A stretch of DNA of 57,817 nt from Candidatus Omnitrophota bacterium (GTDB lineage Bacteria; Omnitrophota; Gorgyraeia; JABMRN01; RBG-13-46-9). Numbering within the stretch: the stretch's first letter is position 1; every line of letters begins with the position of its first letter. The stretch lies in contig JAMXCZ010000003.1 in the NCBI GenBank assembly GCA_024542975.1, forward strand, positions 1 through 57,817, given 5' to 3'. This document shows, piece after piece, positions 1-57,817 of the stretch. The notes under the pieces are model-generated. The model saw only the letters and a list, made by a program, of their open reading frames with translations, searched no databases and had not been told where the DNA came from. Both the position numbers and the translations under genes were made by a program.

Positions 1-366
1 CCAAGCTCAATAGATTATACCTTGACGTTTACGCCGCCAGAGGGATTTGAAGGAACAACGTTGGAGGTAACCACTATAGTTACAAGTATAAATGACTATG
101 ATGGAGTGAGTGGGCTGCACTATGATGCGGGTCAGGTGCTAGTAGAGGAAACTCAAGAAATAGCTCTTGGGACCGACAACACCTTAGACTATAGTTACGC
201 ACCATCTGTGGATTTAATTGGCGGTATGGTAATAGGCAGTGTTAGTTTGTTTGCTGAGTTATCTATTATCATCACAGACCCAGAGAGCGGATTGAGTTAT
301 ACGATAGTTTACGACGATCAGTTGTTTATATACAGACTTGGTAGCTCTTTGCCTACCGAATGGTAA
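1..366 (+). CDS. Hypothetical protein, 3' part (frame open from the window edge)
   Basis: Frame 1 has no stop from position 1 to TAA at 364-366. The sequence is beta-rich and acidic, with no recognised motif. Confidence 0.55.
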   Translation, partial: PSSIDYTLTFTPPEGFEGTTLEVTTIVTSINDYDGVSGLHYDAGQVLVEETQEIALGTDNTLDYSYAPSVDLIGGMVIGSVSLFAELSIIITDPESGLSYTIVYDDQLFIYRLGSSLPTEW

Positions 367-438
367 AGTAGGGACGCTTCTTACAACAGGAAGTGCACAT
401 AACTTCCATATCAAAGTTAAGAGACGTCCCTTCTTTTT
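367..438. repeat. REP-like imperfect inverted repeat / probable terminator
   Basis: AGTAGGGACGCTTCTTA pairs imperfectly with TAAGAGACGTCCCTTCT, with an inner GGAAGT/ACTTCC stem and a trailing T-run. It shares the GGGACG core with 34994-35140. Confidence 0.55.
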
Positions 439-522
439 TGCCTACATACTTTTGTAATTTTTTTCCATAAACAAACTAGACCCTATTTGGACACAAGCCC
501 TAAAGCTTAAATACTTCATGAT

Positions 523-551
523 TTGACATTTCTCATAAGTCCTTGTATAAT
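523..551 (+). promoter_or_regulatory. Consensus sigma70 promoter upstream of the truncated tRNA copy
   Basis: TTGACA (523-528), 17 nt spacer, TATAAT (546-551). Confidence 0.75.
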
Positions 552-633
552 ATAGCACTAATAATCATGGGGCCATCCCATCCGGAAGACACGGAGTGGG
601 ATAAGGCCCTGGCAGGTAGATTTTCATAGTAGA

Positions 634-673
634 GGGGCCATAGCTCAATTTGGTTAGAGCATCTGACTCATAA
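634..673 (+). repeat. attL core: 5' half of tRNA(CAT), 40-bp direct repeat
   Basis: GGGGCCATAGCTCAATTTGGTTAGAGCATCTGACTCATAA is identical to 24184-24223, and identity stops at the end of the anticodon loop. Confidence 0.95.
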
Positions 674-750
674 AGCGAAAAGGGCCATTTTTGTAACCTC
701 AATAAAACCAACCTATTGCGTTACTATATAAAGACTTATGGAAAAATGAC

Positions 751-815
751 TTTCGTGTAGTTTTGTGTATCTTGGGGTATTTTAGGGTATAGAGTAGTCA
801 CAAATTGGTCACAAG
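751..815 (+). repeat. att arm: four 10-bp-period repeats plus a tandem integrase arm-type site
   Basis: TTTCGTGTAG/TTTTGTGTAT/CTTGGGGTAT/TTTAGGGTAT (751-790), then GTCACAAATTGGTCACAAG (797-815), an 18/19 match to 24093-24111. Confidence 0.7.
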
Positions 816-975
816 ATGCCATTCCTAAACTACTGGTGCAGCCTTCCTCATCGTACGTCTTTTTTCAAGTTTAGAATTTTATTTCGAAATTCTTCAGTTT
901 TTTTAGTGTGTTAAGGTATAATATAAGGGCGTTTATTTTGACGGCCGATGGGCGCCAAACAGAAAAAAAGCATAG

Positions 976-1623
976 ATGAAACCATACGTAAATAAAATGA
1001 ATAAAGAAATAGTAGTTGGAACATGGCTGTGGGCAGGATTTGAGCATTTTTTTGTAGGGTTTCTGCTCGAAGAACAAAATTGGAATATTCATAGTACTTT
1101 TTTTTGTTGTATGGGACTGGAATGTTTTTGTAAAGCGTATATATTAGCATGTCGATCAACTGATTATGAACACCTAAACTTTAATGAAGCCAAAGGTAAA
1201 ATAGACAATATTGCGAGAAGTTTGTCTCACAAACTTCGAGAGATGCTTATGAAAATGGATGAGCTTAATAAAGATATTGAAATAGCGAGTACTTTTAAGC
1301 AGGATTTTGATGGATATAAAGGTGAGCAGCTAGTAGATGTTTTGGAAGCTGCGTATAATGAATCTCGGTACCCCGTTTCAAGCTCAATAAGTTCAAAATA
1401 TCCAATGAGTGGCACAGAGCTTTTTCTAAACCCTCTAAGATCTAGCGGAATCGCTAAATTTTCATATTCTATCGGAAGGCAAATTTTATTAGCACTAAAA
1501 AATAAATATACCGTTGGAATAACTGAAAAAGTTATAAATGTTCGAACACTGAGTAGAGGAGAAGGCAACAGGTTCTGCAATTTATTTTTTGCTAATGAAA
1601 TGGACAAATATGTAATGCACTAA
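976..1623 (+). CDS. HEPN-domain protein
   Basis: GLECFCKAY, SHKL and YNESRYP match the HEPN pattern E-x-x-hKA...H.L...Y..SRYP. The true start may be 997. Confidence 0.65.
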   Translation: MKPYVNKMNKEIVVGTWLWAGFEHFFVGFLLEEQNWNIHSTFFCCMGLECFCKAYILACRSTDYEHLNFNEAKGKIDNIARSLSHKLREMLMKMDELNKDIEIASTFKQDFDGYKGEQLVDVLEAAYNESRYPVSSSISSKYPMSGTELFLNPLRSSGIAKFSYSIGRQILLALKNKYTVGITEKVINVRTLSRGEGNRFCNLFFANEMDKYVMH

Positions 1624-1938
1624 CTAAACTCATAGCATAAATGGGTGCCCTAGAACCATGAGATGTTTACAAACAGGATGATACCAAGAACGATATGGAA
1701 CTTATGTCTCAATGATGTTCATCCAAAAGCTGTATGCATACCAAATAAACCTCCCCTCGGAAATACGCTATTTCTCCCATTTATGGTTGCTTAACAAACA
1801 AACGAACGATTGTTTGAATATTAAATGCCATACCCAGACTATCGGTACAGTCCGTCTCATCGCATATTCCTTTTTAGAATTTACAGTGGCATAATATAGT
1901 GCTAAAATACAATCATAATGCAGAAAAGGAGGTGTTGT

Positions 1939-2238
1939 ATGTCAGGACGGCCGAAATTAGATCTTAAAACATATATTGCTATTGTTATGGCGATATTTGC
2001 TTCCGTTAGTGCGTGGTCTGCTCATATTAGTGCCACAAAAGTTCATCAACCGATATATGACGTTAAAGAAATGTCATATTGTGAAAAAGATGACGAAGCA
2101 AACAAGACGGCATTCAAAACAGAGTTGTCAAAAGGAGGATACACCATTTTGGATTTTTATATAGCGGACATAAACGTAACTCCTGCAAATCCAAAGGGAG
2201 ATAAGTATACGTTCTTTCTTGGCAAATTAACAAAATAA
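1939..2238 (+). CDS. Small exported/membrane-anchored hypothetical protein
   Basis: AGGAGG SD before ATG 1939 and a hydrophobic N-terminal segment (IAIVMAIFASVSAWSA). Confidence 0.65.
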   Translation: MSGRPKLDLKTYIAIVMAIFASVSAWSAHISATKVHQPIYDVKEMSYCEKDDEANKTAFKTELSKGGYTILDFYIADINVTPANPKGDKYTFFLGKLTK

Positions 2239-2322
2239 GCGTTAGTTGTTAAGCATTAGGTTCCTGCCAACGCCGATATTATGAGTATTAGCAATATTTA
2301 GCATTGAGCAAGTTGGGAAAAT

Positions 2323-2994
2323 ATGGATTTAGACAAACTATTTTCAATTACGGAAAAGCTCCGAATACAAGCAATTGGTGATCCTGTCTGGATTCCAGAG
2401 AAAAAAGTTTTTGAATACAGTAATCAAAGTATAAACGTTGTTGTTGTTCTTAAAGCTATTAGAGCAGCTCAAGGCATTAAATCATTGTATCTCTTATGTA
2501 GGAATGGGTTGTTTATTGATATGGGCGCCATTTATCGCTGTGTCAGCGATTGCTCGGAAGAGATATATTTTCTACTTGAGCAATATCCAATAGCTTCGGA
2601 TAATGTCAAAAAATTCGTTAAGGCATTCTTTGAAACAACAATTGATGGTCATTTGAATGCGAAAACGGAGCATGTACCAACTGGGAAAATTCATAGCGCA
2701 ATGGTTAGAACATTAACTGGTTCTAAACAAGATGAGAAGATTCGTACCAGTATAAATAATATTCACAAGACTTTTTCTGGTTATACGCACGCAAATTATT
2801 CTCATATAATGCAGGCTTACGGTGGTACTCCATCTAATTTTAATCTCTCGGGCGTGTCCTCTGTCCAGCAACGGGAGATGCATATGCAGCTTGTAGAGCA
2901 GGCATACTATTCGGTGTTATGTTCGATTGGGTTTGCAGCTAACAAATTTGGTTTAGCTGAGCTCTTTCGCGAAGTCGTTCAATGTTGCGAATAG
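2323..2994 (+). CDS. DUF5677-like helical protein (HEPN-related)
   Basis: 223 aa with an AIYRCVSD...FSGYTHAN (R...S..vH) pattern, recognised by eye. Confidence 0.5.
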   Translation: MDLDKLFSITEKLRIQAIGDPVWIPEKKVFEYSNQSINVVVVLKAIRAAQGIKSLYLLCRNGLFIDMGAIYRCVSDCSEEIYFLLEQYPIASDNVKKFVKAFFETTIDGHLNAKTEHVPTGKIHSAMVRTLTGSKQDEKIRTSINNIHKTFSGYTHANYSHIMQAYGGTPSNFNLSGVSSVQQREMHMQLVEQAYYSVLCSIGFAANKFGLAELFREVVQCCE

Positions 2995-3060
2995 AAATGA
3001 GTAAACAACCGACCGATTGTGTGAATTAAGGATCGTCTCATTCCACTTGACTTGCTCTAC

Positions 3061-3080
3061 AAAGTGTTATAAAGTGTTAT
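3061..3080 (+). promoter_or_regulatory. Tandem 10-bp repeat, likely operator of the HTH/R-M operon
   Basis: AAAGTGTTAT x2 ends 3 nt before the HTH start codon. TTGACT lies at 3047-3052. Confidence 0.5.
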
Positions 3081-3083
3081 ATT

Positions 3084-3257
3084 ATGACCCTCATACAAGA
3101 ACTCGAAAAATACCGGCTCGAGCATAAAATTACGCAGGAACAGCTTGCAAAGGACTTGGGCGTTGCATTCGCTACTGTTAATCGCTGGATTAATGGTAGA
3201 TATAAGCCGAGAAAGATTCAGCAGTATCATATTGAAAAGTATTTAAGAAAAAAGTGA
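3084..3257 (+). CDS. XRE-family HTH protein, putative R-M controller (not in ORF track)
   Basis: 57 aa, MTLIQELEKYRLEHKITQEQLAKDLGVAFATVNRWINGRYKPRK..., a classic HTH_3 pattern, immediately upstream of the MTase. Confidence 0.85.
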   Translation: MTLIQELEKYRLEHKITQEQLAKDLGVAFATVNRWINGRYKPRKIQQYHIEKYLRKK

Positions 3258-3272
3258 AAAGAAAAGATATTT

Positions 3273-4379
3273 ATGGAAAAACACTCGGTTGTTAGTTTAT
3301 TTTCAGGATGTGGTGGGCTTGATTTTGGTTTCTACCAGGCTGGATTTAATCTAGTCTGGGCTAATGAAATTAGCGAAGATGCTGCGCAGTCCTATTCTAG
3401 CCTTTTAGGGCATAATGTTGTTACTGATGATATTTGGAGAGTAATTGAACAGGTGCCGCATAGCGATGTGGTTATTGGCGGTCCCCCTTGTCAGTCTTTT
3501 TCTCTAGTTGGCAAACGCCTAGAAACAGATCCGCGAGGAAAACTTGTTTTTGCTTATGAGCAAGTCATTAAAAACGCTAAACCACTAGCTTTTGTAATGG
3601 AAAATGTGCCTGGCTTGATGTCCTCCCATATTGATGGCACGCGATTGCATCTTTATTTAGCGGATCAATTTATGAAGTTGGGATACAAAGTTTCTATCTT
3701 AAAGTTGATAGCTACTGATTTTTTTGTTCCACAAAAAAGACGGCGAGTATTCATGATTGGTCACCGCATAGATGGAAAATCATTTGATCTTATTGATGCC
3801 GATGCCTTTGCAAAAATTCTTGGAGAACCTAATTTAAAATCCCCAGTTACTGTTTCAGATGCACTTGATGATTTACCGAATCCACTGCGCAAAGGCAACA
3901 AGGCTTCGGTAGCCTATAAATCATCACCACATTCGGCTTATTCTCAATTGATGCGTCAGAATGGCCCACAGGAAATTGAATTACAGACAATGCCAACTAT
4001 GTCAGAACTTGATCGAGAGTTTGTTAAGCATATCCCACCTGGCGGGAACTATAATAATATTCCCGATTCGATATCTACCAAGAGAATATTGTCCTTCAAG
4101 AAATCGGGTGGAAGAACCACAACATATGGTCGTTTACATCAAGACGCACCAGCTTATACGATCAACACATATTTTAATCGACCAAATGTGGGAGCAAACT
4201 ATCATCATGAAGAAGAGAGACTAATTACTGTTCGTGAAGCATTGCGTCTTCAGTCTTTTCCTGATTACTTTACTCCATATTATTCGAACCAAAGAAGTCT
4301 TCATATGCAGATAGGTAATGCTGTTCCGCCTCTCATGGCCAGAGCTGTTGCAGAATCTCTTAAAAGATTGCTCGCATGA
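3273..4379 (+). CDS. DNA (cytosine-5) methyltransferase
   Basis: Motifs FSGCGG (I), GGPPCQSFS (IV), MENVPG (VI), QKRRR (VIII), REALRLQSF (IX) and GNAVPP (X). Confidence 0.95.
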   Translation: MEKHSVVSLFSGCGGLDFGFYQAGFNLVWANEISEDAAQSYSSLLGHNVVTDDIWRVIEQVPHSDVVIGGPPCQSFSLVGKRLETDPRGKLVFAYEQVIKNAKPLAFVMENVPGLMSSHIDGTRLHLYLADQFMKLGYKVSILKLIATDFFVPQKRRRVFMIGHRIDGKSFDLIDADAFAKILGEPNLKSPVTVSDALDDLPNPLRKGNKASVAYKSSPHSAYSQLMRQNGPQEIELQTMPTMSELDREFVKHIPPGGNYNNIPDSISTKRILSFKKSGGRTTTYGRLHQDAPAYTINTYFNRPNVGANYHHEEERLITVREALRLQSFPDYFTPYYSNQRSLHMQIGNAVPPLMARAVAESLKRLLA

Positions 4380-5713
4380 TACAACAAGAAGTTATTAAAA
4401 AAGGTGAATTAGGACAGGTTTGGACTCCTAGCGATGTAGCTTGCGAAATGGCTAAAGAAGTATTAGCTGTAAACCCGCGTGCAAAGCATGTGCTTGATCC
4501 TGCTTGTGGTCCAGCAACTTTTTCAACTGCATTTGATAGCGCCGGAGCTAAAAATATAGATCTTGTTTGCTATGACGTTGATGAAACCATGAAGAAGTTT
4601 ACCGCCAAAACGAATCGGAAACTTGGGTTCAAGAGTAAAACTAGATTAGCTGACTACTTAGCAGATACTAGCTTAGAGGGAACTTTTGACACAATTATAA
4701 TGAATCCTCCGTATATTCGTCAAGAAGACATAGCAAAAGTTAACAAGGATAAATACCATCAGTATTTATCTCAAAATTTTAGAGAAAAAATTGACAAGAG
4801 GACTAACCTGTTTGCTCTGTTTCTGTTAAAAGGAACACTTGACCTAAAGCCTAATGGTGTAATGTGTGCAATTGTCTATGATGCCATTAGTCAAACCGAG
4901 TATGGGAAGAAGACGCTTAAACTTATGGATCGCCATGCTAAAATGTTATCTAGCAAACACGTTAAAATGCCTTTTGATGATGTTTTAGTTGACGCTCAAA
5001 TCCTACTATTTCGTAAAAGACAACATATATTGGAAGCGAGCGAATCCTACAAAGAAAGATGCGACGACAAGCTAACAACTCTTGAAAAGTTGCTTGATAC
5101 CCGTAGAGGAACTTGTTTCCCATTACGAAAGCTATTTATTGCTACCCGAAATGATCCATATTTTAGTTCTACGAGCCCTCTTTTTATTAAACAGCGCAAC
5201 ATTACAGGACTTGTAGTTAAGCCAGATCAGAGGGCGTATCTAGCTAATAAACCTCTTCGCGCTGAGATTTTTAAATGGCTGCATAAACGATCTGACAATC
5301 AGTTTCCATTATCAAAGATGGCCGTGCGCGGCATTAAAGGCCCCATTGTTTTCAATTACTATATGCGTAAAGCACCTCGCCATTTATGGAATCCAAAAAA
5401 CATTGCTGTAACAGACAATTTCTATGTTTCAACCCCAAGAAATGATTTTCCAAGTGAAATAGCTTGGTTTCTTTTGAATAGTGACCTCTATATATCTAAA
5501 CTTCTAAGGGCTGCTCGGAATCAGGGTAATGGGTTGTTAAAGCTGCAATTATTCGAATACAAAAATGTGCGAATGCCTGATTGGAATCGGATTCCAAAAA
5601 GGGAAATAGCAGCTTTGTCAAAAGTCGCGAAAGAGTTGATCAAAGATAATGCTAGTTACGAAACTATCAGGAAAATTGCTGATAAAGCAACAAAGGGGTT
5701 GTTTAATGCCTAG
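4376..5713 (+). CDS. N6-adenine DNA methyltransferase (gamma class, Eco57I-like)
   Basis: GQVWTP, LDPACG and NPPY motifs with a C-terminal TRD-like region. ATGA overlap with the upstream gene. Confidence 0.9.
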   Translation: MIQQEVIKKGELGQVWTPSDVACEMAKEVLAVNPRAKHVLDPACGPATFSTAFDSAGAKNIDLVCYDVDETMKKFTAKTNRKLGFKSKTRLADYLADTSLEGTFDTIIMNPPYIRQEDIAKVNKDKYHQYLSQNFREKIDKRTNLFALFLLKGTLDLKPNGVMCAIVYDAISQTEYGKKTLKLMDRHAKMLSSKHVKMPFDDVLVDAQILLFRKRQHILEASESYKERCDDKLTTLEKLLDTRRGTCFPLRKLFIATRNDPYFSSTSPLFIKQRNITGLVVKPDQRAYLANKPLRAEIFKWLHKRSDNQFPLSKMAVRGIKGPIVFNYYMRKAPRHLWNPKNIAVTDNFYVSTPRNDFPSEIAWFLLNSDLYISKLLRAARNQGNGLLKLQLFEYKNVRMPDWNRIPKREIAALSKVAKELIKDNASYETIRKIADKATKGLFNA

Positions 5714-8306
5714 GCCAATTTTGCCATCATATTCATCACCCGAAAATACAGTGTTTCATCCAGCTTTTAAATATGCTGTTGAAGAAGCAATTGCTCGCAA
5801 AGGGCTTACTGGAACCATTGATATTAAGGGGCAATATCCTACTCCGACTGGACCTGCAGATTTCGCGTTGTTCAACAATTCAACTCAAAGAGTATTAATG
5901 CCGATAGAGATAAAGAGAACTCAAGGAAGTGCCAGAGGACCTGGAAGACGACAAGCTCGTGATTATTGGGTGAATTTAGGGCGCGCAACGCCATTTTATT
6001 GCGTATCGAATTTAGAGTTAACGGAGCTATTCAGAAATGATACTCTTCGTCCAAGGACATCTGCTCAGCTCTTAAAATTATCCAATGCACATGCTGGTCA
6101 ATTAGGTGTTACACAGCCAAACGACCTATATGACAATCTTATTTTATGCATGGAAGAGATACTTGATCTATTGCTTGGCATATCCAGTCCAGTTTACGTA
6201 ACTGGGCTTGTCGAATTTCAGGCGCATATAGAGAATGTAATAGGCAATGCGTCGGCTTGGCACAAAATATTCATACCGGCATGCTATGAATACATTAGAG
6301 GTGCCGCGTCACTAGGCGGCCCACTTTCTACTCTAATTGCGTCTTGGAGAGCAGCAGATTTCTTTAAAAACAATCCCCAGCGGCTTAATCAACTTGGTAG
6401 TGCTGTTGACTTTGAACATATATTCAAAATTCCAGACCCAGATCCCAATGACCCGATTGCTTTTGCTCAAATAGTATTGAAAGAATTGTATGAGAGCGGT
6501 AAGGCGCTTGGCCAGGGAGATGATATAGCAGAGCTTGTTAATGAAGCCTTAGCGCCAGCTGGGTTGGGAATAATCGAAACTGATGTTGAACTGGCTCAAT
6601 TATTATCTGTTGTAGCAAGAGTTGCATTAGGCAGAGACTTGAAACCAAATGAAGAAGTGGTTGATCCTGCGGCTGGAAGCGGTCGTATCTTAACGGCGCT
6701 GTTACTAACCGCATTTCCAGGGCTAACTCCACGCCAAGTTAGAGCCATTGAGAAGGAACAGCTTTTTGCAGAATCTTTAAGTCTTCGCTTGGGTTTGGCA
6801 TTTGCTCCAGTGATCTCTGCAGCTAACTCTCCAACGGTAACTATTTCACCCATTGAGTCAATAAATCCATCCGAATTTGAAAACGTCCGTATTGTTTCCA
6901 TGAATCCTCCTTTTATGTCTGGCGTTCAGGCTGCTAGCTTGAAAGGGTCATTTGTTAGTCGCATTAGAGCCGTTTCTGGCAGACCGTCTGTATTAAGCAG
7001 TGGTCAGATAGCTCTTGAGGCTTTATTTCTTGAGCTTATTTGGCATTTGGTTAAGCCAGAAACAATCATTGCTACAGTTTTTCCTTTCCAACATTTATCG
7101 AGAAGATCGGATGAGGTAGTTGCTTTACGGCGTTTTCTTGCTGAAACTTTTGCTTTAACACATATCGTAGTTTATCCAAGCGCAGGTCTTTTTCAAGAAG
7201 TTATTAAACAGACCGTTTTGCTCGTTGGGAAAAAAGGAGCGACTGAAGAAGATGTAAAGGTTGTCGAAATACAAAAGCGAGTTGCAGATGTTGATTTTTC
7301 TGAAATGCTTAACCAAATGCTCAGTGGTAGTTTAAACCCAACGCATGGTGTTTTAATAAAATCTGTGCCACGATGTGATCTTATGTCTAGTATTTCTGAC
7401 GGCTGGAAGGGAATATTTGGTTCAGGAGCATTGAGCCAAGCATTTCTGCAAAAATATATGAGCAGTTTTTCTTCAATTGAAGACCTTGGATCTGCCAATG
7501 TCACCAGGGGGTCTGTAGGAAATCATGGTAACACAAAATTAACAGTTTTTAATTCACCCAACCCGAGGTATCTTAGCGTTTTCAACTTAATTCCACCTCT
7601 TTGGTTAAAGCCAGTTCTTAACAAAACAGTAAATATGCCTAGAGACCTAACCCCTACTAATGCGCCACAGATGTCATTTGTACCGCCACCTTCTGCTTAC
7701 CAAGCAGGAACAGCAGAAAATCAAACATTGCGGTCAATCGTTCAGAAATATCTGTTGGTATATGTTCCACCGCGAGGAAGTCAAACGCGCAGGGTTAAGA
7801 CAGAGGATGAAATTATAAGTGATCTACAGGCAGACCAGAGAGTTCCTGGCTCCGGGTGGGTGCTAATCCAACGGGCTTCAAGAACACAGGGAGAAATTGG
7901 CTTACTAGAGCATAATGGTATTTTGTTGTCGACAAATGTTCCTATGGTTAAACTTCCTACAGATAGAGAAAGAAAGCTACTGGCCTCCTGGGTTCTTTCG
8001 GTTTTTGGACAGATGCAGCTTAATATTCTTGGAACATCTCAAGAAGGTATGCGTAAGCTAGAGATATCTTCCATTAAAGGGCTATTGTATCCGGATTTTT
8101 CTGTTATTTCTGCAGCTATTGCAGCAACATTGCTTTCAACCCTTATGACTGAACCGGCTTTGTCCTTTAACCAAATTCAGCAACGGTCGTCGGACCAACT
8201 TTGGGCAGAAGTGGTTGATCCTGCTGATTCTACCACGTGTCTAGTTCAAGCATTTGAAATCTTTCAACAGCAAGTTGAAGAGCTGCAAAATTTTGGGAAT
8301 ACATAA
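5706..8306 (+). CDS. Type IIG/IIC-like restriction endonuclease-methyltransferase fusion
   Basis: N-terminal PD-(D/E)xK-like PADFALF...IEIK, central DPAAGSG and NPPF, C-terminal specificity-like region. Start placed at ATG 5706. Confidence 0.75.
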   Translation: MPRPILPSYSSPENTVFHPAFKYAVEEAIARKGLTGTIDIKGQYPTPTGPADFALFNNSTQRVLMPIEIKRTQGSARGPGRRQARDYWVNLGRATPFYCVSNLELTELFRNDTLRPRTSAQLLKLSNAHAGQLGVTQPNDLYDNLILCMEEILDLLLGISSPVYVTGLVEFQAHIENVIGNASAWHKIFIPACYEYIRGAASLGGPLSTLIASWRAADFFKNNPQRLNQLGSAVDFEHIFKIPDPDPNDPIAFAQIVLKELYESGKALGQGDDIAELVNEALAPAGLGIIETDVELAQLLSVVARVALGRDLKPNEEVVDPAAGSGRILTALLLTAFPGLTPRQVRAIEKEQLFAESLSLRLGLAFAPVISAANSPTVTISPIESINPSEFENVRIVSMNPPFMSGVQAASLKGSFVSRIRAVSGRPSVLSSGQIALEALFLELIWHLVKPETIIATVFPFQHLSRRSDEVVALRRFLAETFALTHIVVYPSAGLFQEVIKQTVLLVGKKGATEEDVKVVEIQKRVADVDFSEMLNQMLSGSLNPTHGVLIKSVPRCDLMSSISDGWKGIFGSGALSQAFLQKYMSSFSSIEDLGSANVTRGSVGNHGNTKLTVFNSPNPRYLSVFNLIPPLWLKPVLNKTVNMPRDLTPTNAPQMSFVPPPSAYQAGTAENQTLRSIVQKYLLVYVPPRGSQTRRVKTEDEIISDLQADQRVPGSGWVLIQRASRTQGEIGLLEHNGILLSTNVPMVKLPTDRERKLLASWVLSVFGQMQLNILGTSQEGMRKLEISSIKGLLYPDFSVISAAIAATLLSTLMTEPALSFNQIQQRSSDQLWAEVVDPADSTTCLVQAFEIFQQQVEELQNFGNT

Positions 8307-8529
8307 AATAATACTTTGACGGTGCGATGTAAGCAACGCTTAATTAAAAAAACTATTTGACCAGTTTCAATTCAATGGTGTCTTGCTATAAACAAGAAAG
8401 GCCACCTCAATAAAAATAAATGGTGTAAATACAAACAATCGATTGATTGTTTAATACCACTTTTTATACAAGAGAAGTTCCCGATTTTACAGGGGAGGAT
8501 TATTAGATAGCTTATGGAAAGCGCAGATA

Positions 8530-8811
8530 ATGAATAAGATCATCGTATTAGCATTAGCACTCTGCTTATTCGCTACAACCGTCTATGCCGGGTATGTCCG
8601 AGGTTATACGCGCAAAGACGGTACGTATGTCCAAGGATATAACCGATCTGAACCCAATGACACCGTAAGAGACAACTACAATTATAAAGACAACACAAAC
8701 CCCTACACAGGCGAAACTGGAACGAATTACTACCGTGATAACAAAACAAGCGAATATTACGACCCATACTACGATTCCTCTGATAGCTACGATTCCGATT
8801 GGGATTGGTAG
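8530..8811 (+). CDS. Small secreted protein of the GYTRKDGTYV...NPYTG family
   Basis: Signal peptide followed by YVRGYTRKDGTYVQGYNRS...DN...NTNPYTGETGT, a recurrent mobile-element family of unknown function. Confidence 0.8.
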   Translation: MNKIIVLALALCLFATTVYAGYVRGYTRKDGTYVQGYNRSEPNDTVRDNYNYKDNTNPYTGETGTNYYRDNKTSEYYDPYYDSSDSYDSDWDW

Positions 8812-8839
8812 ATAGTACGTAAATCCAATTTTACGACGC

Positions 8840-8868
8840 TTGCCAATCCCCCGCCCCGGTGCTACAAT
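8840..8868 (+). promoter_or_regulatory. sigma70 promoter for the small-gene array
   Basis: TTGCCA-17-TACAAT with an extended -10 TG. Confidence 0.55.
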
Positions 8869-8908
8869 AAGCGTATGAAAACAAAAATGATTATAAAGGA
8901 GATATATT

Positions 8909-9346
8909 ATGCAGATTGAGAGCGTGCTTTTAAAAACATGGTATTGTGAAGAAAGAAAAAAATTGGAAGATTCGCAAGCTTTTAAAAGAGAAGCATATCT
9001 AAAAGCCATTGATGTGAGGTCTGAGATTATTAATAAAATTCAAAAAGAAGATTTACAAAATCTAAAAGAAAAAGGGTATATTTCTAAGGAAGTTAAACTA
9101 ACCCTTTTATCCGATAGGGGTAAAGAACTATCTATGAAAAACGGTATAATAAATATGGGAATAAGTGACAGTAAAGAGTTACCAAAAACATGGGAAGAAA
9201 TATCCGCAATAGAAAGTGGACGTAAAAATATCTATGTACAATATTTCTATCAATTAAAGAAAGTAAATAAAATTGAAGAAGAACTAAAAAAACGAAAACT
9301 TAACTTCGAAAAAATATATGAAGAATATAAAAAGAATATAACATAA
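8909..9346 (+). CDS. Hypothetical protein
   Basis: 145 aa ORF with an AAGGAG SD. Confidence 0.65.
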   Translation: MQIESVLLKTWYCEERKKLEDSQAFKREAYLKAIDVRSEIINKIQKEDLQNLKEKGYISKEVKLTLLSDRGKELSMKNGIINMGISDSKELPKTWEEISAIESGRKNIYVQYFYQLKKVNKIEEELKKRKLNFEKIYEEYKKNIT

Positions 9347-9349
9347 ACA

Positions 9350-9709
9350 ATGAAATACATATTCTTAATGTTAAGTTTATGTCTTTTTAATTCCCTCGCC
9401 CTCGCCGAAACGCACATCGACGCAAAGTTTAAATTCCCCTACGAACAGAAAAATACCGTTCTCGAACAATATGACGCCAATACTACAACAAAAGCATACT
9501 CAAAACTATCCCTCGAAGACAGGATCCGGCTGATACAAGACATCCTTGAGCGATACCGCAAGACCGGCGTTCAGACCAAGTATACAGCCGCAGAATACAT
9601 ATACGCTATCGATAATGTGCTTAAGAAGAACCCGGATTATACAACCGTGCCATTGGGGCAGATTATTAAGATGATACTGGAGGAAGAGGGTAAGGTTAAG
9701 GGGGAATGA
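9350..9709 (+). CDS. Secreted hypothetical protein
   Basis: Signal peptide MKYIFLMLSLCLFNSLALA, coupled to neighbouring genes. Confidence 0.75.
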   Translation: MKYIFLMLSLCLFNSLALAETHIDAKFKFPYEQKNTVLEQYDANTTTKAYSKLSLEDRIRLIQDILERYRKTGVQTKYTAAEYIYAIDNVLKKNPDYTTVPLGQIIKMILEEEGKVKGE

Positions 9710-10047
9710 TGGAGAAAAAATGGTCATGGGGTGTCAATGCGTTCGCCATATTAGTTCTATCTTTTGGAATATTTTTTCTTATCGATGATATAAAAATGAG
9801 AAACCTTAGCTTGATGGGAACAACATTTATTACGGTAATACCTGGTTTATTGGCTATGGGAATCATGCTGAGACGACAAATGGCTCGAAGGATATGCATG
9901 GCGTATTTTTGGGGAGTAGGTATCTTTGCAATCTTTGCCTCATGTTTTAAGGCTATTAATGGTAAAGCCATATTTAGCATAACGATTATCCTTCTAGCAA
10001 TCACTTGGTACCTCACCCGTCCAAAGGTAAAGGAGCTTTTTAAATAG
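9706..10047 (+). CDS. Small multi-TM membrane protein, C-terminus YLTRPKVKELFK
   Basis: About four hydrophobic segments and an ATGA overlap. Confidence 0.75.
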   Translation: MMEKKWSWGVNAFAILVLSFGIFFLIDDIKMRNLSLMGTTFITVIPGLLAMGIMLRRQMARRICMAYFWGVGIFAIFASCFKAINGKAIFSITIILLAITWYLTRPKVKELFK

Positions 10048-10055
10048 GAGAAGCT

Positions 10056-10475
10056 ATGAATAAGAAGTGGTACTCGGGAATCATATTACTAGCAGTATTA
10101 CTTATACTAGGGTCAATTGACCAATTAAGAGATGGCGTGAGAATTGAATCATACCGATTACTTGCGCACCCATTACCAGAATTATATGTGATTATTCGTT
10201 ATGCTGTAGCTAAAATTTTCATATTTTTAGGACTCATTACAGCTATTGGTCTGTTTTTTAGAAGAAACATATCTAGAGTATTTGCAATTATTATAGGCAT
10301 TTACTTATCGGTGTTTTATTATTTAATAGAAGGTCCCCTGGCCGTAAAGAATTTGATAAGTTATGGGGTTGATATAAATGGTGCGGTTATACTTAAAATG
10401 ATAGGTGAATTTAGTTTTGGATTAAGTTTAATTTTATTTTTCACCCGGCCAAAAGTAAAGGAGATGTTTAGGTGA
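10056..10475 (+). CDS. Small multi-TM membrane protein, C-terminus FFTRPKVKEMFR
   Basis: About four TM segments, and a C-terminal motif shared with the preceding gene. Confidence 0.78.
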   Translation: MNKKWYSGIILLAVLLILGSIDQLRDGVRIESYRLLAHPLPELYVIIRYAVAKIFIFLGLITAIGLFFRRNISRVFAIIIGIYLSVFYYLIEGPLAVKNLISYGVDINGAVILKMIGEFSFGLSLILFFTRPKVKEMFR

Positions 10476-10720
10476 TAATTCTAGACATCATTGTCCTGAC
10501 CGCAGGATTTGGCTTATTAATATATGGCGCTTGGCAGCTTTACAATTTCAAGATGAAGGCCTATTTACTCATGGATTATACGTGGCATAGACTAGTCAAG
10601 AAGGATTGGTCAGGGCAAGATGATGAAGAAGCTCGGCATTACTTTAAGAGGGGGATTGTGGCGCTTATCGTGGGGATTATTCTTCTTTTGATAGCCTTTA
10701 AAATGTCAAATAGCCTATAG
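10472..10720 (+). CDS. Two-TM membrane protein
   Basis: GTGA overlap and two hydrophobic helices. Confidence 0.7.
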   Translation: MIILDIIVLTAGFGLLIYGAWQLYNFKMKAYLLMDYTWHRLVKKDWSGQDDEEARHYFKRGIVALIVGIILLLIAFKMSNSL

Positions 10721-10775
10721 TAAATAAAAAAGGAGACATTAACGCTTTTCCCACCTGCACAGAAAAGGAGTAAAA

Positions 10776-11096
10776 ATGTATATCCACCCTGACTTCAAGA
10801 ATTATATCAGCGATTTACTTTGTGCACGATGCAAGGAAACCAGAAAAGACTGTTCTGGTTGCCTACGGGATCTTTATGTTTCTTCTAATCTCGTAGAGCT
10901 TGCAAACGAGGATCTTGAGAAGTTTGTCGAAGATAAAGCGGCCTTTGTAGAATATTGCCGTTCTCGTTGCGTTCACTGTGATCAAAAAGTTAAAGACTGC
11001 GAGAAAGAAAAGTGGGCAGACTGCTTAAAAAGTTACGAGGGAGAGTTATTGGATAGGTTTGAGTTTGTGAATCATCAGGCTTTATGTTTGGCGTAG
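10776..11096 (+). CDS. Cys-rich hypothetical protein
   Basis: AAGGAG SD, with CARC, CSGC and CRSRCVHC clusters. Confidence 0.65.
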   Translation: MYIHPDFKNYISDLLCARCKETRKDCSGCLRDLYVSSNLVELANEDLEKFVEDKAAFVEYCRSRCVHCDQKVKDCEKEKWADCLKSYEGELLDRFEFVNHQALCLA

Positions 11097-11186
11097 ATGA
11101 TCAATGGTGATGTAGTGTGGGTGGGAAAACTTATTGGATATGAAGAAGAAACAACCTGCCTCAAAGTAAAGGAACGGTTTAAGTGA
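11097..11186 (+). pseudogene. Remnant 3' tip of a third KVKE.F(K/R) cassette (29-codon ORF)
   Basis: The ORF ends ...TTCLKVKERFK*, and its DNA resembles 10012-10047 and 10440-10475. It overlaps the next start (GTGA). Confidence 0.45.
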
Positions 11187-11485
11187 ATACAATAGAATGG
11201 ATAGTATGGATGATTTTTGCATTTATCACTGTTTTTGCAGGTATCATGTGGTTTATTCAAGATAAAAAGCATCCAACGGGGCAACGTTATGATACAAATG
11301 TTGTAGTTACGTTGCTTGCTTTACCAAGAATCGTTTTTTGGCAAATTCTTATATTAGTTCTATTTATTTTTGTAGATTTCAATAAACTAAATTTACTGTG
11401 GATTTATCCATTAGTCTGGTTTGGCATTTCGATAAAATGGGCTAAGCATGTCGATAAAAAAGATAAAGAAGGACTAAATAAATGA
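11183..11485 (+). CDS. Small membrane protein
   Basis: Three hydrophobic segments, GTG start. Confidence 0.7.
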   Translation: MNTIEWIVWMIFAFITVFAGIMWFIQDKKHPTGQRYDTNVVVTLLALPRIVFWQILILVLFIFVDFNKLNLLWIYPLVWFGISIKWAKHVDKKDKEGLNK

Positions 11486-11967
11486 CCCTCTTCGCAAAAC
11501 GAATAATGATAGTACTTGTGCTGATTTTTGCCTCATCACAGATCTATGCCCTCCAGGATGAATATACTCAAAAGGTTGAAGAGGGCGGCATTGAAGACTT
11601 GTATCTTGAGCAGGGCATGGTAAACGGTGAGTTTTGGAACAACATGAGCAATCAAGATAAATTTTCATACCTTCTTGGATATCAAGATGGGCTTATGGCA
11701 ACAACGGCACATTTTGTATCGGGCGAAGCAGAAAAAACAAAAGCAATGAGCAGTTTTCCAAAAGGAGTGTTTAATCAACTTATACCGCAGATAGATGAAT
11801 TTTACGCAGAAGAAAAGAATATGGACATCCCAATAAGCTATGTCCTAACGATAATACGAAATCGACAAAAAGGTACTGATGAGACAAAGATACAGAACTA
11901 CACAGAATATCTCCGGGATAGTCAGGGTAAAGATTTGAGGAAATCTATTGAGGGGGAGCAAGAATGA
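11482..11967 (+). CDS. Secreted hypothetical protein
   Basis: Signal peptide followed by NGEFW...KFSYLLGYQDG...IDEFY. Confidence 0.75.
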   Translation: MTLFAKRIMIVLVLIFASSQIYALQDEYTQKVEEGGIEDLYLEQGMVNGEFWNNMSNQDKFSYLLGYQDGLMATTAHFVSGEAEKTKAMSSFPKGVFNQLIPQIDEFYAEEKNMDIPISYVLTIIRNRQKGTDETKIQNYTEYLRDSQGKDLRKSIEGEQE

Positions 11968-12317
11968 CCCTCTCCGCAAAACAAAAGATAATACTATGGA
12001 TAACGATTGGGCTTATTGTTCTGCTAGTCGGGCTTAATGCGGAGCGTGACCAACGTTATACCAAGGATATAATCAACACAGATAAGATTAAAATGTATGG
12101 GTTGGTTTCTGTCGATACAGTTAAATTTTTTGGATTAAACATAGGCTCTTCGACAATTACTGTAGAGCCGTCCAAGGTCAAGAAGAATAAATCGATTTTT
12201 AGCGATTCAAGCAAAGGTTTCTGGTGGCTATGGCTCCTAGCATACTACAAATACCAGCTCATAGTAGCAACCCTTCTGATCGGGTTGATGTTGTTTATAA
12301 CGCTAAGGAAGAAGTGA
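11964..12317 (+). CDS. Two-TM membrane protein
   Basis: ATGA overlap. Its 5' end resembles that of the 11482 gene. Confidence 0.7.
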   Translation: MTLSAKQKIILWITIGLIVLLVGLNAERDQRYTKDIINTDKIKMYGLVSVDTVKFFGLNIGSSTITVEPSKVKKNKSIFSDSSKGFWWLWLLAYYKYQLIVATLLIGLMLFITLRKK

Positions 12318-12682
12318 GCAAAAAACTACTACTCTCTGTTTCAGTCTTTTTATGTATTTTTTTATGTGGTTGTGCTGCAGTAGAGAGACAATTAAACCCT
12401 CGCTCTTACTGGAAGAAAGAAATCAATAGAAGCGAAGCTTATCTCACCGCTTTAAAACAATTTGAAATAGATACTCTTCTTGAAATAAAGAAAAAACGGA
12501 TTACAATGCCAATCGAAATAAGGCAAGCTATAAATTTGGGCATTGATAGAGAGATGGCAACAGAAATGAGAAGGTTAGAATTGAAAGAAAACATTGAGCT
12601 TCTAAAAGAATTACGTAAGGATATAAAAGAAATACAGGAGAAACTAAATCAGGCTAAATATGAACTTAGTAAATATGAATAA
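12314..12682 (+). CDS. Putative coiled-coil lipoprotein
   Basis: A GTG start at 12314 gives MSKKLLLSVSVFLCIFLCGC (lipobox-like), followed by a helical charged region. Confidence 0.7.
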   Translation: MSKKLLLSVSVFLCIFLCGCAAVERQLNPRSYWKKEINRSEAYLTALKQFEIDTLLEIKKKRITMPIEIRQAINLGIDREMATEMRRLELKENIELLKELRKDIKEIQEKLNQAKYELSKYE

Positions 12683-12947
12683 ACCCATCAAAAAAATCAT
12701 AGCCAGAGAAGGGCTTGTAATTATCGGAATACTTCTAATATCTCTTATACTTTATGTCTACGCAAAATTTTTAGGACAAGGAGCAGGATATCGTGGTCTT
12801 GATGGAGCGATATTTATTTTAAGGCGACAAAAAAGCATCTTCCTTTTATCAAGTTTAATTCTTCTGTTTGGCTATCCTGTCCGCTGGTTACTCCATTATC
12901 CTATCCATTTTATCCTTTGGGCAATTAGAATATTAAGGGCGAAATGA
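12675..12947 (+). CDS. Small membrane protein (MNKPIKKIIAREG...)
   Basis: Two hydrophobic segments, overlapping the previous stop. Confidence 0.7.
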   Translation: MNKPIKKIIAREGLVIIGILLISLILYVYAKFLGQGAGYRGLDGAIFILRRQKSIFLLSSLILLFGYPVRWLLHYPIHFILWAIRILRAK

Positions 12948-13027
12948 TATGAAGATCTCCCTTACCCCTAAAGAAAAAAAGATAATACCCCTAGAGAATG
13001 TACGAAAGAGGCTCTAAAGAATAGATC

Positions 13028-13594
13028 ATGAAAATAATATGTTCCAGCTGCAAGAAAGTTTTAGGCATTCAAAAACCTTTTAATGATAATTCCGAAGTTC
13101 CAGCCAAATGTCCTGATTGCTTCCAGAAAGAAAAGGAAGAGGCTTCAAAGTTGCCGCCATTGCCAGCACCTGGTGAGCGAAAGGATATTACATTCGGAAG
13201 CGGTCTCAAGGGTTTTCTTACGGTCGCAGGCACTAATACTGCAAAACTTCCCCTGTGGTATTTGATAGTTTCCGGGAAGAAGATATTTTGTGCCAAGGAT
13301 CACAGAGAGAGTTTTCAGGAATACCTAGAAATGAGAGACAGCGATCAGGTAGATGTGACTTTCGTATATTCTTCATCTATTAAGATTTTGCCAGGAGATC
13401 GCAGAAGAAAAAAACAACCCATTAAGAAAGAGAAGCCCCAATCGATTGATTATAATTGTACTGTAACGGTTCCCAAGGGTTACGCGCTTATGATGTTTGA
13501 TAGCGTGGCGGAGCAGCACGAGCGGTTTATGGGTGTAGTTATTGAGGGAATGGCTAAAGCATGGAAGGATAGCAGGCTCGGCTTATCGGTGTAA
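13028..13594 (+). CDS. Hypothetical protein with N-terminal zinc ribbon
   Basis: CSSC...CPDC motif, 188 aa. Confidence 0.7.
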   Translation: MKIICSSCKKVLGIQKPFNDNSEVPAKCPDCFQKEKEEASKLPPLPAPGERKDITFGSGLKGFLTVAGTNTAKLPLWYLIVSGKKIFCAKDHRESFQEYLEMRDSDQVDVTFVYSSSIKILPGDRRRKKQPIKKEKPQSIDYNCTVTVPKGYALMMFDSVAEQHERFMGVVIEGMAKAWKDSRLGLSV

Positions 13595-13610
13595 AAGAAG
13601 TTTAGGAGAG

Positions 13611-13838
13611 TTAAGCTTTTCCTTTGAAATTAAGCAGTTTTGAAAGGCTTATACGAAAGGCATTAGCGAGCTTTTCTAGCGTATCTATCGTGGCTCCGGA
13701 GGGATTTTTACCTTCCAATAGTTGAATGTGTTTATAGTCTACCCCGGATAATTCCGATAACTTTTCTTGGGTATAACCCCGCTTCTTACGCAATTCTCTT
13801 AATCTTACCGCAAGCTTGAGCTTAGTTCCCATGTTCAT
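13611..13838 (-). CDS. XRE-family transcriptional repressor
   Basis: RLRELRKKRGYTQEKLSELSGVDYKHIQLLE...TLEKLANAF. It is the only credible minus-strand gene in the element. Confidence 0.88.
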   Translation of the reverse strand: MNMGTKLKLAVRLRELRKKRGYTQEKLSELSGVDYKHIQLLEGKNPSGATIDTLEKLANAFRISLSKLLNFKGKA

Positions 13839-13870
13839 AACGACACAATTATCACATACTTTGCTAGTCG

Positions 13871-13899
13871 TTGACACCGTAAGAATACGGTGATATACT
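13871..13899 (+). promoter_or_regulatory. Rightward promoter with overlapping palindromic operator
   Basis: TTGACA-17-TATACT with extended TG. The palindrome CACCGTA-AGAA-TACGGTG (13875-13892) fills the spacer. Confidence 0.75.
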
Positions 13900-13956
13900 T
13901 AAATGGGAAGGTGAAAAAATGAAACACCAAATTCCATATAGTAGGGTGCAAATTAA

Positions 13957-14160
13957 ATGAGTCCTACAGATAAAATCCTATTTTTTTTAATTGTAACTAT
14001 CGAGAAAAGCCGGAGAAGGCTACTCGTTTGGCTAAAGCAAAAGCCATTTCTCTGTGGGGCTGTTGTAGTTTTTATCTCAAGTTTCATAATACCCCGCTAT
14101 TTCATACAAGCTCTTGTTTTGGCTATGGCTTTGTTTGTGATGCAGTTAAAGACAAGGTGA
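13957..14160 (+). CDS. Small membrane hypothetical protein
   Basis: 67 aa with a hydrophobic C-terminal half, first ORF after the promoter. Confidence 0.45.
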   Translation: MSPTDKILFFLIVTIEKSRRRLLVWLKQKPFLCGAVVVFISSFIIPRYFIQALVLAMALFVMQLKTR

Positions 14161-14165
14161 AGAAT

Positions 14166-14384
14166 ATGGACAAGCCGATATTGCTAGACCGGGGAGAGGC
14201 AGAGAGGATCGCTGGTGAAATACTAGACAAGCTCGAGCCAGAGAATTACCCGAAGATACTGGCCCTAACAAGGGAATCAGCAATCAGGGGGATCGTGGAT
14301 GGCGCGGCCGTGGGGAACGACCAGTACCGGGAAGGGTTCCTGACGAACACGGTGTTAGTGATGGAAGCCGACTTGTCGTATTAG
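14166..14384 (+). CDS. 72-aa hypothetical protein, paralog 1
   Basis: 54/72 aa identical to 15076-15294 (hand count), with an AAGGTG SD. Confidence 0.8.
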   Translation: MDKPILLDRGEAERIAGEILDKLEPENYPKILALTRESAIRGIVDGAAVGNDQYREGFLTNTVLVMEADLSY

Positions 14385-14476
14385 CGCTCCTAGATACTAG
14401 ACATAGAAATGCTCACCCTTTTTAATTGTGAATACCAACAAACAATTAAGTACAAGTTAAGAAAGGATCATGGTTA

Positions 14477-15058
14477 ATGGTTGCCGGATTCTCACCAACA
14501 GATGAAGGAAATGAGGTCGTTTGTACCTTTTGTGGAGAAGAATTTAAAAAAAAGGATTTAATTAAATTAGACGATGGCGAATGGGGCTGCCAGAATTGCA
14601 TTGAAGAGGGGGCGTCTATTATAAAGCAAGTCATTGCTCAACGACGAGATGGGAGAGCAGCTAATCAGGATAGAACGAAGCCCAAGAATGAAGAGAACGG
14701 GAAGAGTTTAAAAGAAAAGACGCAGGGGAAACCAAGCTTGAAAAGGTTACAAGAGTTGGTGAGGTGGAGACATATGGTGACATTGATGAAACAGTTTATA
14801 GAAGGGCAGTCTGACAAAATGAACAAACTGGTTTTGTATATCGTTCTTTGGCTAATAATTGTTATTACCGCGTACTCGTTTTTGATTCCGAAGTATTACT
14901 TTACCACAAATTATGGTGTGCCATATTACCGTTGCAATAGAGTAACCGGCGTTATCGAAAATGTTTTGGATGAAGCGGATGAAGCGGATGACGCGCGTGA
15001 TAAGGCTGAAGAGCCAAAGCTTTTGTGGTTTAAAAACCTCTTCAGAAGGAACAAATAG
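14477..15058 (+). CDS. C4 zinc-finger (ClpX-ZBD-like) plus TM-segment protein
   Basis: CTFC...CQNC followed later by a TM helix (LVLYIVLWLIIVITAYSFLI). Confidence 0.6.
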   Translation: MVAGFSPTDEGNEVVCTFCGEEFKKKDLIKLDDGEWGCQNCIEEGASIIKQVIAQRRDGRAANQDRTKPKNEENGKSLKEKTQGKPSLKRLQELVRWRHMVTLMKQFIEGQSDKMNKLVLYIVLWLIIVITAYSFLIPKYYFTTNYGVPYYRCNRVTGVIENVLDEADEADDARDKAEEPKLLWFKNLFRRNK

Positions 15059-15075
15059 AAAAGAAGGTGAATAAT

Positions 15076-15294
15076 ATGGACAAGCCGATACTACTAAACC
15101 GAGAGCAGGCCGAGAAGATCGCAAGCGAGATATTGAACGAGCTCGAGCCGGAGAACTACCCGAAGCTCCTGGCGTTAAACCGGGAATCAGCGATAAGGCG
15201 GATCGTAGACGGCGCGGCGGTGAGCAAAGACCAATACGAGGAAGGCTTCCTGACGAACGCCGTGTTGACGAACGAGAGCGACCTGTCCCGTTAG
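15076..15294 (+). CDS. 72-aa hypothetical protein, paralog 2
   Basis: Paralog of 14166-14384 with the same upstream AAGGTGA..AAT ATG context. Confidence 0.8.
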   Translation: MDKPILLNREQAEKIASEILNELEPENYPKLLALNRESAIRRIVDGAAVSKDQYEEGFLTNAVLTNESDLSR

Positions 15295-15431
15295 ACGAAC
15301 CTGTAAGTCCTCAAAAATCCTACCGAACTTCCGTAGAAGATTCCGAAGGTATTATACGAAGCTGGGAAGCTAACAAATAAAATGGCTTGAGTAGCCTGCG
15401 AAGTAGCGTTACAATAAAACAGCAATCAAAG

Positions 15432-16046
15432 ATGGAAAGGAGTCAAACAAAAATGAGAATATTAGAGCTCGATTTAGATGCTGGCATTAGCCCCATAAAT
15501 ATTACAAAAACTGAAGAACTCAAAAGACTTGGGAATCGCGCTAAAAAAAGAGAATTATCGCATGAACTTCAAAGCGAAGGAAGAAAAATTAGGAAAAAAT
15601 TTGATCTTCCAATTAATGGAATAAAAAAATTTCCAAGGGGCAAAAAGTTATCAGAATCAGAAAAAAAGCAGCATAAAGAAAAAAATAAACCTTTCAATTT
15701 AATTCTATTATCTCTACTCTATGATGATGAAGAACTTAAAGAACGGGGCATTGAGGGAAAAAGTCGAAAAAAAGAATATGAAGAGGACATAAGAGAGCTT
15801 CGACGTAAACTTTTTTTGCCAATGGAATTTCAAAAAACGCTAGCCCATTGGTATATACCATATAATAAAATTCCAGCAATTTACACTCATTCGTCCGGGT
15901 GTCAAATATGGCGTAAAGATGTAGACGGTGAAAGAATACTTTTTGTTAGCGTAACCGCCAAGACTAGACACAACGATTACAGACAAGTTTGGAGCTGTAT
16001 AGAAGAACAGCGGGATTTTTATTATAAAAGTGTTATTTTTAAATAA
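15432..16046 (+). CDS. Hypothetical basic protein
   Basis: Long Lys/Glu-rich ORF. The start is uncertain (15387, 15432 or 15453). Confidence 0.6.
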   Translation: MERSQTKMRILELDLDAGISPINITKTEELKRLGNRAKKRELSHELQSEGRKIRKKFDLPINGIKKFPRGKKLSESEKKQHKEKNKPFNLILLSLLYDDEELKERGIEGKSRKKEYEEDIRELRRKLFLPMEFQKTLAHWYIPYNKIPAIYTHSSGCQIWRKDVDGERILFVSVTAKTRHNDYRQVWSCIEEQRDFYYKSVIFK

Positions 16047-16140
16047 AATGTGATATACTTGAAGCAGTAAAGTTCTTTATAAAAAGTAGTAACACTGGGC
16101 TCAAACCCGCAATCCTATTATAGGTAGGATTCAAAACCGC

Positions 16141-16180
16141 AGCCCCATAATAACTAAAAAGTTATTGTGGGGCTTTTTTT
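16141..16180 (+). terminator. Intrinsic terminator upstream of dnaB-like gene
   Basis: AGCCCCATAATAACT-AAAA-AGTTATTGTGGGGCT followed by a T-run. Confidence 0.8.
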
Positions 16181-16275
16181 ATTTGCGAAAAAGGATTCCG
16201 CAATAGCTGAAGCAATTTATATTTCTACAGTGATCCATAAGGTGATGAACGATATAGCTAAAAGAATGAAAAAAA

Positions 16276-17592
16276 GTGAAAGGACTGAAAAAAATGAGAC
16301 AAGCAAAAGAAGAAAATCTACCTACAATACCGCATAACGAAGAAGCCGAACGCGCTTGTTTGGCCTCACTCATACTAGACAAAAACCTCATAAACGAAGC
16401 TATCGAGACTATTGCTCCCGAGCATTTCTACGGCGCTCGAAATAGGACCGTGTATAAAGCCATACTTACCCTTGCAAAAGAAGGAAAGCCGGCAGACCTT
16501 GTAGTCTTAAACGACGTTTTAAAGAATAAGGACGTTCCCGCGTCCTTTTTGGTCGAACTTACTGCCTCAATTCCTACATCCGCAAACTTTCGCCATTACG
16601 CAGAAATACTTAAAGGCCACTATGTCCGGCGCCTGACAATAGAGAAATCATACCGCCATATCGAGGAGGCTCAAACTACCGATGATTATTCCGGACTTCT
16701 CGCTTTAGTAACGCAAGAATTTTCTAAGCTTGCCCAGGAGCAGATTAAAAGCGATATCCTGTCACCAAAGGAGTTGGCTAAGATAGGATTGAAGGATTTC
16801 ACCGATAGGCTTGATAATAAAATTGATTTTACAGGCTTTTCCAGTGGCTATTATCAGCTTGATAGGCTATGCGGAGGCTTTGGTCGAGGCGATCTGGTTA
16901 TCGTGGCTGGCCAGACAAGCATCGGCAAGAGCGCGTTCCTTTTAGATATTGCTTATCGGCAATCGATCCGAGGAGGCCTTAAATGCGCTTATTTTAGCCT
17001 GGAGATGGGTGTTTTTGAGATAGTCTATCGCCTTCTAAGTAAGATGACTTTTTTGGAATCCACCGCTATAAAAGCGCCTAAGCTTTTAAAAGAAGAACAA
17101 ATAAAAAAAGTCATACAGGCTGCAAATGCTCTGCACGATTCCAATTTTTTCCTCGATATCATGCCTATCATCAATCTTGAAAAGCTCTTGGCTAAAGCGC
17201 GAAAGATAAATGCAAAGGAGAATATCGACTTAATTTTTATAGACTACATACAGCTCATATCAACCAGGGTTAAAAATCAGGCAAGACACGAGGTTCTTTC
17301 GGATATAACTAAGGACCTAAAGCAGCTTGCCCGGGAGCTTGAAGTACCGGTAATCGCCGGCGCGCAACTTAACAGATCCACGCTCGAGAAAGCAGAGCCC
17401 AAGTTAAGCCATATCGGGGAAAGCTTTGCGATCGTGCAACATGCCGATTCCGTGATTTTAATTTCAAGAAACGACGCAAATGCAACCCTCAATATAGCCA
17501 AAGCCCGGCAAGCCAAAGGCGGAAAATTCGACTTAAGATTCGATTTTAAAACAGTCTCCTTTGTGGAGCGGGAGGTAGCTAATGATTTATGA
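16276..17592 (+). CDS. Element-encoded DnaB-like replicative helicase
   Basis: PHNEEAERACL N-terminal domain, Walker A AGQTSIGKS, FSLEM, IFIDYIQL, AQLNR and AKARQ. The start may be 16294. Confidence 0.92.
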   Translation: MKGLKKMRQAKEENLPTIPHNEEAERACLASLILDKNLINEAIETIAPEHFYGARNRTVYKAILTLAKEGKPADLVVLNDVLKNKDVPASFLVELTASIPTSANFRHYAEILKGHYVRRLTIEKSYRHIEEAQTTDDYSGLLALVTQEFSKLAQEQIKSDILSPKELAKIGLKDFTDRLDNKIDFTGFSSGYYQLDRLCGGFGRGDLVIVAGQTSIGKSAFLLDIAYRQSIRGGLKCAYFSLEMGVFEIVYRLLSKMTFLESTAIKAPKLLKEEQIKKVIQAANALHDSNFFLDIMPIINLEKLLAKARKINAKENIDLIFIDYIQLISTRVKNQARHEVLSDITKDLKQLARELEVPVIAGAQLNRSTLEKAEPKLSHIGESFAIVQHADSVILISRNDANATLNIAKARQAKGGKFDLRFDFKTVSFVEREVANDL

Positions 17593-17890
17593 GACTACTG
17601 ATATAAAACTTGGAGCTGCAATCCTCGCTGAAATCCTTGAGACCTTCTTCGTGGGTATTAGCAAAGAGAACTGTGTCGGCACAAAGAGACCTATCAAAAT
17701 AACCTATTCTGAGGAATACGCGGAGACGTTGAAAAAACTAATAGGAGACTACGAGAGAAAAGTTTTAATGGTAAATTTATACGAGTTTAATCGCGCGTTA
17801 TTTCTGATACGCAATGCGCTATTCGGAAGAAGTGGACATAATGGAAACGGATTGAGAGAAAGGAAGGCCGGAGGTGCAACTAGACGATAG
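17582..17890 (+). CDS. DUF5659-like phage/ICE protein
   Basis: YETTDIKLGAAIL...LYEFNRALFLIRNALF pattern, in a replication-module context. Confidence 0.55.
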   Translation: MIYETTDIKLGAAILAEILETFFVGISKENCVGTKRPIKITYSEEYAETLKKLIGDYERKVLMVNLYEFNRALFLIRNALFGRSGHNGNGLRERKAGGATRR

Positions 17891-18362
17891 AAAGAAGCGA
17901 ACCGTTCGAATCCCTACCGAAATATGGGAAGCCTTAACAAAGGTTAGAATTAGTGGTGAAGAATGGCAATGTTTATGTTTGATTTTAAGAAAAACTTACG
18001 GCTGGCATAAGAGCAAGGATTGGATATCCAATTCACAGTTTGTTAATGCTACCGGGATTAAGAAGCAGAGTGTAAATAGGGCGTTAAAAAAATTGATAGC
18101 GAAAAATATAGTAAGCAAAAAAGCTTACGAAAGTAGGCAGTTTTACGGATTAAACGAAGATCTTCGGAGATGGAAACCGTCAGCAAAAAAGCTTACTAAA
18201 AATGTAAGCAATAAAGCTTCTGGTAGTAAGCCAAAAAGCTTCTCAGATGTAAGCAATAATGCTGCCCACAAAAGCATTATTACAAAAGCATCTATTACAA
18301 AAGAGAAAGAGTTTGAAAAAACATTTGGTAAGAATCCAGAAGAATTTATAAGAAGAGTGTAG
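17874..18362 (+). CDS. Phage replication initiator, lambda O N-terminal type
   Basis: EAL...ILRKTYGWHKSKDWISNSQF...TG...RALKKL, with internal iterons. Confidence 0.85.
   Translation: MQLDDRKKRTVRIPTEIWEALTKVRISGEEWQCLCLILRKTYGWHKSKDWISNSQFVNATGIKKQSVNRALKKLIAKNIVSKKAYESRQFYGLNEDLRRWKPSAKKLTKNVSNKASGSKPKSFSDVSNNAAHKSIITKASITKEKEFEKTFGKNPEEFIRRV
18111..18304. repeat. Iteron array / replication origin inside the initiator gene
   Basis: Five 18-bp quasi-palindromes GTAAGC-N6-GCTTAC at 18111, 18179, 18204, 18226 and 18249, followed by AT-rich CAAAAGCA..TATTA repeats. Confidence 0.8.
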
Positions 18363-18544
18363 GTAAGAATCTATGGCATATAAGGACAGGATTTTTTGCG
18401 GCATTGTATTTAAAAACCTTAATTTTATGCATAGACCACGGAGGTCTGCGTCTCAGGATTGCTGCAGAAGAAAACTTAATCGGATCAGACCCTATCTCTC
18501 TAAAAAGTGAGCAGGGGTAGTGACTTTTTTTTGAACAGAAATTA

Positions 18545-18572
18545 ACTTCCGATAGTGGAGTTTATGTAAACT
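18545..18572 (+). other. dif-like XerC/XerD site
   Basis: ACTTCCGATAG-TGGAGT-TTATGTAAACT, an 11-6-11 layout. The right arm equals the Bacillus subtilis dif arm TTATGTAAACT, and the left arm shares ACTTCC. Confidence 0.75.
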
Positions 18573-18696
18573 ACATTTCGATATTCCTAACAGGTTTGAA
18601 TAGGAAAGGGTGCTTGATAATTTGTCAAAAAAACATGAAAAACCAGAAACTCAAAAGGTAGTTTTTAGTCAAAAATGAGATATTAAGAGGCGCAGG

Positions 18697-19137
18697 ATGA
18701 GAGGAAGAAAATTACAGATACCCGGCCAATGGAGCGTTAAGCAGCTAAGATTGCAGCAGATGCTAGCCGATCCGTTTGATAAGCGCGTTTTAGCTGAAAA
18801 AGCCAAAGAGGTAGGTATTAGCGAGCGCGTCCTTTACAAATGGAAAAATATGCCTGGCTGGCAAGATACTGTTTTTGAAATAGCGAAGAAATGGATAGGC
18901 GATGGCGCGCCAAAGGTATTAAGGGCCCTATATCATAAAGCAAAGGATACGGGGGATCCGGTATGTGTAAAGCTGTATTTGGAGATTATCGGTAAATATA
19001 CGCAGAAAACCGAGATGGACATTAGGGCAGGGAGGTTAGAGGAATTGAGCGATGAAGAGCTTAGAGACATTATCGCGAAAGGAGCTGCTTTTCAAAGCGG
19101 AGGCAGCGGGGGAGCTCCAAAGACGCTACCGGGATAA
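18697..19137 (+). CDS. Putative terminase small subunit (phBC6A51-like HTH)
   Basis: HTH AEKAKEVGISERVLYKW, then ALYHKA..GD...KLYLE and LSDEEL. It overlaps terL. Confidence 0.75.
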   Translation: MRGRKLQIPGQWSVKQLRLQQMLADPFDKRVLAEKAKEVGISERVLYKWKNMPGWQDTVFEIAKKWIGDGAPKVLRALYHKAKDTGDPVCVKLYLEIIGKYTQKTEMDIRAGRLEELSDEELRDIIAKGAAFQSGGSGGAPKTLPG

Positions 19138-20488
19138 CAGGATAGCGTATTATAATCCCCATAGGCTGCAGGAAAAGTTCCACAAGAGTCAGGCAATTAT
19201 TCGCCTGTTTCTCGGAGGAAATGGTGCCGGTAAAAGTATTGCTGGCGCTACTGAGACGACTTGGGCCTCCATAGGAAAACACCCTTATTGGAAATATCCC
19301 GTTCCATCAAGGGGTCGAATCGCGACTACATCATTTGATAAAATCGAACAAGTGATAATCCCTCAATTAGAGGCTTGGATTCCCAAAAGACAGGTCAGAG
19401 ACCGGAAGAAGAACAATCTTGGCATATATGCAAAATGGTGGCTTAAAAATGGCACTTTTTTCGATATTCTATCATATCAGCAGGATGTTGAGGAGTATGA
19501 GGGCGTTGATCTTGACTGGTTTTGGAGTGACGAGCCTATGCCTAAAGATAGATACCAAGCGACATTAGCGCGGTTTAGAAGAGTAGGCCGTATATGGATG
19601 ACACTAACGCCTTTAACTGAGCCCTGGATACTTGATGAGCTTGTTAATAACGCTGATGGAGAGTATATAGACGTGATAACAGCAGATATCATGGATAACT
19701 GTGTCGAAAAAGGCGGATACCTAAGCCGGGAAGCTATCGACTTAATGCTCAAGGGCTATGATGATGATGAGAAAGAAGCCCGGGCACATGGCCGTTTTAT
19801 CTTCCTGCAGGGCCTAATATATAAGTCTTTCGATAGAGATGTTCATGTTGTCGAGCCTTTTGATATTCCTAAAGACTGGACAAGGAAATGCATTGTAGAC
19901 CCACATGATCGGAAACCTTTTGCTATTGGGTGGCAAGCAACAAGTCCTACAGGCGACATATATGTGTATGATGAATGGCCGGAGTATGAGTTCCACAAGA
20001 AGAAGAGTTGCGATTTGACAATCGAGGATTATGCTAATGTTATCAAGATAAAAGAAGAAAAGCAGTTTATTGCAAGACGTCTTATCGATCCAAACTTCGG
20101 CAATGCCATAAACGTCCATACTAAGACTACGATAAAGCAAGATCTCGAGAATTACGGACTTGATTTCGAGGACGCTATTAATGATATACAATCTGGCCAT
20201 TTGAAGGTGAAGGAATATCTTAAATACGATAAATTAAAACCTCTGAGTAATACCAATAAGCCGAAGATCTATTTCTTTAAGACATGTCGAAATCATATCC
20301 ATGGAATGAGCCATTATTTATGGGATGAGTTCGCGGATAAGTCACGTTCGCCCAAACAGAAACCAAAAGATGCAAATAAAGACTTTCCCGATGTCGTCAG
20401 GTACGGGCTCATGGACGATTCGGGTTATCAGATTTTTAATGACGATATGTTAGCGTATCTGAAACATTACAAAGGCATGTCGACATGA
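19052..20488 (+). CDS. Terminase large subunit
   Basis: Q motif LQEKFH, Walker A GGNGAGKS, Walker B WFWSDE, motif III TLTP, nuclease IVDPH...LIDP...KDFPDVVRY. Confidence 0.92.
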   Translation: MKSLETLSRKELLFKAEAAGELQRRYRDNRIAYYNPHRLQEKFHKSQAIIRLFLGGNGAGKSIAGATETTWASIGKHPYWKYPVPSRGRIATTSFDKIEQVIIPQLEAWIPKRQVRDRKKNNLGIYAKWWLKNGTFFDILSYQQDVEEYEGVDLDWFWSDEPMPKDRYQATLARFRRVGRIWMTLTPLTEPWILDELVNNADGEYIDVITADIMDNCVEKGGYLSREAIDLMLKGYDDDEKEARAHGRFIFLQGLIYKSFDRDVHVVEPFDIPKDWTRKCIVDPHDRKPFAIGWQATSPTGDIYVYDEWPEYEFHKKKSCDLTIEDYANVIKIKEEKQFIARRLIDPNFGNAINVHTKTTIKQDLENYGLDFEDAINDIQSGHLKVKEYLKYDKLKPLSNTNKPKIYFFKTCRNHIHGMSHYLWDEFADKSRSPKQKPKDANKDFPDVVRYGLMDDSGYQIFNDDMLAYLKHYKGMST

Positions 20489-21213
20489 CAGAGCTACTCA
20501 GAGGAAATATTAAAGACGGTCTCGGCGGCAAGGAATTTTACGAGGTGGAAAAAGGGGAGTATACGATTTTAGAAAAGCCGAAACATTCTACTCAATACTT
20601 ATGTTCTGTGTGGCTTTCGCCCGGTATCTATAAGTTTAAAAGCTACATTATGGTTTTTGAGAAGACGCCCGGGGTAATCCGGCAGATTGCGGAATGGGCT
20701 GATATAACTTCACCTTCTCAGATAGAATCCGTGTTTGATAAGCTTGTAAGCTATTACTCTTACGAGACTATGCAAAGAATAATGGTCGGCGTAGGAAGGA
20801 ATACCCGGGGGGGGAATTTGATAAATGCCTTAGCAGGTAACCCAAGAAAACAGTATGACTTGTATAGAGAAAAAACAAGAGATGCTTCGACAGGTGTTAT
20901 GGAGCCGAAGGCGGGCATAATTGATGATGATAAAAACAGAATCGCTTTAATAGACGATTTACAAGAAGCCTTTTCCAATAACAGAATATACCCCTTACCG
21001 GATAGTAATGTAGATGTTCTAAAAAACATCATAGTTGATAAGGAGAAATATACAATCCCCGAGAAATATGAAGCTTATATTTTGTCCTTAGCTGGAGCTT
21101 ATAGGGTGTTTAAAGAGCATCCGCACAGAAAGCCGGTAGATCGCACGAGGATTAAAGCATTAATACAGGAACGGAGACAGAGATTAAACAATCCGTTTAG
21201 GAGATCTACATAG
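20485..21213 (+). CDS. Stand-alone TerL C-terminal nuclease-like domain, catalytic acids apparently lost
   Basis: Pattern ILEKP...YLCSVWLSPG...RQIAEW...VGVGRNTRGG...LIDDLQEA...YEAYILSLAGAY tracks the TerL RNase-H domain. Confidence 0.55.
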   Translation: MTELLRGNIKDGLGGKEFYEVEKGEYTILEKPKHSTQYLCSVWLSPGIYKFKSYIMVFEKTPGVIRQIAEWADITSPSQIESVFDKLVSYYSYETMQRIMVGVGRNTRGGNLINALAGNPRKQYDLYREKTRDASTGVMEPKAGIIDDDKNRIALIDDLQEAFSNNRIYPLPDSNVDVLKNIIVDKEKYTIPEKYEAYILSLAGAYRVFKEHPHRKPVDRTRIKALIQERRQRLNNPFRRST

Positions 21214-21265
21214 CCAGCGGACGAAAAATGCAAAAAAGTAGAAAGTGAGATAGATAGCGACTCCT

Positions 21266-21457
21266 ATGGAGAAGGTAGAGCAGAGGTATCTAAACGTAAA
21301 GGGCGTGGCAGCGTATTTAGGAACTACGCCGCTTACGATATATGATTGGGTGCGGAAGAGGAAGGTACCGGTTCATAAGCTTAATGGGAGCTTGAAGTTT
21401 GATAAGCTGGAAATAGATAGAATGATGGAAGAAAATCGAGTTAAAGAAATGGATTGA
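21266..21457 (+). CDS. xis: Excisionase / HTH_17 DNA-binding protein
   Basis: YLNVKGVAAYLG...TIYDWV...VPVHKLNGSLKFDKLEIDR. Confidence 0.85.
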   Translation: MEKVEQRYLNVKGVAAYLGTTPLTIYDWVRKRKVPVHKLNGSLKFDKLEIDRMMEENRVKEMD

Positions 21458-21482
21458 AATAGAAAGTATATGTGGCTATAAT
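21454..21482 (+). promoter_or_regulatory. sigma70 promoter for RT (and possibly int and the tRNAs)
   Basis: TTGAAA (overlapping the xis stop), 17 nt spacer, TATAAT. Confidence 0.7.
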
Positions 21483-21512
21483 AACCTTTAAAGGGTACTT
21501 TAAATTGTAACA

Positions 21513-23099
21513 ATGAAGATAATAAGTTTATTAAAAAAGGGTTATTTTCCGAAAGAGTTACCGCCGGCATTTACAACAGAATATTTTGCTAATAAATATT
21601 CCGCAATAGCAAAAGATTATAGAAAATTAGGTATAAGAGAAAAAAGTGAATCAAAGTGTGTCAATTTTTCGATTTTGAGGCAATTTTATTCCAGAAGGGA
21701 TTTAGGGATCCCGAATCCAATACATCAGTCGAACTTATCGAAATGCATTTGTGACAATTGGGCGCAAATTAATCGGTTTTATAAAAAATCACGAATTTCT
21801 GCAAGCAAACCAATAGTCGATTTATCACACAAACGGGCAGTCAGAACTAATTCATTTGCGGAATTTAAAAAACTTCGTTTACTTAATTCCTACGATAAAA
21901 TTTATGAACTAAAAACAGATATCTCCAGGTTTTACGCAACGCTCTATACTCATGCCATTCCCTGGGCGTTGCATACGAAAGCTGTAGCAAAGAGGCCGCC
22001 AAGGGATCCTAGATTATTGGGCAATGTGTTGGATAAAAGCATACGTGCCTGCCAGGCACGTCAATCGATAGGTATCCCTGTGGGCCCTGATACGTCATTA
22101 ATTATTGCAGAAATAATCAGTTGCGAAATCGATAATATTTTGCAGAATAAATTTAAAGATCTAAGGGGATACAGATATTACGATGATTATTATTTCTTTT
22201 TTTCAAAGCTAGAAGATGCGGAAAAAGTATTAAAAGAATACCAATGCACTTTAACAAGCTTAAATTTGGATATAAACGAAGAAAAGACAGAAATAAGAGA
22301 ACACCCTATACCATCCGATAAGGTTTGGGCAATTGAAATAGGTTCATTCAGGTTTCGCAATTCAGATAAAACACAAGAAAATGATCTAGAAAAATTTTTC
22401 AGCATATCCTTTAAATTTGCAAAAGAGAATCCAAAAGATTCAGTATTAAAATACGCAATTAAAAAAATTGAATATATTAAAATAAGGAACAAGAACTGGC
22501 CTTTTTTTGAGTCATTACTTTTAAAAACTGCGCTTGTTGCGCCTTTAACTTTGCCGGAAGTAACACGAATTTTATATAGTTATTCAAAAAGAGTTGATAA
22601 AAGTAAAGTAAAAAACGTAGTCGAGCAGATAATTGAAAAGCATGTTCTCATGGGGCATTCGTTCGAGGTATCATGGTCTCTATGGCTGGCTAAGACTTTT
22701 CACTTAAAAATCAACGACGATATCGCAAAGCATATTTTTAATTCTAGCGATGTTATCTCTATTTTAATTGCACTTGATCTAAAAAGTATGCGTTTAATCG
22801 ATTCGAAAGTAGACACTAGTAGTCTGCTAAATGAATTAACCGAAAATTCTCTGTACGATGATAAATGGCTATTAACTTACGAATCAATAATTAAAAAATG
22901 GTTGAACCCAACTTCAGATCCAGTTAGTATCGAGCCATATTTCAAAACATTGAAAAAGCATAAAGTTAGATTTTATGACGGCACCAAACAAGTAGAAATT
23001 ATTAAGTTTAAAAAGCGAAGAAGGGCACCAACTCCATTCCCTGGACTAGCAAGACATCTACGAATGTTTTATGCCGATGAAGAACCGGATGAAATCTAA
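21513..23099 (+). CDS. Reverse transcriptase, UG/Abi class-1 type (AbiK/Abi-P2/DRT-like), putative anti-phage
   Basis: GYFPKELPPAF, LGIPNP, DISRFYATLYTHAIPWA, GIPVGPDTSLIIAEI, YRYYDDY and INEEKT motifs, with a helical C-terminal domain. Confidence 0.9.
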   Translation: MKIISLLKKGYFPKELPPAFTTEYFANKYSAIAKDYRKLGIREKSESKCVNFSILRQFYSRRDLGIPNPIHQSNLSKCICDNWAQINRFYKKSRISASKPIVDLSHKRAVRTNSFAEFKKLRLLNSYDKIYELKTDISRFYATLYTHAIPWALHTKAVAKRPPRDPRLLGNVLDKSIRACQARQSIGIPVGPDTSLIIAEIISCEIDNILQNKFKDLRGYRYYDDYYFFFSKLEDAEKVLKEYQCTLTSLNLDINEEKTEIREHPIPSDKVWAIEIGSFRFRNSDKTQENDLEKFFSISFKFAKENPKDSVLKYAIKKIEYIKIRNKNWPFFESLLLKTALVAPLTLPEVTRILYSYSKRVDKSKVKNVVEQIIEKHVLMGHSFEVSWSLWLAKTFHLKINDDIAKHIFNSSDVISILIALDLKSMRLIDSKVDTSSLLNELTENSLYDDKWLLTYESIIKKWLNPTSDPVSIEPYFKTLKKHKVRFYDGTKQVEIIKFKKRRRAPTPFPGLARHLRMFYADEEPDEI

Positions 23100-24179
23100 A
23101 TGAGCTTATACAAAAGAGAAAAAAACTGGTATATAGATTATCACGCTTATGGAAAGCGCATTAGGGAAGTCATAGGGGCCGACAGAAAGCTTGCTGAAAC
23201 CGTTCTTGCCAAACGAAAGCTTGCCATAACAGAAAACCGTTTTCTTGATATAAAAAAGAAAAGCAGAACAACCTTCAATGAACTGTGCGATCTTTACATA
23301 GAACTTCACGCAAAACCCAATAAGAGGCATTGGCAAAGGTCAGATGCGCTTCACCAGAGGCGCTTAAAAGAGTTTTTTGGCAATCCAAGAATAGCGGCGA
23401 TAGCTCAGGAGCAAGTAGAGCTATATAAGGCAAAGAGGCTTGAAGAAGTGTCGCCTGCAACCGTTAATCGAGAATTAACTTGCCTTAAGCACATGTTTAA
23501 TAAGGCAATCGAGTGGAAGAAGATCGAATATAATCCTGCAGCGAGGGTTAAGAAGCTCAGGGAGAACAATGCCAGAATGCGTTACTTAGAAAAAGAAGAA
23601 ATTAGAACGCTGATAGATAACTGTAATGATACCGTTAGGCCGGTTGTAATTCTTGGACTATATACAGGTATGCGGCAAGGGGAGATGCTTAACCTTAAAT
23701 GGCGAGACATAGATATAGGTAAGGGCATACTGTACATATTAAGGACAAAGAATGACGAACCGAGAGAAATCCCAATGTGTGATATTGTAAAGAGGACTCT
23801 CATAGCAATTCCAAAACACAAAGATAGTCCTTATGTGTTTTGCAAAAAGAATGGTAAGCCTTATGGGAAGCTTAGGAAAAGCTTCTTGCAAGCATTGGAT
23901 AAATCTGGTATACTACATTTTCGTTTTCACGATCTTAGACATACTTTCGCGTCGCAATTTATGATGGCAGGCGGCGAGCTTAATACTTTGAGAGAGCTTT
24001 TGGGCCATAAGGATATTAAGATGACATTAAGGTATTCTCACTTGTCAAGAGACCATAAACGCAGGGCAATGGAGAATTTTGACCGGCAGATGGTCACAAA
24101 TCGGTCACAAGCGCCGGAAACAAACTTTTTAGATAGTTTACGCGATTCTCATAACATCTTTGAAAATAAAGAGTTATAG
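23100..24179 (+). CDS. int: Tyrosine integrase
   Basis: TGMRQGE (R), TKN (K), HDLRH, LLGH and RYSH catalytic residues, with an N-terminal arm-binding region. Confidence 0.96.
   Translation: MSLYKREKNWYIDYHAYGKRIREVIGADRKLAETVLAKRKLAITENRFLDIKKKSRTTFNELCDLYIELHAKPNKRHWQRSDALHQRRLKEFFGNPRIAAIAQEQVELYKAKRLEEVSPATVNRELTCLKHMFNKAIEWKKIEYNPAARVKKLRENNARMRYLEKEEIRTLIDNCNDTVRPVVILGLYTGMRQGEMLNLKWRDIDIGKGILYILRTKNDEPREIPMCDIVKRTLIAIPKHKDSPYVFCKKNGKPYGKLRKSFLQALDKSGILHFRFHDLRHTFASQFMMAGGELNTLRELLGHKDIKMTLRYSHLSRDHKRRAMENFDRQMVTNRSQAPETNFLDSLRDSHNIFENKEL
24093..24111 (+). repeat. Integrase arm-type site inside the 3' end of int
   Basis: GTCACAAATCGGTCACAAG matches 797-815. Confidence 0.7.
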
Positions 24180-24183
24180 CACT

Positions 24184-24261
24184 GGGGCCATAGCTCAATT
24201 TGGTTAGAGCATCTGACTCATAATCAGGTGGTTCCTGGTTCAAGTCCAGGTGGCCCCACCA
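24184..24261 (+). tRNA. tRNA(CAT), probably tRNA-Ile2; contains attR
   Basis: Cloverleaf with GGGGCCA/TGGCCCC acceptor stem, CT-CAT-AA loop, GTTCAAG T-loop and encoded CCA. It resembles Ile2 and lacks initiator features. Confidence 0.92.
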
Positions 24262-24312
24262 CTTTTTGTTATTGGGTAAGAAATATAGCGAGAGAGCGAG
24301 GGATGGCTAAAA

Positions 24313-24389
24313 GGGCACATGGCTTAGCTGGTTAAAGCGCTGCGTTCACATCGCAGAGATCAAAGGTTCGAATCCTTTTGTGCCCACCA
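24313..24389 (+). tRNA. tRNA-Val(CAC)
   Basis: GGGCACA/TGTGCCC acceptor stem, CTGCG-TT-CAC-AT-CGCAG anticodon arm, GTTCGAA and CCA. Confidence 0.93.
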
Positions 24390-24396
24390 CTTAATT

Positions 24397-25113
24397 ATGA
24401 AAGAGATAAACATGAAAGAGCAGATGAAAATGTTGGTTGAGCTGCAGAAGCTTGATGCGGAGATCTTTGACAGAAAGAAGATATTGGAGGAAGTGCCGGT
24501 CAGGATAAAAGAGCTGGAGAATGGGTTGGAGGCAAAATCAACGCACCTGAAGAGCCTGGAAGAGGACCTGAAGAAGCTCAAGGTCAGCCAGAAACAAAGG
24601 GAAATGGACCTGGAAACAAAGGAGCAGGGGATAAAAAAACATCAGGGGCAGCTTCATCAGATCAAGACAAACAAGGAGTATGCGGCTTTGGAAAAGGAGA
24701 TCGCGAGCCTTAAGGCCGATAATTCCCTGCTGGAGGAAGAAATCATCAATTTGCTTGACCAAAGCGACGAGATGCAGAAGGCCGTGTCCGGCGAGAAGAA
24801 AGTCCTGGAAGACGAAAATAAAAAGTCAGTGGAAGAAAAGAAAAAGATCGAGGCTGAAAAGAATAAAAGCGAAGCGGAATTGAACAATTTAAACGCCAAG
24901 CGCCTGGAATTCGCAAAAAATATAGATCAGGGTATTTTGCCAAAGTATGAAAGAATTTTGCACAACAAAGCGGGGCATGCCGTAGTTTCCATAGCGGGAA
25001 ACGCCTGCGGCGGCTGCAATATGAGTTTACCGCCCCAGGTGATAAATGAGGTTAAGCTTCGGGCTTCACTTATTTTCTGTGAGAACTGCGCAAGAATACT
25101 CCACGCGGAATAA
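24397..25113 (+). CDS. C4-type zinc-ribbon coiled-coil protein (DUF164 type)
   Basis: LQKLD coiled coil, then CGGC...CENCARIL. Confidence 0.9.
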   Translation: MKEINMKEQMKMLVELQKLDAEIFDRKKILEEVPVRIKELENGLEAKSTHLKSLEEDLKKLKVSQKQREMDLETKEQGIKKHQGQLHQIKTNKEYAALEKEIASLKADNSLLEEEIINLLDQSDEMQKAVSGEKKVLEDENKKSVEEKKKIEAEKNKSEAELNNLNAKRLEFAKNIDQGILPKYERILHNKAGHAVVSIAGNACGGCNMSLPPQVINEVKLRASLIFCENCARILHAE

Positions 25114-25523
25114 TGAAAAAACTATCTGTTTATGTGGATGGCGGATCGCGGGGAAACCCCGGTCCGGCAGGCATAGGGGCCGTGATATTGAACGAAAAGG
25201 GAACGGTGATCCGGGAGTACAACAAGTATATAGGTATTACGACAAACAATGTCGCAGAATATAATGCGGTTATCTATGGCCTGCAGGAGGCCCTGATAGA
25301 GAAGGCGGATGCGATTGAACTTCATCTGGACAGCGAATTGGTCGCTCAGCAGTTAAAAGGGGAATATAAAGTAAAAAATGCGAATATACGCCCATTATTT
25401 GAACAGGCATTGCATCTCATATCCGGATTCAAAAAATGCACTATAACCCGTATTGGCAGAGAAAAAAATAAATTAGCAGATAAACTTGTTAATAAAGCAA
25501 TAAATTTAGGCGGTCTTTTATAA
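25113..25523 (+). CDS. rnhA: Ribonuclease HI
   Basis: YVDGGSRGNPG, TNNVAEY, LDSELV and NKLAD motifs. Confidence 0.92.
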   Translation: MKKLSVYVDGGSRGNPGPAGIGAVILNEKGTVIREYNKYIGITTNNVAEYNAVIYGLQEALIEKADAIELHLDSELVAQQLKGEYKVKNANIRPLFEQALHLISGFKKCTITRIGREKNKLADKLVNKAINLGGLL

Positions 25524-25882
25524 AGCGGAATAGATCGGATGGCCGCCTTGCCCGAAAGGGCGGGGAGGAAAGTCCGAGCTCCGGAGAGCAGCGTAGCGGC
25601 TAACGGCCGCCTTCGGCGCTAAGCTTATGAAGTTAGTGTCGGAAGGATTAGAGCCACAGAGACGAGTAAGTACACTACTGGTGTATGGAAGTGAAACGCG
25701 GCAATCTCTACGTGGAGCAAGGTCAAATAGTTCCCGATCAAGGAACTGCTCGTTTCTACCGTGACTTATCGGTATCGGGAAGGGTAGGCTGCACGAGGTT
25801 GTCAGTAATGGCAGCCCAAGATAGATGGTCATCGGCGCGCGCAAGCGCGCTTACAGAACTCGGCTTACAGGTCTATTCCGCT
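25524..25882 (+). ncRNA. rnpB: RNase P RNA (type A)
   Basis: GAGGAAAGTCCGAGCTC and ACAGAACTCGGCTTA conserved regions. The P1 ends pair (GCGGAATAGA/TCTATTCCGC). Confidence 0.95.
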
Positions 25883-25889
25883 ATTTAGA

Positions 25890-25939
25890 GGCGTTGTTGT
25901 TCCGCACAGCTTTGTGTGGAGCAACAACGCCCTTTTTTT
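25890..25939 (+). terminator. Intrinsic terminator after rnpB
   Basis: GGCGTTGTTGTTCCGCACA/TGTGTGGAGCAACAACGCC stem followed by T7. Confidence 0.8.
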
Positions 25940-26066
25940 ATCTTTTTCTGCATACGCCTAACACCCCAAAACCCGCATATTTTGTGGTTAATTTCTTTGC
26001 ATTCCCTATATGTAGTGCCGTCGGGATACCCACCTGATACGCCAAAAAAAGTTAGAATGTAATGTC

Positions 26067-26130
26067 TTGACAAGCAAAGTTACATGGTGTATAGTTGCTG
26101 TTGATGTGGAACAGAGTGGAGTAAAGTGGA
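26067..26130 (+). promoter_or_regulatory. dcw promoter with three MraZ boxes
   Basis: TTGACA-17-TATAGT, then GTGGA at 26106, 26116 and 26126 (10-bp period). Confidence 0.85.
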
Positions 26131-26138
26131 GTAAATAA

Positions 26139-26579
26139 ATGTTCTACGGCGAATTTGAACATAAGCTGGACAAAAAGGGACGGATCATAATCCCGTCGGC
26201 ATTCCGCGAAGCGAGTAAGGAAAACTATATCGAAAAGTTTTTCGTTACGAGGGGATTGGATAAGTGCCTTTTTATGTTTTCGGAAGAAGAATGGAAGCAG
26301 CAGGAAGTAAAATTCAGGAATCTTTCTTTTACGAAAAAAGAGGCAAGACAGTTCAACCGGCTTTTTTTCTCGGGCGCTCAGCCGATAGTGCCTGACAAGC
26401 AGGGGAGGATCCTGGTGCCGTCATATCTCAAGGAATACGCAGGTATACGAAAAGAGATAATGCTCATAGGTGTTTCAAGCAGGATCGAAATCTGGAACAA
26501 AGAAAGCTGGAAGGCATTCTACGCGGAAACAAAAGAGACGTTTGAGGACATAGCCGAAAAATTGATAGACCTTGAATGA
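26139..26579 (+). CDS. mraZ: Division/cell-wall cluster repressor MraZ
   Basis: DKKGRIIIP and DKQGRILVP motifs. Confidence 0.97.
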   Translation: MFYGEFEHKLDKKGRIIIPSAFREASKENYIEKFFVTRGLDKCLFMFSEEEWKQQEVKFRNLSFTKKEARQFNRLFFSGAQPIVPDKQGRILVPSYLKEYAGIRKEIMLIGVSSRIEIWNKESWKAFYAETKETFEDIAEKLIDLE

Positions 26580-26604
26580 TTGACTCGAAAAGGGGGTGAA
26601 GAAA

Positions 26605-26775
26605 ATGTTAAAAGATCTATTTAACTTTTATGCAATTAAAAAAATGTGCGAAAATAATCGTCCGAGAGAAGACCGGTTCATGATCGAGCGGATCAGAAAA
26701 GAAAGAACGCTTGCTTCGTGCCACGTAAACCAGAATCGAAAGAAAGCTAAAAAATATAATTCCTACTATCAATGA
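26605..26775 (+). CDS. Unannotated 56-aa basic small protein between mraZ and rsmH
   Basis: SD AAGGGGGTG. The ORF MLKDLFNFYAIKKMCENN...KKYNSYYQ* ends in an ATGA overlap with rsmH. Confidence 0.5.
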   Translation: MLKDLFNFYAIKKMCENNRPREDRFMIERIRKERTLASCHVNQNRKKAKKYNSYYQ

Positions 26776-27671
26776 ATAACTCGGTTTTTCATAAGCCGGT
26801 AATGGCCAGAGAAGTAATCGAGTCTCTTTCTCTGAAAAATGGATACAAAATTTTGGATGCAACAATTGGCCTGGGAGGGCATGCGCGGCATATTCTGGAA
26901 AGAATACTTCCGGATGGTTTTCTGATAGGCGTAGATTGCGATGAGAATGCGCTCAAATTTGCAAAAGATCAATTGGCCGGATTCGGCAGTAAAACGCATA
27001 CGTTGTTGCACGGCAATTTCAGAAACATAGATGAGATTTTGTCGGGTCTCGCAATCGAGGCGATTGACGGAGCGCTCTTTGATTTAGGTATCTCAAGCTA
27101 TCAACTGAATGATGCAGGCCGCGGGTTTGGATTTGGAGGGGACGGGGCGCTTGATATGCGGATGGACCCTTCGCGCGGCCGCTCGGCATACGATATTGTC
27201 AATCGTTTGAAGAGGGATGAGCTCGAGAATATTATTCGTGACTTCGGCCAGGAGCGCTATTTCAGGAGGATTGCGGGATTTATCATAACGAGAAGGAAGG
27301 ATGGCCCGATTGAATCCACCGGAGAACTTGCGGCCCTTATTGGGAAGGCAGTCGGGAGGCGCTATCGATCCCAGAGGATACATCCGGCAACGCGGACCTT
27401 TCAGGCAATACGCATCGCTGTAAACGAGGAACTGGCAAATCTGGAAGAAGGCCTGTCCAGAGTGGTGGATTTTGTCAGGCCCCGCCGTAGAATTTGCGTC
27501 ATCTCTTTTCATTCTCTTGAAGACAGGATAGTCAAATTTAAGTTCAGGGAGCTTGCCAAAAGCGGCAAAGGCCGTGTGATTACAAAGAAACCGCTTACGC
27601 CTACGATTGAAGAAAAACGCGAAAATCCACGTTCACGCAGCGCAAAAATGCGCACCCTTGAGAAAATATGA
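26772..27671 (+). CDS. rsmH: 16S rRNA m4C1402 methyltransferase
   Basis: HKPVM, DATIGLGGH, DLGISSYQL, FQAIRIAVN and FHSLEDR motifs. Confidence 0.97.
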   Translation: MNNSVFHKPVMAREVIESLSLKNGYKILDATIGLGGHARHILERILPDGFLIGVDCDENALKFAKDQLAGFGSKTHTLLHGNFRNIDEILSGLAIEAIDGALFDLGISSYQLNDAGRGFGFGGDGALDMRMDPSRGRSAYDIVNRLKRDELENIIRDFGQERYFRRIAGFIITRRKDGPIESTGELAALIGKAVGRRYRSQRIHPATRTFQAIRIAVNEELANLEEGLSRVVDFVRPRRRICVISFHSLEDRIVKFKFRELAKSGKGRVITKKPLTPTIEEKRENPRSRSAKMRTLEKI

Positions 27672-28051
27672 ATAAAAGAAAATTTTTAAAGTCCATAGCA
27701 GGTATATCGTTATGTGCCATCCTGGCGTTGGGTTATGTGCATCAGGAGGTAGAAATCGTAAAAACTGGCTTTTTAATTAACAAACACCGCAGTGAGGTCT
27801 CCTTCCAGCTTGACCAATACCGCTCTTTGGTATATAATCTTTCCAGACTGGAATCGCCAAAGAGGGTAGAGGCTATTCTTTGCATGAATGACATTGCGCT
27901 TTGCATGCCGAAAGTGAAGAATAAACGGCGTTTCAGCCAGATAGCGCGCACTTATGATGAAGAAAAGCCCCGAATGAAAAAGAGCGAATCCCTTCTGGCG
28001 TACGTATTAGATCGATTTTCCACAAACGCAGAAGCTAAGGTTGCAGAGTGA
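27668..28051 (+). CDS. ftsL: FtsL-like division protein
   Basis: Positional call (between rsmH and ftsI), with TM, coiled coil and LESPKRVE. Confidence 0.6.
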   Translation: MNKRKFLKSIAGISLCAILALGYVHQEVEIVKTGFLINKHRSEVSFQLDQYRSLVYNLSRLESPKRVEAILCMNDIALCMPKVKNKRRFSQIARTYDEEKPRMKKSESLLAYVLDRFSTNAEAKVAE

Positions 28052-28104
28052 GCTATGGGCTTCGCCTTGCGTTCATAGCGCACGGCGCATAGCTTATAGC
28101 CCCT

Positions 28105-29796
28105 ATGCATATTAATTTTAACAAAACCCGCCAATTACTCATCACGAGCGTCGTTTTTGCTCTGTTTGCAACAGTCTTAACGCGCCTGTTTTATATCCAG
28201 ATAATACGCCATGAATTCTTCACGGGCTTGGCAAATAAACAGCATAAGTCTTTTGTCAAATTGCCGCCAAAAAGGGGTACGATATACGATAGCGCGGACA
28301 GGATAGTGGCAATTCATTTGGATACACCTTCCGTATATGCGGCGCCGAGGGAGATAAGTGATCCGGAAATGGTTTCCGGTATCCTGGCCGAAGAACTGGG
28401 GCTTGACGCGTTTTCGCTCCGGAAAAAACTCGCAAAAAACAGTAATTTCACGTGGATAAAAAGAAAAGCCGATCGCGCTCTCGGAGAAAAAATTAAAAAG
28501 CTCAACTTAAGGGGAGTGTATGTGGCCTCTGAAGGGAAAAGATTCTATCCGGGAGGAGAGCTATTCTCTCATGTGCTGGGGATTACGGGAATGGACCAGA
28601 CTGGGCTGGAGGGCCTGGAGTTCTATTACGACAGGCAGCTTACCGGGGAATATGGCTTCAGACGCTCTTACAGGGATGCCAAAAGAAGAGAGATCGTTTC
28701 TTCCCGGAACGATGTTTTGCCCGCGCGTAACGGAATAAACATCGTTCTCACCGCGGATGCTGTTATTCAGCACATAATAGAGAAGGAAATCGGCAATATC
28801 GCGGAACTCTACCGCCCGAAGGCAATTTCCTGCATTGCCATGGATCCCGGGACCGGTGAAATATTGGGCATGGCGAATTACCCCTCATTTAATCCCAACG
28901 CATTTTCCGGCATAAATCCCGGCTTTTTAAGGAACAGGGCCGTGACTGATTCATTTGAGCCGGGGAGCGTATTCAAGATGGTAACAGCGAGCGCCGCTCT
29001 GGAGGAAGGCGTGGTTGACTTTGAAAGCGAATTCTTTTGCGAAGAGGGAGCTATAAAAATCGGCAATCGGGTATTGCATGATTACAGGCCCCATGGTATC
29101 CTGAAATTCAGGGAGATAATAGAGAAATCAAGTAATATAGGCGTATACAAGGTCGCGGGGAGGCTCGGAAAAGAAAAGTTGTCCGCTTACATAAAGAAGT
29201 TTAACTTCGGGAGCAAAACCGGTATTGATTTACCGGGAGAAGCGCCCGGTATCCTGCGCGATGTTTCGGAATGGACTACTGCGGATATGGCTTCGGTGCC
29301 AATGGGCCATGGCATTACGGTCACGGTGCTTCAGCTTGTTTCGTGTGTTTCGGCAATTGCGAACGGCGGGGTTCTAATGAAGCCATACATTGCCAAAAAG
29401 CTGCTTAACGAAGAAGGAGCCCTAATACGGGAAAATAAGCCAACGCCAATAAGAAGAGTTATTTCGAAAGAAACAGCCGCCAAGGTCAAAGAACTGCTAG
29501 AGGGTGTTGTCGAGCGCGGCACGGGGAAACCGTCCAGGATCGATGACTTCAGGGTATGCGGCAAAACCGGAACTGCCCAGAAAGTCAACCCGAAAGGTGG
29601 CTATTACGATGACAGATATATCAGTTCTTTTGTAGGGTTTGCGCCTTACGACAGGCCGCGCGTTGCGTTGGCCGTGTGCGTGGATGAACCGCGCGGTAAA
29701 CATCTCGCAAGCCAGGTTTGCGCGCCGGCATTTAAGAACATGATGGAAGAGATTTTGTCTTACCTGGAAGCCGAAAGTGATAAAAATGAAGCTTAG
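28105..29796 (+). CDS. ftsI: Division class B PBP (PBP3)
   Basis: RGTIYD, GLE, EPGSVFK, SSN and KTGT motifs. Confidence 0.92.
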   Translation: MHINFNKTRQLLITSVVFALFATVLTRLFYIQIIRHEFFTGLANKQHKSFVKLPPKRGTIYDSADRIVAIHLDTPSVYAAPREISDPEMVSGILAEELGLDAFSLRKKLAKNSNFTWIKRKADRALGEKIKKLNLRGVYVASEGKRFYPGGELFSHVLGITGMDQTGLEGLEFYYDRQLTGEYGFRRSYRDAKRREIVSSRNDVLPARNGINIVLTADAVIQHIIEKEIGNIAELYRPKAISCIAMDPGTGEILGMANYPSFNPNAFSGINPGFLRNRAVTDSFEPGSVFKMVTASAALEEGVVDFESEFFCEEGAIKIGNRVLHDYRPHGILKFREIIEKSSNIGVYKVAGRLGKEKLSAYIKKFNFGSKTGIDLPGEAPGILRDVSEWTTADMASVPMGHGITVTVLQLVSCVSAIANGGVLMKPYIAKKLLNEEGALIRENKPTPIRRVISKETAAKVKELLEGVVERGTGKPSRIDDFRVCGKTGTAQKVNPKGGYYDDRYISSFVGFAPYDRPRVALAVCVDEPRGKHLASQVCAPAFKNMMEEILSYLEAESDKNEA

Positions 29797-31261
29797 AAAA
29801 CTCATTGAGGGTTCAGGCGCCGGGCGTATCGCTCACCTCCCGGAAATCGACATAAAAGCGGTCTCAACGAATTCAAAGGCCATAAAGAAGGGGAGCCTCT
29901 TTGTTGCGATCAAAGGTTTCAAAATGGACGGGCGCAATTTTTTAAAAGAGGCGTTCCTGCATGGGGCCGAGGCGGCGGTTGTCCAGGGCAAAATAAAGAA
30001 GCCGGGGAATAGCCGGAACATTATTACCGTTCGTGACGCCAGGAAGGCGGTTTCTGTTATTGCAAAAAACTTTTATAAGTCACCGTCCGAAAGGCTCAAG
30101 ACCGTCGGGATAACCGGAACAAACGGCAAGACTACGATAGCCCTGCTCGTAGAAAGCATGTTAAGGGGGTGCGGTGTCCCGTGCGGCATTATAGGCACGA
30201 TCGAGTACCGGTTTGGAAGGGATCGCATATCGGCTGAGAGGACTACGCCGGATGCCCTGCTTCTCAACAGTTTGCTTGATAGAATGCTGAAGCAGAAAGC
30301 TGAAGCTGTCGTTATGGAGGTTTCCAGCCACGCTCTTTGCCAGGGGCGGGTGGATAACATTTTTTTTGATGCCGCCATCTTTACAAACCTTACGCGCGAA
30401 CACCTGGACTACCACGGCAATATTGAAAACTATTTCAAAAGCAAAATGAGGATTTTCAGGCGCCTCAAGAAAAATGGCATAGCGATAATTAATGCGGATG
30501 ATAAAAAAGCAGTACGCATGGAAAAAATCCTGAAATGCAAAAAAATTACCTATGGCCTGAAAAAAAGAGCCGCCCTTACGGGCATTGTCAAAAAATTGGA
30601 TGTGAACGGCTCATCCTTTGATGTAAGATTGCGCAAAAAGTATGTTTTTTCAATCGATACGAAACTGGTTGGATTGCATAACATATCGAATATTCTTGCG
30701 GCCTCGGCGCTCGGCCTGTCTTTCGGGCTGGATCCGCTTTCCATAAAAGAAGGGATCGAACGCGTAAAGGCCGTAAGGGGCAGGCTCGAGCCGGTTGGCA
30801 CAGGGGGTCGGGATTTTAGTGTATTTGTGGACTATGCGCATACGCACGATGCCCTGGAGAATGTCCTCAAATTTTTAAACCATGCCGGAACAGGGAAGAT
30901 TATTACTGTGTTTGGCTGCGGCGGAGAGAGGGATAGGGGTAAAAGGCCGCTTATGGGGCGCATTGCGCAGGATCTTTCGGACTTTAGCGTAATAACAAAT
31001 GATAACCCGCGCGGAGAAAGCCCGGAAAAAATCGTCCGCGAAATTGAAAAAGGTATGGATAGAAAAAAGCGGAACTACACCGTGGCCCTGAATAGAAAAA
31101 AAGCCATAGAAATTGCCTTAAAAAAAGCGGGAAAAGATGATATAGTGTTGCTTGCGGGCAAGGGGCATGAGACAGAACAGGTTTTGCGCAGGCGGAAAAT
31201 ATTTTTCAATGATAAAAAAACGGCGGAGGATATACTGGCAGGGCCGTATTTTAGGAAATAA
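29786..31261 (+). CDS. murE: UDP-MurNAc-tripeptide synthetase (DAP type)
   Basis: GITGTNGKTT, MEVSSH, DYAHT, DNPR and AGKGHE motifs. Confidence 0.96.
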   Translation: MKLRKLIEGSGAGRIAHLPEIDIKAVSTNSKAIKKGSLFVAIKGFKMDGRNFLKEAFLHGAEAAVVQGKIKKPGNSRNIITVRDARKAVSVIAKNFYKSPSERLKTVGITGTNGKTTIALLVESMLRGCGVPCGIIGTIEYRFGRDRISAERTTPDALLLNSLLDRMLKQKAEAVVMEVSSHALCQGRVDNIFFDAAIFTNLTREHLDYHGNIENYFKSKMRIFRRLKKNGIAIINADDKKAVRMEKILKCKKITYGLKKRAALTGIVKKLDVNGSSFDVRLRKKYVFSIDTKLVGLHNISNILAASALGLSFGLDPLSIKEGIERVKAVRGRLEPVGTGGRDFSVFVDYAHTHDALENVLKFLNHAGTGKIITVFGCGGERDRGKRPLMGRIAQDLSDFSVITNDNPRGESPEKIVREIEKGMDRKKRNYTVALNRKKAIEIALKKAGKDDIVLLAGKGHETEQVLRRRKIFFNDKKTAEDILAGPYFRK

Positions 31262-31262
31262 T

Positions 31263-32597
31263 ATGAAATTAGAGGATTTGGCAAAAAACCCGGAATTAAT
31301 ATCGATAGATTCCCGGGTTATAAAGCGCGGCGGGATTTTTATCGCAATAAAAGGCGCGAGGTTCGACGGGCACGACTTTGTGAAAGAGGTATTTAAAAAA
31401 GGCGCTTCATATGCCGTAGTTTCAAAAGAGATGGCGCTCGCCGCTTCGGATAGGAAAAGAATTATCAAAGTGAAAGATACGGTTTGGGCGCTGGGGGAGA
31501 TTGCGAAATTCCACAGGCAGCGGTTTAATATCCCTGTTGTGGCCGTTACCGGAAGTAATGGCAAGACAACGGTAAAGAACATGGTTGCCTTTGTTCTGTC
31601 GGCCGGGTATAACGTTTTAAAAAATGAGGCGTCTCGAAATAACCTCATAGGGCTTCCGCTTACGTTGCTTGGGCTCAGGAAAAAACACCGGGTTGCGGTG
31701 CTGGAAATGGGTATGAATCGCTTGGGAGAGATCGACAGATTGAGTGGCATAGCACTACCCCGGATAGGGGTAATAACAAATATCGGGCCATCGCATCTTG
31801 AATTTTTAGGTACGCTTACAAATGTGTTGAAAGCCAAGTCAGAGCTTTTAAAGAGGCTGTCCGGAAGTGCCACGGCAATTCTAAATGCGGACGACGCATA
31901 TTTAGGTAAAATCAGGGGGCTTAAGTGTAGGACGGTTTATTTCGGGATAGAGAAAAAATGTGAATTTCAGGCAAAGGATTTGCAGTATAAGAACAATAAA
32001 TGGTATTTTTCCCTGGGAAAGGGAAAAAATTTTGAAATACCCATTCTGGGGAGGCATAACGTATATAACGCCCTGATCGCGATTGCGGTTGGGAGGCAAT
32101 TTGGGTTGAGCTTTTCTACAATTGCCAAAAGAATCAGGCAGTACAGGCAGCCGTCCTCTATGAGGCTGGAAGCCGAAAGTGTTCTCGGCGTAAAAATTTT
32201 AAACGACACTTATAACTCCAATCCCATATCCATGGAGTGCGCAATTGCAGCGCTTGCCAGGTACGAAACCCGCGGAAAGCGGATAGTGCTCTGTGGGGAT
32301 ATGATGGAGCTGGGCGAGCATGCGCAGGCCTGGCATGAGGCTGTCGGCAGACTGATAGCGAAGCATCCGATCGATGCCCTTGTAACGCTGGGTAAGTTCT
32401 CAAAATTTACAAGTGACGCGGCAAAAAAGATGGGCATAGAAATACTTTGTCATGCGGAGTCAGGGCGCGAGGCGGAAAAATTTCTGAAAAAGATCACAAA
32501 GCCCGGGGACGTAGTCCTGGTAAAGGGCTCGCGCGCGATGAAAATGGAAAAAGTCATCGAAAGGTTGAGAAAGAAACAACCAAAAAAAGGAACATAA
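31263..32597 (+). CDS. murF: UDP-MurNAc-pentapeptide synthetase
   Basis: SIDSR, TGSNGKTT, LEMGM, NDTYNSNP and KGSR motifs. Start placed at ATG 31263. Confidence 0.95.
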   Translation: MKLEDLAKNPELISIDSRVIKRGGIFIAIKGARFDGHDFVKEVFKKGASYAVVSKEMALAASDRKRIIKVKDTVWALGEIAKFHRQRFNIPVVAVTGSNGKTTVKNMVAFVLSAGYNVLKNEASRNNLIGLPLTLLGLRKKHRVAVLEMGMNRLGEIDRLSGIALPRIGVITNIGPSHLEFLGTLTNVLKAKSELLKRLSGSATAILNADDAYLGKIRGLKCRTVYFGIEKKCEFQAKDLQYKNNKWYFSLGKGKNFEIPILGRHNVYNALIAIAVGRQFGLSFSTIAKRIRQYRQPSSMRLEAESVLGVKILNDTYNSNPISMECAIAALARYETRGKRIVLCGDMMELGEHAQAWHEAVGRLIAKHPIDALVTLGKFSKFTSDAAKKMGIEILCHAESGREAEKFLKKITKPGDVVLVKGSRAMKMEKVIERLRKKQPKKGT

Positions 32598-32598
32598 C

Positions 32599-33687
32599 AT
32601 GCTATATCATTTGCTTTACCCCCTGCGAGACCTGTGGTTCGGCTTTAACGTATTCAAATATATTACCTTCCGGGCCGCCATGGCAAGTATCACAGCTTTT
32701 CTTCTGAGCGTTATTCTGGGGCCCATAATTATTAAAATGTTGTCGCGCCTTAAGGTCGGAGAATTACCGCGAAGATCTTACGTCGAACCACTTTACCAGT
32801 TGCACAAACACAAAACCGGAACGCCTACGATGGGAGGCTTAATTATAATCGTTTCTGTGCTCATCTCTGCGCTACTTTGGTCGCGGCTTGACAATTCCTT
32901 CGTAATCCTCTGCCTCATAAGTATGCTATGGCTTGCCCTGGTCGGCTTCGTCGATGATTACATAAAACTGATCAAACCGGGGTCGCTGGGCTTAAGCGCT
33001 ACAACGAAGTTTGTGGGGCAGTTGCTTCTTGCCTTCGGGGTTGCGCTCTACCTATTTTTTACCCTGAACATGTCAACCGAGCTTTATCTACCGTTTGTGA
33101 AGAACGCGGTGGTTAATCTCGGCATATTCTATATCCTGTTCATGGTCCTTGTGATTGTCGGGGCCAGTAATGCGGTAAATATAACCGACGGCCTGGATGG
33201 GCTGGCGATAGGTTGCGTAAGTTTTATAGCGCTTACCTACGGCGTAGTAACCTATCTTACAGGCCACGTAGAATTAAGCAGCTACCTGAATATCTATTAT
33301 CTTGCCGGGTCCAGTGAACTTGCGGTGCTATGCGCGATAATTGCGGGCAGTGGCCTGGGATTTTTGTGGTTTAATTCCTACCCGGCGACGGTTTTTATGG
33401 GCGATACCGGTTCTCTTCCTCTGGGCGGGGCAATAGGCCTTATCAGCGTTTTGGTCAAGAAGGAGTTTCTTCTGCTTATCGTGGGTGGGATATTTGTTTT
33501 TGAAGTATTGAGCGTTATAATACAGGTTGTGTCTTTCAGGGTATTCGGCAGGAGGGTATTTTTGATGGCTCCCATTCATCACCATTTTCAGCTAAAGGGC
33601 TGGCCGGAATCCAAAATTACCGTGCGTTTCTGGATAATAGCGATTAGCCTTGGCCTCTTTGGGCTGGCAACGCTTAAGTTGATGTAA
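32599..33687 (+). CDS. mraY: Phospho-MurNAc-pentapeptide transferase
   Basis: KTGTPTMGG, NAVNITDGLDGL and MAPIHHHF motifs. Confidence 0.97.
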   Translation: MLYHLLYPLRDLWFGFNVFKYITFRAAMASITAFLLSVILGPIIIKMLSRLKVGELPRRSYVEPLYQLHKHKTGTPTMGGLIIIVSVLISALLWSRLDNSFVILCLISMLWLALVGFVDDYIKLIKPGSLGLSATTKFVGQLLLAFGVALYLFFTLNMSTELYLPFVKNAVVNLGIFYILFMVLVIVGASNAVNITDGLDGLAIGCVSFIALTYGVVTYLTGHVELSSYLNIYYLAGSSELAVLCAIIAGSGLGFLWFNSYPATVFMGDTGSLPLGGAIGLISVLVKKEFLLLIVGGIFVFEVLSVIIQVVSFRVFGRRVFLMAPIHHHFQLKGWPESKITVRFWIIAISLGLFGLATLKLM

Positions 33688-33689
33688 AA

Positions 33690-35018
33690 ATGGAAATTCG
33701 AAATAAAAAAATTACAGTAGTTGGGCTGGGAAACAGCGGCCTTGAGGCCGGCCTTCTTCTTGTGAAAGAAGGCGTTGGCGTATCGGTTACGGATAGCGGT
33801 GACACTGAAGCCATACGCGAGAATGCCGGGCGTCTTAGGGCAAAGGGAGTGCAAGTGGAGGCTGGATGCCATACGAAGGAATTTCTTGTGGGTACGGAGC
33901 TTCTGGTTGTAAGCCCGGGCGTGGAACCGAGAGCCTTACCGGTGCGTTATGCGGAAAAGGAGAACATTCCGATAATAAGTGAGCTCGAGTTGGGGTATCG
34001 CTTTTGTAAAGGCCGTATAGTGGCTGTTACGGGAACAAACGGGAAATCCACCGTAGTTTCGTTGCTTGGGGAAATTTTGCGGAAAGCGGGCATCCCGGTA
34101 TGTGTCGCAGGCAATATCGGAAATTCTTTATCGGGCGAGGTGCGGAACATAACGAAAGACACAGTGGTTATTCTCGAGGTGAGCTCAGCCCAACTCGAAC
34201 GGGTCGCGTCTTTCAGGCCTGAGATATCCGTCATATTGAATATTACTCCTGACCACCTTGATAGATACACCACTTTTCGGGAATACCGCGATTTCAAGGC
34301 GCGGATATACGAAAATCAAAAGGGCAGCGACACACTTGTCTTAAACGCCGACGATGAAAATATAAAGAACCTGGTGAAGTTCAAGGCTCCTTCCGCGAAG
34401 GTTCTTTACTTTAGCGCCCGGGGGAAAAGTAACCTAAAAAGTTTATTCGAACTTGGAAATACCGGGCTGAAAGGCGGGCATAACCTTGAAAATGTTCTGG
34501 CAGCCGGCATGATTGCGGGGCTCCTTGGTATCGGAGAAAGTTCGGTGAAGCGCGCCATAGAGAGCTTTGTGCCGCTCCGTCACAGATTTGAACGCATCGC
34601 AACGGTCGGCGGGATAGATTTTATCGATGACTCCAAGGCCACAAATATAGATTCAACTTACCGCGCCCTTAGTTCGCTCGATAGGCCCACTGTGCTCATA
34701 GCGGGCGGCAAGGACAAAAATATTTCATATGAAAAAATCCTGCCGCTCGTAGAAAAATCCGTAAAGAAAATCGTTCTTATCGGCGAGACGAGGCAAAAGA
34801 TGCGCGGCATTTTTAAGGGCAATGTGGCGCTTGAAGAAAAAGATTCGCTTGAGGGCGCGGTCCGTGCCGCCTTTAAGTCCGCCTCCTCCGGAGAATCCGT
34901 CCTTCTTTCTCCCATGTGCTCAAGTTTCGACATGTTCAGGGACTACAAACACAGAGGCGAAGTTTTTAAAAAAGCAGTTGAAAGATTAAAAAAAAGGGGA
35001 CGTCCTACTTTGCCGTAA
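33690..35018 (+). CDS. murD: UDP-MurNAc-Ala-D-Glu ligase
   Basis: VVSPG, TGTNGKST, DHLDRY, DDSKATN and SFDMF motifs. Confidence 0.96.
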   Translation: MEIRNKKITVVGLGNSGLEAGLLLVKEGVGVSVTDSGDTEAIRENAGRLRAKGVQVEAGCHTKEFLVGTELLVVSPGVEPRALPVRYAEKENIPIISELELGYRFCKGRIVAVTGTNGKSTVVSLLGEILRKAGIPVCVAGNIGNSLSGEVRNITKDTVVILEVSSAQLERVASFRPEISVILNITPDHLDRYTTFREYRDFKARIYENQKGSDTLVLNADDENIKNLVKFKAPSAKVLYFSARGKSNLKSLFELGNTGLKGGHNLENVLAAGMIAGLLGIGESSVKRAIESFVPLRHRFERIATVGGIDFIDDSKATNIDSTYRALSSLDRPTVLIAGGKDKNISYEKILPLVEKSVKKIVLIGETRQKMRGIFKGNVALEEKDSLEGAVRAAFKSASSGESVLLSPMCSSFDMFRDYKHRGEVFKKAVERLKKRGRPTLP

Positions 35019-35140
35019 CATATTATACCGCAATACGTTGCAACATGGCATTTTCCACATTATAGTGCTTGAAAACTGGAAAATGACCCATTCTAACGTA
35101 TTGACGGGTAAGGGGTTAGGGGAAAGGGGGACGTCCCCTT
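34994..35140. repeat. REPIN/MITE-like element with ~63-bp imperfect inverted arms
   Basis: AGGGGACGTCC...CAATACGTT...CATTTTCCA is mirrored by TGGAAAATG...AACGTATTG...GGACGTCCCCT. Confidence 0.75.
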
Positions 35141-35142
35141 AT

Positions 35143-36231
35143 ATGAGAATGCAAAATACACGAAGGTCTATCTTTATTATAACTATGATCTTAGTCATGC
35201 TCGGGGTTGTGCTTGTTTACAGCTCAAGCGCCATTTACGCGTATGAAAAATTCGGGAACAGCACATTTTTTTTTAAGAAACACATATCATTCCTCCTGTT
35301 GGGGTTTTTGCTCATGGTTTATATTATGTCTCTCGACATTGCCAAGATTGCCGGCGCGTCCCGGGCGCTATTCCTTATTTCGTTACTGTTTTTGGGGCTT
35401 GTTCTCCTGCCGGGCCTGGGAATTTCTGCCGGCGGGGCGCGGCGCTGGCTCAGGGCCGGTTTTTTTAGTTTCCAGCCGTCCGAATTTGCTAAATTTACGC
35501 TTATTACGTACCTGGCCGCTTTACTCGCAAAAAAGGGTTATAGGATAAAGGATCTTGCTTACGGGTACCTTCCGACGGTTTCGGCGATCGCCCTGGTTTC
35601 GGTTTTGATCTTGCTTCAACCGGACCTCGGTACGGCTGTGGCAGTTTTCTTTGTGGGTTTTGTGCTAATTTTTATCGCAGGGGGCAGGTTGAAACATCTC
35701 CTCACGACGGCGCTTCTCGGGGTGCCATTTTTGTATTATCTGATATTCAGCGTTCCTTACAGGCGTAAGCGAATGTTTATTTTTCTGAATCCCTGGCAGG
35801 ATCAGAAGGGGGCCGGATTCCAGATCATACAGTCGTTCCTTGCGCTCGGCTCCGGCGGCCTTCTCGGGGTGGGCCTGGGCCAGTCGAAGCAGAAGCTTTT
35901 CTATTTACCGGAAGCGCATACGGATTTCATATTTTCAATAATAGGGGAAGAACTGGGGTTTTTGGGGGCTGCTTCGGTTTTGGCGCTCTTCGGCGCATTT
36001 GTTTTCCTGGGTTTTCGCGCATTTTTTAATGAAAATCGCCCGTTTAATAAGTTGCTTATATTCGGCATAACAAGTATGATAGCGTTCGAAGCGTTTGTTA
36101 ACATAGGGATAAGCCTGGGCGTTTTTCCGACCAAGGGGTTGCCCCTGCCGTTTGTAAGCTATGGCGGAAGTTCGCTCGTGTTCCATATGGCGGCGGTGGG
36201 CCTTCTGTTAAATGCAATGAGGGAAGCATGA
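35143..36231 (+). CDS. ftsW: SEDS peptidoglycan polymerase FtsW
   Basis: GARRW, FQPSEFAK, QPDLGT, LPEAHTDF and SYGGSS motifs. Confidence 0.95.
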   Translation: MRMQNTRRSIFIITMILVMLGVVLVYSSSAIYAYEKFGNSTFFFKKHISFLLLGFLLMVYIMSLDIAKIAGASRALFLISLLFLGLVLLPGLGISAGGARRWLRAGFFSFQPSEFAKFTLITYLAALLAKKGYRIKDLAYGYLPTVSAIALVSVLILLQPDLGTAVAVFFVGFVLIFIAGGRLKHLLTTALLGVPFLYYLIFSVPYRRKRMFIFLNPWQDQKGAGFQIIQSFLALGSGGLLGVGLGQSKQKLFYLPEAHTDFIFSIIGEELGFLGAASVLALFGAFVFLGFRAFFNENRPFNKLLIFGITSMIAFEAFVNIGISLGVFPTKGLPLPFVSYGGSSLVFHMAAVGLLLNAMREA

Positions 36232-37301
36232 GGGTTCTTGTTGCGTCCGGCGGAAGCGGCGGACATATTTTTCCGGCAGTTTCACTTGCAAAAGAACTCG
36301 CCCGGCGGGGAGCGGAGACAATTTTTGTTGCGAGCAGAAGGCGTCTGGACAAAAAAATTCTACAAAACGCGCCGTATAAGACGATATTTCTTTCGGTTAA
36401 CCCTATGCCGTATAAATTCGGATGGCGTGTAATAGTTTTTTTGATTAAATTAGCCCTTGACAGTTTTCAGGCGATGTATATTCTTGTAAGGTACAGGCCG
36501 GATGCCGTTGTGGGTTTCGGGGGATATACCGCGGGCGCGATAGTCCTTTTGGGATCTATCATGCGCGCCAAGACCATAATACACGAGCAGAACGTAGTCC
36601 CGGGCAGGACAAACAGGTTCCTTGATCGGCTGGTCGGGCAGGTCGCCGTAAGCTTCTCCGAAACACGAAAATATTTTAAAAATAAAAATGTCACTCTTAC
36701 CGGCAATCCTGTGCGTGAGGAGAGCCTGAAGGAATGCCGCGCCTACTCATACGATAAGTTCAATTTGGAAAAGGGCAAGTTTACGATACTTGTCATGGGC
36801 GGCAGCCAGGGGGCAAGTTCGCTCAATAGGTTGGTTTCGGGAGGCTTAAGGCGCCTGCCGCAGGAAGAAAAGGATAAACTTCAGGTTCTTCACATCACAG
36901 GTTCCGGGGATTTTGAGAAGTTTCGCAGCTTCTATTCTGCAAACGGTATAAAGGGGAGGGTATTTGACTTTGTCGAAAATATAAATGAGGTATATAGCGC
37001 CTGCGACCTGGCTGTCAGCCGTTCGGGCGCAGCGGCCATATGCGAACTGGCTTCACACGGAAAGCCCATGGTGCTCATACCATATCCGGCAAGCAGAAAT
37101 AACCAGCGTTTTAACGCGATTTTTCTCCGGGACAAAGGGGCAGCTCTCTATAGAGACCAGGAAAAACTGAGCGAAGGGGAAATAGGAAGCCTGATAAGCG
37201 AATTAATGACTGACTCCGAAAAAAGGAAAGACCTGTCCGGCAATGCGAGGAAGCTCGCCATTGTCGATGGGGCGAGGAGACTGGCGGAAATCGTATTATG
37301 A
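36228..37301 (+). CDS. murG: Lipid II GlcNAc transferase
   Basis: GGSGGHIFP, HEQN, GNPVR and GGSQGA motifs. Confidence 0.96.
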   Translation: MRVLVASGGSGGHIFPAVSLAKELARRGAETIFVASRRRLDKKILQNAPYKTIFLSVNPMPYKFGWRVIVFLIKLALDSFQAMYILVRYRPDAVVGFGGYTAGAIVLLGSIMRAKTIIHEQNVVPGRTNRFLDRLVGQVAVSFSETRKYFKNKNVTLTGNPVREESLKECRAYSYDKFNLEKGKFTILVMGGSQGASSLNRLVSGGLRRLPQEEKDKLQVLHITGSGDFEKFRSFYSANGIKGRVFDFVENINEVYSACDLAVSRSGAAAICELASHGKPMVLIPYPASRNNQRFNAIFLRDKGAALYRDQEKLSEGEIGSLISELMTDSEKRKDLSGNARKLAIVDGARRLAEIVL

Positions 37302-38668
37302 ACTTACATAACAAAAAGATCCATATGATCGGCATAGGCGGCGTAGGTATGAGCGGGCTCGCCTACGTTTTAGCGCGCATGGGATGCGCGGTGAGCGGGT
37401 CGGATATCGAAGAAAACGTAATTACAAAGCGGCTTCGCCGGAAAGGTGTTATCGTGCATATAGGACACTCCGCCAGTCGATTGCACGCGCCCGAGGTGAT
37501 CGTCTACTCATCCAGCATCAGGGCGGATAATTCGGAGCTCGTGGAAGCACGCTTTAAAAAAATTCCAGTGATTTCCCGCATCGAACTTCTCAGGATGGTC
37601 ATGGAAAAGTACAGGAAGACGATCGGAGTCCTGGGAACGCACGGCAAGACCACCACGACGGCGATGGTGTCCTTGCTTACGGAGTATGCGGGCATGGACC
37701 CGACGGTCCTGATAGGCGGGGACTCTCCACATTTCCGGGGGAATGCGAAAATCGGGAAGAGCAAAATGCTTGTTACGGAAATTGACGAAAGCGATGGCAG
37801 ATTTGTCTGTCTTAGGCCCACGCACATCCTTATGCCGAACCTTGAAAGGGAGCATGCCGAATTTTACAGGGATGAAGCGCATCTTGTGAATGTTTTTAAA
37901 CGCTTCATAAGCGCCCAGCCCGAAAGAAGCGCGTTTTTCTACCGCATCGAAGACGCAAATTTGCGGAAACTCGCCAAGGTAAGCAAGGGGAAAGTTTTCA
38001 GTTTTGGATTTTCAAAAGAAGCGGATCTCTATGCCGCCGGCATAAAGATAGAGGCGTATAAAACCGGGTTTGACTGTTTCTCGCGCGGAAGAAAAATAGG
38101 CCGGTTTATTTTGCGTATTCCCGGGATTCATAATGTTATAGACGGATTGGCAGCGCTCTCACTCGGCGTTGAGCTTGGCATCGACTCCGGGACGATGAAG
38201 CGCGCAATGGCGGCCTATAAAAATGTACGCAGAAGATTTGAGGTCATAGGCGATCTAAACGGGGCTAAGGTTGTAGAAGATTACGCGCACCATCCTACGG
38301 AGATACGCGCCACAATTACCGCTGCCTATTCTACGAAACCTAAAAGGATTATAACGGTTTTTCAACCGCACCGATATACAAGGACAAAGGTGTTTTTCAA
38401 GGAGTTTTCCAATTCTTTCGCAGGTTCGGACGAAGTCATCCTGACAGAGGTATATGCCGCGAGTGAAGAACGGCTTCGGGGCGCGGGCGCAAAGCGTATA
38501 TATGACGCGATGCGGCGCACTAGCCATATTCCTGTTAAACTCCTGGGGAAGAATGAAATACCGGGCTATCTTTCGAAGAAGACAAAAAAAGGGGATCTCA
38601 TCCTTGTTCTGGGGGCCGGTGACATAGGCAAGACAGCGCACGAACTTGTGTCGGGGGTAAAAAAGTGA
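37298..38668 (+). CDS. murC: UDP-MurNAc-L-Ala ligase
   Basis: IGIGGVGMS, GTHGKTTT, DESD and DYAHHPTE motifs. Confidence 0.96.
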   Translation: MNLHNKKIHMIGIGGVGMSGLAYVLARMGCAVSGSDIEENVITKRLRRKGVIVHIGHSASRLHAPEVIVYSSSIRADNSELVEARFKKIPVISRIELLRMVMEKYRKTIGVLGTHGKTTTTAMVSLLTEYAGMDPTVLIGGDSPHFRGNAKIGKSKMLVTEIDESDGRFVCLRPTHILMPNLEREHAEFYRDEAHLVNVFKRFISAQPERSAFFYRIEDANLRKLAKVSKGKVFSFGFSKEADLYAAGIKIEAYKTGFDCFSRGRKIGRFILRIPGIHNVIDGLAALSLGVELGIDSGTMKRAMAAYKNVRRRFEVIGDLNGAKVVEDYAHHPTEIRATITAAYSTKPKRIITVFQPHRYTRTKVFFKEFSNSFAGSDEVILTEVYAASEERLRGAGAKRIYDAMRRTSHIPVKLLGKNEIPGYLSKKTKKGDLILVLGAGDIGKTAHELVSGVKK

Positions 38669-39555
38669 TTGCCGGAGCGTTTCCGAAAATCAAAGGCAGG
38701 ATCCTTTTCGACGAACCGCTTTCCGGGCATACAACCTTTCGAGTAGGTGGCTCGTGCCGGGTGTGGACCGAGCCTTCTTCCGAGGGGGAGCTTCTCGAAA
38801 TTCTTAGGTACGCGAGGACTGAGAAAAAGAAAGCGTTTATAATCGGGAAGGGGAGCAATATCCTTTTCCGCGATAAAGGCTTTGGCGGCGTGCTCATCCA
38901 TCTTGCGGGGGCGCATTTTAAAAAAATAAAATTTTCCGGCGAAAAAGTCCGAACCGGCGCGGGGGCGGCCCTGGCGCGGGTGGTCAACATGGCGTGCGAG
39001 AAGGGCCTTTCGGGCATAGAGGGGCTCGTGGGTATTCCGGGCACGGTGGGCGGCGCAATTTTTATGAATTCAAGCTACAGGGGGAGTATCTCCGACAGCC
39101 TGGAAGAAGTAAAGGTCATGGATAGGAAAACGGGCGATATGCGGATTATCAAGAGAAAAGAATTTATCTTCGGTTATAGGGACACGGGCTTTCTGCATGA
39201 TTACGTAATACTTGAGGCTACTTTAAAATTGCAAAAACAGAAAAAAACAGTCCTGCTCGCGCGAAAGAAAATATTTTTGGAAACAAAGAAAAAAGAGCAG
39301 CCTATCGGATTTTTCAGCGCGGGCTGTATTTTTAAAAACCCGAAGAGGGCGTTCCCGGCAGCCCGGTACATAGATGAGCTTCGCCTCAAAGGAAAAAAAA
39401 TAGGCGGAGCCCAAATCTCCGAAAAGCACGCAAATTTTATTGTAAATCTGAAGGACGCAAAAGGAAGCGACATATTGCGCCTTATGAAGCTCGTTACGAG
39501 GCGCGTTAAAATGCGCTTTGGCGTAAAGCTGGAACCGGAGATAAAAATAGTTTAA
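38665..39555 (+). CDS. murB: UDP-GlcNAc-enolpyruvate reductase
   Basis: HTTFRVGG, GSN, IPGTVGGA, SAGCIFKNP and HANF motifs. Confidence 0.96.
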   Translation: MIAGAFPKIKGRILFDEPLSGHTTFRVGGSCRVWTEPSSEGELLEILRYARTEKKKAFIIGKGSNILFRDKGFGGVLIHLAGAHFKKIKFSGEKVRTGAGAALARVVNMACEKGLSGIEGLVGIPGTVGGAIFMNSSYRGSISDSLEEVKVMDRKTGDMRIIKRKEFIFGYRDTGFLHDYVILEATLKLQKQKKTVLLARKKIFLETKKKEQPIGFFSAGCIFKNPKRAFPAARYIDELRLKGKKIGGAQISEKHANFIVNLKDAKGSDILRLMKLVTRRVKMRFGVKLEPEIKIV

Positions 39556-39556
39556 C

Positions 39557-40477
39557 ATGACTGATTACGGAAAAATCGCGGTATTTGCAGGCGGCCCTTC
39601 CAGCGAGCGCGAGATAAGCCTCCTCTCCGGGAAGGCGGTTTATGAAGCTCTTAAAAGGAAAAACCTGGACGCGCGCCTTGTCGAAGTCAAAGACGATTTT
39701 TACGAAAAAATAAAACAAATTAAGTGCGATATGGCGTTTCTTGCTTTGCATGGAAAGTTCGGGGAAGACGGGACAGCGCAGGAGATGCTGGAGGGGCTTG
39801 ACATTCCTTACACCGGCTCCGGAGTCCTGTCTTCGAGGCTGGCGATGGATAAGGTTGCTTCAAGAGAAGTGTTTTTGGAAAACGGCCTCAAGGCTCCGTC
39901 TTATAAAGTCGTAAAACGCGGCGCGAATGCCGGGGTCCTGGCAGAAGAATTCGGCTTGCCGTTTGTCGTAAAGCCGCAAAGCGGTGGCTCAAGCATAGGC
40001 CTTTCCGTAGTGAAGGACTTAAGTTTTGCGGAGGAAGCCCTGGAGAAGGCGTCCCGTTACGGCGAGAAGATCATTGTAGAGAGATATATCCACGGCAGGG
40101 AACTTACCGTAGGCATCCTTGAGGAGAGCGCCCTTCCCGTTATAGAAATAGTACCCAAAAACGATGTATATGATTTCGATGCCAAATACGCCGATCACGG
40201 GACAGAATATATTCTTCCGGCCTTGCTTGACGAAGATGCCCGGAGGGGCGTGGTAGATGCCGCGCTCAAGGCAAAAGAGATCCTCGGTTGCAGGGATTTT
40301 TCGCGGGTTGACATGAGGATGGACCGGGAAGGGAATGTCTACATTCTGGAGGTAAATACGATTCCGGGCCTGACTGAACGCAGCCTCTTGCCGAAAGCGG
40401 CCGGCGCGGCGGGCCTTGGCTTCGAAGATCTATGTATAAAAATAATCGATCTTGTTCGCAAACGGGAGGAAGGGTGA
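39557..40477 (+). CDS. ddl: D-Ala-D-Ala ligase
   Basis: GGPSSEREIS, HGKFGEDG, GSSIG and EVNTIPG motifs. Confidence 0.96.
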   Translation: MTDYGKIAVFAGGPSSEREISLLSGKAVYEALKRKNLDARLVEVKDDFYEKIKQIKCDMAFLALHGKFGEDGTAQEMLEGLDIPYTGSGVLSSRLAMDKVASREVFLENGLKAPSYKVVKRGANAGVLAEEFGLPFVVKPQSGGSSIGLSVVKDLSFAEEALEKASRYGEKIIVERYIHGRELTVGILEESALPVIEIVPKNDVYDFDAKYADHGTEYILPALLDEDARRGVVDAALKAKEILGCRDFSRVDMRMDREGNVYILEVNTIPGLTERSLLPKAAGAAGLGFEDLCIKIIDLVRKREEG

Positions 40478-40479
40478 GT

Positions 40480-41253
40480 ATGCGTAAGAAAAATCCGGGC
40501 AAAAAAATTAAAAAAGAAAAAAATAAAACTGCGCCGATAAAATTGCCGGTAAAAAAATTCCTGCACTTTGCGCTTATTTTTACCCTGATCACAGTTTCGT
40601 ATTTATCTTTACGAAATTCCAAATATTTCACGTTGACGGACATAAAGGTAATTGATAGGGATGCTATCTCGGGCCTCAGGGCGGAAGACCTCCTGCATCT
40701 CTACAAGGGGAGAAATATTTTTGATATTGATATTGATGCCATCGCATTCCGGACAAAAAAAGATTATCCGCTTACAAAAGAGGTGATTGTACGAAAGGTG
40801 CTTCCCTCGAGCCTCGTTGTAGACATTACCTCGCGCGTTCCCATAGGCAAAATTAAAGCAAACGGATATTTTCCGATTGACCGGACGGGCATGGTGTTGC
40901 CGCCCGGAGGAGATACCGGTGCCCTGCCGGTTATATCGGGGTTTTCCATGTGGCTTAAACCCCGCGTAGGGGAGAGGTTGGATAACAGGCAGCTCAAAAG
41001 TGCATTCCTTTTGATAGATGCTTTGAAAGAAAACACGCTCGCGGGCCCTTTCAGCGTAACGGCTGTTGATGCGGCAAATTACAAAAACCTTTCGTTCTAC
41101 CTGAAAAACGGGATCGAGGTAAAAATAGGCGAGAACGATTTCCCAAAACGGCTTAAGATGCTGAAAACCACGCTTAACAACCGAAAACTGGATAAAAACG
41201 ACATACGGTATATCGATTTAAGGTTCCGGGATGTTGTGATCGGGCCGAAATAA
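40480..41253 (+). CDS. ftsQ: Cell division protein FtsQ/DivIB
   Basis: Basic N-tail, TM, POTRA-like region and C-terminal YIDLRF. Confidence 0.88.
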   Translation: MRKKNPGKKIKKEKNKTAPIKLPVKKFLHFALIFTLITVSYLSLRNSKYFTLTDIKVIDRDAISGLRAEDLLHLYKGRNIFDIDIDAIAFRTKKDYPLTKEVIVRKVLPSSLVVDITSRVPIGKIKANGYFPIDRTGMVLPPGGDTGALPVISGFSMWLKPRVGERLDNRQLKSAFLLIDALKENTLAGPFSVTAVDAANYKNLSFYLKNGIEVKIGENDFPKRLKMLKTTLNNRKLDKNDIRYIDLRFRDVVIGPK

Positions 41254-41268
41254 GCCTATCGGACTACG

Positions 41269-42330
41269 ATGCAAAAACCAATTACCGTAATAGACCTGGG
41301 CTCAAATAGGATCGTTGCTGCGACTGCCGGTATAGGGAAAAAGGGCGGGGTAACGCTTCTTGCGATGGAAAACCTTCATTCGCGCGGGATAAACGAAGGC
41401 GAAATAACCGACATCAGTAAAGCCGTAGAGGATATTTCGCTGATTACCGGTAAGCTTAAGGAAAAGTGCGGAAGAAAACCGAAGAACGTTTTTGTGACGA
41501 CAAGAAGCGCCGACATAGAGGTCAGGCCTTCCCGGGGGATGATCCCGCTCTCTAAAACGTCCCGTGAAATTACAAGAAATGATGTAAGGCGTTCTTCGGA
41601 GCTCGCTTCCATGGTGAGGCTCTCTTTAGACCGGGCCATTGTGCAAAAAATCGTGCGGAACTTTCGTATAGACGAAAACGCCGCGGAGGTCAAAAATCCC
41701 GTAGGGCTTTACGGGATGCGCCTCGAGGTTGAATCATTTATTGTTACGGCCAACCGGTCCAAAATTCAAAACATTACAAAATGTATTGACCACGCAGGAT
41801 TTCTCTTGGGAGGCGTATATCTCTCAAGCATAGCTTCGGCCGAGAGCGTTTTGGACTCAAAGGAAAAAGAGAAAGGGGTACTACTTCTGGACATAGGAGA
41901 GGCCCTTACCGAAGGCCTTATTTTTAAAAATGATATGCTTAAAAATTTCTGCGCGATCCGAAAAGGCGCGAGGGCTGTCTATGACGGAAACCGGCATGTG
42001 GACAAACCCGGGCTTACCGCTTTGCTGCTGGACACACTTGCCGCGCTTCCAAATGGGGCATCCGCGTTCTCATCCGTAGTTCTAACGGGAGGCGGAGCTC
42101 TTCTTGACGGCGTGATCGAAGAAGCAGAAAAAGTCTTCAAACTCCCCGTAAAAATCGGTCTCGCAAAAAACCAAAACCAAAGCCTGAACTCGCAGGACGC
42201 CATAATCCATGCCCCAACGATCGGCCTGATAACCCACATCGCCAATGACTACAAAGCCTCCCAAATCCACACTTCGCCTTTCCTCCGCACCCTGCACAAC
42301 CTCCAACACATCTACGAAACCTACTTCTAA
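41269..42330 (+). CDS. ftsA: Shortened, divergent FtsA
   Basis: IDLGS, the 1C-domain KNPVGLYGMRLEVE, VLTGGG and a C-terminal amphipathic helix, at the canonical position. It is only 353 aa. Confidence 0.85.
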   Translation: MQKPITVIDLGSNRIVAATAGIGKKGGVTLLAMENLHSRGINEGEITDISKAVEDISLITGKLKEKCGRKPKNVFVTTRSADIEVRPSRGMIPLSKTSREITRNDVRRSSELASMVRLSLDRAIVQKIVRNFRIDENAAEVKNPVGLYGMRLEVESFIVTANRSKIQNITKCIDHAGFLLGGVYLSSIASAESVLDSKEKEKGVLLLDIGEALTEGLIFKNDMLKNFCAIRKGARAVYDGNRHVDKPGLTALLLDTLAALPNGASAFSSVVLTGGGALLDGVIEEAEKVFKLPVKIGLAKNQNQSLNSQDAIIHAPTIGLITHIANDYKASQIHTSPFLRTLHNLQHIYETYF

Positions 42331-42332
42331 CC

Positions 42333-42356
42333 AAAAAGGGGTTAGACCCCTTTTTT
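42333..42356. terminator. Bidirectional terminator / REP-like hairpin ending the dcw cluster
   Basis: AAAAAGGGGT-TAG-ACCCCTTTTTT. Confidence 0.7.
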
Positions 42357-42371
42357 ACGATGGGATTTTGT

Positions 42372-42400
42372 TTGACAGTGAAAATCTTATATGCTACGCT
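42372..42400 (+). promoter_or_regulatory. sigma70 promoter for the yggS operon
   Basis: TTGACA-17-TACGCT with extended TG. Confidence 0.55.
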
Positions 42401-42427
42401 ATAGCGGAAAAATAGTATTATATATAT

Positions 42428-43090
42428 ATGGTAGGCGAGAATCTTACAAAAGTTCGGGAGCGTATACAGAAGGCGGCCTTGAGGGTGGGGCGGGATCCGC
42501 ACTCAGTAAAGCTTGTAGCCGTTACCAAGAAGGCCGAAATCGACGAGGTACGCGGGGCTATCGAGGCCGGTGTAACCGATATCGGTGAAAATCGGGTAAA
42601 GGACGCGCTTTTGAAGCGCGAGCTTCTGGATTCTCACATTCTCAACTGGCACATGATAGGGCACCTTCAATCGAAGAAGGCGAAGGACGCCGTCAGGATA
42701 TTTTCGGTTATTCATTCGGTTGATACGATAAAATTGGCCCGCGCTATCGATAAAGCGGCAGGATCGAGCGGTAAAGTCCAGGATATTTTCATAGAAGTTA
42801 ACGTTTCGGGTGAGAAAAGCAAGTTCGGCATTGCGCCCGGCGCCCTCGAAGGTTTTCTAAAGGAGGCCGGGCGTTTAAAGAACATCAATATCCCGGGCGT
42901 CATGACAATGGCGCCTTTTGCGGACGATGCTGAGAAGGCGCGGCCTTATTTCCGGGAATTAAAAAAGTTGGCCGATGCGCATAATTTAAAAGAAGTTTCA
43001 ATGGGGATGACACAGGACTTTGAAGTTGCCGTGGAAGAAGGCGCTACGATGGTTCGTATAGGTAGCGCGATATTCAGAGGTGAATTATGA
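42428..43090 (+). CDS. yggS: PLP homeostasis protein
   Basis: LVAVTK, GENRV, WHMIGHLQ, SMGMTQD and VRIGSAIF motifs. Confidence 0.95.
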   Translation: MVGENLTKVRERIQKAALRVGRDPHSVKLVAVTKKAEIDEVRGAIEAGVTDIGENRVKDALLKRELLDSHILNWHMIGHLQSKKAKDAVRIFSVIHSVDTIKLARAIDKAAGSSGKVQDIFIEVNVSGEKSKFGIAPGALEGFLKEAGRLKNINIPGVMTMAPFADDAEKARPYFRELKKLADAHNLKEVSMGMTQDFEVAVEEGATMVRIGSAIFRGEL

Positions 43091-43884
43091 AACTCGGCAT
43101 TATCGGTTGCGGAAATATGGGGAGCGCCCTGGCGCGGGGTATTTTATCGACGCGGCTTTTACAATTTAATTCCATCTACATAAGTGATAAGGACTCCGGC
43201 AGGACGCGCGCGCTTTCCAAAAAATTGGGTATGCGTGTCAGCACAAATAAGGAAACCGTAAAGAAAAGTAATTTCATCATCATTGCCGTAAAACCCCAGG
43301 ACGCAAAAAGGCTTCTCGCTTCGATTTCGGAGGATTTGGACCAGTCGAAGCACCTCGTCTCCATTATGGCGGGAGTCAGCATTAAAAAAATCGAGTCATT
43401 TATCAATAAAAAAGTCGCTATTACGCGCGCAATGCCGAATCTAACGGCACTCGCGGGAAAAAGCATAACCTGCTTGAGTCACAACAGGATGGTAAAAAAT
43501 AAGGCGTTCACGCAAAAGATCTTTTCTTCAGTAGGCAGTGTTATCGAGATCGAAGAAAAACATATGGATGCGGTAACCGCGGTAAGCGGAAGCGGCCCGG
43601 CATATTTCCTTTACCTTGCGGAGTGCTTAGCGGAGGCTGCGGTAAAATTGGGCATCAAAAGAGAAAAAGCGGTAGAGCTTGCAGCCGCTACGCTTTTCGG
43701 GAGCGGCGCATTGTTGGAAGCCCTGGATGTTTCCCCCGAGGTTTTACGCAAGCGTATAACATCCAAAAAAGGGACGACGGAAGCGGCGCTCTCCGTCCTA
43801 AAATCAAAGAATTTTAAAGGTGCGGTAATCGAAGCGGTGAAGGCCGCCTCGGCAAGGTCGAAAGAGCTTTCGAAAGGAGCCTGA
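43087..43884 (+). CDS. proC: Pyrroline-5-carboxylate reductase
   Basis: IGCGNMG, AVKPQ, RAMPN and SGSGPAY motifs. Confidence 0.95.
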   Translation: MKLGIIGCGNMGSALARGILSTRLLQFNSIYISDKDSGRTRALSKKLGMRVSTNKETVKKSNFIIIAVKPQDAKRLLASISEDLDQSKHLVSIMAGVSIKKIESFINKKVAITRAMPNLTALAGKSITCLSHNRMVKNKAFTQKIFSSVGSVIEIEEKHMDAVTAVSGSGPAYFLYLAECLAEAAVKLGIKREKAVELAAATLFGSGALLEALDVSPEVLRKRITSKKGTTEAALSVLKSKNFKGAVIEAVKAASARSKELSKGA

Positions 43885-43885
43885 A

Positions 43886-44185
43886 ATGTTTATACTGGGA
43901 CAGTTGCTCGCAAGCCTGGCGTATCTCTTCAACATGATCTTCAACATCCTGTATTTTCTCCTTGTGATCAGAATAATACTTTCGTGGTTTGCCATAAACC
44001 CCTACAATGAGATCGTCCAGATCCTATACCGGATAACCGACCCAATCCTGGCGCCCTTTCGCAGGCTGCCGCTCCGGATGGGCATGATAGATTTTACACC
44101 GATAGTGGCCTTTATGGCGCTCTGGTTTGTGCGTAGTTTCGTCGTAGGCGTTCTAAGCCACTACGCAATGACGCTAATGAGATGA
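43886..44185 (+). CDS. yggT: YggT-family membrane protein
   Basis: ILSW..NPYN...TDPILAPFRR..IDFTP. Confidence 0.9.
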   Translation: MFILGQLLASLAYLFNMIFNILYFLLVIRIILSWFAINPYNEIVQILYRITDPILAPFRRLPLRMGMIDFTPIVAFMALWFVRSFVVGVLSHYAMTLMR

Positions 44186-44201
44186 ATGATGGGGAGGTAA
44201 G

Positions 44202-45062
44202 ATGGCAAGGATAGGCATTATAGGCGGTAGCGGATTATACGATATCGAAGGTATCAAGATAAATGAAACGCGTAAAATCAATACGCCGTTTGGGGATCCC
44301 TCGGACGAATATGTAATCGGAACGCTAAGCGGCAAAGAAATAGTGTTTTTGCCCAGGCATGGCAGGGGCCACCGCATAAGCCCTTCCCGGATAAACTATC
44401 GAGCCAACATATTCGGCATGAAAAAACTCGGGGTAGAGCACATTATTTCAGTTTCCGCGTGCGGTTCGCTTAAAGAAAATATTAAACCGCTGGATTTTGT
44501 TCTTCCACTGCAATTTGTCGACAGGACAAATCAGGCGAGGAAGTATACATTTTTTGACGACGGCATTACCGCCCACATAAGTTTTGCGCACCCCGTATGC
44601 GAGGGCCTTGTGAATTTAGTGGCAGAGGAGACCAAAAAAGTAAAACAGGGCGTGCACATTGGCGGGACATATTTAAACATGGAAGGGCCGCAGTTTTCGA
44701 CGCTTGCGGAATCTAATCTTTACAGGGCCTGGGGAATGGACGTGATCGGCATGACTAATATGGCAGAGGCGCGGCTGGCGCGGGAGGCGGAGATCTGTTA
44801 TGCTACGCTGGCAGCCGTTACCGATTATGACTGCTGGTGCGAAAGCGAAGAAGATGTAACCATTGATGCCATAATAGGCAATCTCAGAAAAAACGTAAAA
44901 AACGCAAAAAAAATACTAAAGGGCTCGATCACAAAAATCAGCGACAAACGAACCTGCCCGTGCAAGGATGCGCTAAAATACGCCATCGTAACCGACCCAA
45001 AAGCCATATCGCAGGAGACGAGGGATAGGCTGGGGATCCTGATAGGGAGGCACATAAAGTGA
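44202..45062 (+). CDS. mtnP: S-methyl-5'-thioadenosine phosphorylase
   Basis: IGIIGGSG, PRHG, EGPQFST and TDYDCW motifs. Confidence 0.92.
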   Translation: MARIGIIGGSGLYDIEGIKINETRKINTPFGDPSDEYVIGTLSGKEIVFLPRHGRGHRISPSRINYRANIFGMKKLGVEHIISVSACGSLKENIKPLDFVLPLQFVDRTNQARKYTFFDDGITAHISFAHPVCEGLVNLVAEETKKVKQGVHIGGTYLNMEGPQFSTLAESNLYRAWGMDVIGMTNMAEARLAREAEICYATLAAVTDYDCWCESEEDVTIDAIIGNLRKNVKNAKKILKGSITKISDKRTCPCKDALKYAIVTDPKAISQETRDRLGILIGRHIK

Positions 45063-45961
45063 ACCGTATTTTAGTGGTGGGGTCGGTAGCGCTCGATACG
45101 GTAACGACTCCGTTCGGCAAGTGCTCTGACGTTTTAGGCGGTTCGGCGACGTATTTTTCCGTAAGCGCAAGCCACTTTAGCCCTGTCGAGGTCGTTGCCG
45201 TGGTAGGGAGCGACTTCCCTTCCAGGCACATAAAATTTCTGAAATCCAAAAAAATTAATTTAAATGGCCTGAAAACCATAAAGGGCAAAACCTTCCGGTG
45301 GGAAGGCGAATACAGCTGGGATTTCGGGAACCCGAAGACGATAGCTACACACCTCAACGTATTTTCTGATTTTGACCCGGAGGTGCCGCGCGAGTATCGC
45401 GCGAGTAAATATGTATTTTTAGCCAATATCGACCCGCGGTTGCAAAAGAAGGTTTTAAATCAGATGGTAAATCCCAGGATAGTGGCCTGTGACACAATGA
45501 ATTACTGGATAGAAAATAAACGCAATGACCTGATAAGGCTTTTAAAAGAGGTCGATATATTTTTCGTAAATGAATCGGAGGCAAAAGAACTAACCGGCGA
45601 GGTGGGCCTCGTGGCCGCTGCGCGCGCCATGCTCAGTTTTGGCCCAAAAAAAGTTATCATAAAAAAAGGTGAACACGGGAGCCTTTTGTTTTCGAGTGAC
45701 TCGATCTTTAGTACCCCGGCGTTTCTTCTGGAAACAATTTTCGATCCTACCGGCGCCGGCGATACATTCGCGGGTGGGGTCATGGGGTATCTCGCATCCT
45801 CGGGCAGTTTAAGCGAGAAGGCTTTGAGGAAGGCGATTGTTTACGGGAGTGTTATGGCAACGTTTGCGGTTCGCGATTTTAGCCTGAGGCGCCTGGGTGC
45901 TGTAAAAAAGCCGGACATAATGAAGAAATTTAGCGAGTTCAAACAGCTTACGCAATTTTAA
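45059..45961 (+). CDS. PfkB-family carbohydrate/nucleoside kinase
   Basis: GGSATY, KKGEHG and DPTGAGDTFAGG motifs. Confidence 0.9.
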   Translation: MNRILVVGSVALDTVTTPFGKCSDVLGGSATYFSVSASHFSPVEVVAVVGSDFPSRHIKFLKSKKINLNGLKTIKGKTFRWEGEYSWDFGNPKTIATHLNVFSDFDPEVPREYRASKYVFLANIDPRLQKKVLNQMVNPRIVACDTMNYWIENKRNDLIRLLKEVDIFFVNESEAKELTGEVGLVAAARAMLSFGPKKVIIKKGEHGSLLFSSDSIFSTPAFLLETIFDPTGAGDTFAGGVMGYLASSGSLSEKALRKAIVYGSVMATFAVRDFSLRRLGAVKKPDIMKKFSEFKQLTQF

Positions 45962-45962
45962 T

Positions 45963-48776
45963 ATGAATTACAAAGACACCCTGAATTTACCGAAAACAAC
46001 GTTTAAGATGAAGGCGAACTTGGTAGCAAAAGAGCCTGCCATGTTCAAGGCCTGGAGCGAAAAAGGTGTCTACCATGCCCTGCGAAAGGAAAGAAAAGGG
46101 AAACCCAAATTCATTCTACATGACGGCCCGCCCTATGCAAACGGCCACATTCATATGGGCCATGTCCTGAATAAGATCCTGAAAGATATCGTTGTAAAAT
46201 TTCACACAATGAAAGGGTGTGACGCGCCATTCGTGCCCGGCTGGGATTGCCACGGGCTTCCGGTGGAACATCAACTGTTCAAGGAACTTAAAATTTCAAA
46301 ATACGATATTGACCGGGTTGAATTCAGAAAGAAGGCGGCGTCCTACGCAATGAAATTTGTCGAAATACAGAAAAAGGAATTTGAGCGGCTCGGTATTTTT
46401 GCCGACTGGGAAAGGCCTTACTTGACTCTGGACCCCAAATACGAAGCGGCGGTTGTCCGTTCCTTCGGGTGCCTCGTAAAAGAGGGATACGTTTATAAAG
46501 GCTTAAAACCCGTAAACTGGTGCACAAGGTGCGAAACTGCGCTTGCGGAAGCAGAGGTAGAATACGAGGAACATTCATCGCCGTCTATTTATGTAAAATT
46601 CAAGGTGAAGGATTTTAAAAATTTTAAACGAAATACGACTCACGGGGCGCGAGATATGCATTTCATAATCTGGACCACTACGCCGTGGACTTTGCTCGGG
46701 AACGTTGCCGTAGCCATTCACCCCGAAAAAGATTATGCAATACTTGAAGCGGACGGGGAAGCGTGGGTGATGCTCGAATCGCTCGCTCGGCCCACAATGC
46801 AAAAACTAAAAAAACCGGTTAAAATCCTGGATAGGGTGAAGGGTAAGGAGCTTCTGGGAATAGAGTGCAAGCACCCGTTTATTGATCGCGCCTCAAAAGT
46901 TGTGCTTGCCGATTATGTTTCATCCCAAGAAGGGACGGGCTGCGTGCATACGGCGCCGGGGCATGGCCAGGAGGATTACCTCACGGGCAAAAAATACAAT
47001 TTACCGATAATAATGCCCGTAGACTCAAAAGGTATTTTTGACAAAACATGCGGCGAGTTTAGCGGATTACATGTCCGCAAAGCCAACGATAGAATAAGTG
47101 AGCGCCTGCAAAAGGATAAAGCGCTTTTATTTTCAGAAAAAATTACGCATTCCTATCCCCATTGCTGGAGGTGCAGGGAGCCTATAATTTTCCGGGCCAC
47201 GGAACAATATTTTGTCAGCATTGATCACAAGAATTTGAGAAAGAAAATGCTGGATGCCGTCAAAAACAAAGTCAAATGGTACCCCGAAAGAGGGGAAGCG
47301 CGGATGTCTTCAATGATAGAAAACCGGCCTGATTGGTGTATATCGCGGCAACGATACTGGGGCGTGCCGATAGTCGCTTTTAAGTGCAAGAAATGCGAAG
47401 AGGCGTTGCTGGACGAAAATGTAATCGAGCACGTTGCGGCTATTATCGAGAGGGAAGGATCTCAGGCCTGGTTTGTAAAGGATGAGAAGGCGCTCGTTCC
47501 CAAAGGGGTCGTTTGTGGGAAGTGCCGCTCGGATGCATTTATCAAGGAGACGGACATTATCGATGTATGGTTTGAGTCGGGCGTAAGTTACCGATCGGTT
47601 CTTAAGGAAAAACTTGGGTCCGAGTTCCCTTGCGAGCTTTACCTGGAAGGATCGGATCAGCACAGGGGGTGGTTTCAGTCGTCCCTTATCGCGTCATCCG
47701 CTATGGAAGGCCGGCCCCCGTATAAAAATGTCCTTACGCATGGTTTTGTCGTTGACGGCGCGGGAAAAAAAATGTCAAAAAGCCTCGGCAACGTTATTTC
47801 TCCGGAAGGCGTCATGAAGAAATACGGAGCGGACATTTTGAGGCTCTGGGTTGCATCCAGTAATTATGCGGATGATGTGAGGCTTTCACCTGAGATTCTC
47901 GACCGGCTGTCGGATGCCTACCGAAAGATCCGCAACACCTTCAGGTATCTTTTGGGAAACACGCATGACTTTGATCCGAAAAAGAACGCCATAGAGGCCG
48001 AACATTTGCTCGAAATCGACCGCTGGATGCTATCAAGGCTTGCCGGTGTCATTTACGAGGCGGATAAAAATTATTCATCCTATTCTTTTTACCGTGTATT
48101 CCGTTCTGTTTATAATTTCTGCGTATATGAAATTTCAAGCCTCTACCTTGATATTTTGAAGGATAGGCTGTATACTTTTGACGGAAACTCAATAGAGCGC
48201 CGCTCCTGCCAAACGGTTATGTATGAGATCCTGACGGCGCTTATTAGGATACTCGCTCCCATTCTCAGTTTTACGGCGGAAGAGGCGCAAGAGTCACTCT
48301 GCCCGGGCGGTAAGTCCGTGCACCGGAGCCTCTGGTGTTGGGATAGCGGCGTTTTAGCCAAATGGGAAAATAAGGCTCTGGATGAGAAGTGGCAGCGCCT
48401 TCTCGGTATACGCGAAGTGGTTTTGAAGGCGATTGAAGAAAAAAGAATTTTGGGCGAAATCAAAAGCTCACTTGAGGTGCGCGTCACTTTGTATAGCGAG
48501 GAGGTTGAGTTTAGGAGATTTCTGGAAGAAAACGCCCAAAATCTACCGTCATTATTTATTACTTCGCAGGTTGAAATTTCGGATAAGAGGCGCGCGGGCG
48601 CAAAGTGCGAAGGGGGGATGCCTCTCTACGTATCCGTAGAAAAAGCAAGGGGCGAAAAATGCAAAAGATGTTGGAATTATAGCGACACAGTCGGCGCCGG
48701 TAAGCAGTTTAACGACCTATGCGCGCGCTGCGCCGAGGCCGTAGAGAGAGGAGCAAAAAATGCCCAAAAAAAGTAA
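45963..48776 (+). CDS. ileS: Isoleucine-tRNA ligase
   Basis: GPPYANGHIHMGH, WTTTPWT, GSDQHRGWF, KMSKS and a C-terminal zinc finger. Confidence 0.98.
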   Translation: MNYKDTLNLPKTTFKMKANLVAKEPAMFKAWSEKGVYHALRKERKGKPKFILHDGPPYANGHIHMGHVLNKILKDIVVKFHTMKGCDAPFVPGWDCHGLPVEHQLFKELKISKYDIDRVEFRKKAASYAMKFVEIQKKEFERLGIFADWERPYLTLDPKYEAAVVRSFGCLVKEGYVYKGLKPVNWCTRCETALAEAEVEYEEHSSPSIYVKFKVKDFKNFKRNTTHGARDMHFIIWTTTPWTLLGNVAVAIHPEKDYAILEADGEAWVMLESLARPTMQKLKKPVKILDRVKGKELLGIECKHPFIDRASKVVLADYVSSQEGTGCVHTAPGHGQEDYLTGKKYNLPIIMPVDSKGIFDKTCGEFSGLHVRKANDRISERLQKDKALLFSEKITHSYPHCWRCREPIIFRATEQYFVSIDHKNLRKKMLDAVKNKVKWYPERGEARMSSMIENRPDWCISRQRYWGVPIVAFKCKKCEEALLDENVIEHVAAIIEREGSQAWFVKDEKALVPKGVVCGKCRSDAFIKETDIIDVWFESGVSYRSVLKEKLGSEFPCELYLEGSDQHRGWFQSSLIASSAMEGRPPYKNVLTHGFVVDGAGKKMSKSLGNVISPEGVMKKYGADILRLWVASSNYADDVRLSPEILDRLSDAYRKIRNTFRYLLGNTHDFDPKKNAIEAEHLLEIDRWMLSRLAGVIYEADKNYSSYSFYRVFRSVYNFCVYEISSLYLDILKDRLYTFDGNSIERRSCQTVMYEILTALIRILAPILSFTAEEAQESLCPGGKSVHRSLWCWDSGVLAKWENKALDEKWQRLLGIREVVLKAIEEKRILGEIKSSLEVRVTLYSEEVEFRRFLEENAQNLPSLFITSQVEISDKRRAGAKCEGGMPLYVSVEKARGEKCKRCWNYSDTVGAGKQFNDLCARCAEAVERGAKNAQKK

Positions 48777-49158
48777 GTATAGCAAGAAAGATATCAAGGT
48801 GTTTAAAAACCTTTTGGTAAAATCAAAGATAACTTTATTACACGGCATAAACCATTTAAAAAACGAGACCCTGAAAAAATCCCAACGGGAGGCTTCGGGA
48901 GACCTCTCCGGCTATGCGTATCACATGGCCGATATGGCAAGCGACGTTTATGAAAAGGACCTGCTTCTGAAGCTTGCATCCGGGGAAATAGAATTTCTGT
49001 TTCAGGTCGACGAGGCGCTAAAGAGGATGGAAGAGGGTGAATACGGATTTTGCCAGGAATGCGAAAAAAAGATCTCTAAGACGCGCCTTAAAGCTATTCC
49101 TTATACTACGCATTGCCGCAATTGCCAGGAAAAAGAAGAAAAAAGAAATAAAAAATAG
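48760..49158 (+). CDS. TraR/DksA-family C4 zinc-finger regulator
   Basis: HMADMASD coiled-coil tip, then YGFCQEC...RLKAIP...CRNC. Confidence 0.88.
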   Translation: MPKKSKYSKKDIKVFKNLLVKSKITLLHGINHLKNETLKKSQREASGDLSGYAYHMADMASDVYEKDLLLKLASGEIEFLFQVDEALKRMEEGEYGFCQECEKKISKTRLKAIPYTTHCRNCQEKEEKRNKK

Positions 49159-49604
49159 TGAAGGCCTTTGTTTGGGCGCTAGTTACTTTTACCGTTTTAT
49201 CCGACCAGGCCGCGAAATTTCTTGCCTCGCAGAGCCTCACTCCGGGCGCACCACGCGCGGTCGTAGAAGGTTTTTTTTATCTCACCCTTGTGCATAATAC
49301 CGGGGCTGCTTTCGGTGTTTTTCCGAACCAGGCCCTCTTTTTTCTTATTGTTTCGGGCCTTACGGTAATCATGATCGTCATATTCCTGAGAAAAAAATAC
49401 GATATCATTCTACCGAGGGATCTCGGGTTTGCCCTGATACTGGGGGGTGCCGTCGGAAACCTGATCGACAGGGTAAGGCTCGGGTATGTCGTAGATTTTT
49501 TCGACTTCCGAATATGGCCGGTTTTCAACGTTGCAGACTCGGCGATAACGGTAGGCGCGTTCCTCATAATCATAAGCGTGTTCCGTAAGAGGAGAGAAGC
49601 ATAA
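49158..49604 (+). CDS. lspA: Lipoprotein signal peptidase II
   Basis: NTGAAFG, GNLIDR, VVDF and FNVAD motifs. Confidence 0.96.
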   Translation: MKAFVWALVTFTVLSDQAAKFLASQSLTPGAPRAVVEGFFYLTLVHNTGAAFGVFPNQALFFLIVSGLTVIMIVIFLRKKYDIILPRDLGFALILGGAVGNLIDRVRLGYVVDFFDFRIWPVFNVADSAITVGAFLIIISVFRKRREA

Positions 49605-49605
49605 T

Positions 49606-50346
49606 ATGCATCCTGTATTATTTCAAATAGGGCCTCTCGTGATACGAAGCTACGGTGTTTTTGTTGCAACGGCGTTTCTTACGGGATTTTGGCTTCTCTA
49701 TCTGGAGGCAAAAAGGAAAAATTTCTATCCCGATAAGATCCGGGATATGGAGCTTTATATTCTCATATCCGGCATAGTAGGCGCGCGGGCGTTGCATGTC
49801 CTGGTAAATCTCGATTATTACGCTCTCCATGCTTCTGAGATCACAAAGCTCTGGCACGGTGGGTTGGCGATTTACGGCGGGCTTTTATTCGGGATAATCG
49901 CCGGTTGGGTGTTCATAGTGAGGAATGGTATGCCGCTTTTTGCTACGGGAGGCCTGGTTATTCCCTACATTGCCCTTGGACAGTCGATCGGAAGGATCGG
50001 ATGCTTTTTTAATGCGTGCTGTTTCGGAAAAGTGGCGGTAATCCCGGCATTGGGCGTGGTATTCCCGGGCGACTCCGTCGCAAGATACCCGACGCAACTT
50101 TATGCTTCTCTTTTGCTTCTCGCAATATTTGTATTTCTGAAGATCGCCGGGCAAAAAAAACTACGAGGCGGTTTTTTGTTCGCCTCATACCTCTTACTAT
50201 ATGCTGTTCAGCGGTTTGCAATCGATTTTCTACGCGACGATACGCCTCGGTACCTATTCGGCTTTACGGTTTCGCAATTCTTAAGCATTGGTGTTTTTGC
50301 CTTTGCGGGCGCTTTTCTGATCGGACAAAGAAAATGGAAGAACTGA
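49606..50346 (+). CDS. lgt: Prolipoprotein diacylglyceryl transferase
   Basis: GAR, GGLAIYGG, GRIGCF and PTQLY motifs. Confidence 0.93.
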   Translation: MHPVLFQIGPLVIRSYGVFVATAFLTGFWLLYLEAKRKNFYPDKIRDMELYILISGIVGARALHVLVNLDYYALHASEITKLWHGGLAIYGGLLFGIIAGWVFIVRNGMPLFATGGLVIPYIALGQSIGRIGCFFNACCFGKVAVIPALGVVFPGDSVARYPTQLYASLLLLAIFVFLKIAGQKKLRGGFLFASYLLLYAVQRFAIDFLRDDTPRYLFGFTVSQFLSIGVFAFAGAFLIGQRKWKN

Positions 50347-51245
50347 ATTTTAAAGTTGAGAAGGAGAGAGCCGGGGGGAGGCTTGATAAGTTTCTTGTCG
50401 GCGCGCTTCGCGGGCGGTTTTCGCGCTCGTTTATCAAAAAATTAGTAGACGACGCGAATGTAGAGATCGAAGGGAAGGTTGTGTGTGCGCATTACAAGGT
50501 TTGCCCGGGGGATAGCGTTAATTTGAAAATTCCGGATCCAAAGCCCCTTGAGCTTACGCCTGAAAACATTCCGCTTGACGTCGCGTATGAGGACGGAGAC
50601 CTTTTAGTCATAAATAAACAGCCAGGCCTTACAGTTCATCCCGCAGGGCCGCAACTTACAGGCACGCTTGTAAACGCCCTTCTTTACCATTGCAAGGATC
50701 TTTCAGGCATAGGCGGTGTTCTGCGGCCGGGTATTGTCCACCGCCTGGACAAAGATACTTCAGGCTTTTTGGTTGTGGCAAAAAATGACAAAACACACTT
50801 AAACCTGTCGGGACAATTCAAAAACCGCACGGCAAAGAGAAAATACATAGCACTCGTAAAAGGAATCGTGCAGCTTGACAGGGGGCGAATAGAACTGCCT
50901 ATTGCGAGGCGCAAAAAAGATATAAATAAAATGGGGATATCTTTTGCGGATACCAAAAAGAAAAATGCTATTACAAATTACCTGGTCCTTAAGCGTTTCA
51001 AGGATTTTACGATGCTTGAAGTTGCGCTCGAAACGGGGAGGACCCATCAAATCAGAGTCCATCTTTCGCATATGGGGCATGCGATTCTGGGGGACAGGAT
51101 GTATGGTTCGCAAAGGGGGATCGCCCGCCAGGCTCTTCACGCAAAGACGCTCGGTTTTTTTCACCCCGCAACAAAAAAATTCATGGAATTTGATAGCGCG
51201 ATCCCACGCGATATGCAGGACTTGATAGACAGGGGAAAGGTGTGA
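50334..51245 (+). CDS. rluD: RluA/RluD-family pseudouridine synthase
   Basis: S4-like RLDKFL, HRLDKDTSG and TGRTHQIRVH. Start placed at ATG 50334. Confidence 0.9.
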   Translation: MEELNFKVEKERAGGRLDKFLVGALRGRFSRSFIKKLVDDANVEIEGKVVCAHYKVCPGDSVNLKIPDPKPLELTPENIPLDVAYEDGDLLVINKQPGLTVHPAGPQLTGTLVNALLYHCKDLSGIGGVLRPGIVHRLDKDTSGFLVVAKNDKTHLNLSGQFKNRTAKRKYIALVKGIVQLDRGRIELPIARRKKDINKMGISFADTKKKNAITNYLVLKRFKDFTMLEVALETGRTHQIRVHLSHMGHAILGDRMYGSQRGIARQALHAKTLGFFHPATKKFMEFDSAIPRDMQDLIDRGKV

Positions 51246-51258
51246 TACACTAAAAACT

Positions 51259-52539
51259 ATGAATAAAACAATAAAACCCATAAATTACTTGCGTGGTGAA
51301 ATAAGCCTCCCGGGCGACAAATCTATTTCGCACAGGGCCGTCCTTATCGGAGGAATTTCAAGCGGTAAAACCAGAGCCCGGAATTTTTTAGAGGCCATAG
51401 ACTCCATGCATACCGTCTCCGCTTTTCGCGAAATGGGAGTTGACGTAAAAGTTAGCAAAAAAGAGGTTATTGTATTCGGCAGCGGCCTCCGGGGCCTCGC
51501 GAAACCCGCTCGTAAATTATATCTCGGCAATTCCGGGACCACCATGCGGATTCTTCCCGGACTGCTCGCCGGACAAAATTTCGAAGCGACCCTTACGGGA
51601 GACCCGTCACTTTCTAAGCGTCCGATGAAAAGAATTACAGAGCCGCTTCGTGAAATGGGCGTAGACATTTCCGCCGGAGGTGGCGACACACCGCCACTCG
51701 TCATTCGGGGAGGCCGCGTAAACGCAATAAAATATTCTACAAAGGTAGCCAGTGCCCAGGTCAAGTCCTGCATTCTTCTTGCGGGCCTTTATGCCGATGG
51801 CGTAACTTGTGTCACAGAACCCTTTACTTCGCGGGACCATACCGAGCGAATGCTGGAATTTTTCGGCGCAAAAATTTCGAAAAGTAACGGCACAGTCTCC
51901 GTCGTGGGCAAGGCCGAACTTCGGGGAAGCGAATTTTTTGTGCCGGGGGATATTTCAAGCGCTGCATTTTTTATTGCAGGGGCTGCGCTTCTCGAGGGCT
52001 CGGACCTCACTGTACGCGAAGTAGGGCTAAATCCGACGCGGATGGGATTTATTGACGTACTTTTAAGGATGGGCGCGAATATTAAGGTAACGACAAAAAT
52101 TGACGCACTTGAACCGTACGGCGATATAAAAGTAAAGTTTGCATCCTTAAAATCCGTTGTTATCGAAAAGTCCGAAGTGCCGCTTCTCATCGATGAGGTT
52201 CCGATCCTTTCTGTCCTTGCCGCGCAGGCTCGCGGCCAAACTATCATAAAGGGCATATCGGAACTTAGGGTCAAAGAGACGGACCGGATTTTTTCAATAA
52301 CCGAAAACCTGAAGCGGATGGGCGTAGAAATCAGAGCGGAAAATGAAAACCTTGTTATTTCGGGAAGCAAAAAAAGATTTGAGAAAGCGGTTTTGGACAG
52401 CTTCAAAGATCACAGGACAGCGATGGCGATGGCGATCGCAGCGCTTTTTTCAAAAGGTGAGTGCATTGTGCGCGATACAGAATGCATAAGCACATCTTTT
52501 CCGGAATTTTTCACGATGCTGGAAACTTTGCAGACGTAA
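51259..52539 (+). CDS. aroA: EPSP synthase (class II)
   Basis: PGDKSISHR, GNSGTT, SAQVKS, RVKETDR and DHR motifs. Confidence 0.96.
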   Translation: MNKTIKPINYLRGEISLPGDKSISHRAVLIGGISSGKTRARNFLEAIDSMHTVSAFREMGVDVKVSKKEVIVFGSGLRGLAKPARKLYLGNSGTTMRILPGLLAGQNFEATLTGDPSLSKRPMKRITEPLREMGVDISAGGGDTPPLVIRGGRVNAIKYSTKVASAQVKSCILLAGLYADGVTCVTEPFTSRDHTERMLEFFGAKISKSNGTVSVVGKAELRGSEFFVPGDISSAAFFIAGAALLEGSDLTVREVGLNPTRMGFIDVLLRMGANIKVTTKIDALEPYGDIKVKFASLKSVVIEKSEVPLLIDEVPILSVLAAQARGQTIIKGISELRVKETDRIFSITENLKRMGVEIRAENENLVISGSKKRFEKAVLDSFKDHRTAMAMAIAALFSKGECIVRDTECISTSFPEFFTMLETLQT

Positions 52540-52614
52540 AAGTTAAGAAAAAAAAATATAATTTGACAAACGATATATGCTCTGATATTATTAGATAGTA
52601 ATCTACGGAGGAAT

Positions 52615-53688
52615 ATGACTATTTCTAATCTGCGCGAACTGTTTTCAAAGGGCCTCAACAATGTGTTGGGATTTTTTTCCAATGACATGGGTATAGATCT
52701 CGGCACCGCAAGCACCCTCGTTTATATCAAGAACCAGGGAATCGTGCTCTGCGAACCTTCCGTTGTCGCTATTCAGGCCGGCACGTCAAATGTCCTGGCT
52801 GTGGGGGACGAAGCCAAAAGAATGCTTGGCAGAACCCCGGGCAACATAATCGCTATCCGCCCGATGCGGAACGGTGTAATAGCCGATTTCGAAATTACAG
52901 AGGCGATGTTGCGCTACTTTATAAAGAAGGTGCACAATTCCCGCCGGCTTGTCCGGCCGAGAATGGTAATCGCAATTCCATCCGGGATAACCGAAGTTGA
53001 AAAACGAGCCGTAAAGGATTCCGCTCTTCACGCCGGCGCGCGGGAGGTGTACATGGTCGAAGAGCCCGTAGCGGCTGCGATCGGAGTGGGATTGCCGATC
53101 CAGGAGCCTTCGGGGAGCATGATCATAGACATCGGAGGCGGGACTACGGAGATGGCGGTCATATCTTTGGCGGGTATAGTCTTTTCCAAATCTATACGTA
53201 CCGCCGGCGATGAAATGGATGAGGCCATCATCAACTACCTGAAAAAGACTTATAATCTTATGATAGGGGAACGCACCGCCGAGGAGATAAAGGTGAAGAT
53301 CGGTTCTGCTTATCCCCTCGATGAGGAGCTTAGCATGGACGTGAGAGGGCGGGACCTGGTAGCGGGCTTGCCCAAAATGATAACTGTCTCGAGCGAAGAA
53401 GTCAGAGAATCGCTTGCAGAGCCGGTTGCTCAGATCGTAGAGGCGATAAGAATAACCCTTGAAAGGACACCGCCGGAGCTTTCGGCGGACCTTATGGAAA
53501 AAGGTTTGATTCTCGCGGGCGGCGGGTCGCTACTCCGGGGATTGGACAAACTTATTTCCGAGGAGACAGGCCTGCCGGTCCATATTGCGGAAGACCCGCT
53601 TACGGCCGTTGCGCTAGGTACGGGCAAAGTATTGAGTGAACTCAAATATCTCAAGAGGCTGGCCGTAAATACTAGAGTAGACAGATAA
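52615..53688 (+). CDS. mreB: Rod shape actin MreB
   Basis: DLGTA, EPSVVA, DIGGGTT and AGGGSLL motifs. Upstream TTGACA-17-TATTAT at 52563-52591. Confidence 0.97.
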
Positions 53689-53702
53689 ACTCATGTTTCA
53701 CG

Positions 53703-54485
53703 TTGCAAACCTATAGAATACGAAAATTTCCCTCCAAGCTATTTATCCTTATTATTGTCTTTATCGTTATCGCGTCGAGCCAGAAGATCAGGCTCACAAT
53801 TAAAAACTTTGCCTTTGAAATCCTTGTAAAACCCTTCCGTGTTGCCTCCGGTGTGAAAACCTATTTTACCGGCGTCAAAAATATTTCCGAAGAAAATCTG
53901 TTTTTGAAACAACGCATTGCGATGCTGTCCCTGGAACTTGCGCGGACGAAAACCGTCACATCGGAAAACAAGAGGCTAAAGGCGCTCTTAAATTTTAGAA
54001 AGGGTTTGGATTACAGGGCTATCGCCGCAAAGGTTATAGGGCGCGATTCAACCGACTGGAGGAAGACTGTAATCATCGACAAAGGCAAAAATCAGGGCAT
54101 AAAGGAGCGCATGCCGTGCGCAACGGCTAATGGCCTGGTCGGAAGTGTTGTGGAAGTCGGCTCTGACTCAAGCAAGGTAATGCTCCTTACAGATCCGAAT
54201 TCCAGGGTAGGAGTGCGCCTTGCGCCATCGCGCGAAGCAGGCGTACTTGTCGGTTTTCCGCAGGGTAAATGCAAAGTCATATATCTTTCGCTTGACGGGG
54301 ATATCAGGGAAGGCGAAGCCGTTTTGACGGCATCTTTCAGCGCTTTTTTCCCTCAAGGGCTCGTAGTTGGCAGGGTTACGGAAGTCGCGAACGAGAAAGC
54401 CAACCTCTATAGATACGCCTTTGTCCGCCTCACAGAAGACATGAATAAGATAGAAGAGGTTATTTGTATCGATGCGGATAAATGA
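53703..54485 (+). CDS. mreC: Rod shape protein MreC
   Basis: ENKRLKALL, IDKG and GLVG motifs, at the expected position. Confidence 0.92.
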   Translation: MQTYRIRKFPSKLFILIIVFIVIASSQKIRLTIKNFAFEILVKPFRVASGVKTYFTGVKNISEENLFLKQRIAMLSLELARTKTVTSENKRLKALLNFRKGLDYRAIAAKVIGRDSTDWRKTVIIDKGKNQGIKERMPCATANGLVGSVVEVGSDSSKVMLLTDPNSRVGVRLAPSREAGVLVGFPQGKCKVIYLSLDGDIREGEAVLTASFSAFFPQGLVVGRVTEVANEKANLYRYAFVRLTEDMNKIEEVICIDADK

Positions 54486-54963
54486 CAGAATCGCGTGCTA
54501 CGCGGTTATCATTATTTTATTTTTCCTGGAGGCGACGGTTTTTAACAGGTTTGAGGTTTTGGGCGTACGGCCGGAGCTCTTGCTGATCGCGACTATTTTT
54601 TTTGCATTTAATTTTGGGCCGGTGGGCGGCCTTGAGGTAGGATTTGCATCCGGCGTATTGAAAGATACATTCAGCACAACGGCATTCGGGGTGAACGCGT
54701 TCTCATTTTTGCTTGTAGGCCTTTTGTCCGGATTTCTTAAAAATAGATTGTTTAAGGAAAATTTCATTCTGCAGTTTTTAACCGTAAATGCCGGAGTATA
54801 CCTCGCCTCCGGTATTTATTTTTTATATTTGAAAGAGGCGCTTTCCTGCGAAATAGGTATCGGGTTATGGAAGGCAAGTGCCTACAAGGGCTTGTATACG
54901 GGGCTCGCGGGGCTTGGCCTATTTTTTGTTCTCGGTAAGATCTTTAAACCTAAAACAACATAA
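54472..54963 (+). CDS. mreD: Rod shape protein MreD
   Basis: Hydrophobic, with PELLL...GF.SG.LKD, at the expected position. Confidence 0.88.
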   Translation: MRINDRIACYAVIIILFFLEATVFNRFEVLGVRPELLLIATIFFAFNFGPVGGLEVGFASGVLKDTFSTTAFGVNAFSFLLVGLLSGFLKNRLFKENFILQFLTVNAGVYLASGIYFLYLKEALSCEIGIGLWKASAYKGLYTGLAGLGLFFVLGKIFKPKTT

Positions 54964-54966
54964 TTT

Positions 54967-56688
54967 ATGCGGGCAAGAATATTTGCAGGAACAATTTTAT
55001 TTTTGTTTCTCACGCTTGTCCTTGGCCTTTTCTATACGCAGGTATTGAAACACGCTTCTTACCGTCAGCTCTCCGAAAGAAACCGGATCCGCGCAATACC
55101 GCTTGTGGCGCCGCGCGGGAAAATATATGACCGGTCGGGAAGGCTTCTGGTGAGCAGCAGAATTGCCTTTGATATCCAGGTTATTTATCAGGAGATAAAA
55201 GACAAGAAGAAGGTAATTGATACACTGAGCAATATCCTGGAAGTAGATAGGGTCTCATTGTCCAGAAAAATGAAAGAGGCGCGGAAAAGCCCCTTCATCC
55301 CCATCAAAATTGTAGCGGATGTCGACAAGGGTAAGGCAATCCGGGTTGAAGAGGCGAGGCTGGGCCTCGCGGGCGTTATCGTAACGACGAGGCCGCTTAG
55401 AAACTACCTGTACGGAAATACAATTTCGCATGTAACAGGGTACCTCGGAAGAATAAGCGAGTCAGAGTTTACCAAATACAAAAGCTACGGATACCGGGTG
55501 CGGGATTTTGTCGGGAAGGACGGTGTTGAAAAAAGCTATAATGATTATCTTAGAGGCACGGACGGCGGTTTGCAGCTTGAAGTTGACTCGAAAGGCAGGA
55601 CTCAGCGTACGATCGCGATAAAAGAACCGCGTTCGGGAAAAAATATTTACCTTAGCATTGACCTGGAGCTCCAGAAGTTTTGTGATTCGTTGTTGGGAGA
55701 GAAAAAAGGCGCTATCCTTGCCATGAAGCCGGATACAGGAGAAATGCTCGCGTTTGTAAGTCACGCTGATTTTGACCCCAACGCATTTGTTGCGTCATAT
55801 AATACAAAATCCGTATCGGCTATTTTAAGCGATACCAAAGGCCTGCCCCTCTTTGATCGGGCGATAAGCGGCACTTATCCGTCCGGTTCTGTTTTCAAGA
55901 TAGTAATCGCCGCCGCTGCCCTGGATTCCGGAGATTTTAGCGAGAAGGAAACATTTTTTTGCGGTGGCAGCCTCACGTTAGGCAACAGGGTCTTTCATTG
56001 CTGGAACGAGGACGGCCATGGTTCTCAAGCTATTGCGCAGGCGATAAAAAATTCGTGTAACGTATTTTTCTATCAGCTGGGGCTTCTGGTGGGGCCTGAC
56101 GAGATTGCGCGTTACGCGTTTAGGTTCGGATTTGGCAGGCCCACAGGCATAGATCTGCCCGGTGAATTAAGCGGTTTTGTACCAACCACGTCGTGGAAAA
56201 AGAGGAAATTAAAGGAATCCTGGTTCCGGGGCGAAACCGCAAATTACTCCATAGGCCAGGGATATCTTCTGGTAACACCGATCCAGATTCTGCGCCTTAT
56301 CGGAGCTGTTGCGAACGGCGGAAGGCTTGTGACTCCTTTTGTCGTAGGAAGGATAGAAGACATAGCGGTGCGGCATGAGAAAAGCCGGGACACCGGACTG
56401 GAATCGGGCGTGCTTGAGGCCATAAGAAGCGCCCTAAAAAGTGCTATAAATGCCCCGCATAGTACGGGACTTTACGCGCGCTCGAAAGAGATCATCATAT
56501 CCGGAAAAACCGGCACGGCCGAGAACCCGCACGGAGAGTCGCACGCCTGGTTTACCGGTTTTGCTCCGTTTGAGGATCCCGGGATCTCGGTTGTGGTGTT
56601 CATAGAGCACGGGGGCAAGGGCGGCCTTGATCCGGCGCGTTTTGCCAAACAAGTCATAGAAGAAGCAAAAAAACTCGAGCTCTTATAA
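54967..56688 (+). CDS. mrdA: Penicillin-binding protein 2
   Basis: APRGKIYDR, GSVFK, SCN and KTGTAE motifs. Confidence 0.95.
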   Translation: MRARIFAGTILFLFLTLVLGLFYTQVLKHASYRQLSERNRIRAIPLVAPRGKIYDRSGRLLVSSRIAFDIQVIYQEIKDKKKVIDTLSNILEVDRVSLSRKMKEARKSPFIPIKIVADVDKGKAIRVEEARLGLAGVIVTTRPLRNYLYGNTISHVTGYLGRISESEFTKYKSYGYRVRDFVGKDGVEKSYNDYLRGTDGGLQLEVDSKGRTQRTIAIKEPRSGKNIYLSIDLELQKFCDSLLGEKKGAILAMKPDTGEMLAFVSHADFDPNAFVASYNTKSVSAILSDTKGLPLFDRAISGTYPSGSVFKIVIAAAALDSGDFSEKETFFCGGSLTLGNRVFHCWNEDGHGSQAIAQAIKNSCNVFFYQLGLLVGPDEIARYAFRFGFGRPTGIDLPGELSGFVPTTSWKKRKLKESWFRGETANYSIGQGYLLVTPIQILRLIGAVANGGRLVTPFVVGRIEDIAVRHEKSRDTGLESGVLEAIRSALKSAINAPHSTGLYARSKEIIISGKTGTAENPHGESHAWFTGFAPFEDPGISVVVFIEHGGKGGLDPARFAKQVIEEAKKLELL

Positions 56689-56733
56689 CTCGAGCGCTTG
56701 ATTCGTATCTCGTGAGTTGTTTCAGGAGGTTAG

Positions 56734-57804
56734 ATGATTAAGTTTGACAAGATTTTACTTTTTGCGGTTCTCGCGATACTTATCATAGGGCTGTTCGCGC
56801 TCTATAGCGCATCAATACGGTATTATTCGCAGACGATTATTTTGCGTCAGGTAACGTGGATGCTTGTCGGTGTTGCTTTTATGGCGGTATCGTTGCGGCT
56901 AGACTATCAGAAAATATTGAATGCCTCCTATGTTTTATATGCCGTAAATATCCTTCTTCTTATTTTTGTATTGTTTTTCGGCAGGTCCAGGGGCGGCGCA
57001 CAGCGTTGGATAGGCATCGGCCCGATCAGCATACAACCTTCAGAAATGGCAAAAATAACATTTATTCTGGCGCTCTCCTCGTATATCGGTTCAAGAAAAA
57101 ATGAAGTTACCAAAATAAGCTTTTTTTTACGAGTTTTATGTTTTGCCTTGCCCGTATTTTTGCTGATTCTCATCGAGCCGGATCTGGGGACGGCACTTCT
57201 CATTATACCCATTACCCTCATCATGCTTTATGTGGCCGGCGCCAGGGCAGGCCACCTTTTCGGTGTTATTTTACTTGGCATAGGTGCGCTTCCGGTTTTC
57301 TGGCAATTCCTGAAAGAGTACCAGAAGCAAAGGCTTTTCGTTTTCATCAACCCGAATATCGACCCTCTCGGATCCGGTTATACGATTATTCAGTCAAAAA
57401 TAGCCGTCGGCTCAGGGGGTATCTTCGGAAAAGGGTGGCTTGGTGGAACCCAGAACCAGCTGAATTTCCTGCCCGAGCGGCACACAGATTTTATATTTTC
57501 GGTAATTGGCGAAGAATGGGGGTTCATAGGCGCGCTAGTTCTTATTTCATTGTATGCCCTGATCGTGATGAGGGGGCTAAAAATCATCGATAGAACCCCG
57601 GATCTAAGCGGAAAACTGATGGCCACAGGCTTCATAGCGCTTTTTGCCATCCAGGCCGTAATCAACATAGGCATGACAATAGGATTCCTGCCCATCGTAG
57701 GCTTAACCTTACCTCTAATAAGCTATGGCGGCTCAAGCCTGGTCGCCACCCTGATCACAATGGGCCTCCTACTAAACATAGGCATGCGCCGCTCCCTGTT
57801 CTGA
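56734..57804 (+). CDS. rodA: SEDS polymerase RodA
   Basis: GAQRW, QPSE, PDLGT, LPERHTDF and SYGGSS motifs. Confidence 0.95.
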   Translation: MIKFDKILLFAVLAILIIGLFALYSASIRYYSQTIILRQVTWMLVGVAFMAVSLRLDYQKILNASYVLYAVNILLLIFVLFFGRSRGGAQRWIGIGPISIQPSEMAKITFILALSSYIGSRKNEVTKISFFLRVLCFALPVFLLILIEPDLGTALLIIPITLIMLYVAGARAGHLFGVILLGIGALPVFWQFLKEYQKQRLFVFINPNIDPLGSGYTIIQSKIAVGSGGIFGKGWLGGTQNQLNFLPERHTDFIFSVIGEEWGFIGALVLISLYALIVMRGLKIIDRTPDLSGKLMATGFIALFAIQAVINIGMTIGFLPIVGLTLPLISYGGSSLVATLITMGLLLNIGMRRSLF

Positions 57805-57817
57805 GTAGAACAAGGAG

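Follow-up and report, generated by a model that had tools for sequence, protein, structure and literature searches.

Gene content of the tRNA-Met island

The window, that is, the whole stretch of 57,817 nt analysed here, carries a low-GC island of 23,550 bp between two 48-nt repeats, attL and attR (Table 1), with a GC content of 0.33–0.45 over 1–24 kb vs. 0.44–0.52 further on. The repeats agree at 45 of 48 positions, and their final 40 nt are identical and correspond to the 5′ half of the tRNA-Met(CAT) gene, up to the anticodon loop. All named genes of the island are open frames, on the + strand except for the repressor gene. The att repeats and the open frames for DnaB, an O-like initiator with iterons, TerS, TerL, Xis, a reverse transcriptase (RT) and Int, which the original prediction had listed, were confirmed by repeat matching and by Pfam, PHROG and PADLOC searches. 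The dif-like site that it had also named was not reproduced, a scan with an E. coli-type dif consensus, which may differ from that of the host, giving 0 matches at ≤3 mismatches.

By their family matches, the genes at 3273–8306 form a type IIG restriction-modification cargo. The RT matched the PADLOC Drt4 model PDLC02177 over its full length (residues 4–502), with a near-equal Drt6 score that leaves DRT4 and DRT6 unseparated, while the 215-aa cargo ORF had no Pfam, PHROG or PADLOC match. The small ORFs at 8530–12947 gave matches at chance level only, among them a holin (phrog_1299, E 0.031) and an Rz-like protein (phrog_12081, E 0.095). A 236-nt repeat (14149–14384 and 15059–15294) accounts for the paralogous small ORFs of the early region. 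Within the initiator ORF, an 18–22-nt repeat is present in 4–5 copies at 18109–18263, forming the iterons, and no primase family was matched in the island by Pfam or PHROGs.

Table 1. Features of the island, with positions in the window
Feature	Position	Strand	Evidence or remark
attL: displaced 5′ half of tRNA-Met	626–673	+	40 nt identical to attR plus 8 nt diverged flank; repeat match 94%; matches query 27–74
215-aa cargo ORF, HEPN-like (lead only)	976–1623	+	Atlas feature scores 0.92–0.94 to clusters with HEPN in 56–58% of members
C5 DNA methylase	3273–4379	+	PF00145 3.4e-63
N6 methylase	4376–5713	+	PF07669 2e-14
BpuSI-like type IIG enzyme	5649–8306	+	PF22008 2.3e-14; REase_MTase_IIG 1.3e-129
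Twelve co-oriented small ORFs, 82–161 aa, mostly membrane/secreted by eye	8530–12947	+	Chance-level matches only
88-aa cI/Cro-type HTH repressor, without peptidase domain	13611–13877	-	PF01381 1.9e-10; phrog_8 6.6e-13
Promoter-like site, rightward early operon	13871–13899	+	Consensus match alone: 11/12 positions, with TG
Early-region ORFs, function unassigned; paralogous small ORFs and a zinc-ribbon ORF (14477–15058)	13957–16046	+	
Terminator-like hairpin upstream of dnaB	16141–16174	+	15-bp stem, then T run
DnaB-type replicative helicase	16276–17592	+	PF03796 3.6e-60; PF00772 1e-23; phrog_19 4.1e-88
Lambda O-like replication initiator	17874–18362	+	PF04492 8.6e-21; phrog_277 5e-26
334-nt intergenic region with inverted repeats	18363–18696		Candidate pac or regulatory region
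Small terminase subunit (TerS)	18697–19137	+	PF13022 2.2e-11; phrog_24579 1e-9
Large terminase subunit (TerL), full length, ATPase and nuclease motifs retained	19052–20488	+	PF03237 2e-5; phrog_2 3.9e-15
orf242: standalone 242-aa protein, TerL-nuclease fold, acidic triad apparently absent	20485–21213	+	Predicted binder of TerL C-terminal tail
Excisionase (Xis) / AlpA-type HTH_17 protein	21266–21457	+	PF12728 1.6e-9; phrog_66 3.2e-9
Defence-type RT, DRT4/DRT6 class	21513–23099	+	PF00078 3.4e-10; PADLOC Drt4 1.3e-185; Drt6 1.8e-181
Tyrosine integrase (Int)	23100–24179	+	PF00589 1.4e-29; phrog_1 8.9e-81
attR inside intact tRNA-Met(CAT) gene (24184–24261)	24176–24261	+	attR = 24176–24223

TerL and its nuclease-like companion orf242

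Every invariant column of 20 homologues was present in TerL, including K61, D160/E161, D283, D346 and D447 (invariant or near-invariant), and the Asp motifs of its nuclease aligned with those of the solved D6E TerL (5oea), indicating a Walker A/B ATPase joined to an RNase H-like nuclease with three acidic residues. Related genes were found on three metagenome contigs (L082, L083 and L084), where the C-terminal half of TerL is 78–81% identical and is followed by an orf242 homologue. Selection on TerL is strongly purifying, with a pN of 0.126 vs. a pS of 0.855 between the window and L083, and a dN/dS of 0.038/0.769 between L083 and L082. Since synonymous sites between the variants are saturated and TerL is nevertheless this similar, it appears to have been kept up for long in a lineage without an adjacent portal in the sequence compared, although the selection could be older than a shared loss of head genes.

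The orf242 protein had no sequence-family match in Pfam or PHROGs, and hhalign found no sequence match between it and TerL. Its AlphaFold model (pLDDT 84) was matched by Foldseek to TerL nuclease domains in the PDB at E 1e-8 to 1e-5 (T4 gp17 1.2e-8, RB49 gp17 nuclease 6.8e-8, G20c 5.2e-7), with a TM by target of 0.66–0.72, and the named entries among its top BFVD matches were all terminases. These results support an RNase H-like terminase nuclease fold for the modelled protein, so that the extra TerL-like domain noticed earlier was borne out by fold and not by sequence families. In strand 1 (37–43) and at the end of strand 4 (100–106) of the predicted structure, with positions mapped by secondary-structure order, no conserved D/E was present, and E196 was the sole invariant acidic residue among 7 family members; read from the motif positions in this way, orf242 seems to lack the acidic catalytic residues.

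Only 6 relatives of orf242 were found among 1.84 billion representatives, and no homologues in 81 related phage loci, in 50,697 GenBank phage records or, by pattern scan, in IMG/VR; across these collections, the protein is confined to this element lineage. Further, between the window and L083, TerL residues 230–456 were identical at 192 of 227 positions, whereas the tail (457–478) was so at 5 of 22 and orf242 at 33–36%, that is, the last 22 residues of TerL and orf242 diverge together. In complex models, TerL 457–478 was placed on orf242 156–186 with a score of 0.70, compared with 0.00 for the best of 3 controls, at least 61% of the contacts were common to the runs, and the partner pLDDT was at least 80. 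Of the solved complexes, 58 of 80 attained the mark set for this score, as did 2 of 110 mismatched pairs. This calibration is only rough, as the alignments were made within the analysis, and the score may mirror likeness to solved TerL structures, whose C-terminal arm packs on TerL's own domains.

Search for structural genes in the island and its relatives

As the original prediction had stated, no capsid, portal, protease, tail or lysis family was matched at E<0.01 by any of the 36 island ORFs in Pfam and PHROGs, and no portal, major capsid, tail or lysis genes of a complete tailed prophage were recognised inside the att-bounded element. HMMs for portal, major capsid protein (MCP) and scaffold, built from the 81 related phage loci, gave chance-level matches at best, with E 0.078 on 417 six-frame ORFs of window positions 1–25000 and E 0.016 on 9023 ORFs of the source genome. 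PF04860 and PF05065 had 0 matches in the source genome, and PF12236 had 0 matches there as well as in 14 control genomes and is hence uninformative. The fold comparison against HK97 and portal proteins suggested earlier was run with Foldseek on orf242, the one hypothetical protein with a predicted structure, and returned the TerL nuclease fold, while the remaining hypothetical ORFs were covered by profiles, with nothing at E<0.01. About 20 ORFs, one of them folded, have no family assignment, and a complete but unrecognisable virus could have its structural proteins among them. This is very improbable, as the largest unassigned ORFs have 215–223 aa, compared with ~650–770 aa for the portals and ~300 aa for the capsid proteins of related phages, and the twelve ORFs at 8530–12947 are smaller still.

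The relatives also carried no recognisable head genes in the sequence compared (6.1 kb, 11.4 of 18.8 kb, and 10.4 of 40.2 kb), the 4.8–10 kb after the orf242 homologue being without a portal or MCP HMM match. Instead, three variants diverge from the orf242 stop codon onward and carry different cargo, of defence or TA-like kinds: a Panacea/SocA protein, a PLD nuclease and a trypsin-like 860-aa protein follow on L083/L084, and a methylase/helicase on L082. L083/L084 also carry homologues of 12660–12947, 13957–14160 and 14477–15058. Because cluster members lie on 40–51-kb contigs, the size of whole phage genomes, and only parts were compared, their head genes could sit in the parts beyond. The synteny search recovered the TerL-orf242 pair on the three contigs. 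The family is rare: TerL was absent from the 17 other genomes of the order; samples of 401 genomes each from the phylum and the class yielded it in the source genome alone, and a TerL pattern scan of all GTDB species genomes gave one distant match. The element itself is known from a single complete copy.

Related phages, in contrast, mostly have a portal downstream of TerL (74 of 81 loci, median spacing 756 bp), and 6 of the 7 loci without one have <650 bp downstream of TerL. The closest TerLs outside the element clade are those of MW202718 (37% identity), an uncultured 42.6-kb podovirus and the closest deposited genome, and of IMG/VR relatives (28–42%). These are complete phages with the order TerS-TerL-portal-MCP and without an orf242 homologue, whereas the island has no recognisable portal or MCP.

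The island could be a tidy prophage remnant, left by a podovirus-like temperate phage whose head, tail and lysis module gave way to the cargo, the terminase genes being non-packaging relics and the island being kept through its defence cargo and integrase. Such remnants are common, the TerL family otherwise belongs to phages of 41–54 kb with an adjacent portal, the island is about half their size, and searches of the 92%-complete source genome revealed neither a portal nor an MCP of a possible helper. Moreover, in sister genomes the same tRNA-Met site is occupied by plain cargo islands with related integrases, one of them, in G013, of ~6 kb with an Int 76% identical. Against this, the backbone contains no pseudogene or truncated frame, the packaging module of all three diverged variants ends at the orf242 stop, TerL was apparently kept up for long, and orf242 is absent from the phages examined. 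A remnant of this kind is the main rival, possible but on the whole doubtful.

We give about an even chance to the reading that the island is an integrative, helper-dependent phage satellite of an undescribed kind, with its own complete terminase and no capsid. The gene inventory and the lack of recognisable structural genes agree with the original prediction, whose satellite is partly supported, with the remnant as its competitor. The satellite reading is strengthened because independent relatives keep TerL and the nuclease-like protein as a pair, with no portal in the sequence compared, because selection on TerL is purifying, and because the nuclease-like protein is limited to this element lineage. 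It is the sequence itself that shows which genes are present, where the att sites lie and that structural genes are not recognisable; the island probably spreads by filling another phage's capsids.

Comparison with known satellites and a proposed cycle

According to the source passages compared, classical PICIs/SaPIs combine an integrase, a repressor or AlpA-type regulator and replication of their own with a packaging-redirecting TerS, lack structural genes and in many cases bring defence genes along; they replicate by means of a primase-replicase, and their median size is 9.5 kb, with 20–28 kb in 17 of 1435 (PMC10085698). The island resembles them in its integrase, its own replication genes, its TerS, its defence cargo and the lack of recognisable structural genes; it also has an HTH_17 protein, which may be an excisionase or an AlpA-type regulator, and a cI-type HTH_3 repressor. 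It differs in having DnaB and a lambda O-like initiator in place of a primase-replicase module, in its 23.5 kb, and in encoding a full-length TerL and a TerL-nuclease-like protein, where TerS is the only packaging or structural gene of a PICI. In the same sources, cf-PICIs are integrative satellites that encode TerS and TerL, package their own DNA and steal only tails, being defined also by a major capsid protein, portal, protease and head-tail adaptor/connector (PMC10085698, PMC10690885). The island shares the TerL and TerS and has no recognisable counterpart of those head genes by Pfam/PHROG match at E<0.01, nor, beyond chance level, by the custom HMMs; the cf-PICI descriptions compared do not mention an orf242-like protein. 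The earlier contrast between PICIs with TerS only and cf-PICIs with TerL together with capsid genes holds in these passages.

Other recently described satellite families with packaging genes, compared from partial descriptions, also differ. In the Streptomyces satellites MulchRoom/MiniFlayer, TerS and TerL are accompanied by portal and capsid genes, PICI-like tycheposons have an MCP or a TerS, and for VEIMEs, compared by description only, TerS homologues and "motor-like ATPases" have been reported. As far as these descriptions go, the gene set of the island, with integration, replication and packaging enzymes and no shell gene, is not described among phage satellites. We know of no described satellite whose own TerL docks on a foreign portal, a point against the satellite reading. 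In phage lambda, the small accessory protein gpFI aids docking of the terminase-DNA complex on the prohead; by this described role only, it is a possible functional analogue of orf242, which has a TerL-nuclease fold.

In the PLE of Vibrio cholerae, Gpi binds the TerL of ICP1 (10.1101/2024.04.22.590561). PLE (Gpi, GpsA/B) is alike in manipulating a packaging motor via a TerL-binding protein but has no TerL of its own, so that Gpi targets that of the helper, whereas the predicted target of orf242 is the tail of the element's own TerL. The PLE precedent of a satellite targeting a helper terminase, the richness of the island in defence genes (type IIG restriction-modification, DRT4, HEPN-like ORF) and the likeness of orf242 to an inactive decoy of a TerL domain would also suit a module in which TerS, TerL and orf242 are kept to sabotage the packaging of invading phages, by portal competition or concatemer cutting, and not to move the island. 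We consider such an interference role improbable, since the element also keeps TerS and a full excision and replication set, sensible for moving its own DNA, and since orf242 is predicted to pair with the TerL tail of the element itself.

As a satellite, the element would cycle as follows. Int would insert the circular 23.5-kb element at the tRNA-Met anticodon loop, and the 88-aa HTH repressor, without a self-cleavage domain, would hold it silent until a helper-derived signal lifts repression. Int and Xis would then excise the element, and the O-like initiator would bind the iterons in its own gene and load the element's DnaB, leading to concatemers. TerS would mark this DNA, and TerL would cut it and pump it into procapsids of a co-infecting phage, putatively one of the podovirus-like clade with related TerLs; speculatively, the element in two copies (47.1 kb) would be enough to fill heads made for the 41–54-kb genomes of such phages. 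The restriction-modification system, the DRT4 RT and the HEPN-like gene would be defence cargo that pays for the upkeep of the element.

As a putatively inactive version of the TerL nuclease fold, orf242 may clamp the last ~22 residues of TerL, the arm by which terminases lock domains or dock on the portal, and thereby serve, in the manner of an adaptor or regulator, to match the element's motor to the helper portal or to block the helper's own motor. Tentatively, and with less than even confidence, this putatively dead nuclease copy and the matching TerL tail may form an exchangeable cassette that docks the satellite motor onto the portal of a chosen helper or excludes the helper's motor. If this is true, helper range would be set by swapping "tail plus adaptor".

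Integration site and gene content of the island

The window is a single contig (C52, 57,817 bp) of an assembly of 1.55 Mb in 110 contigs with 91.85% completeness. A 48-nt direct repeat, matching at 45 of 48 positions, delimits the island of 23,550 bp; the last 40 nt of the repeat are identical in both copies and correspond to the 5′ half of tRNA-Met(CAT) up to the anticodon loop, and tRNA-Val follows next. GC content was 0.33–0.45 inside the repeats vs. 0.44–0.52 for the remaining contig, which outside the island carries a cell-division/cell-wall cluster (RsmH, FtsI, MurE, MraY, and FtsW) and IleS. The tRNA-Met site is an integration hot spot. In the sister genome G013 (C2:1–6009), an island of about 6 kb with an integrase 76% identical to that of the window is flanked by the same half-tRNA repeat; it carries a Laminin_G_3 protein, an RDD membrane protein, a methyltransferase and a 41% homologue of the window ORF 9350–9709, while terminase and replication genes are absent from it. 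In G015, a second sister genome, an integrase with 47% identity lies together with an Xis-like ORF at tRNA-Met/tRNA-Val, where a contig end interrupts the locus.

Features of the island in order from attL to tRNA-Met
Feature	Position	Strand	Remark
attL repeat copy	626-673		
HEPN-like ORF, 215 aa	976-1623	+	lead only; language-model features, scores 0.92-0.94
C5 methylase, N6 methylase, BpuSI-like type IIG restriction-modification enzyme		+	PADLOC 1.3e-129 (IIG enzyme)
Twelve tandem small ORFs, 82-161 aa	8530-12947	+	without family
Zinc-ribbon ORF		+	
HTH_3 repressor, 88 aa		-	faces strong promoter-like site
Promoter-like site	13871-13899		
Early ORFs		+	no assigned function
Terminator-like hairpin	16141-16174		strong; 15-bp stem and T run; between early ORFs and dnaB-O-terS-terL block
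DnaB		+	
ORF of 102 aa		+	after DnaB
Lambda O-like initiator		+	4-5 iterons within gene
Spacer, 334 nt			between O-like initiator and TerS
TerS		+	
TerL	19052-20488	+	
orf242, 242 aa	20485-21213	+	
HTH_17 protein		+	excisionase/AlpA-type
Reverse transcriptase		+	DRT4/DRT6 class; Drt4 1.3e-185
Tyrosine integrase		+	abuts tRNA
attR repeat copy	24176-24223		
tRNA-Met(CAT)	24184-24261		

All island genes lie on the plus strand except the repressor. Open-frame and family annotation bore out the gene inventory of the original prediction, a co-oriented backbone from DnaB to the integrase; the dif-like site listed with it was not reproduced, as an E. coli-type consensus, a weak test, gave 0 matches at three or fewer mismatches. 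The ORF adjoining attL yielded a confident Atlas model (pTM 0.82) and probably adds to the cargo of defence or toxin-antitoxin genes. Just 5′ of the methylase genes, a short frame (3051–3254) is 67% identical over 27 aa to positions 3656–3775 of the metagenome contig L082, whose surrounding cargo is otherwise unrelated to that of the window; the frame may be a control element in common or a small regulator of restriction-modification cassettes. Most of the twelve tandem ORFs have hydrophobic or signal-like segments. The one at 12224–12682 combines a lipobox-like 'LCGC' with a coiled-coil tail and scored E 0.095 with an Rz-like family, and that at 10056–10475 scored E 0.031 with a holin family, both at chance level and the nearest lysis-type scores in the island. 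Together these ORFs could make up a cassette for lysis or exclusion; alternatively, they could be cargo of the host surface.

In the early region, a 236-nt direct repeat (14149–14384 and 15059–15294, 76% identical) codes for two paralogous small ORFs, and an Atlas search with the ORF 15387–16046 gave no usable match. The hairpin preceding dnaB suggests that the replication/packaging module would need a second promoter or antitermination.

TerL and the search for structural genes

Judged by its sequence, the TerL of the window is a normal, intact phage terminase. It has 150 homologues at E ≤ 0.001 and matches all columns that are invariant in an alignment of 20 sequences, among them Walker A K61, D160/E161, D283, D346, and D447, and its family profile aligns with the solved D6E TerL across the three nuclease Asp motifs. 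It is 28–42% identical to the TerLs of 81 phage loci (the best 80 of 98 IMG/VR stretches plus one distant Patescibacteria MAG locus), and a portal gene lies 3′ of TerL in 74 of these 81 (best 80 of 98 plus one), at a median distance of 756 bp (range −42 to 4340). Among the remaining seven loci, six have less than 650 bp of downstream sequence, and the seventh, L071, carries a 658-aa ORF at +1017 that is outside the reach of the custom portal HMM. Portal and major head protein were confirmed by PHROGs in the locus L004. The closest deposited genome, a circular podovirus record of 42,585 bp with a 37% identical TerL, is annotated by its depositors with TerS, TerL, portal and major capsid protein. 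In a midpoint-rooted FastTree phylogeny of 74 TerLs, the window TerL groups with P0001 and P0002 in a tight clade, whose apparent sister is a large group of TerLs linked to portals.

A small ORF of about 160–250 aa is interposed between TerL and portal in 35 of the 81 loci (best 80 of 98 plus one; L020, L024, L027, and L033 among them). In L020 it is phrog_546; an HMM of this ORF matched the window TerS weakly (E 0.0017), and the ORF is unrelated to orf242.

The expectation that no structural gene would be recognisable in the island was confirmed, Pfam, PHROGs and custom HMMs all giving no match above chance. With E < 0.01 as the cut-off, Pfam and PHROGs assigned the 36 ORFs to no family of capsid, portal, tail, protease or lysis proteins. 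Portal, capsid and scaffold HMMs, built from the phage relatives of TerL and run with filters off, gave best E-values of 0.078 on 417 stop-to-stop frames (window 1–25000) and 0.016 on 9023 frames of the whole genome, which at 5.6–12.4 bits is chance level. The largest ORFs without assignment are of 215–223 aa. Because orf242 was the sole ORF folded, the fold comparison covering it alone and the remaining hypothetical ORFs being compared by profiles, a small or novel structural fold may persist among the others.

No helper prophage was found in the same genome, since 40 of the 9023 frames had blastp matches in the full ORF set of the phage loci, none of them to any portal, MCP/capsid or scaffold family member. 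PF04860 and PF05065 had no match in the genome; nor had PF12236, but this family was silent in control genomes too, so its silence says little. The window TerL was the only PF03237 match in the genome. No CRISPR array, and hence no spacers pointing to a helper, emerged when the 110 contigs were scanned by a simple k-mer method. TerL was not detected in the 17 other genomes of the order or in 400-genome samples of the class and of the phylum, and when all species genomes were scanned by pattern, one distant Patescibacteria match was the only one returned.

orf242 and the TerL tail

orf242, encoded directly after TerL, had no match in Pfam, PHROGs or PADLOC. A profile search of a 5.8-billion set returned five proteins including orf242 itself, and six relatives of 172–239 aa were found among 1.84 billion representatives. 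On this comparison, orf242 is therefore a complete protein in its own right, not a piece of a gene. With a 7-sequence alignment, AlphaFold modelled it at pLDDT 84.2 and pTM 0.81 (only pLDDT 38.5 as a single sequence). Foldseek placed TerL nuclease domains on top (T4 gp17, 1.2e-8; RB49 gp17 nuclease, 6.8e-8; G20c, 5.2e-7) with TM-scores by target of 0.66–0.72, every named row among the BFVD top matches was a terminase, and the predicted strand order agrees with an RNase H-like terminase nuclease. Profile-profile comparison (hhalign) of the orf242 and TerL families gave no sequence similarity (probability 0.2). Conserved Asp or Glu was found neither on strand 1 (37–43) nor after strand 4 (100–106), motif positions being assigned by strand order and not by superposition, and E196 alone is invariant in the family; from this model we infer that orf242 would be 'catalytically dead'.

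Two other identities were considered for orf242 and discarded. A truncated portal is out, given the six standalone relatives and the TerL-nuclease fold. The nuclease half of a split TerL is out as well, since TerL itself aligns across the nuclease motifs and phage TerL homologues of equal length lack orf242.

No orf242 homologue was found in the 81 phage loci (best 80 of 98 plus one; phmmer 0, HMM best E 0.72), in 50,697 GenBank phage records or, by pattern scan, in IMG/VR. One scan of JGI metagenomes with the orf242 alignment yielded three contigs, L082, L083, and L084, the last two 99.99% identical across 10.4 kb. In L082 and L083, the ORF directly 5′ of the orf242 homologue is a TerL C-terminal half, 78–81% identical to the window; the orf242 homologues themselves are just 33–36% identical. 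Between window and L083, 192 of 227 TerL residues are identical at 230–456, but only 5 of 22 at 457–478, and this drop extends on into orf242; the tails of the clade share the pattern G-x-x-[IL]-F ... L-K. In these alignments, the TerL tail and orf242 thus appear to go together in their divergence.

A TerL–orf242 complex model scored 0.70, compared with 0.00 for the best of three controls (own alignments; the calibration is rough). In the calibration, 58 of 80 solved complexes attained the mark for this score, against 2 of 110 mismatched pairs. Different runs had at least 61% of contacts in common, with partner pLDDT ≥80, and the predicted interface places TerL 457–478 on orf242 156–186 and a few N-terminal residues. 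The model supports binding of orf242 to the TerL tail, while its score may partly mirror solved TerLs, whose C-terminal arm packs on their own domains.

Helper-dependent element or prophage remnant

With the gene inventory and the absence of recognisable structural genes upheld, the satellite proposed originally, packaging itself into helper procapsids with its own motor, is better founded than before and stands as plausible only; a helper-dependent element is the most economical reading. Its main rival is a prophage remnant, and only one complete copy of the element is known. On the relatives, 10 kb (L083/L084) and 4.8 kb (L082) 3′ of the orf242 homologue were examined, and portal, capsid and scaffold HMMs had no match there; for a remnant, head genes could lie beyond these stretches, elsewhere on the 18.8-kb and 40–51-kb relatives. 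In L083/L084 the 3′ cargo comprises a SocA/Panacea protein, a phrog_1353 protein, a PLD-family nuclease and an 860-aa protein with a trypsin-like domain, beyond which lie small ORFs homologous to the window 12660, 13957, and 14477 ORFs; in L082 it comprises a 289-aa ORF on the opposite strand, a 222-aa ORF and a methylase/helicase. The DNA of L082 and L083 is 91% identical across TerL and orf242 and unrelated beyond, so the packaging module has a common end in three variants with different cargo following. Such an end, common to diverged variants, speaks against a remnant, as do the clean frames, the lineage-specific TerL partner, and synonymous divergence that is saturated while TerL is conserved (pN 0.126 and pS 0.855, window vs. 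L083). Between L083 and L082, dN and dS were 0.038 and 0.769 for TerL, and 0.023 and 0.147 for the orf242 homologue. A cluster look-up placed L083-type TerL and orf242 on several more contigs of 9–51 kb; some members are Omnitrophica MAGs according to NCBI, the only named relatives.

The independent contigs L083 (1–770) and L084 (1–435), which represent one element, break less than about 1 kb apart, within the TerL 3′ end or orf242. Strain variation where the hypervariable TerL tail meets orf242 could account for this, as could a physical end of the genome close to the packaging genes.

As a helper-dependent element, the island would carry out its own integration, excision and replication and would cut its DNA and translocate it, particle building being beyond its gene set. 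Because the 88-aa HTH repressor has no self-cleavage domain, it is plausible that a helper-encoded factor lifts repression, by analogy with SaPI Stl, a case of helper-driven derepression. Candidate helpers would be podovirus-like phages of the sister TerL clade, with genomes of 41–54 kb; two island copies amount to 47.1 kb, speculatively near the helper genome size. On the TerL tail, orf242 might serve as a regulator or adaptor, with lambda gpFI a possible functional analogue.

P4, PICI and PLE use the packaging motor of their helper, whereas the island has its own; cf-PICI and MulchRoom have a motor and their own capsid, whereas the island has a motor without capsid. With the SatelliteFinder paper as comparison source for satellite classes (PMC10085698), the literature describes TerS and TerL alongside portal and capsid in cf-PICI and MulchRoom/MiniFlayer (PMC10690885), TerS homologues and 'motor-like ATPases' in VEIMEs (PMC9618062), MCP or TerS in PICI-like tycheposons (10.1101/2020.12.28.424599), a PLE protein, Gpi, that binds the TerL of the helper, and, as reported, TerS without TerL in EPIPs, whose listed genes include those for scaffolding and major capsid proteins although EPIPs are described as being without capsid proteins (PMC12822802). 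Archaeal SRCE/pSSVx satellites may have a viral ATPase without MCP (10.1101/2025.02.15.638363), a conceptual parallel only. Among the papers covered by the literature search, none described a satellite that has TerS and TerL but no capsid.

A motor-only element would bridge these two strategies and, if true, raises the question of how a foreign TerL engages a helper portal; the co-diverging TerL tail and its nuclease-like partner are a candidate specificity determinant for this engagement. Software that relies on capsid or primase markers would overlook such elements. If real, the island would be a new variety of phage satellite with a mechanistically interesting TerL-tail partner, and would extend satellites to a little-studied lineage.

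Follow-up and report, generated by a model that had tools for sequence, protein, structure and literature searches.

A terL-coupled, stand-alone terminase nuclease fold without canonical metal-binding acids in a satellite-like integrative element of Candidatus Omnitrophota

To our knowledge, large terminases (TerL) are viewed as self-contained two-domain motors with the small terminase TerS as their only dedicated partner. Phage lambda gpFI is an accessory factor that promotes docking of the terminase to the prohead. ORF242, the protein described here, may work likewise as a small, non-catalytic terminase helper at the docking step; we know of no fold relationship between the two. The nuclease activity of the G20c large terminase was lost in the mutants D294N, D347N and D429N, as stated in the accessible text of PMC5389553. 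For the TerL of D6E, a C-terminal arm, i.e. a short segment past the last nuclease helix, is described to regulate the ATPase and proposed to engage the portal (PMC5727402, accessible text). Two types of satellites are relevant for comparison. The accessible part of PMC11417361 describes that Gpi of the Vibrio cholerae satellite PLE binds and inhibits the TerL of the helper phage ICP1, that PLE has no TerL of its own and that the ICP1 TerL is "a component PLE also requires". The cf-PICIs encode terS and terL, but also capsid, portal and head-completion proteins, according to the available text of 10.1101/2022.09.08.507074.

The window, i.e. the whole stretch of DNA analysed, comprises 57,817 nucleotides of contig JAMXCZ010000003.1 of a Candidatus Omnitrophota bacterium (GCA_024542975.1). 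It contains a complete island integrated in tRNA-Met, with a span of ~23.55 kb as given by the att repeats at 634-673 and 24184-24223. The features are the following:

634..673, + strand: left att repeat, 40 nt identical to the 5' portion of tRNA-Met
3273..8306, + strand: restriction-modification cargo (C5 cytosine methylase, N6 methylase, BpuSI-like fused endonuclease-methylase)
16276..18362, + strand: replication module with a DnaB-type helicase (16276-17592), an ORF of 102 aa and a homologue of replication protein O
17874-18362, + strand: the homologue of phage replication protein O, with four iteron-like 22-nt repeats (18111-18247)
18697..19137, + strand: terS-like small terminase (HTH; PF13022, E 2.2e-11; phrog_24579 "terminase small subunit", E 1e-9)
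19052..20488, + strand: terL, a complete two-domain large terminase of 478 aa
20485..21213, + strand: ORF242, 242 aa, a stand-alone TerL-nuclease (RNase H-like) fold without canonical metal-binding acids
21266..21457, + strand: HTH_17 excisionase-like DNA-binding protein of 63 aa
21513..23099, + strand: cargo gene for a Drt4/Drt6-like reverse transcriptase of defence type, placed between ORF242 and the integrase
23100..24179, + strand: tyrosine integrase of the element (PF00589, E 1.4e-29)
24184..24261, + strand: tRNA-Met(CAT), with the right att repeat as its initial 40 nt (24184-24223)

The terS-like ORF, read from its first start codon, overlaps the terL ORF by 86 nt. No capsid, portal or tail family was detected in the 31 element ORFs scanned with Pfam and/or PHROGs, a search by family models which divergent structural genes could escape; the largest unassigned ORF of the element has 223 aa. 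With an integrase, att repeats, its own DnaB, RepO, TerS and TerL and no detected virion module, the element resembles a PICI-like satellite. Like the cf-PICIs it is integrative and carries its own small and large terminase, but unlike those described in the source cited above it has no detectable genes for capsid, portal and head completion. A helper phage, portal or capsid gene was not found in the 92%-complete host genome, including a search for SU10-type portals that was run without a positive control. The carrier is unusual: a complete 23.5-kb integrative element from a little-studied phylum with a full terS-terL pair, no detectable capsid genes and a slot for defence cargo.

ORF242 has its own start codon and is not fused to an N-terminal ASCE packaging ATPase. 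Its ATG (20485-20487) shares an ATGA with the TGA stop of terL (20486-20488), and the same gene order was found at the two further loci for which upstream DNA is available, L002 and L003, in support of the coupling to terL noted in the initial annotation; judged from this arrangement in the sequence, ORF242 and the intact terL of the element are translated together. An exhaustive HMMER search of 1.84 billion representative proteins, without length restriction, revealed six relatives of 172-239 aa. The reading frame is intact in all seven members of the family, which share 27-66% identity. These relatives, a confident fold and a dN/dS of 0.09 between two of the relatives show that ORF242 is a real gene and no chance ORF.

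The terminase RNase H outline, which had been recognised by eye in the initial annotation, was upheld by fold comparison. The AlphaFold2 model of ORF242, calculated from a seven-row alignment (mean pLDDT 84.2, pTM 0.81), consists of an N-terminal beta extension (5-28), the fold proper (~37-211) and a basic C-terminal helix (220-235), and the fold is predicted to be RNase H-like alpha/beta with terminase topology. Foldseek found 24 matches in the PDB at E <= 0.001; those listed, down to E 5.6e-4, were all phage or herpesvirus terminase nuclease domains, with T4 gp17 (3cpe, E 1.2e-8), RB49 (3c6h, TM by target 0.70-0.72) and G20c (5m1f) as top neighbours. In BFVD, proteins named terminase led the 153 matches at E <= 0.001, and the neighbours of an independent ESM Atlas model were the same ones (TM 0.70-0.78). 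Secondary-structure elements also come in the order seen in the model of the adjacent TerL. A RuvC-type Holliday-junction resolvase was rejected: the nearest folds are terminases, no RuvC was among the matches listed and the acids are absent.

At the level of sequence, ORF242 matched no family in Pfam, PHROGs, PADLOC and NCBIfam, none of the seven members matched a Pfam family at E <= 10, and the family profile found only chance-level matches among PDB sequences (best E 0.043, a zinc lipoprotein). The neighbouring TerL is a complete enzyme: invariant residues of a 41-sequence alignment include K61 and E161 (ATPase half) as well as D283, D346 and D447 (nuclease half), Terminase_6N was matched, phrog_2 covers residues 34-457, and the protein matched the TerL of D6E, the closest solved structure, over its full length (E 1.2e-21). 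ORF242 was not related to this TerL by BLASTP (best E 3.1) or by hhalign against its 41-sequence family (probability 0.15%), and hhalign against T4 gp17 alone gave a probability of 0.25%. With these failed matches there is no support for ORF242 having arisen by recent duplication of the nuclease domain of the adjacent terL. The best structural neighbours differ as well, T4/RB49 for ORF242 against D6E/Sf6 for the TerL.

The catalytic positions were assigned by hhalign against 11 T4-like nuclease domains. In global and local alignment alike, W43 was aligned with T4 D401, G104 with E458, N106 with N460 and G109 with G463; the third motif was covered by the global alignment only, with E196 at D541 and A197 at D542. 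This register comes from profile alignment and is not significant alone, the global score of 8.2 being equalled by 4 of 100 column shuffles and the local score of 19.0 by 8 of 100. In this best available register, the carboxylate triad D401/E458/D542 of T4 (D294/D347/D429 of G20c) is absent from ORF242. Across all seven family members, no acid is conserved at positions 41-47 or 102-109; the beta-1 carboxylate is replaced by W/A and the beta-4 carboxylate by G/I/A throughout. The initial annotation had noted the absence of the acids in three strings, which are indeed located at 41-47 (SVWLSPG), 101-106 (VGVGRN) and 195-198 (YEAY). Its claim stands for the first two in all members and only in part for YEAY, which includes E196, invariant in 7/7 and at or adjoining the third catalytic position. 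Hence, as far as aligned sequences can tell, the loss is certain for two of the three catalytic acids; because of E196, it applies to the third in the best register only.

ORF242 thus shares the RNase H-like fold and topology with the nuclease domains of large terminases (T4/RB49 gp17, G20c, P74-26; Terminase_6C type) and keeps, in the hhalign register, the non-catalytic motif residues Y38, S45 and G47, N106 and G109, and S201-L202. Unlike them, it has neither an ATPase domain nor a sequence-profile match, W43, G104 and A197 replace the metal ligands, and it is encoded besides a complete TerL. Stand-alone TerL nuclease folds of ~250 aa also occur in split terL genes, such as that of Salmonella phage 38 with a 267-aa CDS annotated as large terminase, and the ESM Atlas look-alikes of ORF242 include viral clusters of 231-266 aa. 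The phage 38 CDS, however, retains the acids of all three motifs (D, E and HDD) in the alignment, whereas ORF242 is without them and occurs next to a TerL equipped with a nuclease domain itself.

Loci of the ORF242 type were found once in genome contigs (L001) and three times in metagenome contigs, one of the latter being the same contig as L001; none was found in the viral contigs searched. Two of 401 genomes of the phylum, including that of the window, had a match to ORF242. In the one termed G235, the contig ends inside the ORF242 homologue and a TerL of the clade was not found; the TerL of the clade linked to ORF242 was present in 1 of the 401. At L002 and L003, the homologue lies directly downstream of a terL 81-82% identical to that of the window and the subsequent genes differ. 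Three independent genomic contexts exist for the family. The homologues of L002 and L003, the only usable pair, gave the dN/dS of 0.09 (16 synonymous and 6 non-synonymous differences); there is no neutral decay, and by this ratio the ORF242 family is under purifying selection.

A co-folding of ORF242 with TerL, as suggested in the initial annotation, was carried out with ESMFold2 and placed ORF242 on the C-terminal arm (455-474) of the element's own TerL with an ipSAE of 0.68 (three runs: 0.64, 0.68 and 0.68; best of three controls: 0.00). At least 72% of the contacts agreed between the runs and the partner pLDDT was at least 82. Among solved complexes, 58 of 80 passed the mark used for co-folds, as did 2 of 110 mismatched pairs; these counts apply only roughly here since own alignments were used, and passing the mark may stem from the model's memory of terminase-domain packing. 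Within the contacted arm lies a motif, I/L-F-N/S ... L ... L/V-K, which is common to the close terL clade and was not seen in five more distant TerLs. Conservation of the 22 predicted interface residues of ORF242 did not exceed that of the remaining 153 residues of the fold (mean BLOSUM 1.03 vs 1.28; one-sided Mann-Whitney p 0.71). From the models, ORF242 is predicted to bind the element's own TerL via the latter's C-terminal arm.

The explanation we prefer, which may well be right and might equally be wrong, is that ORF242 is a functional, non-catalytic descendant of a TerL nuclease ("pseudo-nuclease") that binds the TerL arm as an accessory subunit of the element's own terminase. It builds on the gene, its coupling to terL, the fold, the missing canonical acids, the purifying selection and the anatomy of the element as observed, and takes the TerL contact from prediction. 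ORF242 would thereby serve the terminase of a capsid-less, tRNA-Met-integrated, satellite-like element: a surface formed by the helices 149-164 and 176-181 and the small hairpin 183-190 would take the clade-specific TerL arm. The equivalent arm elsewhere is implicated in portal docking and restraint of the ATPase (PMC5727402, accessible text); there, in D6E, it is described to pack in cis on the TerL's own ATPase domain, whereas for the present element the prediction has it pack in trans on ORF242. We infer that, with the arm held by ORF242, assembly of the TerL motor might be gated or redirected on a procapsid that the element does not encode. A bolder and rather doubtful extension is a three-part terminase in which a fast-swapping, dead copy of the TerL nuclease captures the docking arm of a highly conserved TerL and decides which helper procapsid is used and when, i.e. 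an exchangeable "docking adaptor" that would allow an element without capsid to have a packaging motor of its own.

If the preferred explanation is true, a conserved, dead, stand-alone nuclease copy on the docking arm of TerL would be a new kind of terminase subunit and a clear example of a viral pseudo-enzyme turned regulator. ORF242 would also be a handle on an open question of satellite biology, how a motor from one element fits a capsid from another. A protein like ORF242 was not found described in the literature searched, supplementary files and subscription journals lying outside its scope.

Among the alternatives, the one that survives best, although we consider it unlikely, is that ORF242 is an interference decoy which mimics the nuclease or portal-docking domain of a helper TerL, so that the portal or the TerL rings of the helper are blocked and the own terminase is spared. 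Satellites do block helper packaging via the terminase, as described for PLE Gpi and the ICP1 TerL (PMC11417361, accessible part), and ORF242 retains the TerL fold together with a C-terminal helix (220-235) where TerLs have the arm. Furthermore, the ORF242 types diverge far more than the adjacent terL genes (37-38% vs 81-82% identity; dN 0.68 vs 0.12), as would be the case for an arms-race or specificity module. However, within the L002/L003 pair the ORF242 homologue is conserved and under purifying selection, no helper or portal was found in the host genome, and the single partner that was tested, and is predicted, is the TerL of the element itself. Gpi, compared here by its description only, is a small satellite-encoded protein acting on TerL, as ORF242 may be, but it targets the TerL of the helper (PMC11417361, accessible part), whereas ORF242 is predicted on that of its own element. 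The initial annotation had proposed either a decoy against helper packaging or an adaptor to a foreign portal; the modelled binding to TerL fits the adaptor or accessory idea better than a pure decoy.

It is less probable still that ORF242 is a nuclease with a non-canonical site, for example E196 together with D148/E193, acting against phages or as a second pac/cos endonuclease. ORF242 does have the fold of a nuclease, all 7/7 members have an acid at position 148 and E193 is conserved in 6/7, and these residues and the invariant E196 might form such a site; in addition, the register of the third motif is uncertain by one residue, and in the helix register against the neighbouring TerL E196 could match the metal ligand D447 instead. 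On the other hand, the beta-1 and beta-4 carboxylates, indispensable in G20c (PMC5389553, accessible text), are replaced in all members, and a full nuclease domain is already at hand in the adjacent TerL.

Just as improbable is the possibility that ORF242 is defence or other cargo that lies beside terL at the edge of the variable region of the element and has no role in packaging. Everything downstream is cargo, the Drt4/Drt6-like reverse transcriptase here, a gene of SocA/Panacea type in L003 and one resembling a methylase in L002; small HTH genes homologous to that at 21266..21457 come after the cargo slot in L001 and L003. Between L002 and L003, dS was 0.78 for terL and 0.14 for the ORF242 homologue, a discordance that shows a recombination boundary near their junction. 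But ORF242 alone stays constant behind terL as the cargo varies, it has no PADLOC match, its translation is coupled to that of terL, and it is predicted to bind TerL. Lastly, a decaying remnant of a second terL, suggested by a TerL-derived fold without ATPase domain and catalytic acids, is scarcely credible for a family with intact frames in 7/7 members at 27-66% identity, a confident fold and a dN/dS of 0.09.

The family profile was also run against every ORF of 50 aa or longer from 72 viral loci with TerLs 29-40% identical, and nothing better than E 0.56 was found. In these loci, terL is followed either by an ORF of 600-770 aa, which in L008 is an SU10-type portal, or first by a mostly helical ORF of 160-236 aa that is unrelated to ORF242.

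The initial annotation had placed a 242-aa open reading frame, described as a stand-alone terminase RNase-H domain, directly after terL and overlapping its stop codon. Both the ORF (ORF242) and the overlap were found: the ATG of ORF242 and the upstream TGA share ATGA at 20485-20488, and a purine-rich AAAGG is located 9 nt upstream of the start. The two genes are:

19052-20488, + strand, terL, 478 aa, complete large terminase
20485-21213, + strand, ORF242, 242 aa

In Pfam, TerL matched Terminase_6N (E 2e-5); in PHROGs, its residues 34-457 are spanned by phrog_2 'terminase large subunit'. K61 and E161 of the ATPase half and D283, D346 and D447 of the nuclease half are invariant in a 41-sequence alignment, and the AlphaFold model (pLDDT 88.0) matched full-length terminases, those of D6E, Sf6, T4 and HK97, in alignments of ~440-500 columns with a best E of 1.2e-21. 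Since the upstream terL encodes a complete large terminase, ORF242 is an additional nuclease-like protein rather than one half of a terL that has been split in two. With first start codons used, the terS ORF (18697-19137) and the terL ORF lie in different frames and share 86 nt; the terL ORF with this start covers 99% of the related protein P0009, which also has 478 aa.

ORF242 had no match in Pfam, PHROGs, PADLOC or NCBIfam, not a single Pfam model matched any of the seven family members at E <= 10, and the family profile gave chance-level matches only against PDB sequences. The terminase RNase-H outline noted before was recovered by structure prediction and Foldseek. The AlphaFold2 model, built from the 7-row alignment (mean pLDDT 84.2, pTM 0.81), matched T4 gp17 in the PDB with an E of 1.2e-8 and the RB49 gp17 nuclease domain with a TM by target of 0.70-0.72, and also the nucleases of G20c, P74-26 and herpesviruses (pUL15/UL89) and the model for T7; among the matches listed, all down to E 5.6e-4 were terminase nucleases. 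In BFVD, 153 matches were found at E <= 0.001, the top ones named terminase. The ESM Atlas contains ORF242 together with a separate model of it (pTM 0.79), whose structural neighbours are Terminase_6C/6N clusters (TM 0.70-0.78) and whose feature look-alikes are viral clusters of 231-266 aa. By these models, the predicted fold of ORF242 is clearly that of a terminase nuclease.

The acidic residues of TerL had been described as replaced in ORF242 by SVWLSPG, VGVGRN and YEAY, and these strings are indeed present at 41-47, 101-106 and 195-198. The catalytic positions were mapped indirectly: the family was aligned by profile (hhalign) with a set of 11 T4-like nuclease domains taken from public phage records. 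Global and local alignment yielded an identical co-linear register, the third motif being aligned in the global mode only:

Y38-L-C-S-V-W43-L-S-P-G47 of ORF242 opposite Y-I-A-T-L-D401-C-S-E-G of T4 gp17
V-G104-R-N106-T-R-G109 of ORF242 opposite I-E458-L-N460-S-T-G463 of T4 gp17
Y195-E196-A197-Y-I-L-S-L of ORF242 opposite H540-D541-D542-L-V-M-S-L of T4 gp17 (global alignment)

Column shuffling reached the global score of 8.2 in 4 of 100 cases and the local one of 19.0 in 8 of 100; the register with W43, G104 and A197 is our best estimate, with scores only marginally above this null. It is consistent with the order of secondary structures in the ORF242 and TerL models, in which strand beta-1 ends at W43 and D283, respectively, beta-4 ends with R105 then N106 in ORF242 and I345 then D346 in TerL, and residue 4 of the long C-terminal helix is E196 in ORF242 and D447 in TerL. 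The helix comparison leaves a one-residue ambiguity, by which E196 is either a metal ligand or its neighbour. The absence of acids thus holds for the first two positions, 41-47 and 102-109, where no acid is conserved across all seven family members, and is ambiguous by one residue for the third. Because these acids are missing and the G20c mutants D294N, D347N and D429N lost activity (PMC5389553), the canonical two-metal site of ORF242 has very probably been lost. A non-canonical site is possible, formed by E196 and E193 together with the acid at position 148, since E196 is invariant (7/7) and the position-148 acid conserved; residual nuclease activity is less likely.

Co-folding of TerL and ORF242 in ESMFold2, each with its own alignment, gave an ipSAE of 0.68 (runs 0.64, 0.68 and 0.68), the best of three controls reaching 0.00. 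In calibration, 58 of 80 solved complexes reached the pass mark, as did 2 of 110 mismatched pairs; these rates apply only roughly because the alignments were self-built, and the pass may reflect likeness to solved terminase structures. The runs agreed in at least 72% of contacts, with a partner pLDDT of at least 82. The confident contacts connect TerL 455-474, a loop and helix beyond the last nuclease helix with low confidence in the monomer model, to ORF242 156-194, where the end of helix 149-164, helix 176-181 and a small hairpin preceding the E196 helix form the surface; a few edge residues of the TerL nuclease sheet also take part. A hydrophobic motif of the TerL arm is common to the close terL clade (window, the related loci L002 and L003, P0009 and P0010) and absent in five more distant TerLs. 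The nearest solved relative of the element's TerL is that of D6E, whose C-terminal arm acts in cis to restrain the ATPase and was proposed to engage the portal (PMC5727402). Our preferred reading is that ORF242 may be a non-catalytic terminase subunit, which would hold the TerL C-terminal arm and thereby gate or redirect motor assembly on a procapsid. It counts against this reading that the residues of the predicted interface show no extra conservation over the remainder of the fold (p 0.71). It is also possible that ORF242 is a decoy directed against the portal or TerL of a helper phage; PLE Gpi, which binds helper TerL (PMC11417361), is a precedent, and such a role suits the strong divergence between ORF242 types. 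A role as cargo unrelated to packaging is less likely.

Among 1.84 billion representative proteins, searched exhaustively with HMMER, six relatives of ORF242 were found (four below E 1e-30), and word-indexed searches yielded one more. Since every HMMER relative has 172-239 aa, no fused form was seen. Within the phylum, 2 of 401 genomes had a match, the window's own counted. Three genomic contexts are independent: the window, L002 and L003, the latter being the same element as L001/L004/L007, of which L001 and its copies end inside the ORF242 homologue. In L002 and L003 the relative lies immediately 3' of terL; the C-terminal half of terL is 80.5-81.6% identical to that of the window, but the ORF242 relative merely 37-38%. 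The genes 3' of it vary, with a Drt4/Drt6-like reverse transcriptase in the window, a SocA/Panacea-domain gene in L003 and different genes again in L002, a large methylase-like ORF among them. The relatives of L002 and L003 differ by 16 synonymous and 6 non-synonymous changes (dN/dS 0.09), which indicates purifying selection and contradicts neutral decay. Between L002 3-1345 and L003 3-1389, dS was 0.78 in the C-terminal half of terL and 0.14 in the adjoining ORF242 homologue, pointing to a recent recombination breakpoint at the junction. No ORF242 relative was found on 72 viral contigs with 29-40% identical TerLs (best E 0.56), where the gene next to terL on its 3' side is either a portal-sized ORF or a helical ORF unrelated to ORF242. 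The latter (L011 1728-2222, L014 6425-6946, L016 6413-6943 and ~15 more viral loci) encodes 160-236 aa, mainly helical, often with stop/start overlap with terL, shares the pattern 'PIA..K.RLER' and 'QFNQ...L.DEEL', matches DUF2280 weakly (E 1.6e-4, under cut-off) and precedes an SU10-type portal; it may be a small terminase located 3' of terL.

ORF242 shares the fold of the terminase nuclease family but lacks three of its four defining features: the acids, the ATPase fusion and a profile match. Stand-alone nuclease halves exist in split-terL phages, such as the 267-aa CDS of Salmonella phage 38 (L089 16-819), which is annotated as large terminase, comprises the nuclease domain only and keeps the three acidic motifs in the alignment; likewise, three internal in-frame gene 17 products are annotated in the T4 record (L080 4673-6505). 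These are precedents for free C-terminal TerL fragments, but they are parts or isoforms of the enzyme with catalytic motifs, whereas ORF242 appears as an inactivated extra copy. No description of an ORF242-like protein was found in literature searches. We regard ORF242 as real, rare and mechanistically suggestive, its function being a prediction.

The carrier is a 23.55-kb island between exact 40-nt att repeats (634-673 and 24184-24223) derived from the 5' part of tRNA-Met, with a G+C content below that of the flanking mraZ-rsmH region. Besides terS, terL and ORF242 it encodes a DnaB helicase, a replication protein O whose gene contains iteron-like repeats, an HTH_17 excisionase-like gene, a tyrosine integrase, many small ORFs without family (the largest unassigned ORF has 223 aa) and:

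3273-8306, restriction-modification genes
21513-23099, defence-type reverse transcriptase

Searches of 31 ORFs against Pfam and/or PHROGs revealed no capsid, portal, protease or tail family. In the 92%-complete genome no second TerL was found, and neither Phage_portal nor Phage_capsid nor the portal of the viral locus L008 had a match; the SU10_portal search was run without a positive control. Since a complete terminase is present and no shell genes were matched, the element looks like a satellite, which would depend on a helper phage.

Integration into tRNA genes usually occurs at the 3' end; here it is the reverse: the target is the 5' half of tRNA-Met as far as the anticodon loop, and the element itself supplies the functional 5' half. 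The integrase gene ends 4 nt before tRNA-Met. The reverse transcriptase matched PADLOC Drt4 and Drt6 almost equally (E 1.3e-185 and 1.8e-181) and scored 268 bits against the 450-bit cut-off of the NCBIfam Drt4 equivalog; its DRT type may therefore be intermediate or unclassified. A promoter-like site (score 11/12) lies just upstream at 21454-21482. Of the three restriction-modification genes, one codes for a C5 cytosine methylase and one for an Eco57I/N6-type methylase; the third product, of 885 aa, is a BpuSI-like endonuclease-methylase fusion that contains the BpuSI N-terminal and specificity domains. Four 22-nt direct repeats (18111-18247) within the replication protein O gene are probably the replication origin. 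A 236-nt duplication (14149-14384 and 15059-15294, 76% identity) gave rise to two small paralogous ORFs (118 and 75 aa) that belong to no known family; between them lies a 193-aa ORF whose N-terminus resembles a zinc ribbon. Beyond the island, a tRNA (Val) is located at 24313-24389, and the segment 25113-25883 contains a 136-aa RNase HI-like gene, recognised by eye, which is followed after 4 nt by a bacterial class A RNase P RNA (25527-25883, 196.7 bits).

Follow-up and report, generated by a model that had tools for sequence, protein, structure and literature searches.

The closest described relative of the reverse transcriptase (RT) considered here is DRT6 (UG12), a single-gene class 1 UG/Abi RT of about 510 to 560 aa. 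The name DRT6 was given to UG12 once it had been found to protect moderately against T5 and ZL-19, and mutation of the RT active site removed this protection (PMC9226505). The Sphingopyxis sp. DRT6 (PDB 9wy8) is oligomeric, makes template-independent DNA that is covalently attached to the protein, and acts by abortive infection with T5 ORF55 as the activator (PMC12783706). RNase activity has been shown for DRT4 (UG15) only, according to preprints, and DRT4 of E. coli has also been solved (PDB 9vdo, 9vdv, and 21ou). AbiK and Abi-P2 are class 1 UG/Abi enzymes as well and carry out protein-primed, untemplated DNA synthesis; Abi-P2 occupies a variable prophage region (PMC9226505).

The window, by which we mean the whole 57.8-kb stretch of Candidatus Omnitrophota DNA that was analyzed (57,817 nt), contains an RT gene that lies, unlike that of the Sphingopyxis DRT6, between the xis and int genes of an integrative element in a small-genome lineage. 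The features of this region are as follows.

21266..21457, plus strand: excisionase-like HTH_17 gene, xis (Pfam HTH_17, 1.6e-09; phrog_66 excisionase, 3.2e-09)
21454..21482, plus strand: sigma-70-type promoter-like site, TTGAAA-17-TATAAT, 11/12 consensus
21483..21512, plus strand: short RT leader, delimited by comparison with the related elements G008 and G034
21513..23099, plus strand: RT open reading frame (ORF), 528 aa, DRT6/UG12-type class 1 UG/Abi reverse transcriptase
23097..23102, plus strand: stop-start junction of RT and int, reading gaa atc TAA ATG agc
23100..24179, plus strand: tyrosine integrase gene, int, 359 aa (Pfam Phage_integrase, 1.4e-29, and Int_N, 7.5e-14; phrog_1)

Judged by sequence and modeled fold, the RT is an ordinary full-length member of the characterized DRT6/UG12 family. 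The PADLOC Drt6 model PDLC03748 matches it at 1.8e-181 (602.5 bits), with RT residues 3 to 507 aligned to model positions 4 to 496 of 511, while RT_UG30, AbiK, and AbiP2 score 255, 169, and 138 bits. A phmmer search of the PDB gave 9wy8_A at 5e-83 (282 bits, RT residues 2 to 494), with AbiK at 1e-23. [quoted passage not shown] Both DRT6 proteins match over their full length as an RT domain followed by an alpha-helical repeat domain, share 33% identity in the Foldseek alignment, and have nearly the same numbering of the active-site aspartates (D223/D224 in 9wy8, D224/D225 here), in a YVDD motif in 9wy8 and a YYDD motif in the window RT. The first-pass annotation had recognized a single-gene RT of the UG/Abi class, which the analysis bears out for the ncRNA-free class 1 type, and its suggestion of a possibly uncharacterized subfamily gives way to a family in which a relative has been tested and structurally solved. 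Among 50,697 phage records, the only RT match was Abi-P2 of P2-EC58 (28.7% identity over 44% of the query).

The gene itself appears intact. The 528-aa ORF and the YYDD motif (Y222 to D225) reported earlier are present as described, and the protein matches Pfam RVT_1 at 3.4e-10. The palm aspartates D136, D224, and D225 are invariant in a 34-sequence alignment, and all 62 invariant columns of this alignment, which also include Y145-T146-H147 and D174, are kept in the window RT. The helical C-terminal domain noted in the first pass is found in the AlphaFold2 model as an alpha-helical repeat domain in the place of the thumb (helices at about 285 to 482), followed by a disordered tail (residues 503 to 528) that contains Y519. 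DRT4 shows the same fold and domain order, its catalytic Asp triad aligns with that of the window RT, its RNase-site pair H160 and D192 aligns by our count with H147 and D174, and it too has a disordered C-terminal tail. The YYDD motif had been called unusual, but it is a common variant: the 120 best homologues read YIDD (35), FIDD (31), YYDD (28), FVDD (9), YVDD (5), or something else (10), with 2 unmatched, so that YYDD accounts for 28 of the 118 that have the motif.

Only 55 nt separate the xis stop (TGA, 21455 to 21457) from the RT ATG at 21513, and there is no gap at all between RT and int, in agreement with the earlier remark that an ncRNA would have no room. Rfam returned nothing at an E value of ≤1 from 20400 to 24500 beyond two tRNAs and chance-level matches, and neither the RT leader (z = −0.31) nor the RT-int junction (z = 0.08) folds better than shuffled sequences. 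The RT thus stands alone, with xis and int as its neighbors and no ncRNA or effector partner; a retron, a group II intron, or a DRT2-type RT with an ncRNA was rejected on the lack of an Rfam family and of a significant fold.

Upstream of the RT, a near-consensus promoter-like site overlaps the end of xis, with the xis TGA inside its −35 hexamer (TTGAAA, 21454 to 21459; TATAAT, 21477 to 21482). Sites of at least 11/12 number only seven on both strands of the whole window, this one included; at the looser 9/12 threshold, the region shows no enrichment (14 sites versus 11.6 expected). The position and strength of the site had been read correctly in the first pass, but as the RT's own promoter, and this part does not hold, since the site is homologous to the int promoter of related elements. 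Of 25 relatives, 9 have a site of at least 10/12 at the xis stop, versus 60 of 3,685 background windows (1.6%), and the xis TGA again falls inside the −35 hexamer in G163, G034, G149, and G041 (TTGACA, or TTGACT in G149). In related elements of the same class, int or a small ORF begins 4 to 15 nt after a strong promoter located at the end of xis. The sequence TATAATAACCGTAT runs directly into the ATG of int in G008, TAGAATAACCCT runs directly into an ATG in G034, and the window reads TATAATAACC and then continues into the RT leader. AACC at 21483 to 21486 is still common to the relatives; the remaining, nonshared stretch of about 26 nt, which contains the inverted repeat TTTAAAG-N4-CTTTAAA (21487 to 21504), arrived together with the RT. 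This comparison indicates that the element family has conserved the promoter at the xis stop and that its usual role is to drive int. The site is presumably active and, in the relatives, appears to yield an mRNA for int or a small ORF that has little or no leader. The int promoter of phage lambda, pI, is likewise placed at the xis gene and gives a transcript that encodes Int without Xis. The promoter described here differs from pI in being near consensus, in lying at the stop rather than the start of xis, in the leaderless or near-leaderless message of the relatives, and in having a defense gene before int in the window.

Comparison of the xis-int interval with that of relatives shows the RT to be an insertion. 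Of 400 other genomes sampled within the same class, 45 carry Int homologues, and 30 Int loci were analyzed in detail. A xis-like ORF lies upstream of int in 25 of them; int overlaps xis or starts no more than 116 nt away in ten of these, and an ORF of 45 to 62 aa lies between in about 10. Larger cargo occupies the slot in 5 of the 30, including candidate defense genes (PADLOC PDC-S01, a nucleotidyltransferase plus HEPN, and a STAND-like ATPase), and an RT in none. The sampled relatives thus read from xis to int, directly or through a small ORF, without an RT, and the "hotspot" proposed earlier for the interval is seen in its other cargo but not in any recurrence of the RT. With the window RT as the query, none of 40 relatives gave a match, and of the 68 RT-homologue loci whose downstream sequence reaches 1.2 kb or more, none has an Int homologue directly after the RT, in a phmmer search with the window Int that misses distant recombinases; the arrangement is not recurrent. 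Scanning viral contigs with Int or RT gave no relative, these being single-protein queries where an alignment query is needed. The RT, with a leader of about 26 nt and no 3′ untranslated region (UTR), has been inserted between the post-xis promoter and int.

Because the RT was inserted behind this promoter, the promoter would now transcribe the RT first and int second. The two genes show an operon pattern, with the same strand, abutting stop and start, no terminator-like site between them, and no promoter just before int, and they apparently form one transcription unit. The RT TAA directly abuts the int ATG, as reported in the first pass, and a stop abutting a start is the classic arrangement for termination-reinitiation, so that it is plausible that int translation is coupled to that of the RT, with ribosomes that terminate at the RT TAA restarting at the adjacent ATG. 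It is also possible, at a probability that we put well short of even, that int is expressed independently, the junction reflecting compact packing of neighbors that are not coupled and int being served by an unrecognized promoter in the 3′ end of the RT gene or by ribosomes that load directly at its A-rich start region. Weak 9/12 promoter-like sites are present inside the RT at 22551 and 22645, and the ancestral int of the relatives appears leaderless, from which it follows that the int start region may recruit ribosomes well. Moreover, int does lack a clear Shine-Dalgarno (SD) motif, as the first-pass annotation stated, but this says little about coupling, as a crude motif test finds none in 29 of the 51 ORFs of at least 130 aa in the window and the organism clearly initiates translation without one. 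On the other side, no plus-strand promoter-like site of at least 9/12 lies in the final 425 nt of the RT coding sequence, there is no terminator before int, and tight junctions with the upstream gene recur in the Int family (gap of 0 in G306, overlap of 14 nt in G337, and gaps of 9 and 15 nt in G336 and G115). Together with the reinitiation layout, these observations lead us to infer cotranscription and translational coupling of RT and int. A read-through fusion of RT and Int was rejected, TAA ending more ORFs in the window than any other stop (25 of 51) and a shared frame being automatic when a stop abuts a start; an alternative genetic code was rejected because all three stops are in use.

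The carrier is, from its repeats and gene content, a 23.5-kb integrative element spanning about 634 to 24223 in the 5′ half of a tRNA-Met gene. Its further features are these.

523..551, plus strand: TTGACA-17-TATAAT promoter-like site, 12/12 consensus, the only such match in the window
634..673, plus strand: attL core, a 40-nt exact copy of the tRNA-Met 5′ half, direct repeat
3273..4379 and 4376..5713, plus strand: two DNA methyltransferase genes (PHROGs; PADLOC MTase_II matches)
5649..8306, plus strand: type IIG restriction enzyme-methyltransferase gene (PADLOC REase_MTase_IIG, PDLC03605, 1.3e-129)
13611..13877, minus strand: Cro/C1-type HTH repressor-like gene (Pfam HTH_3, 1.9e-10)
16276..17592, plus strand: DnaB-like helicase gene (PHROGs)
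17874..18362, plus strand: O-like replication initiator gene (PHROGs), with 22-nt repeats at 18111 to 18247
18697..19137, plus strand: small terminase subunit gene (block 16276..20488; PHROGs, Pfam Terminase_6N)
19052..20488, plus strand: large terminase subunit gene (same block and same matches)
23886..23914, plus strand: TTGCAA-17-TATACT promoter-like site within int, at a place conserved across the Int family
24184..24261, plus strand: intact tRNA-Met (CAT), of which the first 40 nt (24184 to 24223) are the attR core

The direct repeat extends over 48 nt at 94% identity (626 to 673 and 24176 to 24223), and the GC content is 0.337 for the RT, 0.393 for the rest of the element, and 0.479 for the host flank. 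The left flank (1 to 633) has no match in 13 genomes of the same family that would give an empty site, so that the left border is drawn from the att repeat and GC content. The element carries phage-type replication and terminase genes, and the genes at 3273 to 8306 constitute a second defense module. The repressor-like gene is its only minus-strand gene, and a rightward TTGACA-17-TATACT site (11/12) starts at 13871. The perfect site at 523 to 551, upstream of the displaced tRNA-Met 5′ half, probably represents the original promoter of the tRNA, which has remained at attL. One might then suppose that the post-xis promoter exists to transcribe a tRNA severed from its own promoter. This reading is weakened by the conserved site inside int, which could drive the downstream tRNA instead: among 30 relatives, 17 have a site of at least 10/12 in the final 400 nt of int, versus 1 of 30 for a control stretch. 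That counterargument is itself cut into by the coincidence of the site with a conserved peptide, FFT...GII.

A departure from the family is seen at the C terminus of the RT. By our own observation, which is not a published DRT6 criterion, 111 of the 120 best homologues carry a tyrosine among their final 3 residues, and in 88 it is the very last; the window RT, ending in RMFY(519)ADEEPDEI with 9 residues after Y519, is one of the 9 exceptions. The activity of the window RT could differ if the position of this tyrosine matters, for example, for priming; in the portions of the literature available to our search, a DRT6 priming residue was not found. Hence the RT might be an inactive or altered passenger in which DNA priming or defense has been lost, and this would fit with the lack of any strong Drt6 match in the 400 other class genomes, where five weak matches (all ≤178 bits, versus 602 here, and none in a genome with the Int) leave no sign of long-term upkeep in the lineage. 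We nevertheless consider such a loss improbable, given the full-length ORF with its complete set of invariant family positions, the confident model, and the alignment of Y519 with an internal F-x-x-Y in the closest homologues (P0002 and P0003), whose tails are equally long; the other eight exceptions are similar, with a tyrosine followed by 4 to 9 further residues.

By analogy with DRT6 and DRT4, we infer that an intact DRT6-type RT in this position would have polymerase and anti-phage activity. It should form a hexamer and make untemplated, protein-primed single-stranded DNA (ssDNA); a phage ssDNA-binding protein that binds this DNA would switch the RT on, and the infected cell would then be killed or arrested by the activated RT, possibly by means of the RNase site known from DRT4. 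The RT should act without an ncRNA or a partner gene. That the RT instead serves the element itself, by priming replication or modulating integration or excision, would account for its place in the xis-int module and the transcript that it seems to share with int. This is very unlikely in our view, as the 30 related elements have no RT in the slot, which elsewhere holds the unrelated cargo listed above, the element itself encodes a DnaB and an initiator, and only defense has been shown for the family.

Membership of DRT4 (UG15) rather than DRT6 is scarcely credible: the highest single PADLOC score does come from an older model labeled Drt4 (PDLC02177, 616 bits; PDLC02179, also so labeled, gives 572), so that an automatic caller could name the RT DRT4, but PDLC03752, the Drt4 model from the series that also contains the Drt6 model, reaches 285 bits only, the solved DRT4/UG15 chains score 105 bits (2.2e-29) against 282 for the DRT6 chain, their TM values are 0.77 to 0.84 against 0.88/0.94, and neither the DRT4 priming residue Tyr125, which by our count aligns with N113 in a loop that is not conserved, nor its 6-residue K24/S26 loop has a counterpart in the window RT.

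Taken as a whole, we regard it as probable that an intact DRT6-type RT is carried as cargo of the element behind the post-xis promoter, with int expressed second by reinitiation. A more far-reaching proposal, which we put forward tentatively and hold to be doubtful as it stands, is that the interval from the post-xis promoter to int is a dedicated cargo slot across this family of elements on the 5′ side of tRNA genes, that DRT6 captured a leaderless int promoter there, and that Int is made only by ribosomes that finish the RT. If true, this would lock the defense gene and the recombinase together genetically and ensure that the RT is expressed while the element is integrated.

The RT by itself adds little, as DRT6 has already been named, tested, and solved, and the interest lies in its context. 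The locus offers a natural example of a single-gene defense system accommodated in a mobile element that it leaves undisturbed, in which an RT that has no 3′ UTR and borrows the int promoter is proposed to leave int as a coupled second cistron. It also draws attention to the near-universal C-terminal tyrosine of DRT6-like proteins and to a labeling conflict between the PADLOC Drt4 and Drt6 models over this RT. Finally, our observations direct attention to an Int family from a small-genome, uncultivated class; it inserts on the 5′ side of tRNA genes, which is seldom used, and its xis-int interval holds varied cargo.

The reverse transcriptase (RT) is the middle one of three consecutive ORFs on one strand, 55 nt after the stop of the excisionase-like gene xis and with its TAA directly abutting the ATG of the integrase gene int. 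These ORFs, the junction, the gap and the promoter-like sequence TTGAAA-17-TATAAT at the xis stop were all found, so the arrangement reported in the first-pass annotation is real.

21266..21457, + strand: HTH_17/excisionase-like gene, xis (ORF and profile matches)
21513..23099, + strand: RT, 528 aa (ORF)
23040-23099, + strand: RT tail, residues 503-528, disordered in the structural model
23100..24179, + strand: tyrosine integrase, int (ORF)

On sequence and modeled structure, the label DRT6 is settled by solved structures. A phmmer search of these matched RT residues 2-494 to 9wy8_A at 5e-83 (282 bits), versus 2.2e-29 for UG15/DRT4 chains and 1e-23 for AbiK; the title of that entry is "Cryo-EM structure of the hexameric DRT6." An AlphaFold2 model built from 34 homologues (pLDDT 88.6, pTM 0.87), with a helical domain at about residues 285-482 and the disordered tail at 503-528, had the same chain as its top Foldseek match (TM 0.88/0.94, rmsd 2.0 Å), and DRT4/UG15 (TM 0.77-0.84), AbiK, and Abi-P2 all ranked below it. 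In the PADLOC library of defense-system models, the Drt6 model PDLC03748 matched the RT at full length with 602.5 bits, versus 285 bits for its Drt4 counterpart in the same series, 169 for AbiK, and 138 for AbiP2. The RT might instead be named DRT4, as the top PADLOC score bears that label (two older Drt4 models, PDLC02177 and PDLC02179, match at full length with 616 and 572 bits, the former exceeding the Drt6 model), but set against the solved structures it is clearly DRT6. Both older models belong to PADLOC 2.0 and score comparably to or above the Drt6 model on this protein, and automatic naming of the Drt4/Drt6 group by that release may be unreliable. The RT family comprises 1,653 proteins at E ≤ 1e-10 among 8,000 candidates scored; the best homologue shares 63% identity, and most of the 120 listed share 46 to 53%. 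A new subfamily had been proposed, and on the proposal's own terms it is refuted, as the RT falls in DRT6/UG12.

The YYDD motif, previously called unusual, is ordinary: a YxDD motif was found in 118 of the 120 best homologues examined, and in 28 of these 118 it reads YYDD. Residues D136, H147, D174, D224, and D225 are invariant in a 34-sequence alignment and correspond, by alignment and manual count, to D149, H160, D192, D240, and D241 of DRT4, in which two reports describe D149, D240, and D241 as metal-binding aspartates and H160/D192 as a proposed RNase pair (PMC12783706; 10.64898/2026.10.21.760695). The priming Tyr125 of DRT4 aligns with N113 of the RT. Among the 120 best, DRT6-like homologues (P0001-P0120), Tyr is the last residue in 88, lies within 3 residues of the C terminus in 111, and within 12 in all 120, compared with an overall Tyr frequency of 3.9%; this tail Tyr may be a candidate for a role in priming or regulation. 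The window RT has no Tyr in its last three residues, its Y519 being followed by ADEEPDEI.

According to Mestre et al. 2022 (PMC9226505), UG12 gave moderate protection against T5 and ZL-19 that was lost on RT active-site mutation, the system was named DRT6, and a viral origin was predicted for several of the UG12 representatives. Wang et al. (PMC12783706) describe DRT4 as a dimer-of-trimers hexamer making random, protein-primed ssDNA. In their account, Sphingopyxis DRT6 is an oligomeric enzyme that synthesizes DNA without a template and in covalent linkage to the protein; it works through abortive infection, responds to T5 ORF55 as activator, and becomes toxic when sbcB is missing. Two 2026 preprints (one being 10.64898/2026.10.21.760695) report a DRT4 RNase activity that is SSB and dNTP dependent. 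By analogy, the window RT is predicted to make such DNA and to act by abortive infection, possibly with the RNase activity of DRT4. An Rfam search and a comparison of the leader fold with shuffles revealed no ncRNA near the RT, bearing out the earlier view that no retron- or DRT2-like ncRNA accompanies it; to our knowledge, none is expected for class 1 enzymes.

That the RT was inserted between xis and int is supported by relatives, which have xis and int without it. Int homologues (E ≤ 1e-60) occur in 45 of 400 other genomes of the class sampled, and 25 of the 30 loci examined for layout have an xis-like ORF no more than 1.6 kb upstream of int. Of these 25, 10 have an int that overlaps xis or starts at most 116 nt after it, any intervening ORF having at most 30 aa; about 10 (8 by ORF tally and 2, in genomes G163 and G087, by eye) have a 45- to 62-aa ORF (ribbon-helix-helix or second HTH) in between; and 5 hold larger cargo.

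Larger cargo in the xis-int slot of related genomes
G077 (locus L125): STAND-like ATPase, 401 aa (nSTAND1, 2.6e-08)
G179 (locus L144): AAA_14/DUF4143 protein, PADLOC candidate PDC-S01 (2.3e-48)
G138 (locus L145): nucleotidyltransferase (PDC-M05A, 7.7e-17) and weak HEPN partner (Pfam E 0.0021)
G080, G325: unidentified ORFs of 156 and 90 aa

Since cargo differs among the 25 loci, the interval is variable and sometimes holds defense-type genes; among the loci examined, the window alone has an RT there. As a query, the RT protein was not found in 40 relatives. The Drt6 model has matches in 5 of 400 other class genomes sampled, all at no more than 178 bits (versus 602 for the window RT), and the Int is absent from all five.

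The promoter at the xis stop had been described as the RT's own; comparison of sequences indicates that it belongs to the element. Counting both strands, the 57.8-kb window has only 7 sites that agree with TTGACA-17-TATAAT at 11 or more of 12 positions, and TTGAAA-17-TATAAT (21454-21482), whose -35 hexamer contains the xis TGA, is one of them; the others are plausibly placed, before the displaced half of a tRNA, at the switch between repressor and early genes, and before mraZ. Without any RT, 9 of the 25 loci have a site of at least 10/12 in the 75 nt around the xis stop, versus 60 of 3,685 background windows (1.6%) in the same loci, and the TGA also lies inside the -35 hexamer in G163, G034, and G041 (TTGACA) and G149 (TTGACT). 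In most of the relatives' cases, only 4 to 15 nt separate the -10 from the start codon after it, which implies that their post-xis messages would be leaderless or nearly so; G008 reads TATAATAACCGTAT directly before the int ATG, and G034 reads TAGAATAACCCT directly before the ATG of a small ORF. The window and relatives have TATAATAACC in common, after which the window continues differently, with a 26-nt leader and then the RT ORF, and int picks up again at its own ATG straight after the RT stop. In the simplest reading, about 1.6 kb (~21487-23099) would have been inserted so as to separate int from its promoter, and int would lack a Shine-Dalgarno (SD) motif because, formerly leaderless, it never needed one; SD-like motifs are absent from 29 of the 51 window ORFs. 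Between the -10 and the RT start lies an inverted repeat, TTTAAAG-N4-CTTTAAA (21487-21504), which as RNA is a weak 5-bp hairpin folding no better than shuffles and could equally well be a protein-binding site.

Neither a terminator-like site between RT and int nor a + strand site of at least 9/12 within the 3'-terminal 425 nt of the RT was found, and tight junctions of int with an upstream gene recur in the Int family (gaps of 0, -14, 9, and 15 nt). Together with the abutting stop and start codons, these observations fit a plausible arrangement in which RT and int share one transcript and int is translated by termination-reinitiation. This order, RT then int, is untypical of DRT6 genes generally. 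An RT ORF was present in 101 of the 103 RT-relative loci examined. By phmmer, none of the 68 loci with at least 1.2 kb downstream has a homologue of the window Int directly after the RT; ten loci have one within 4 kb, and in 6 of these ten it lies at most 236 nt upstream on the same strand, these counts being lower bounds because single-sequence phmmer misses distant recombinases. In L041, the nearest relative (60% identity) among contigs with context, a terminator hairpin comes after the RT.

The carrier is bracketed by a 40-nt exact repeat (634-673 and 24184-24223) that equals the 5' half of tRNA-Met, and these 23.5 kb have a lower GC content (0.393 without the RT, 0.337 in the RT) than the host flank (0.479).

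Features of the element
Within 3273-8306: Type IIG restriction enzyme-methyltransferase (885 aa, PADLOC 1.3e-129) and two further methyltransferases
On the strand opposite to the rest: Cro/C1-type repressor
Elsewhere in the element: DnaB-like helicase and O-like initiator with internal repeats; small and large terminase subunits
Right end: xis, RT, int

With the RT and the Type IIG module, the element thus carries two defense modules. No capsid, portal, or tail families were recognized among the element ORFs scanned (PHROGs or Pfam; stretch 674-21213), and the element may therefore be satellite-like or defective, or may have structural genes of an unfamiliar kind. ORFs at 8.5-16 kb are mostly short (most <200 aa) and match nothing. 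A 236-nt direct repeat (14149-14384 and 15059-15294, 76% identity) spans two small early-region ORFs (14028-14384 and 15067-15294) that are apparently paralogues.

Members of the Int family are found on the 5' side of tRNA genes, as shown by a survey of the window (23100-24261) and loci L010, L016-L018, and L120-L145. Of the 30 related loci, 24 have a same-strand tRNA that starts -37 to +24 nt from the int stop (24 of 27 when limited to those with at least 100 nt downstream), and these tRNAs represent at least 10 amino-acid specificities. According to PMC6563490, integration at the tRNA 5' region is far less common than 3' integration. Inside int, a promoter-like site (23886-23914) occupies a conserved position. 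Its counterparts are TTTACA-17-TATAAT or close variants, the -10 of 15 loci ending 247 to 289 nt ahead of the int stop, and a site of at least 10/12 occurs in the last 400 nt of int in 17 of 30 loci, versus 1 of 30 in a control stretch. This site could drive the tRNA cut off from its own promoter by integration; it also coincides with the conserved peptide FFT...GII, which precedes the HDLRH box, and its conservation may therefore be due in part to the protein.

The RT is a known defense gene, DRT6/UG12, found in a new carrier and at a tidy, unusual genetic position.
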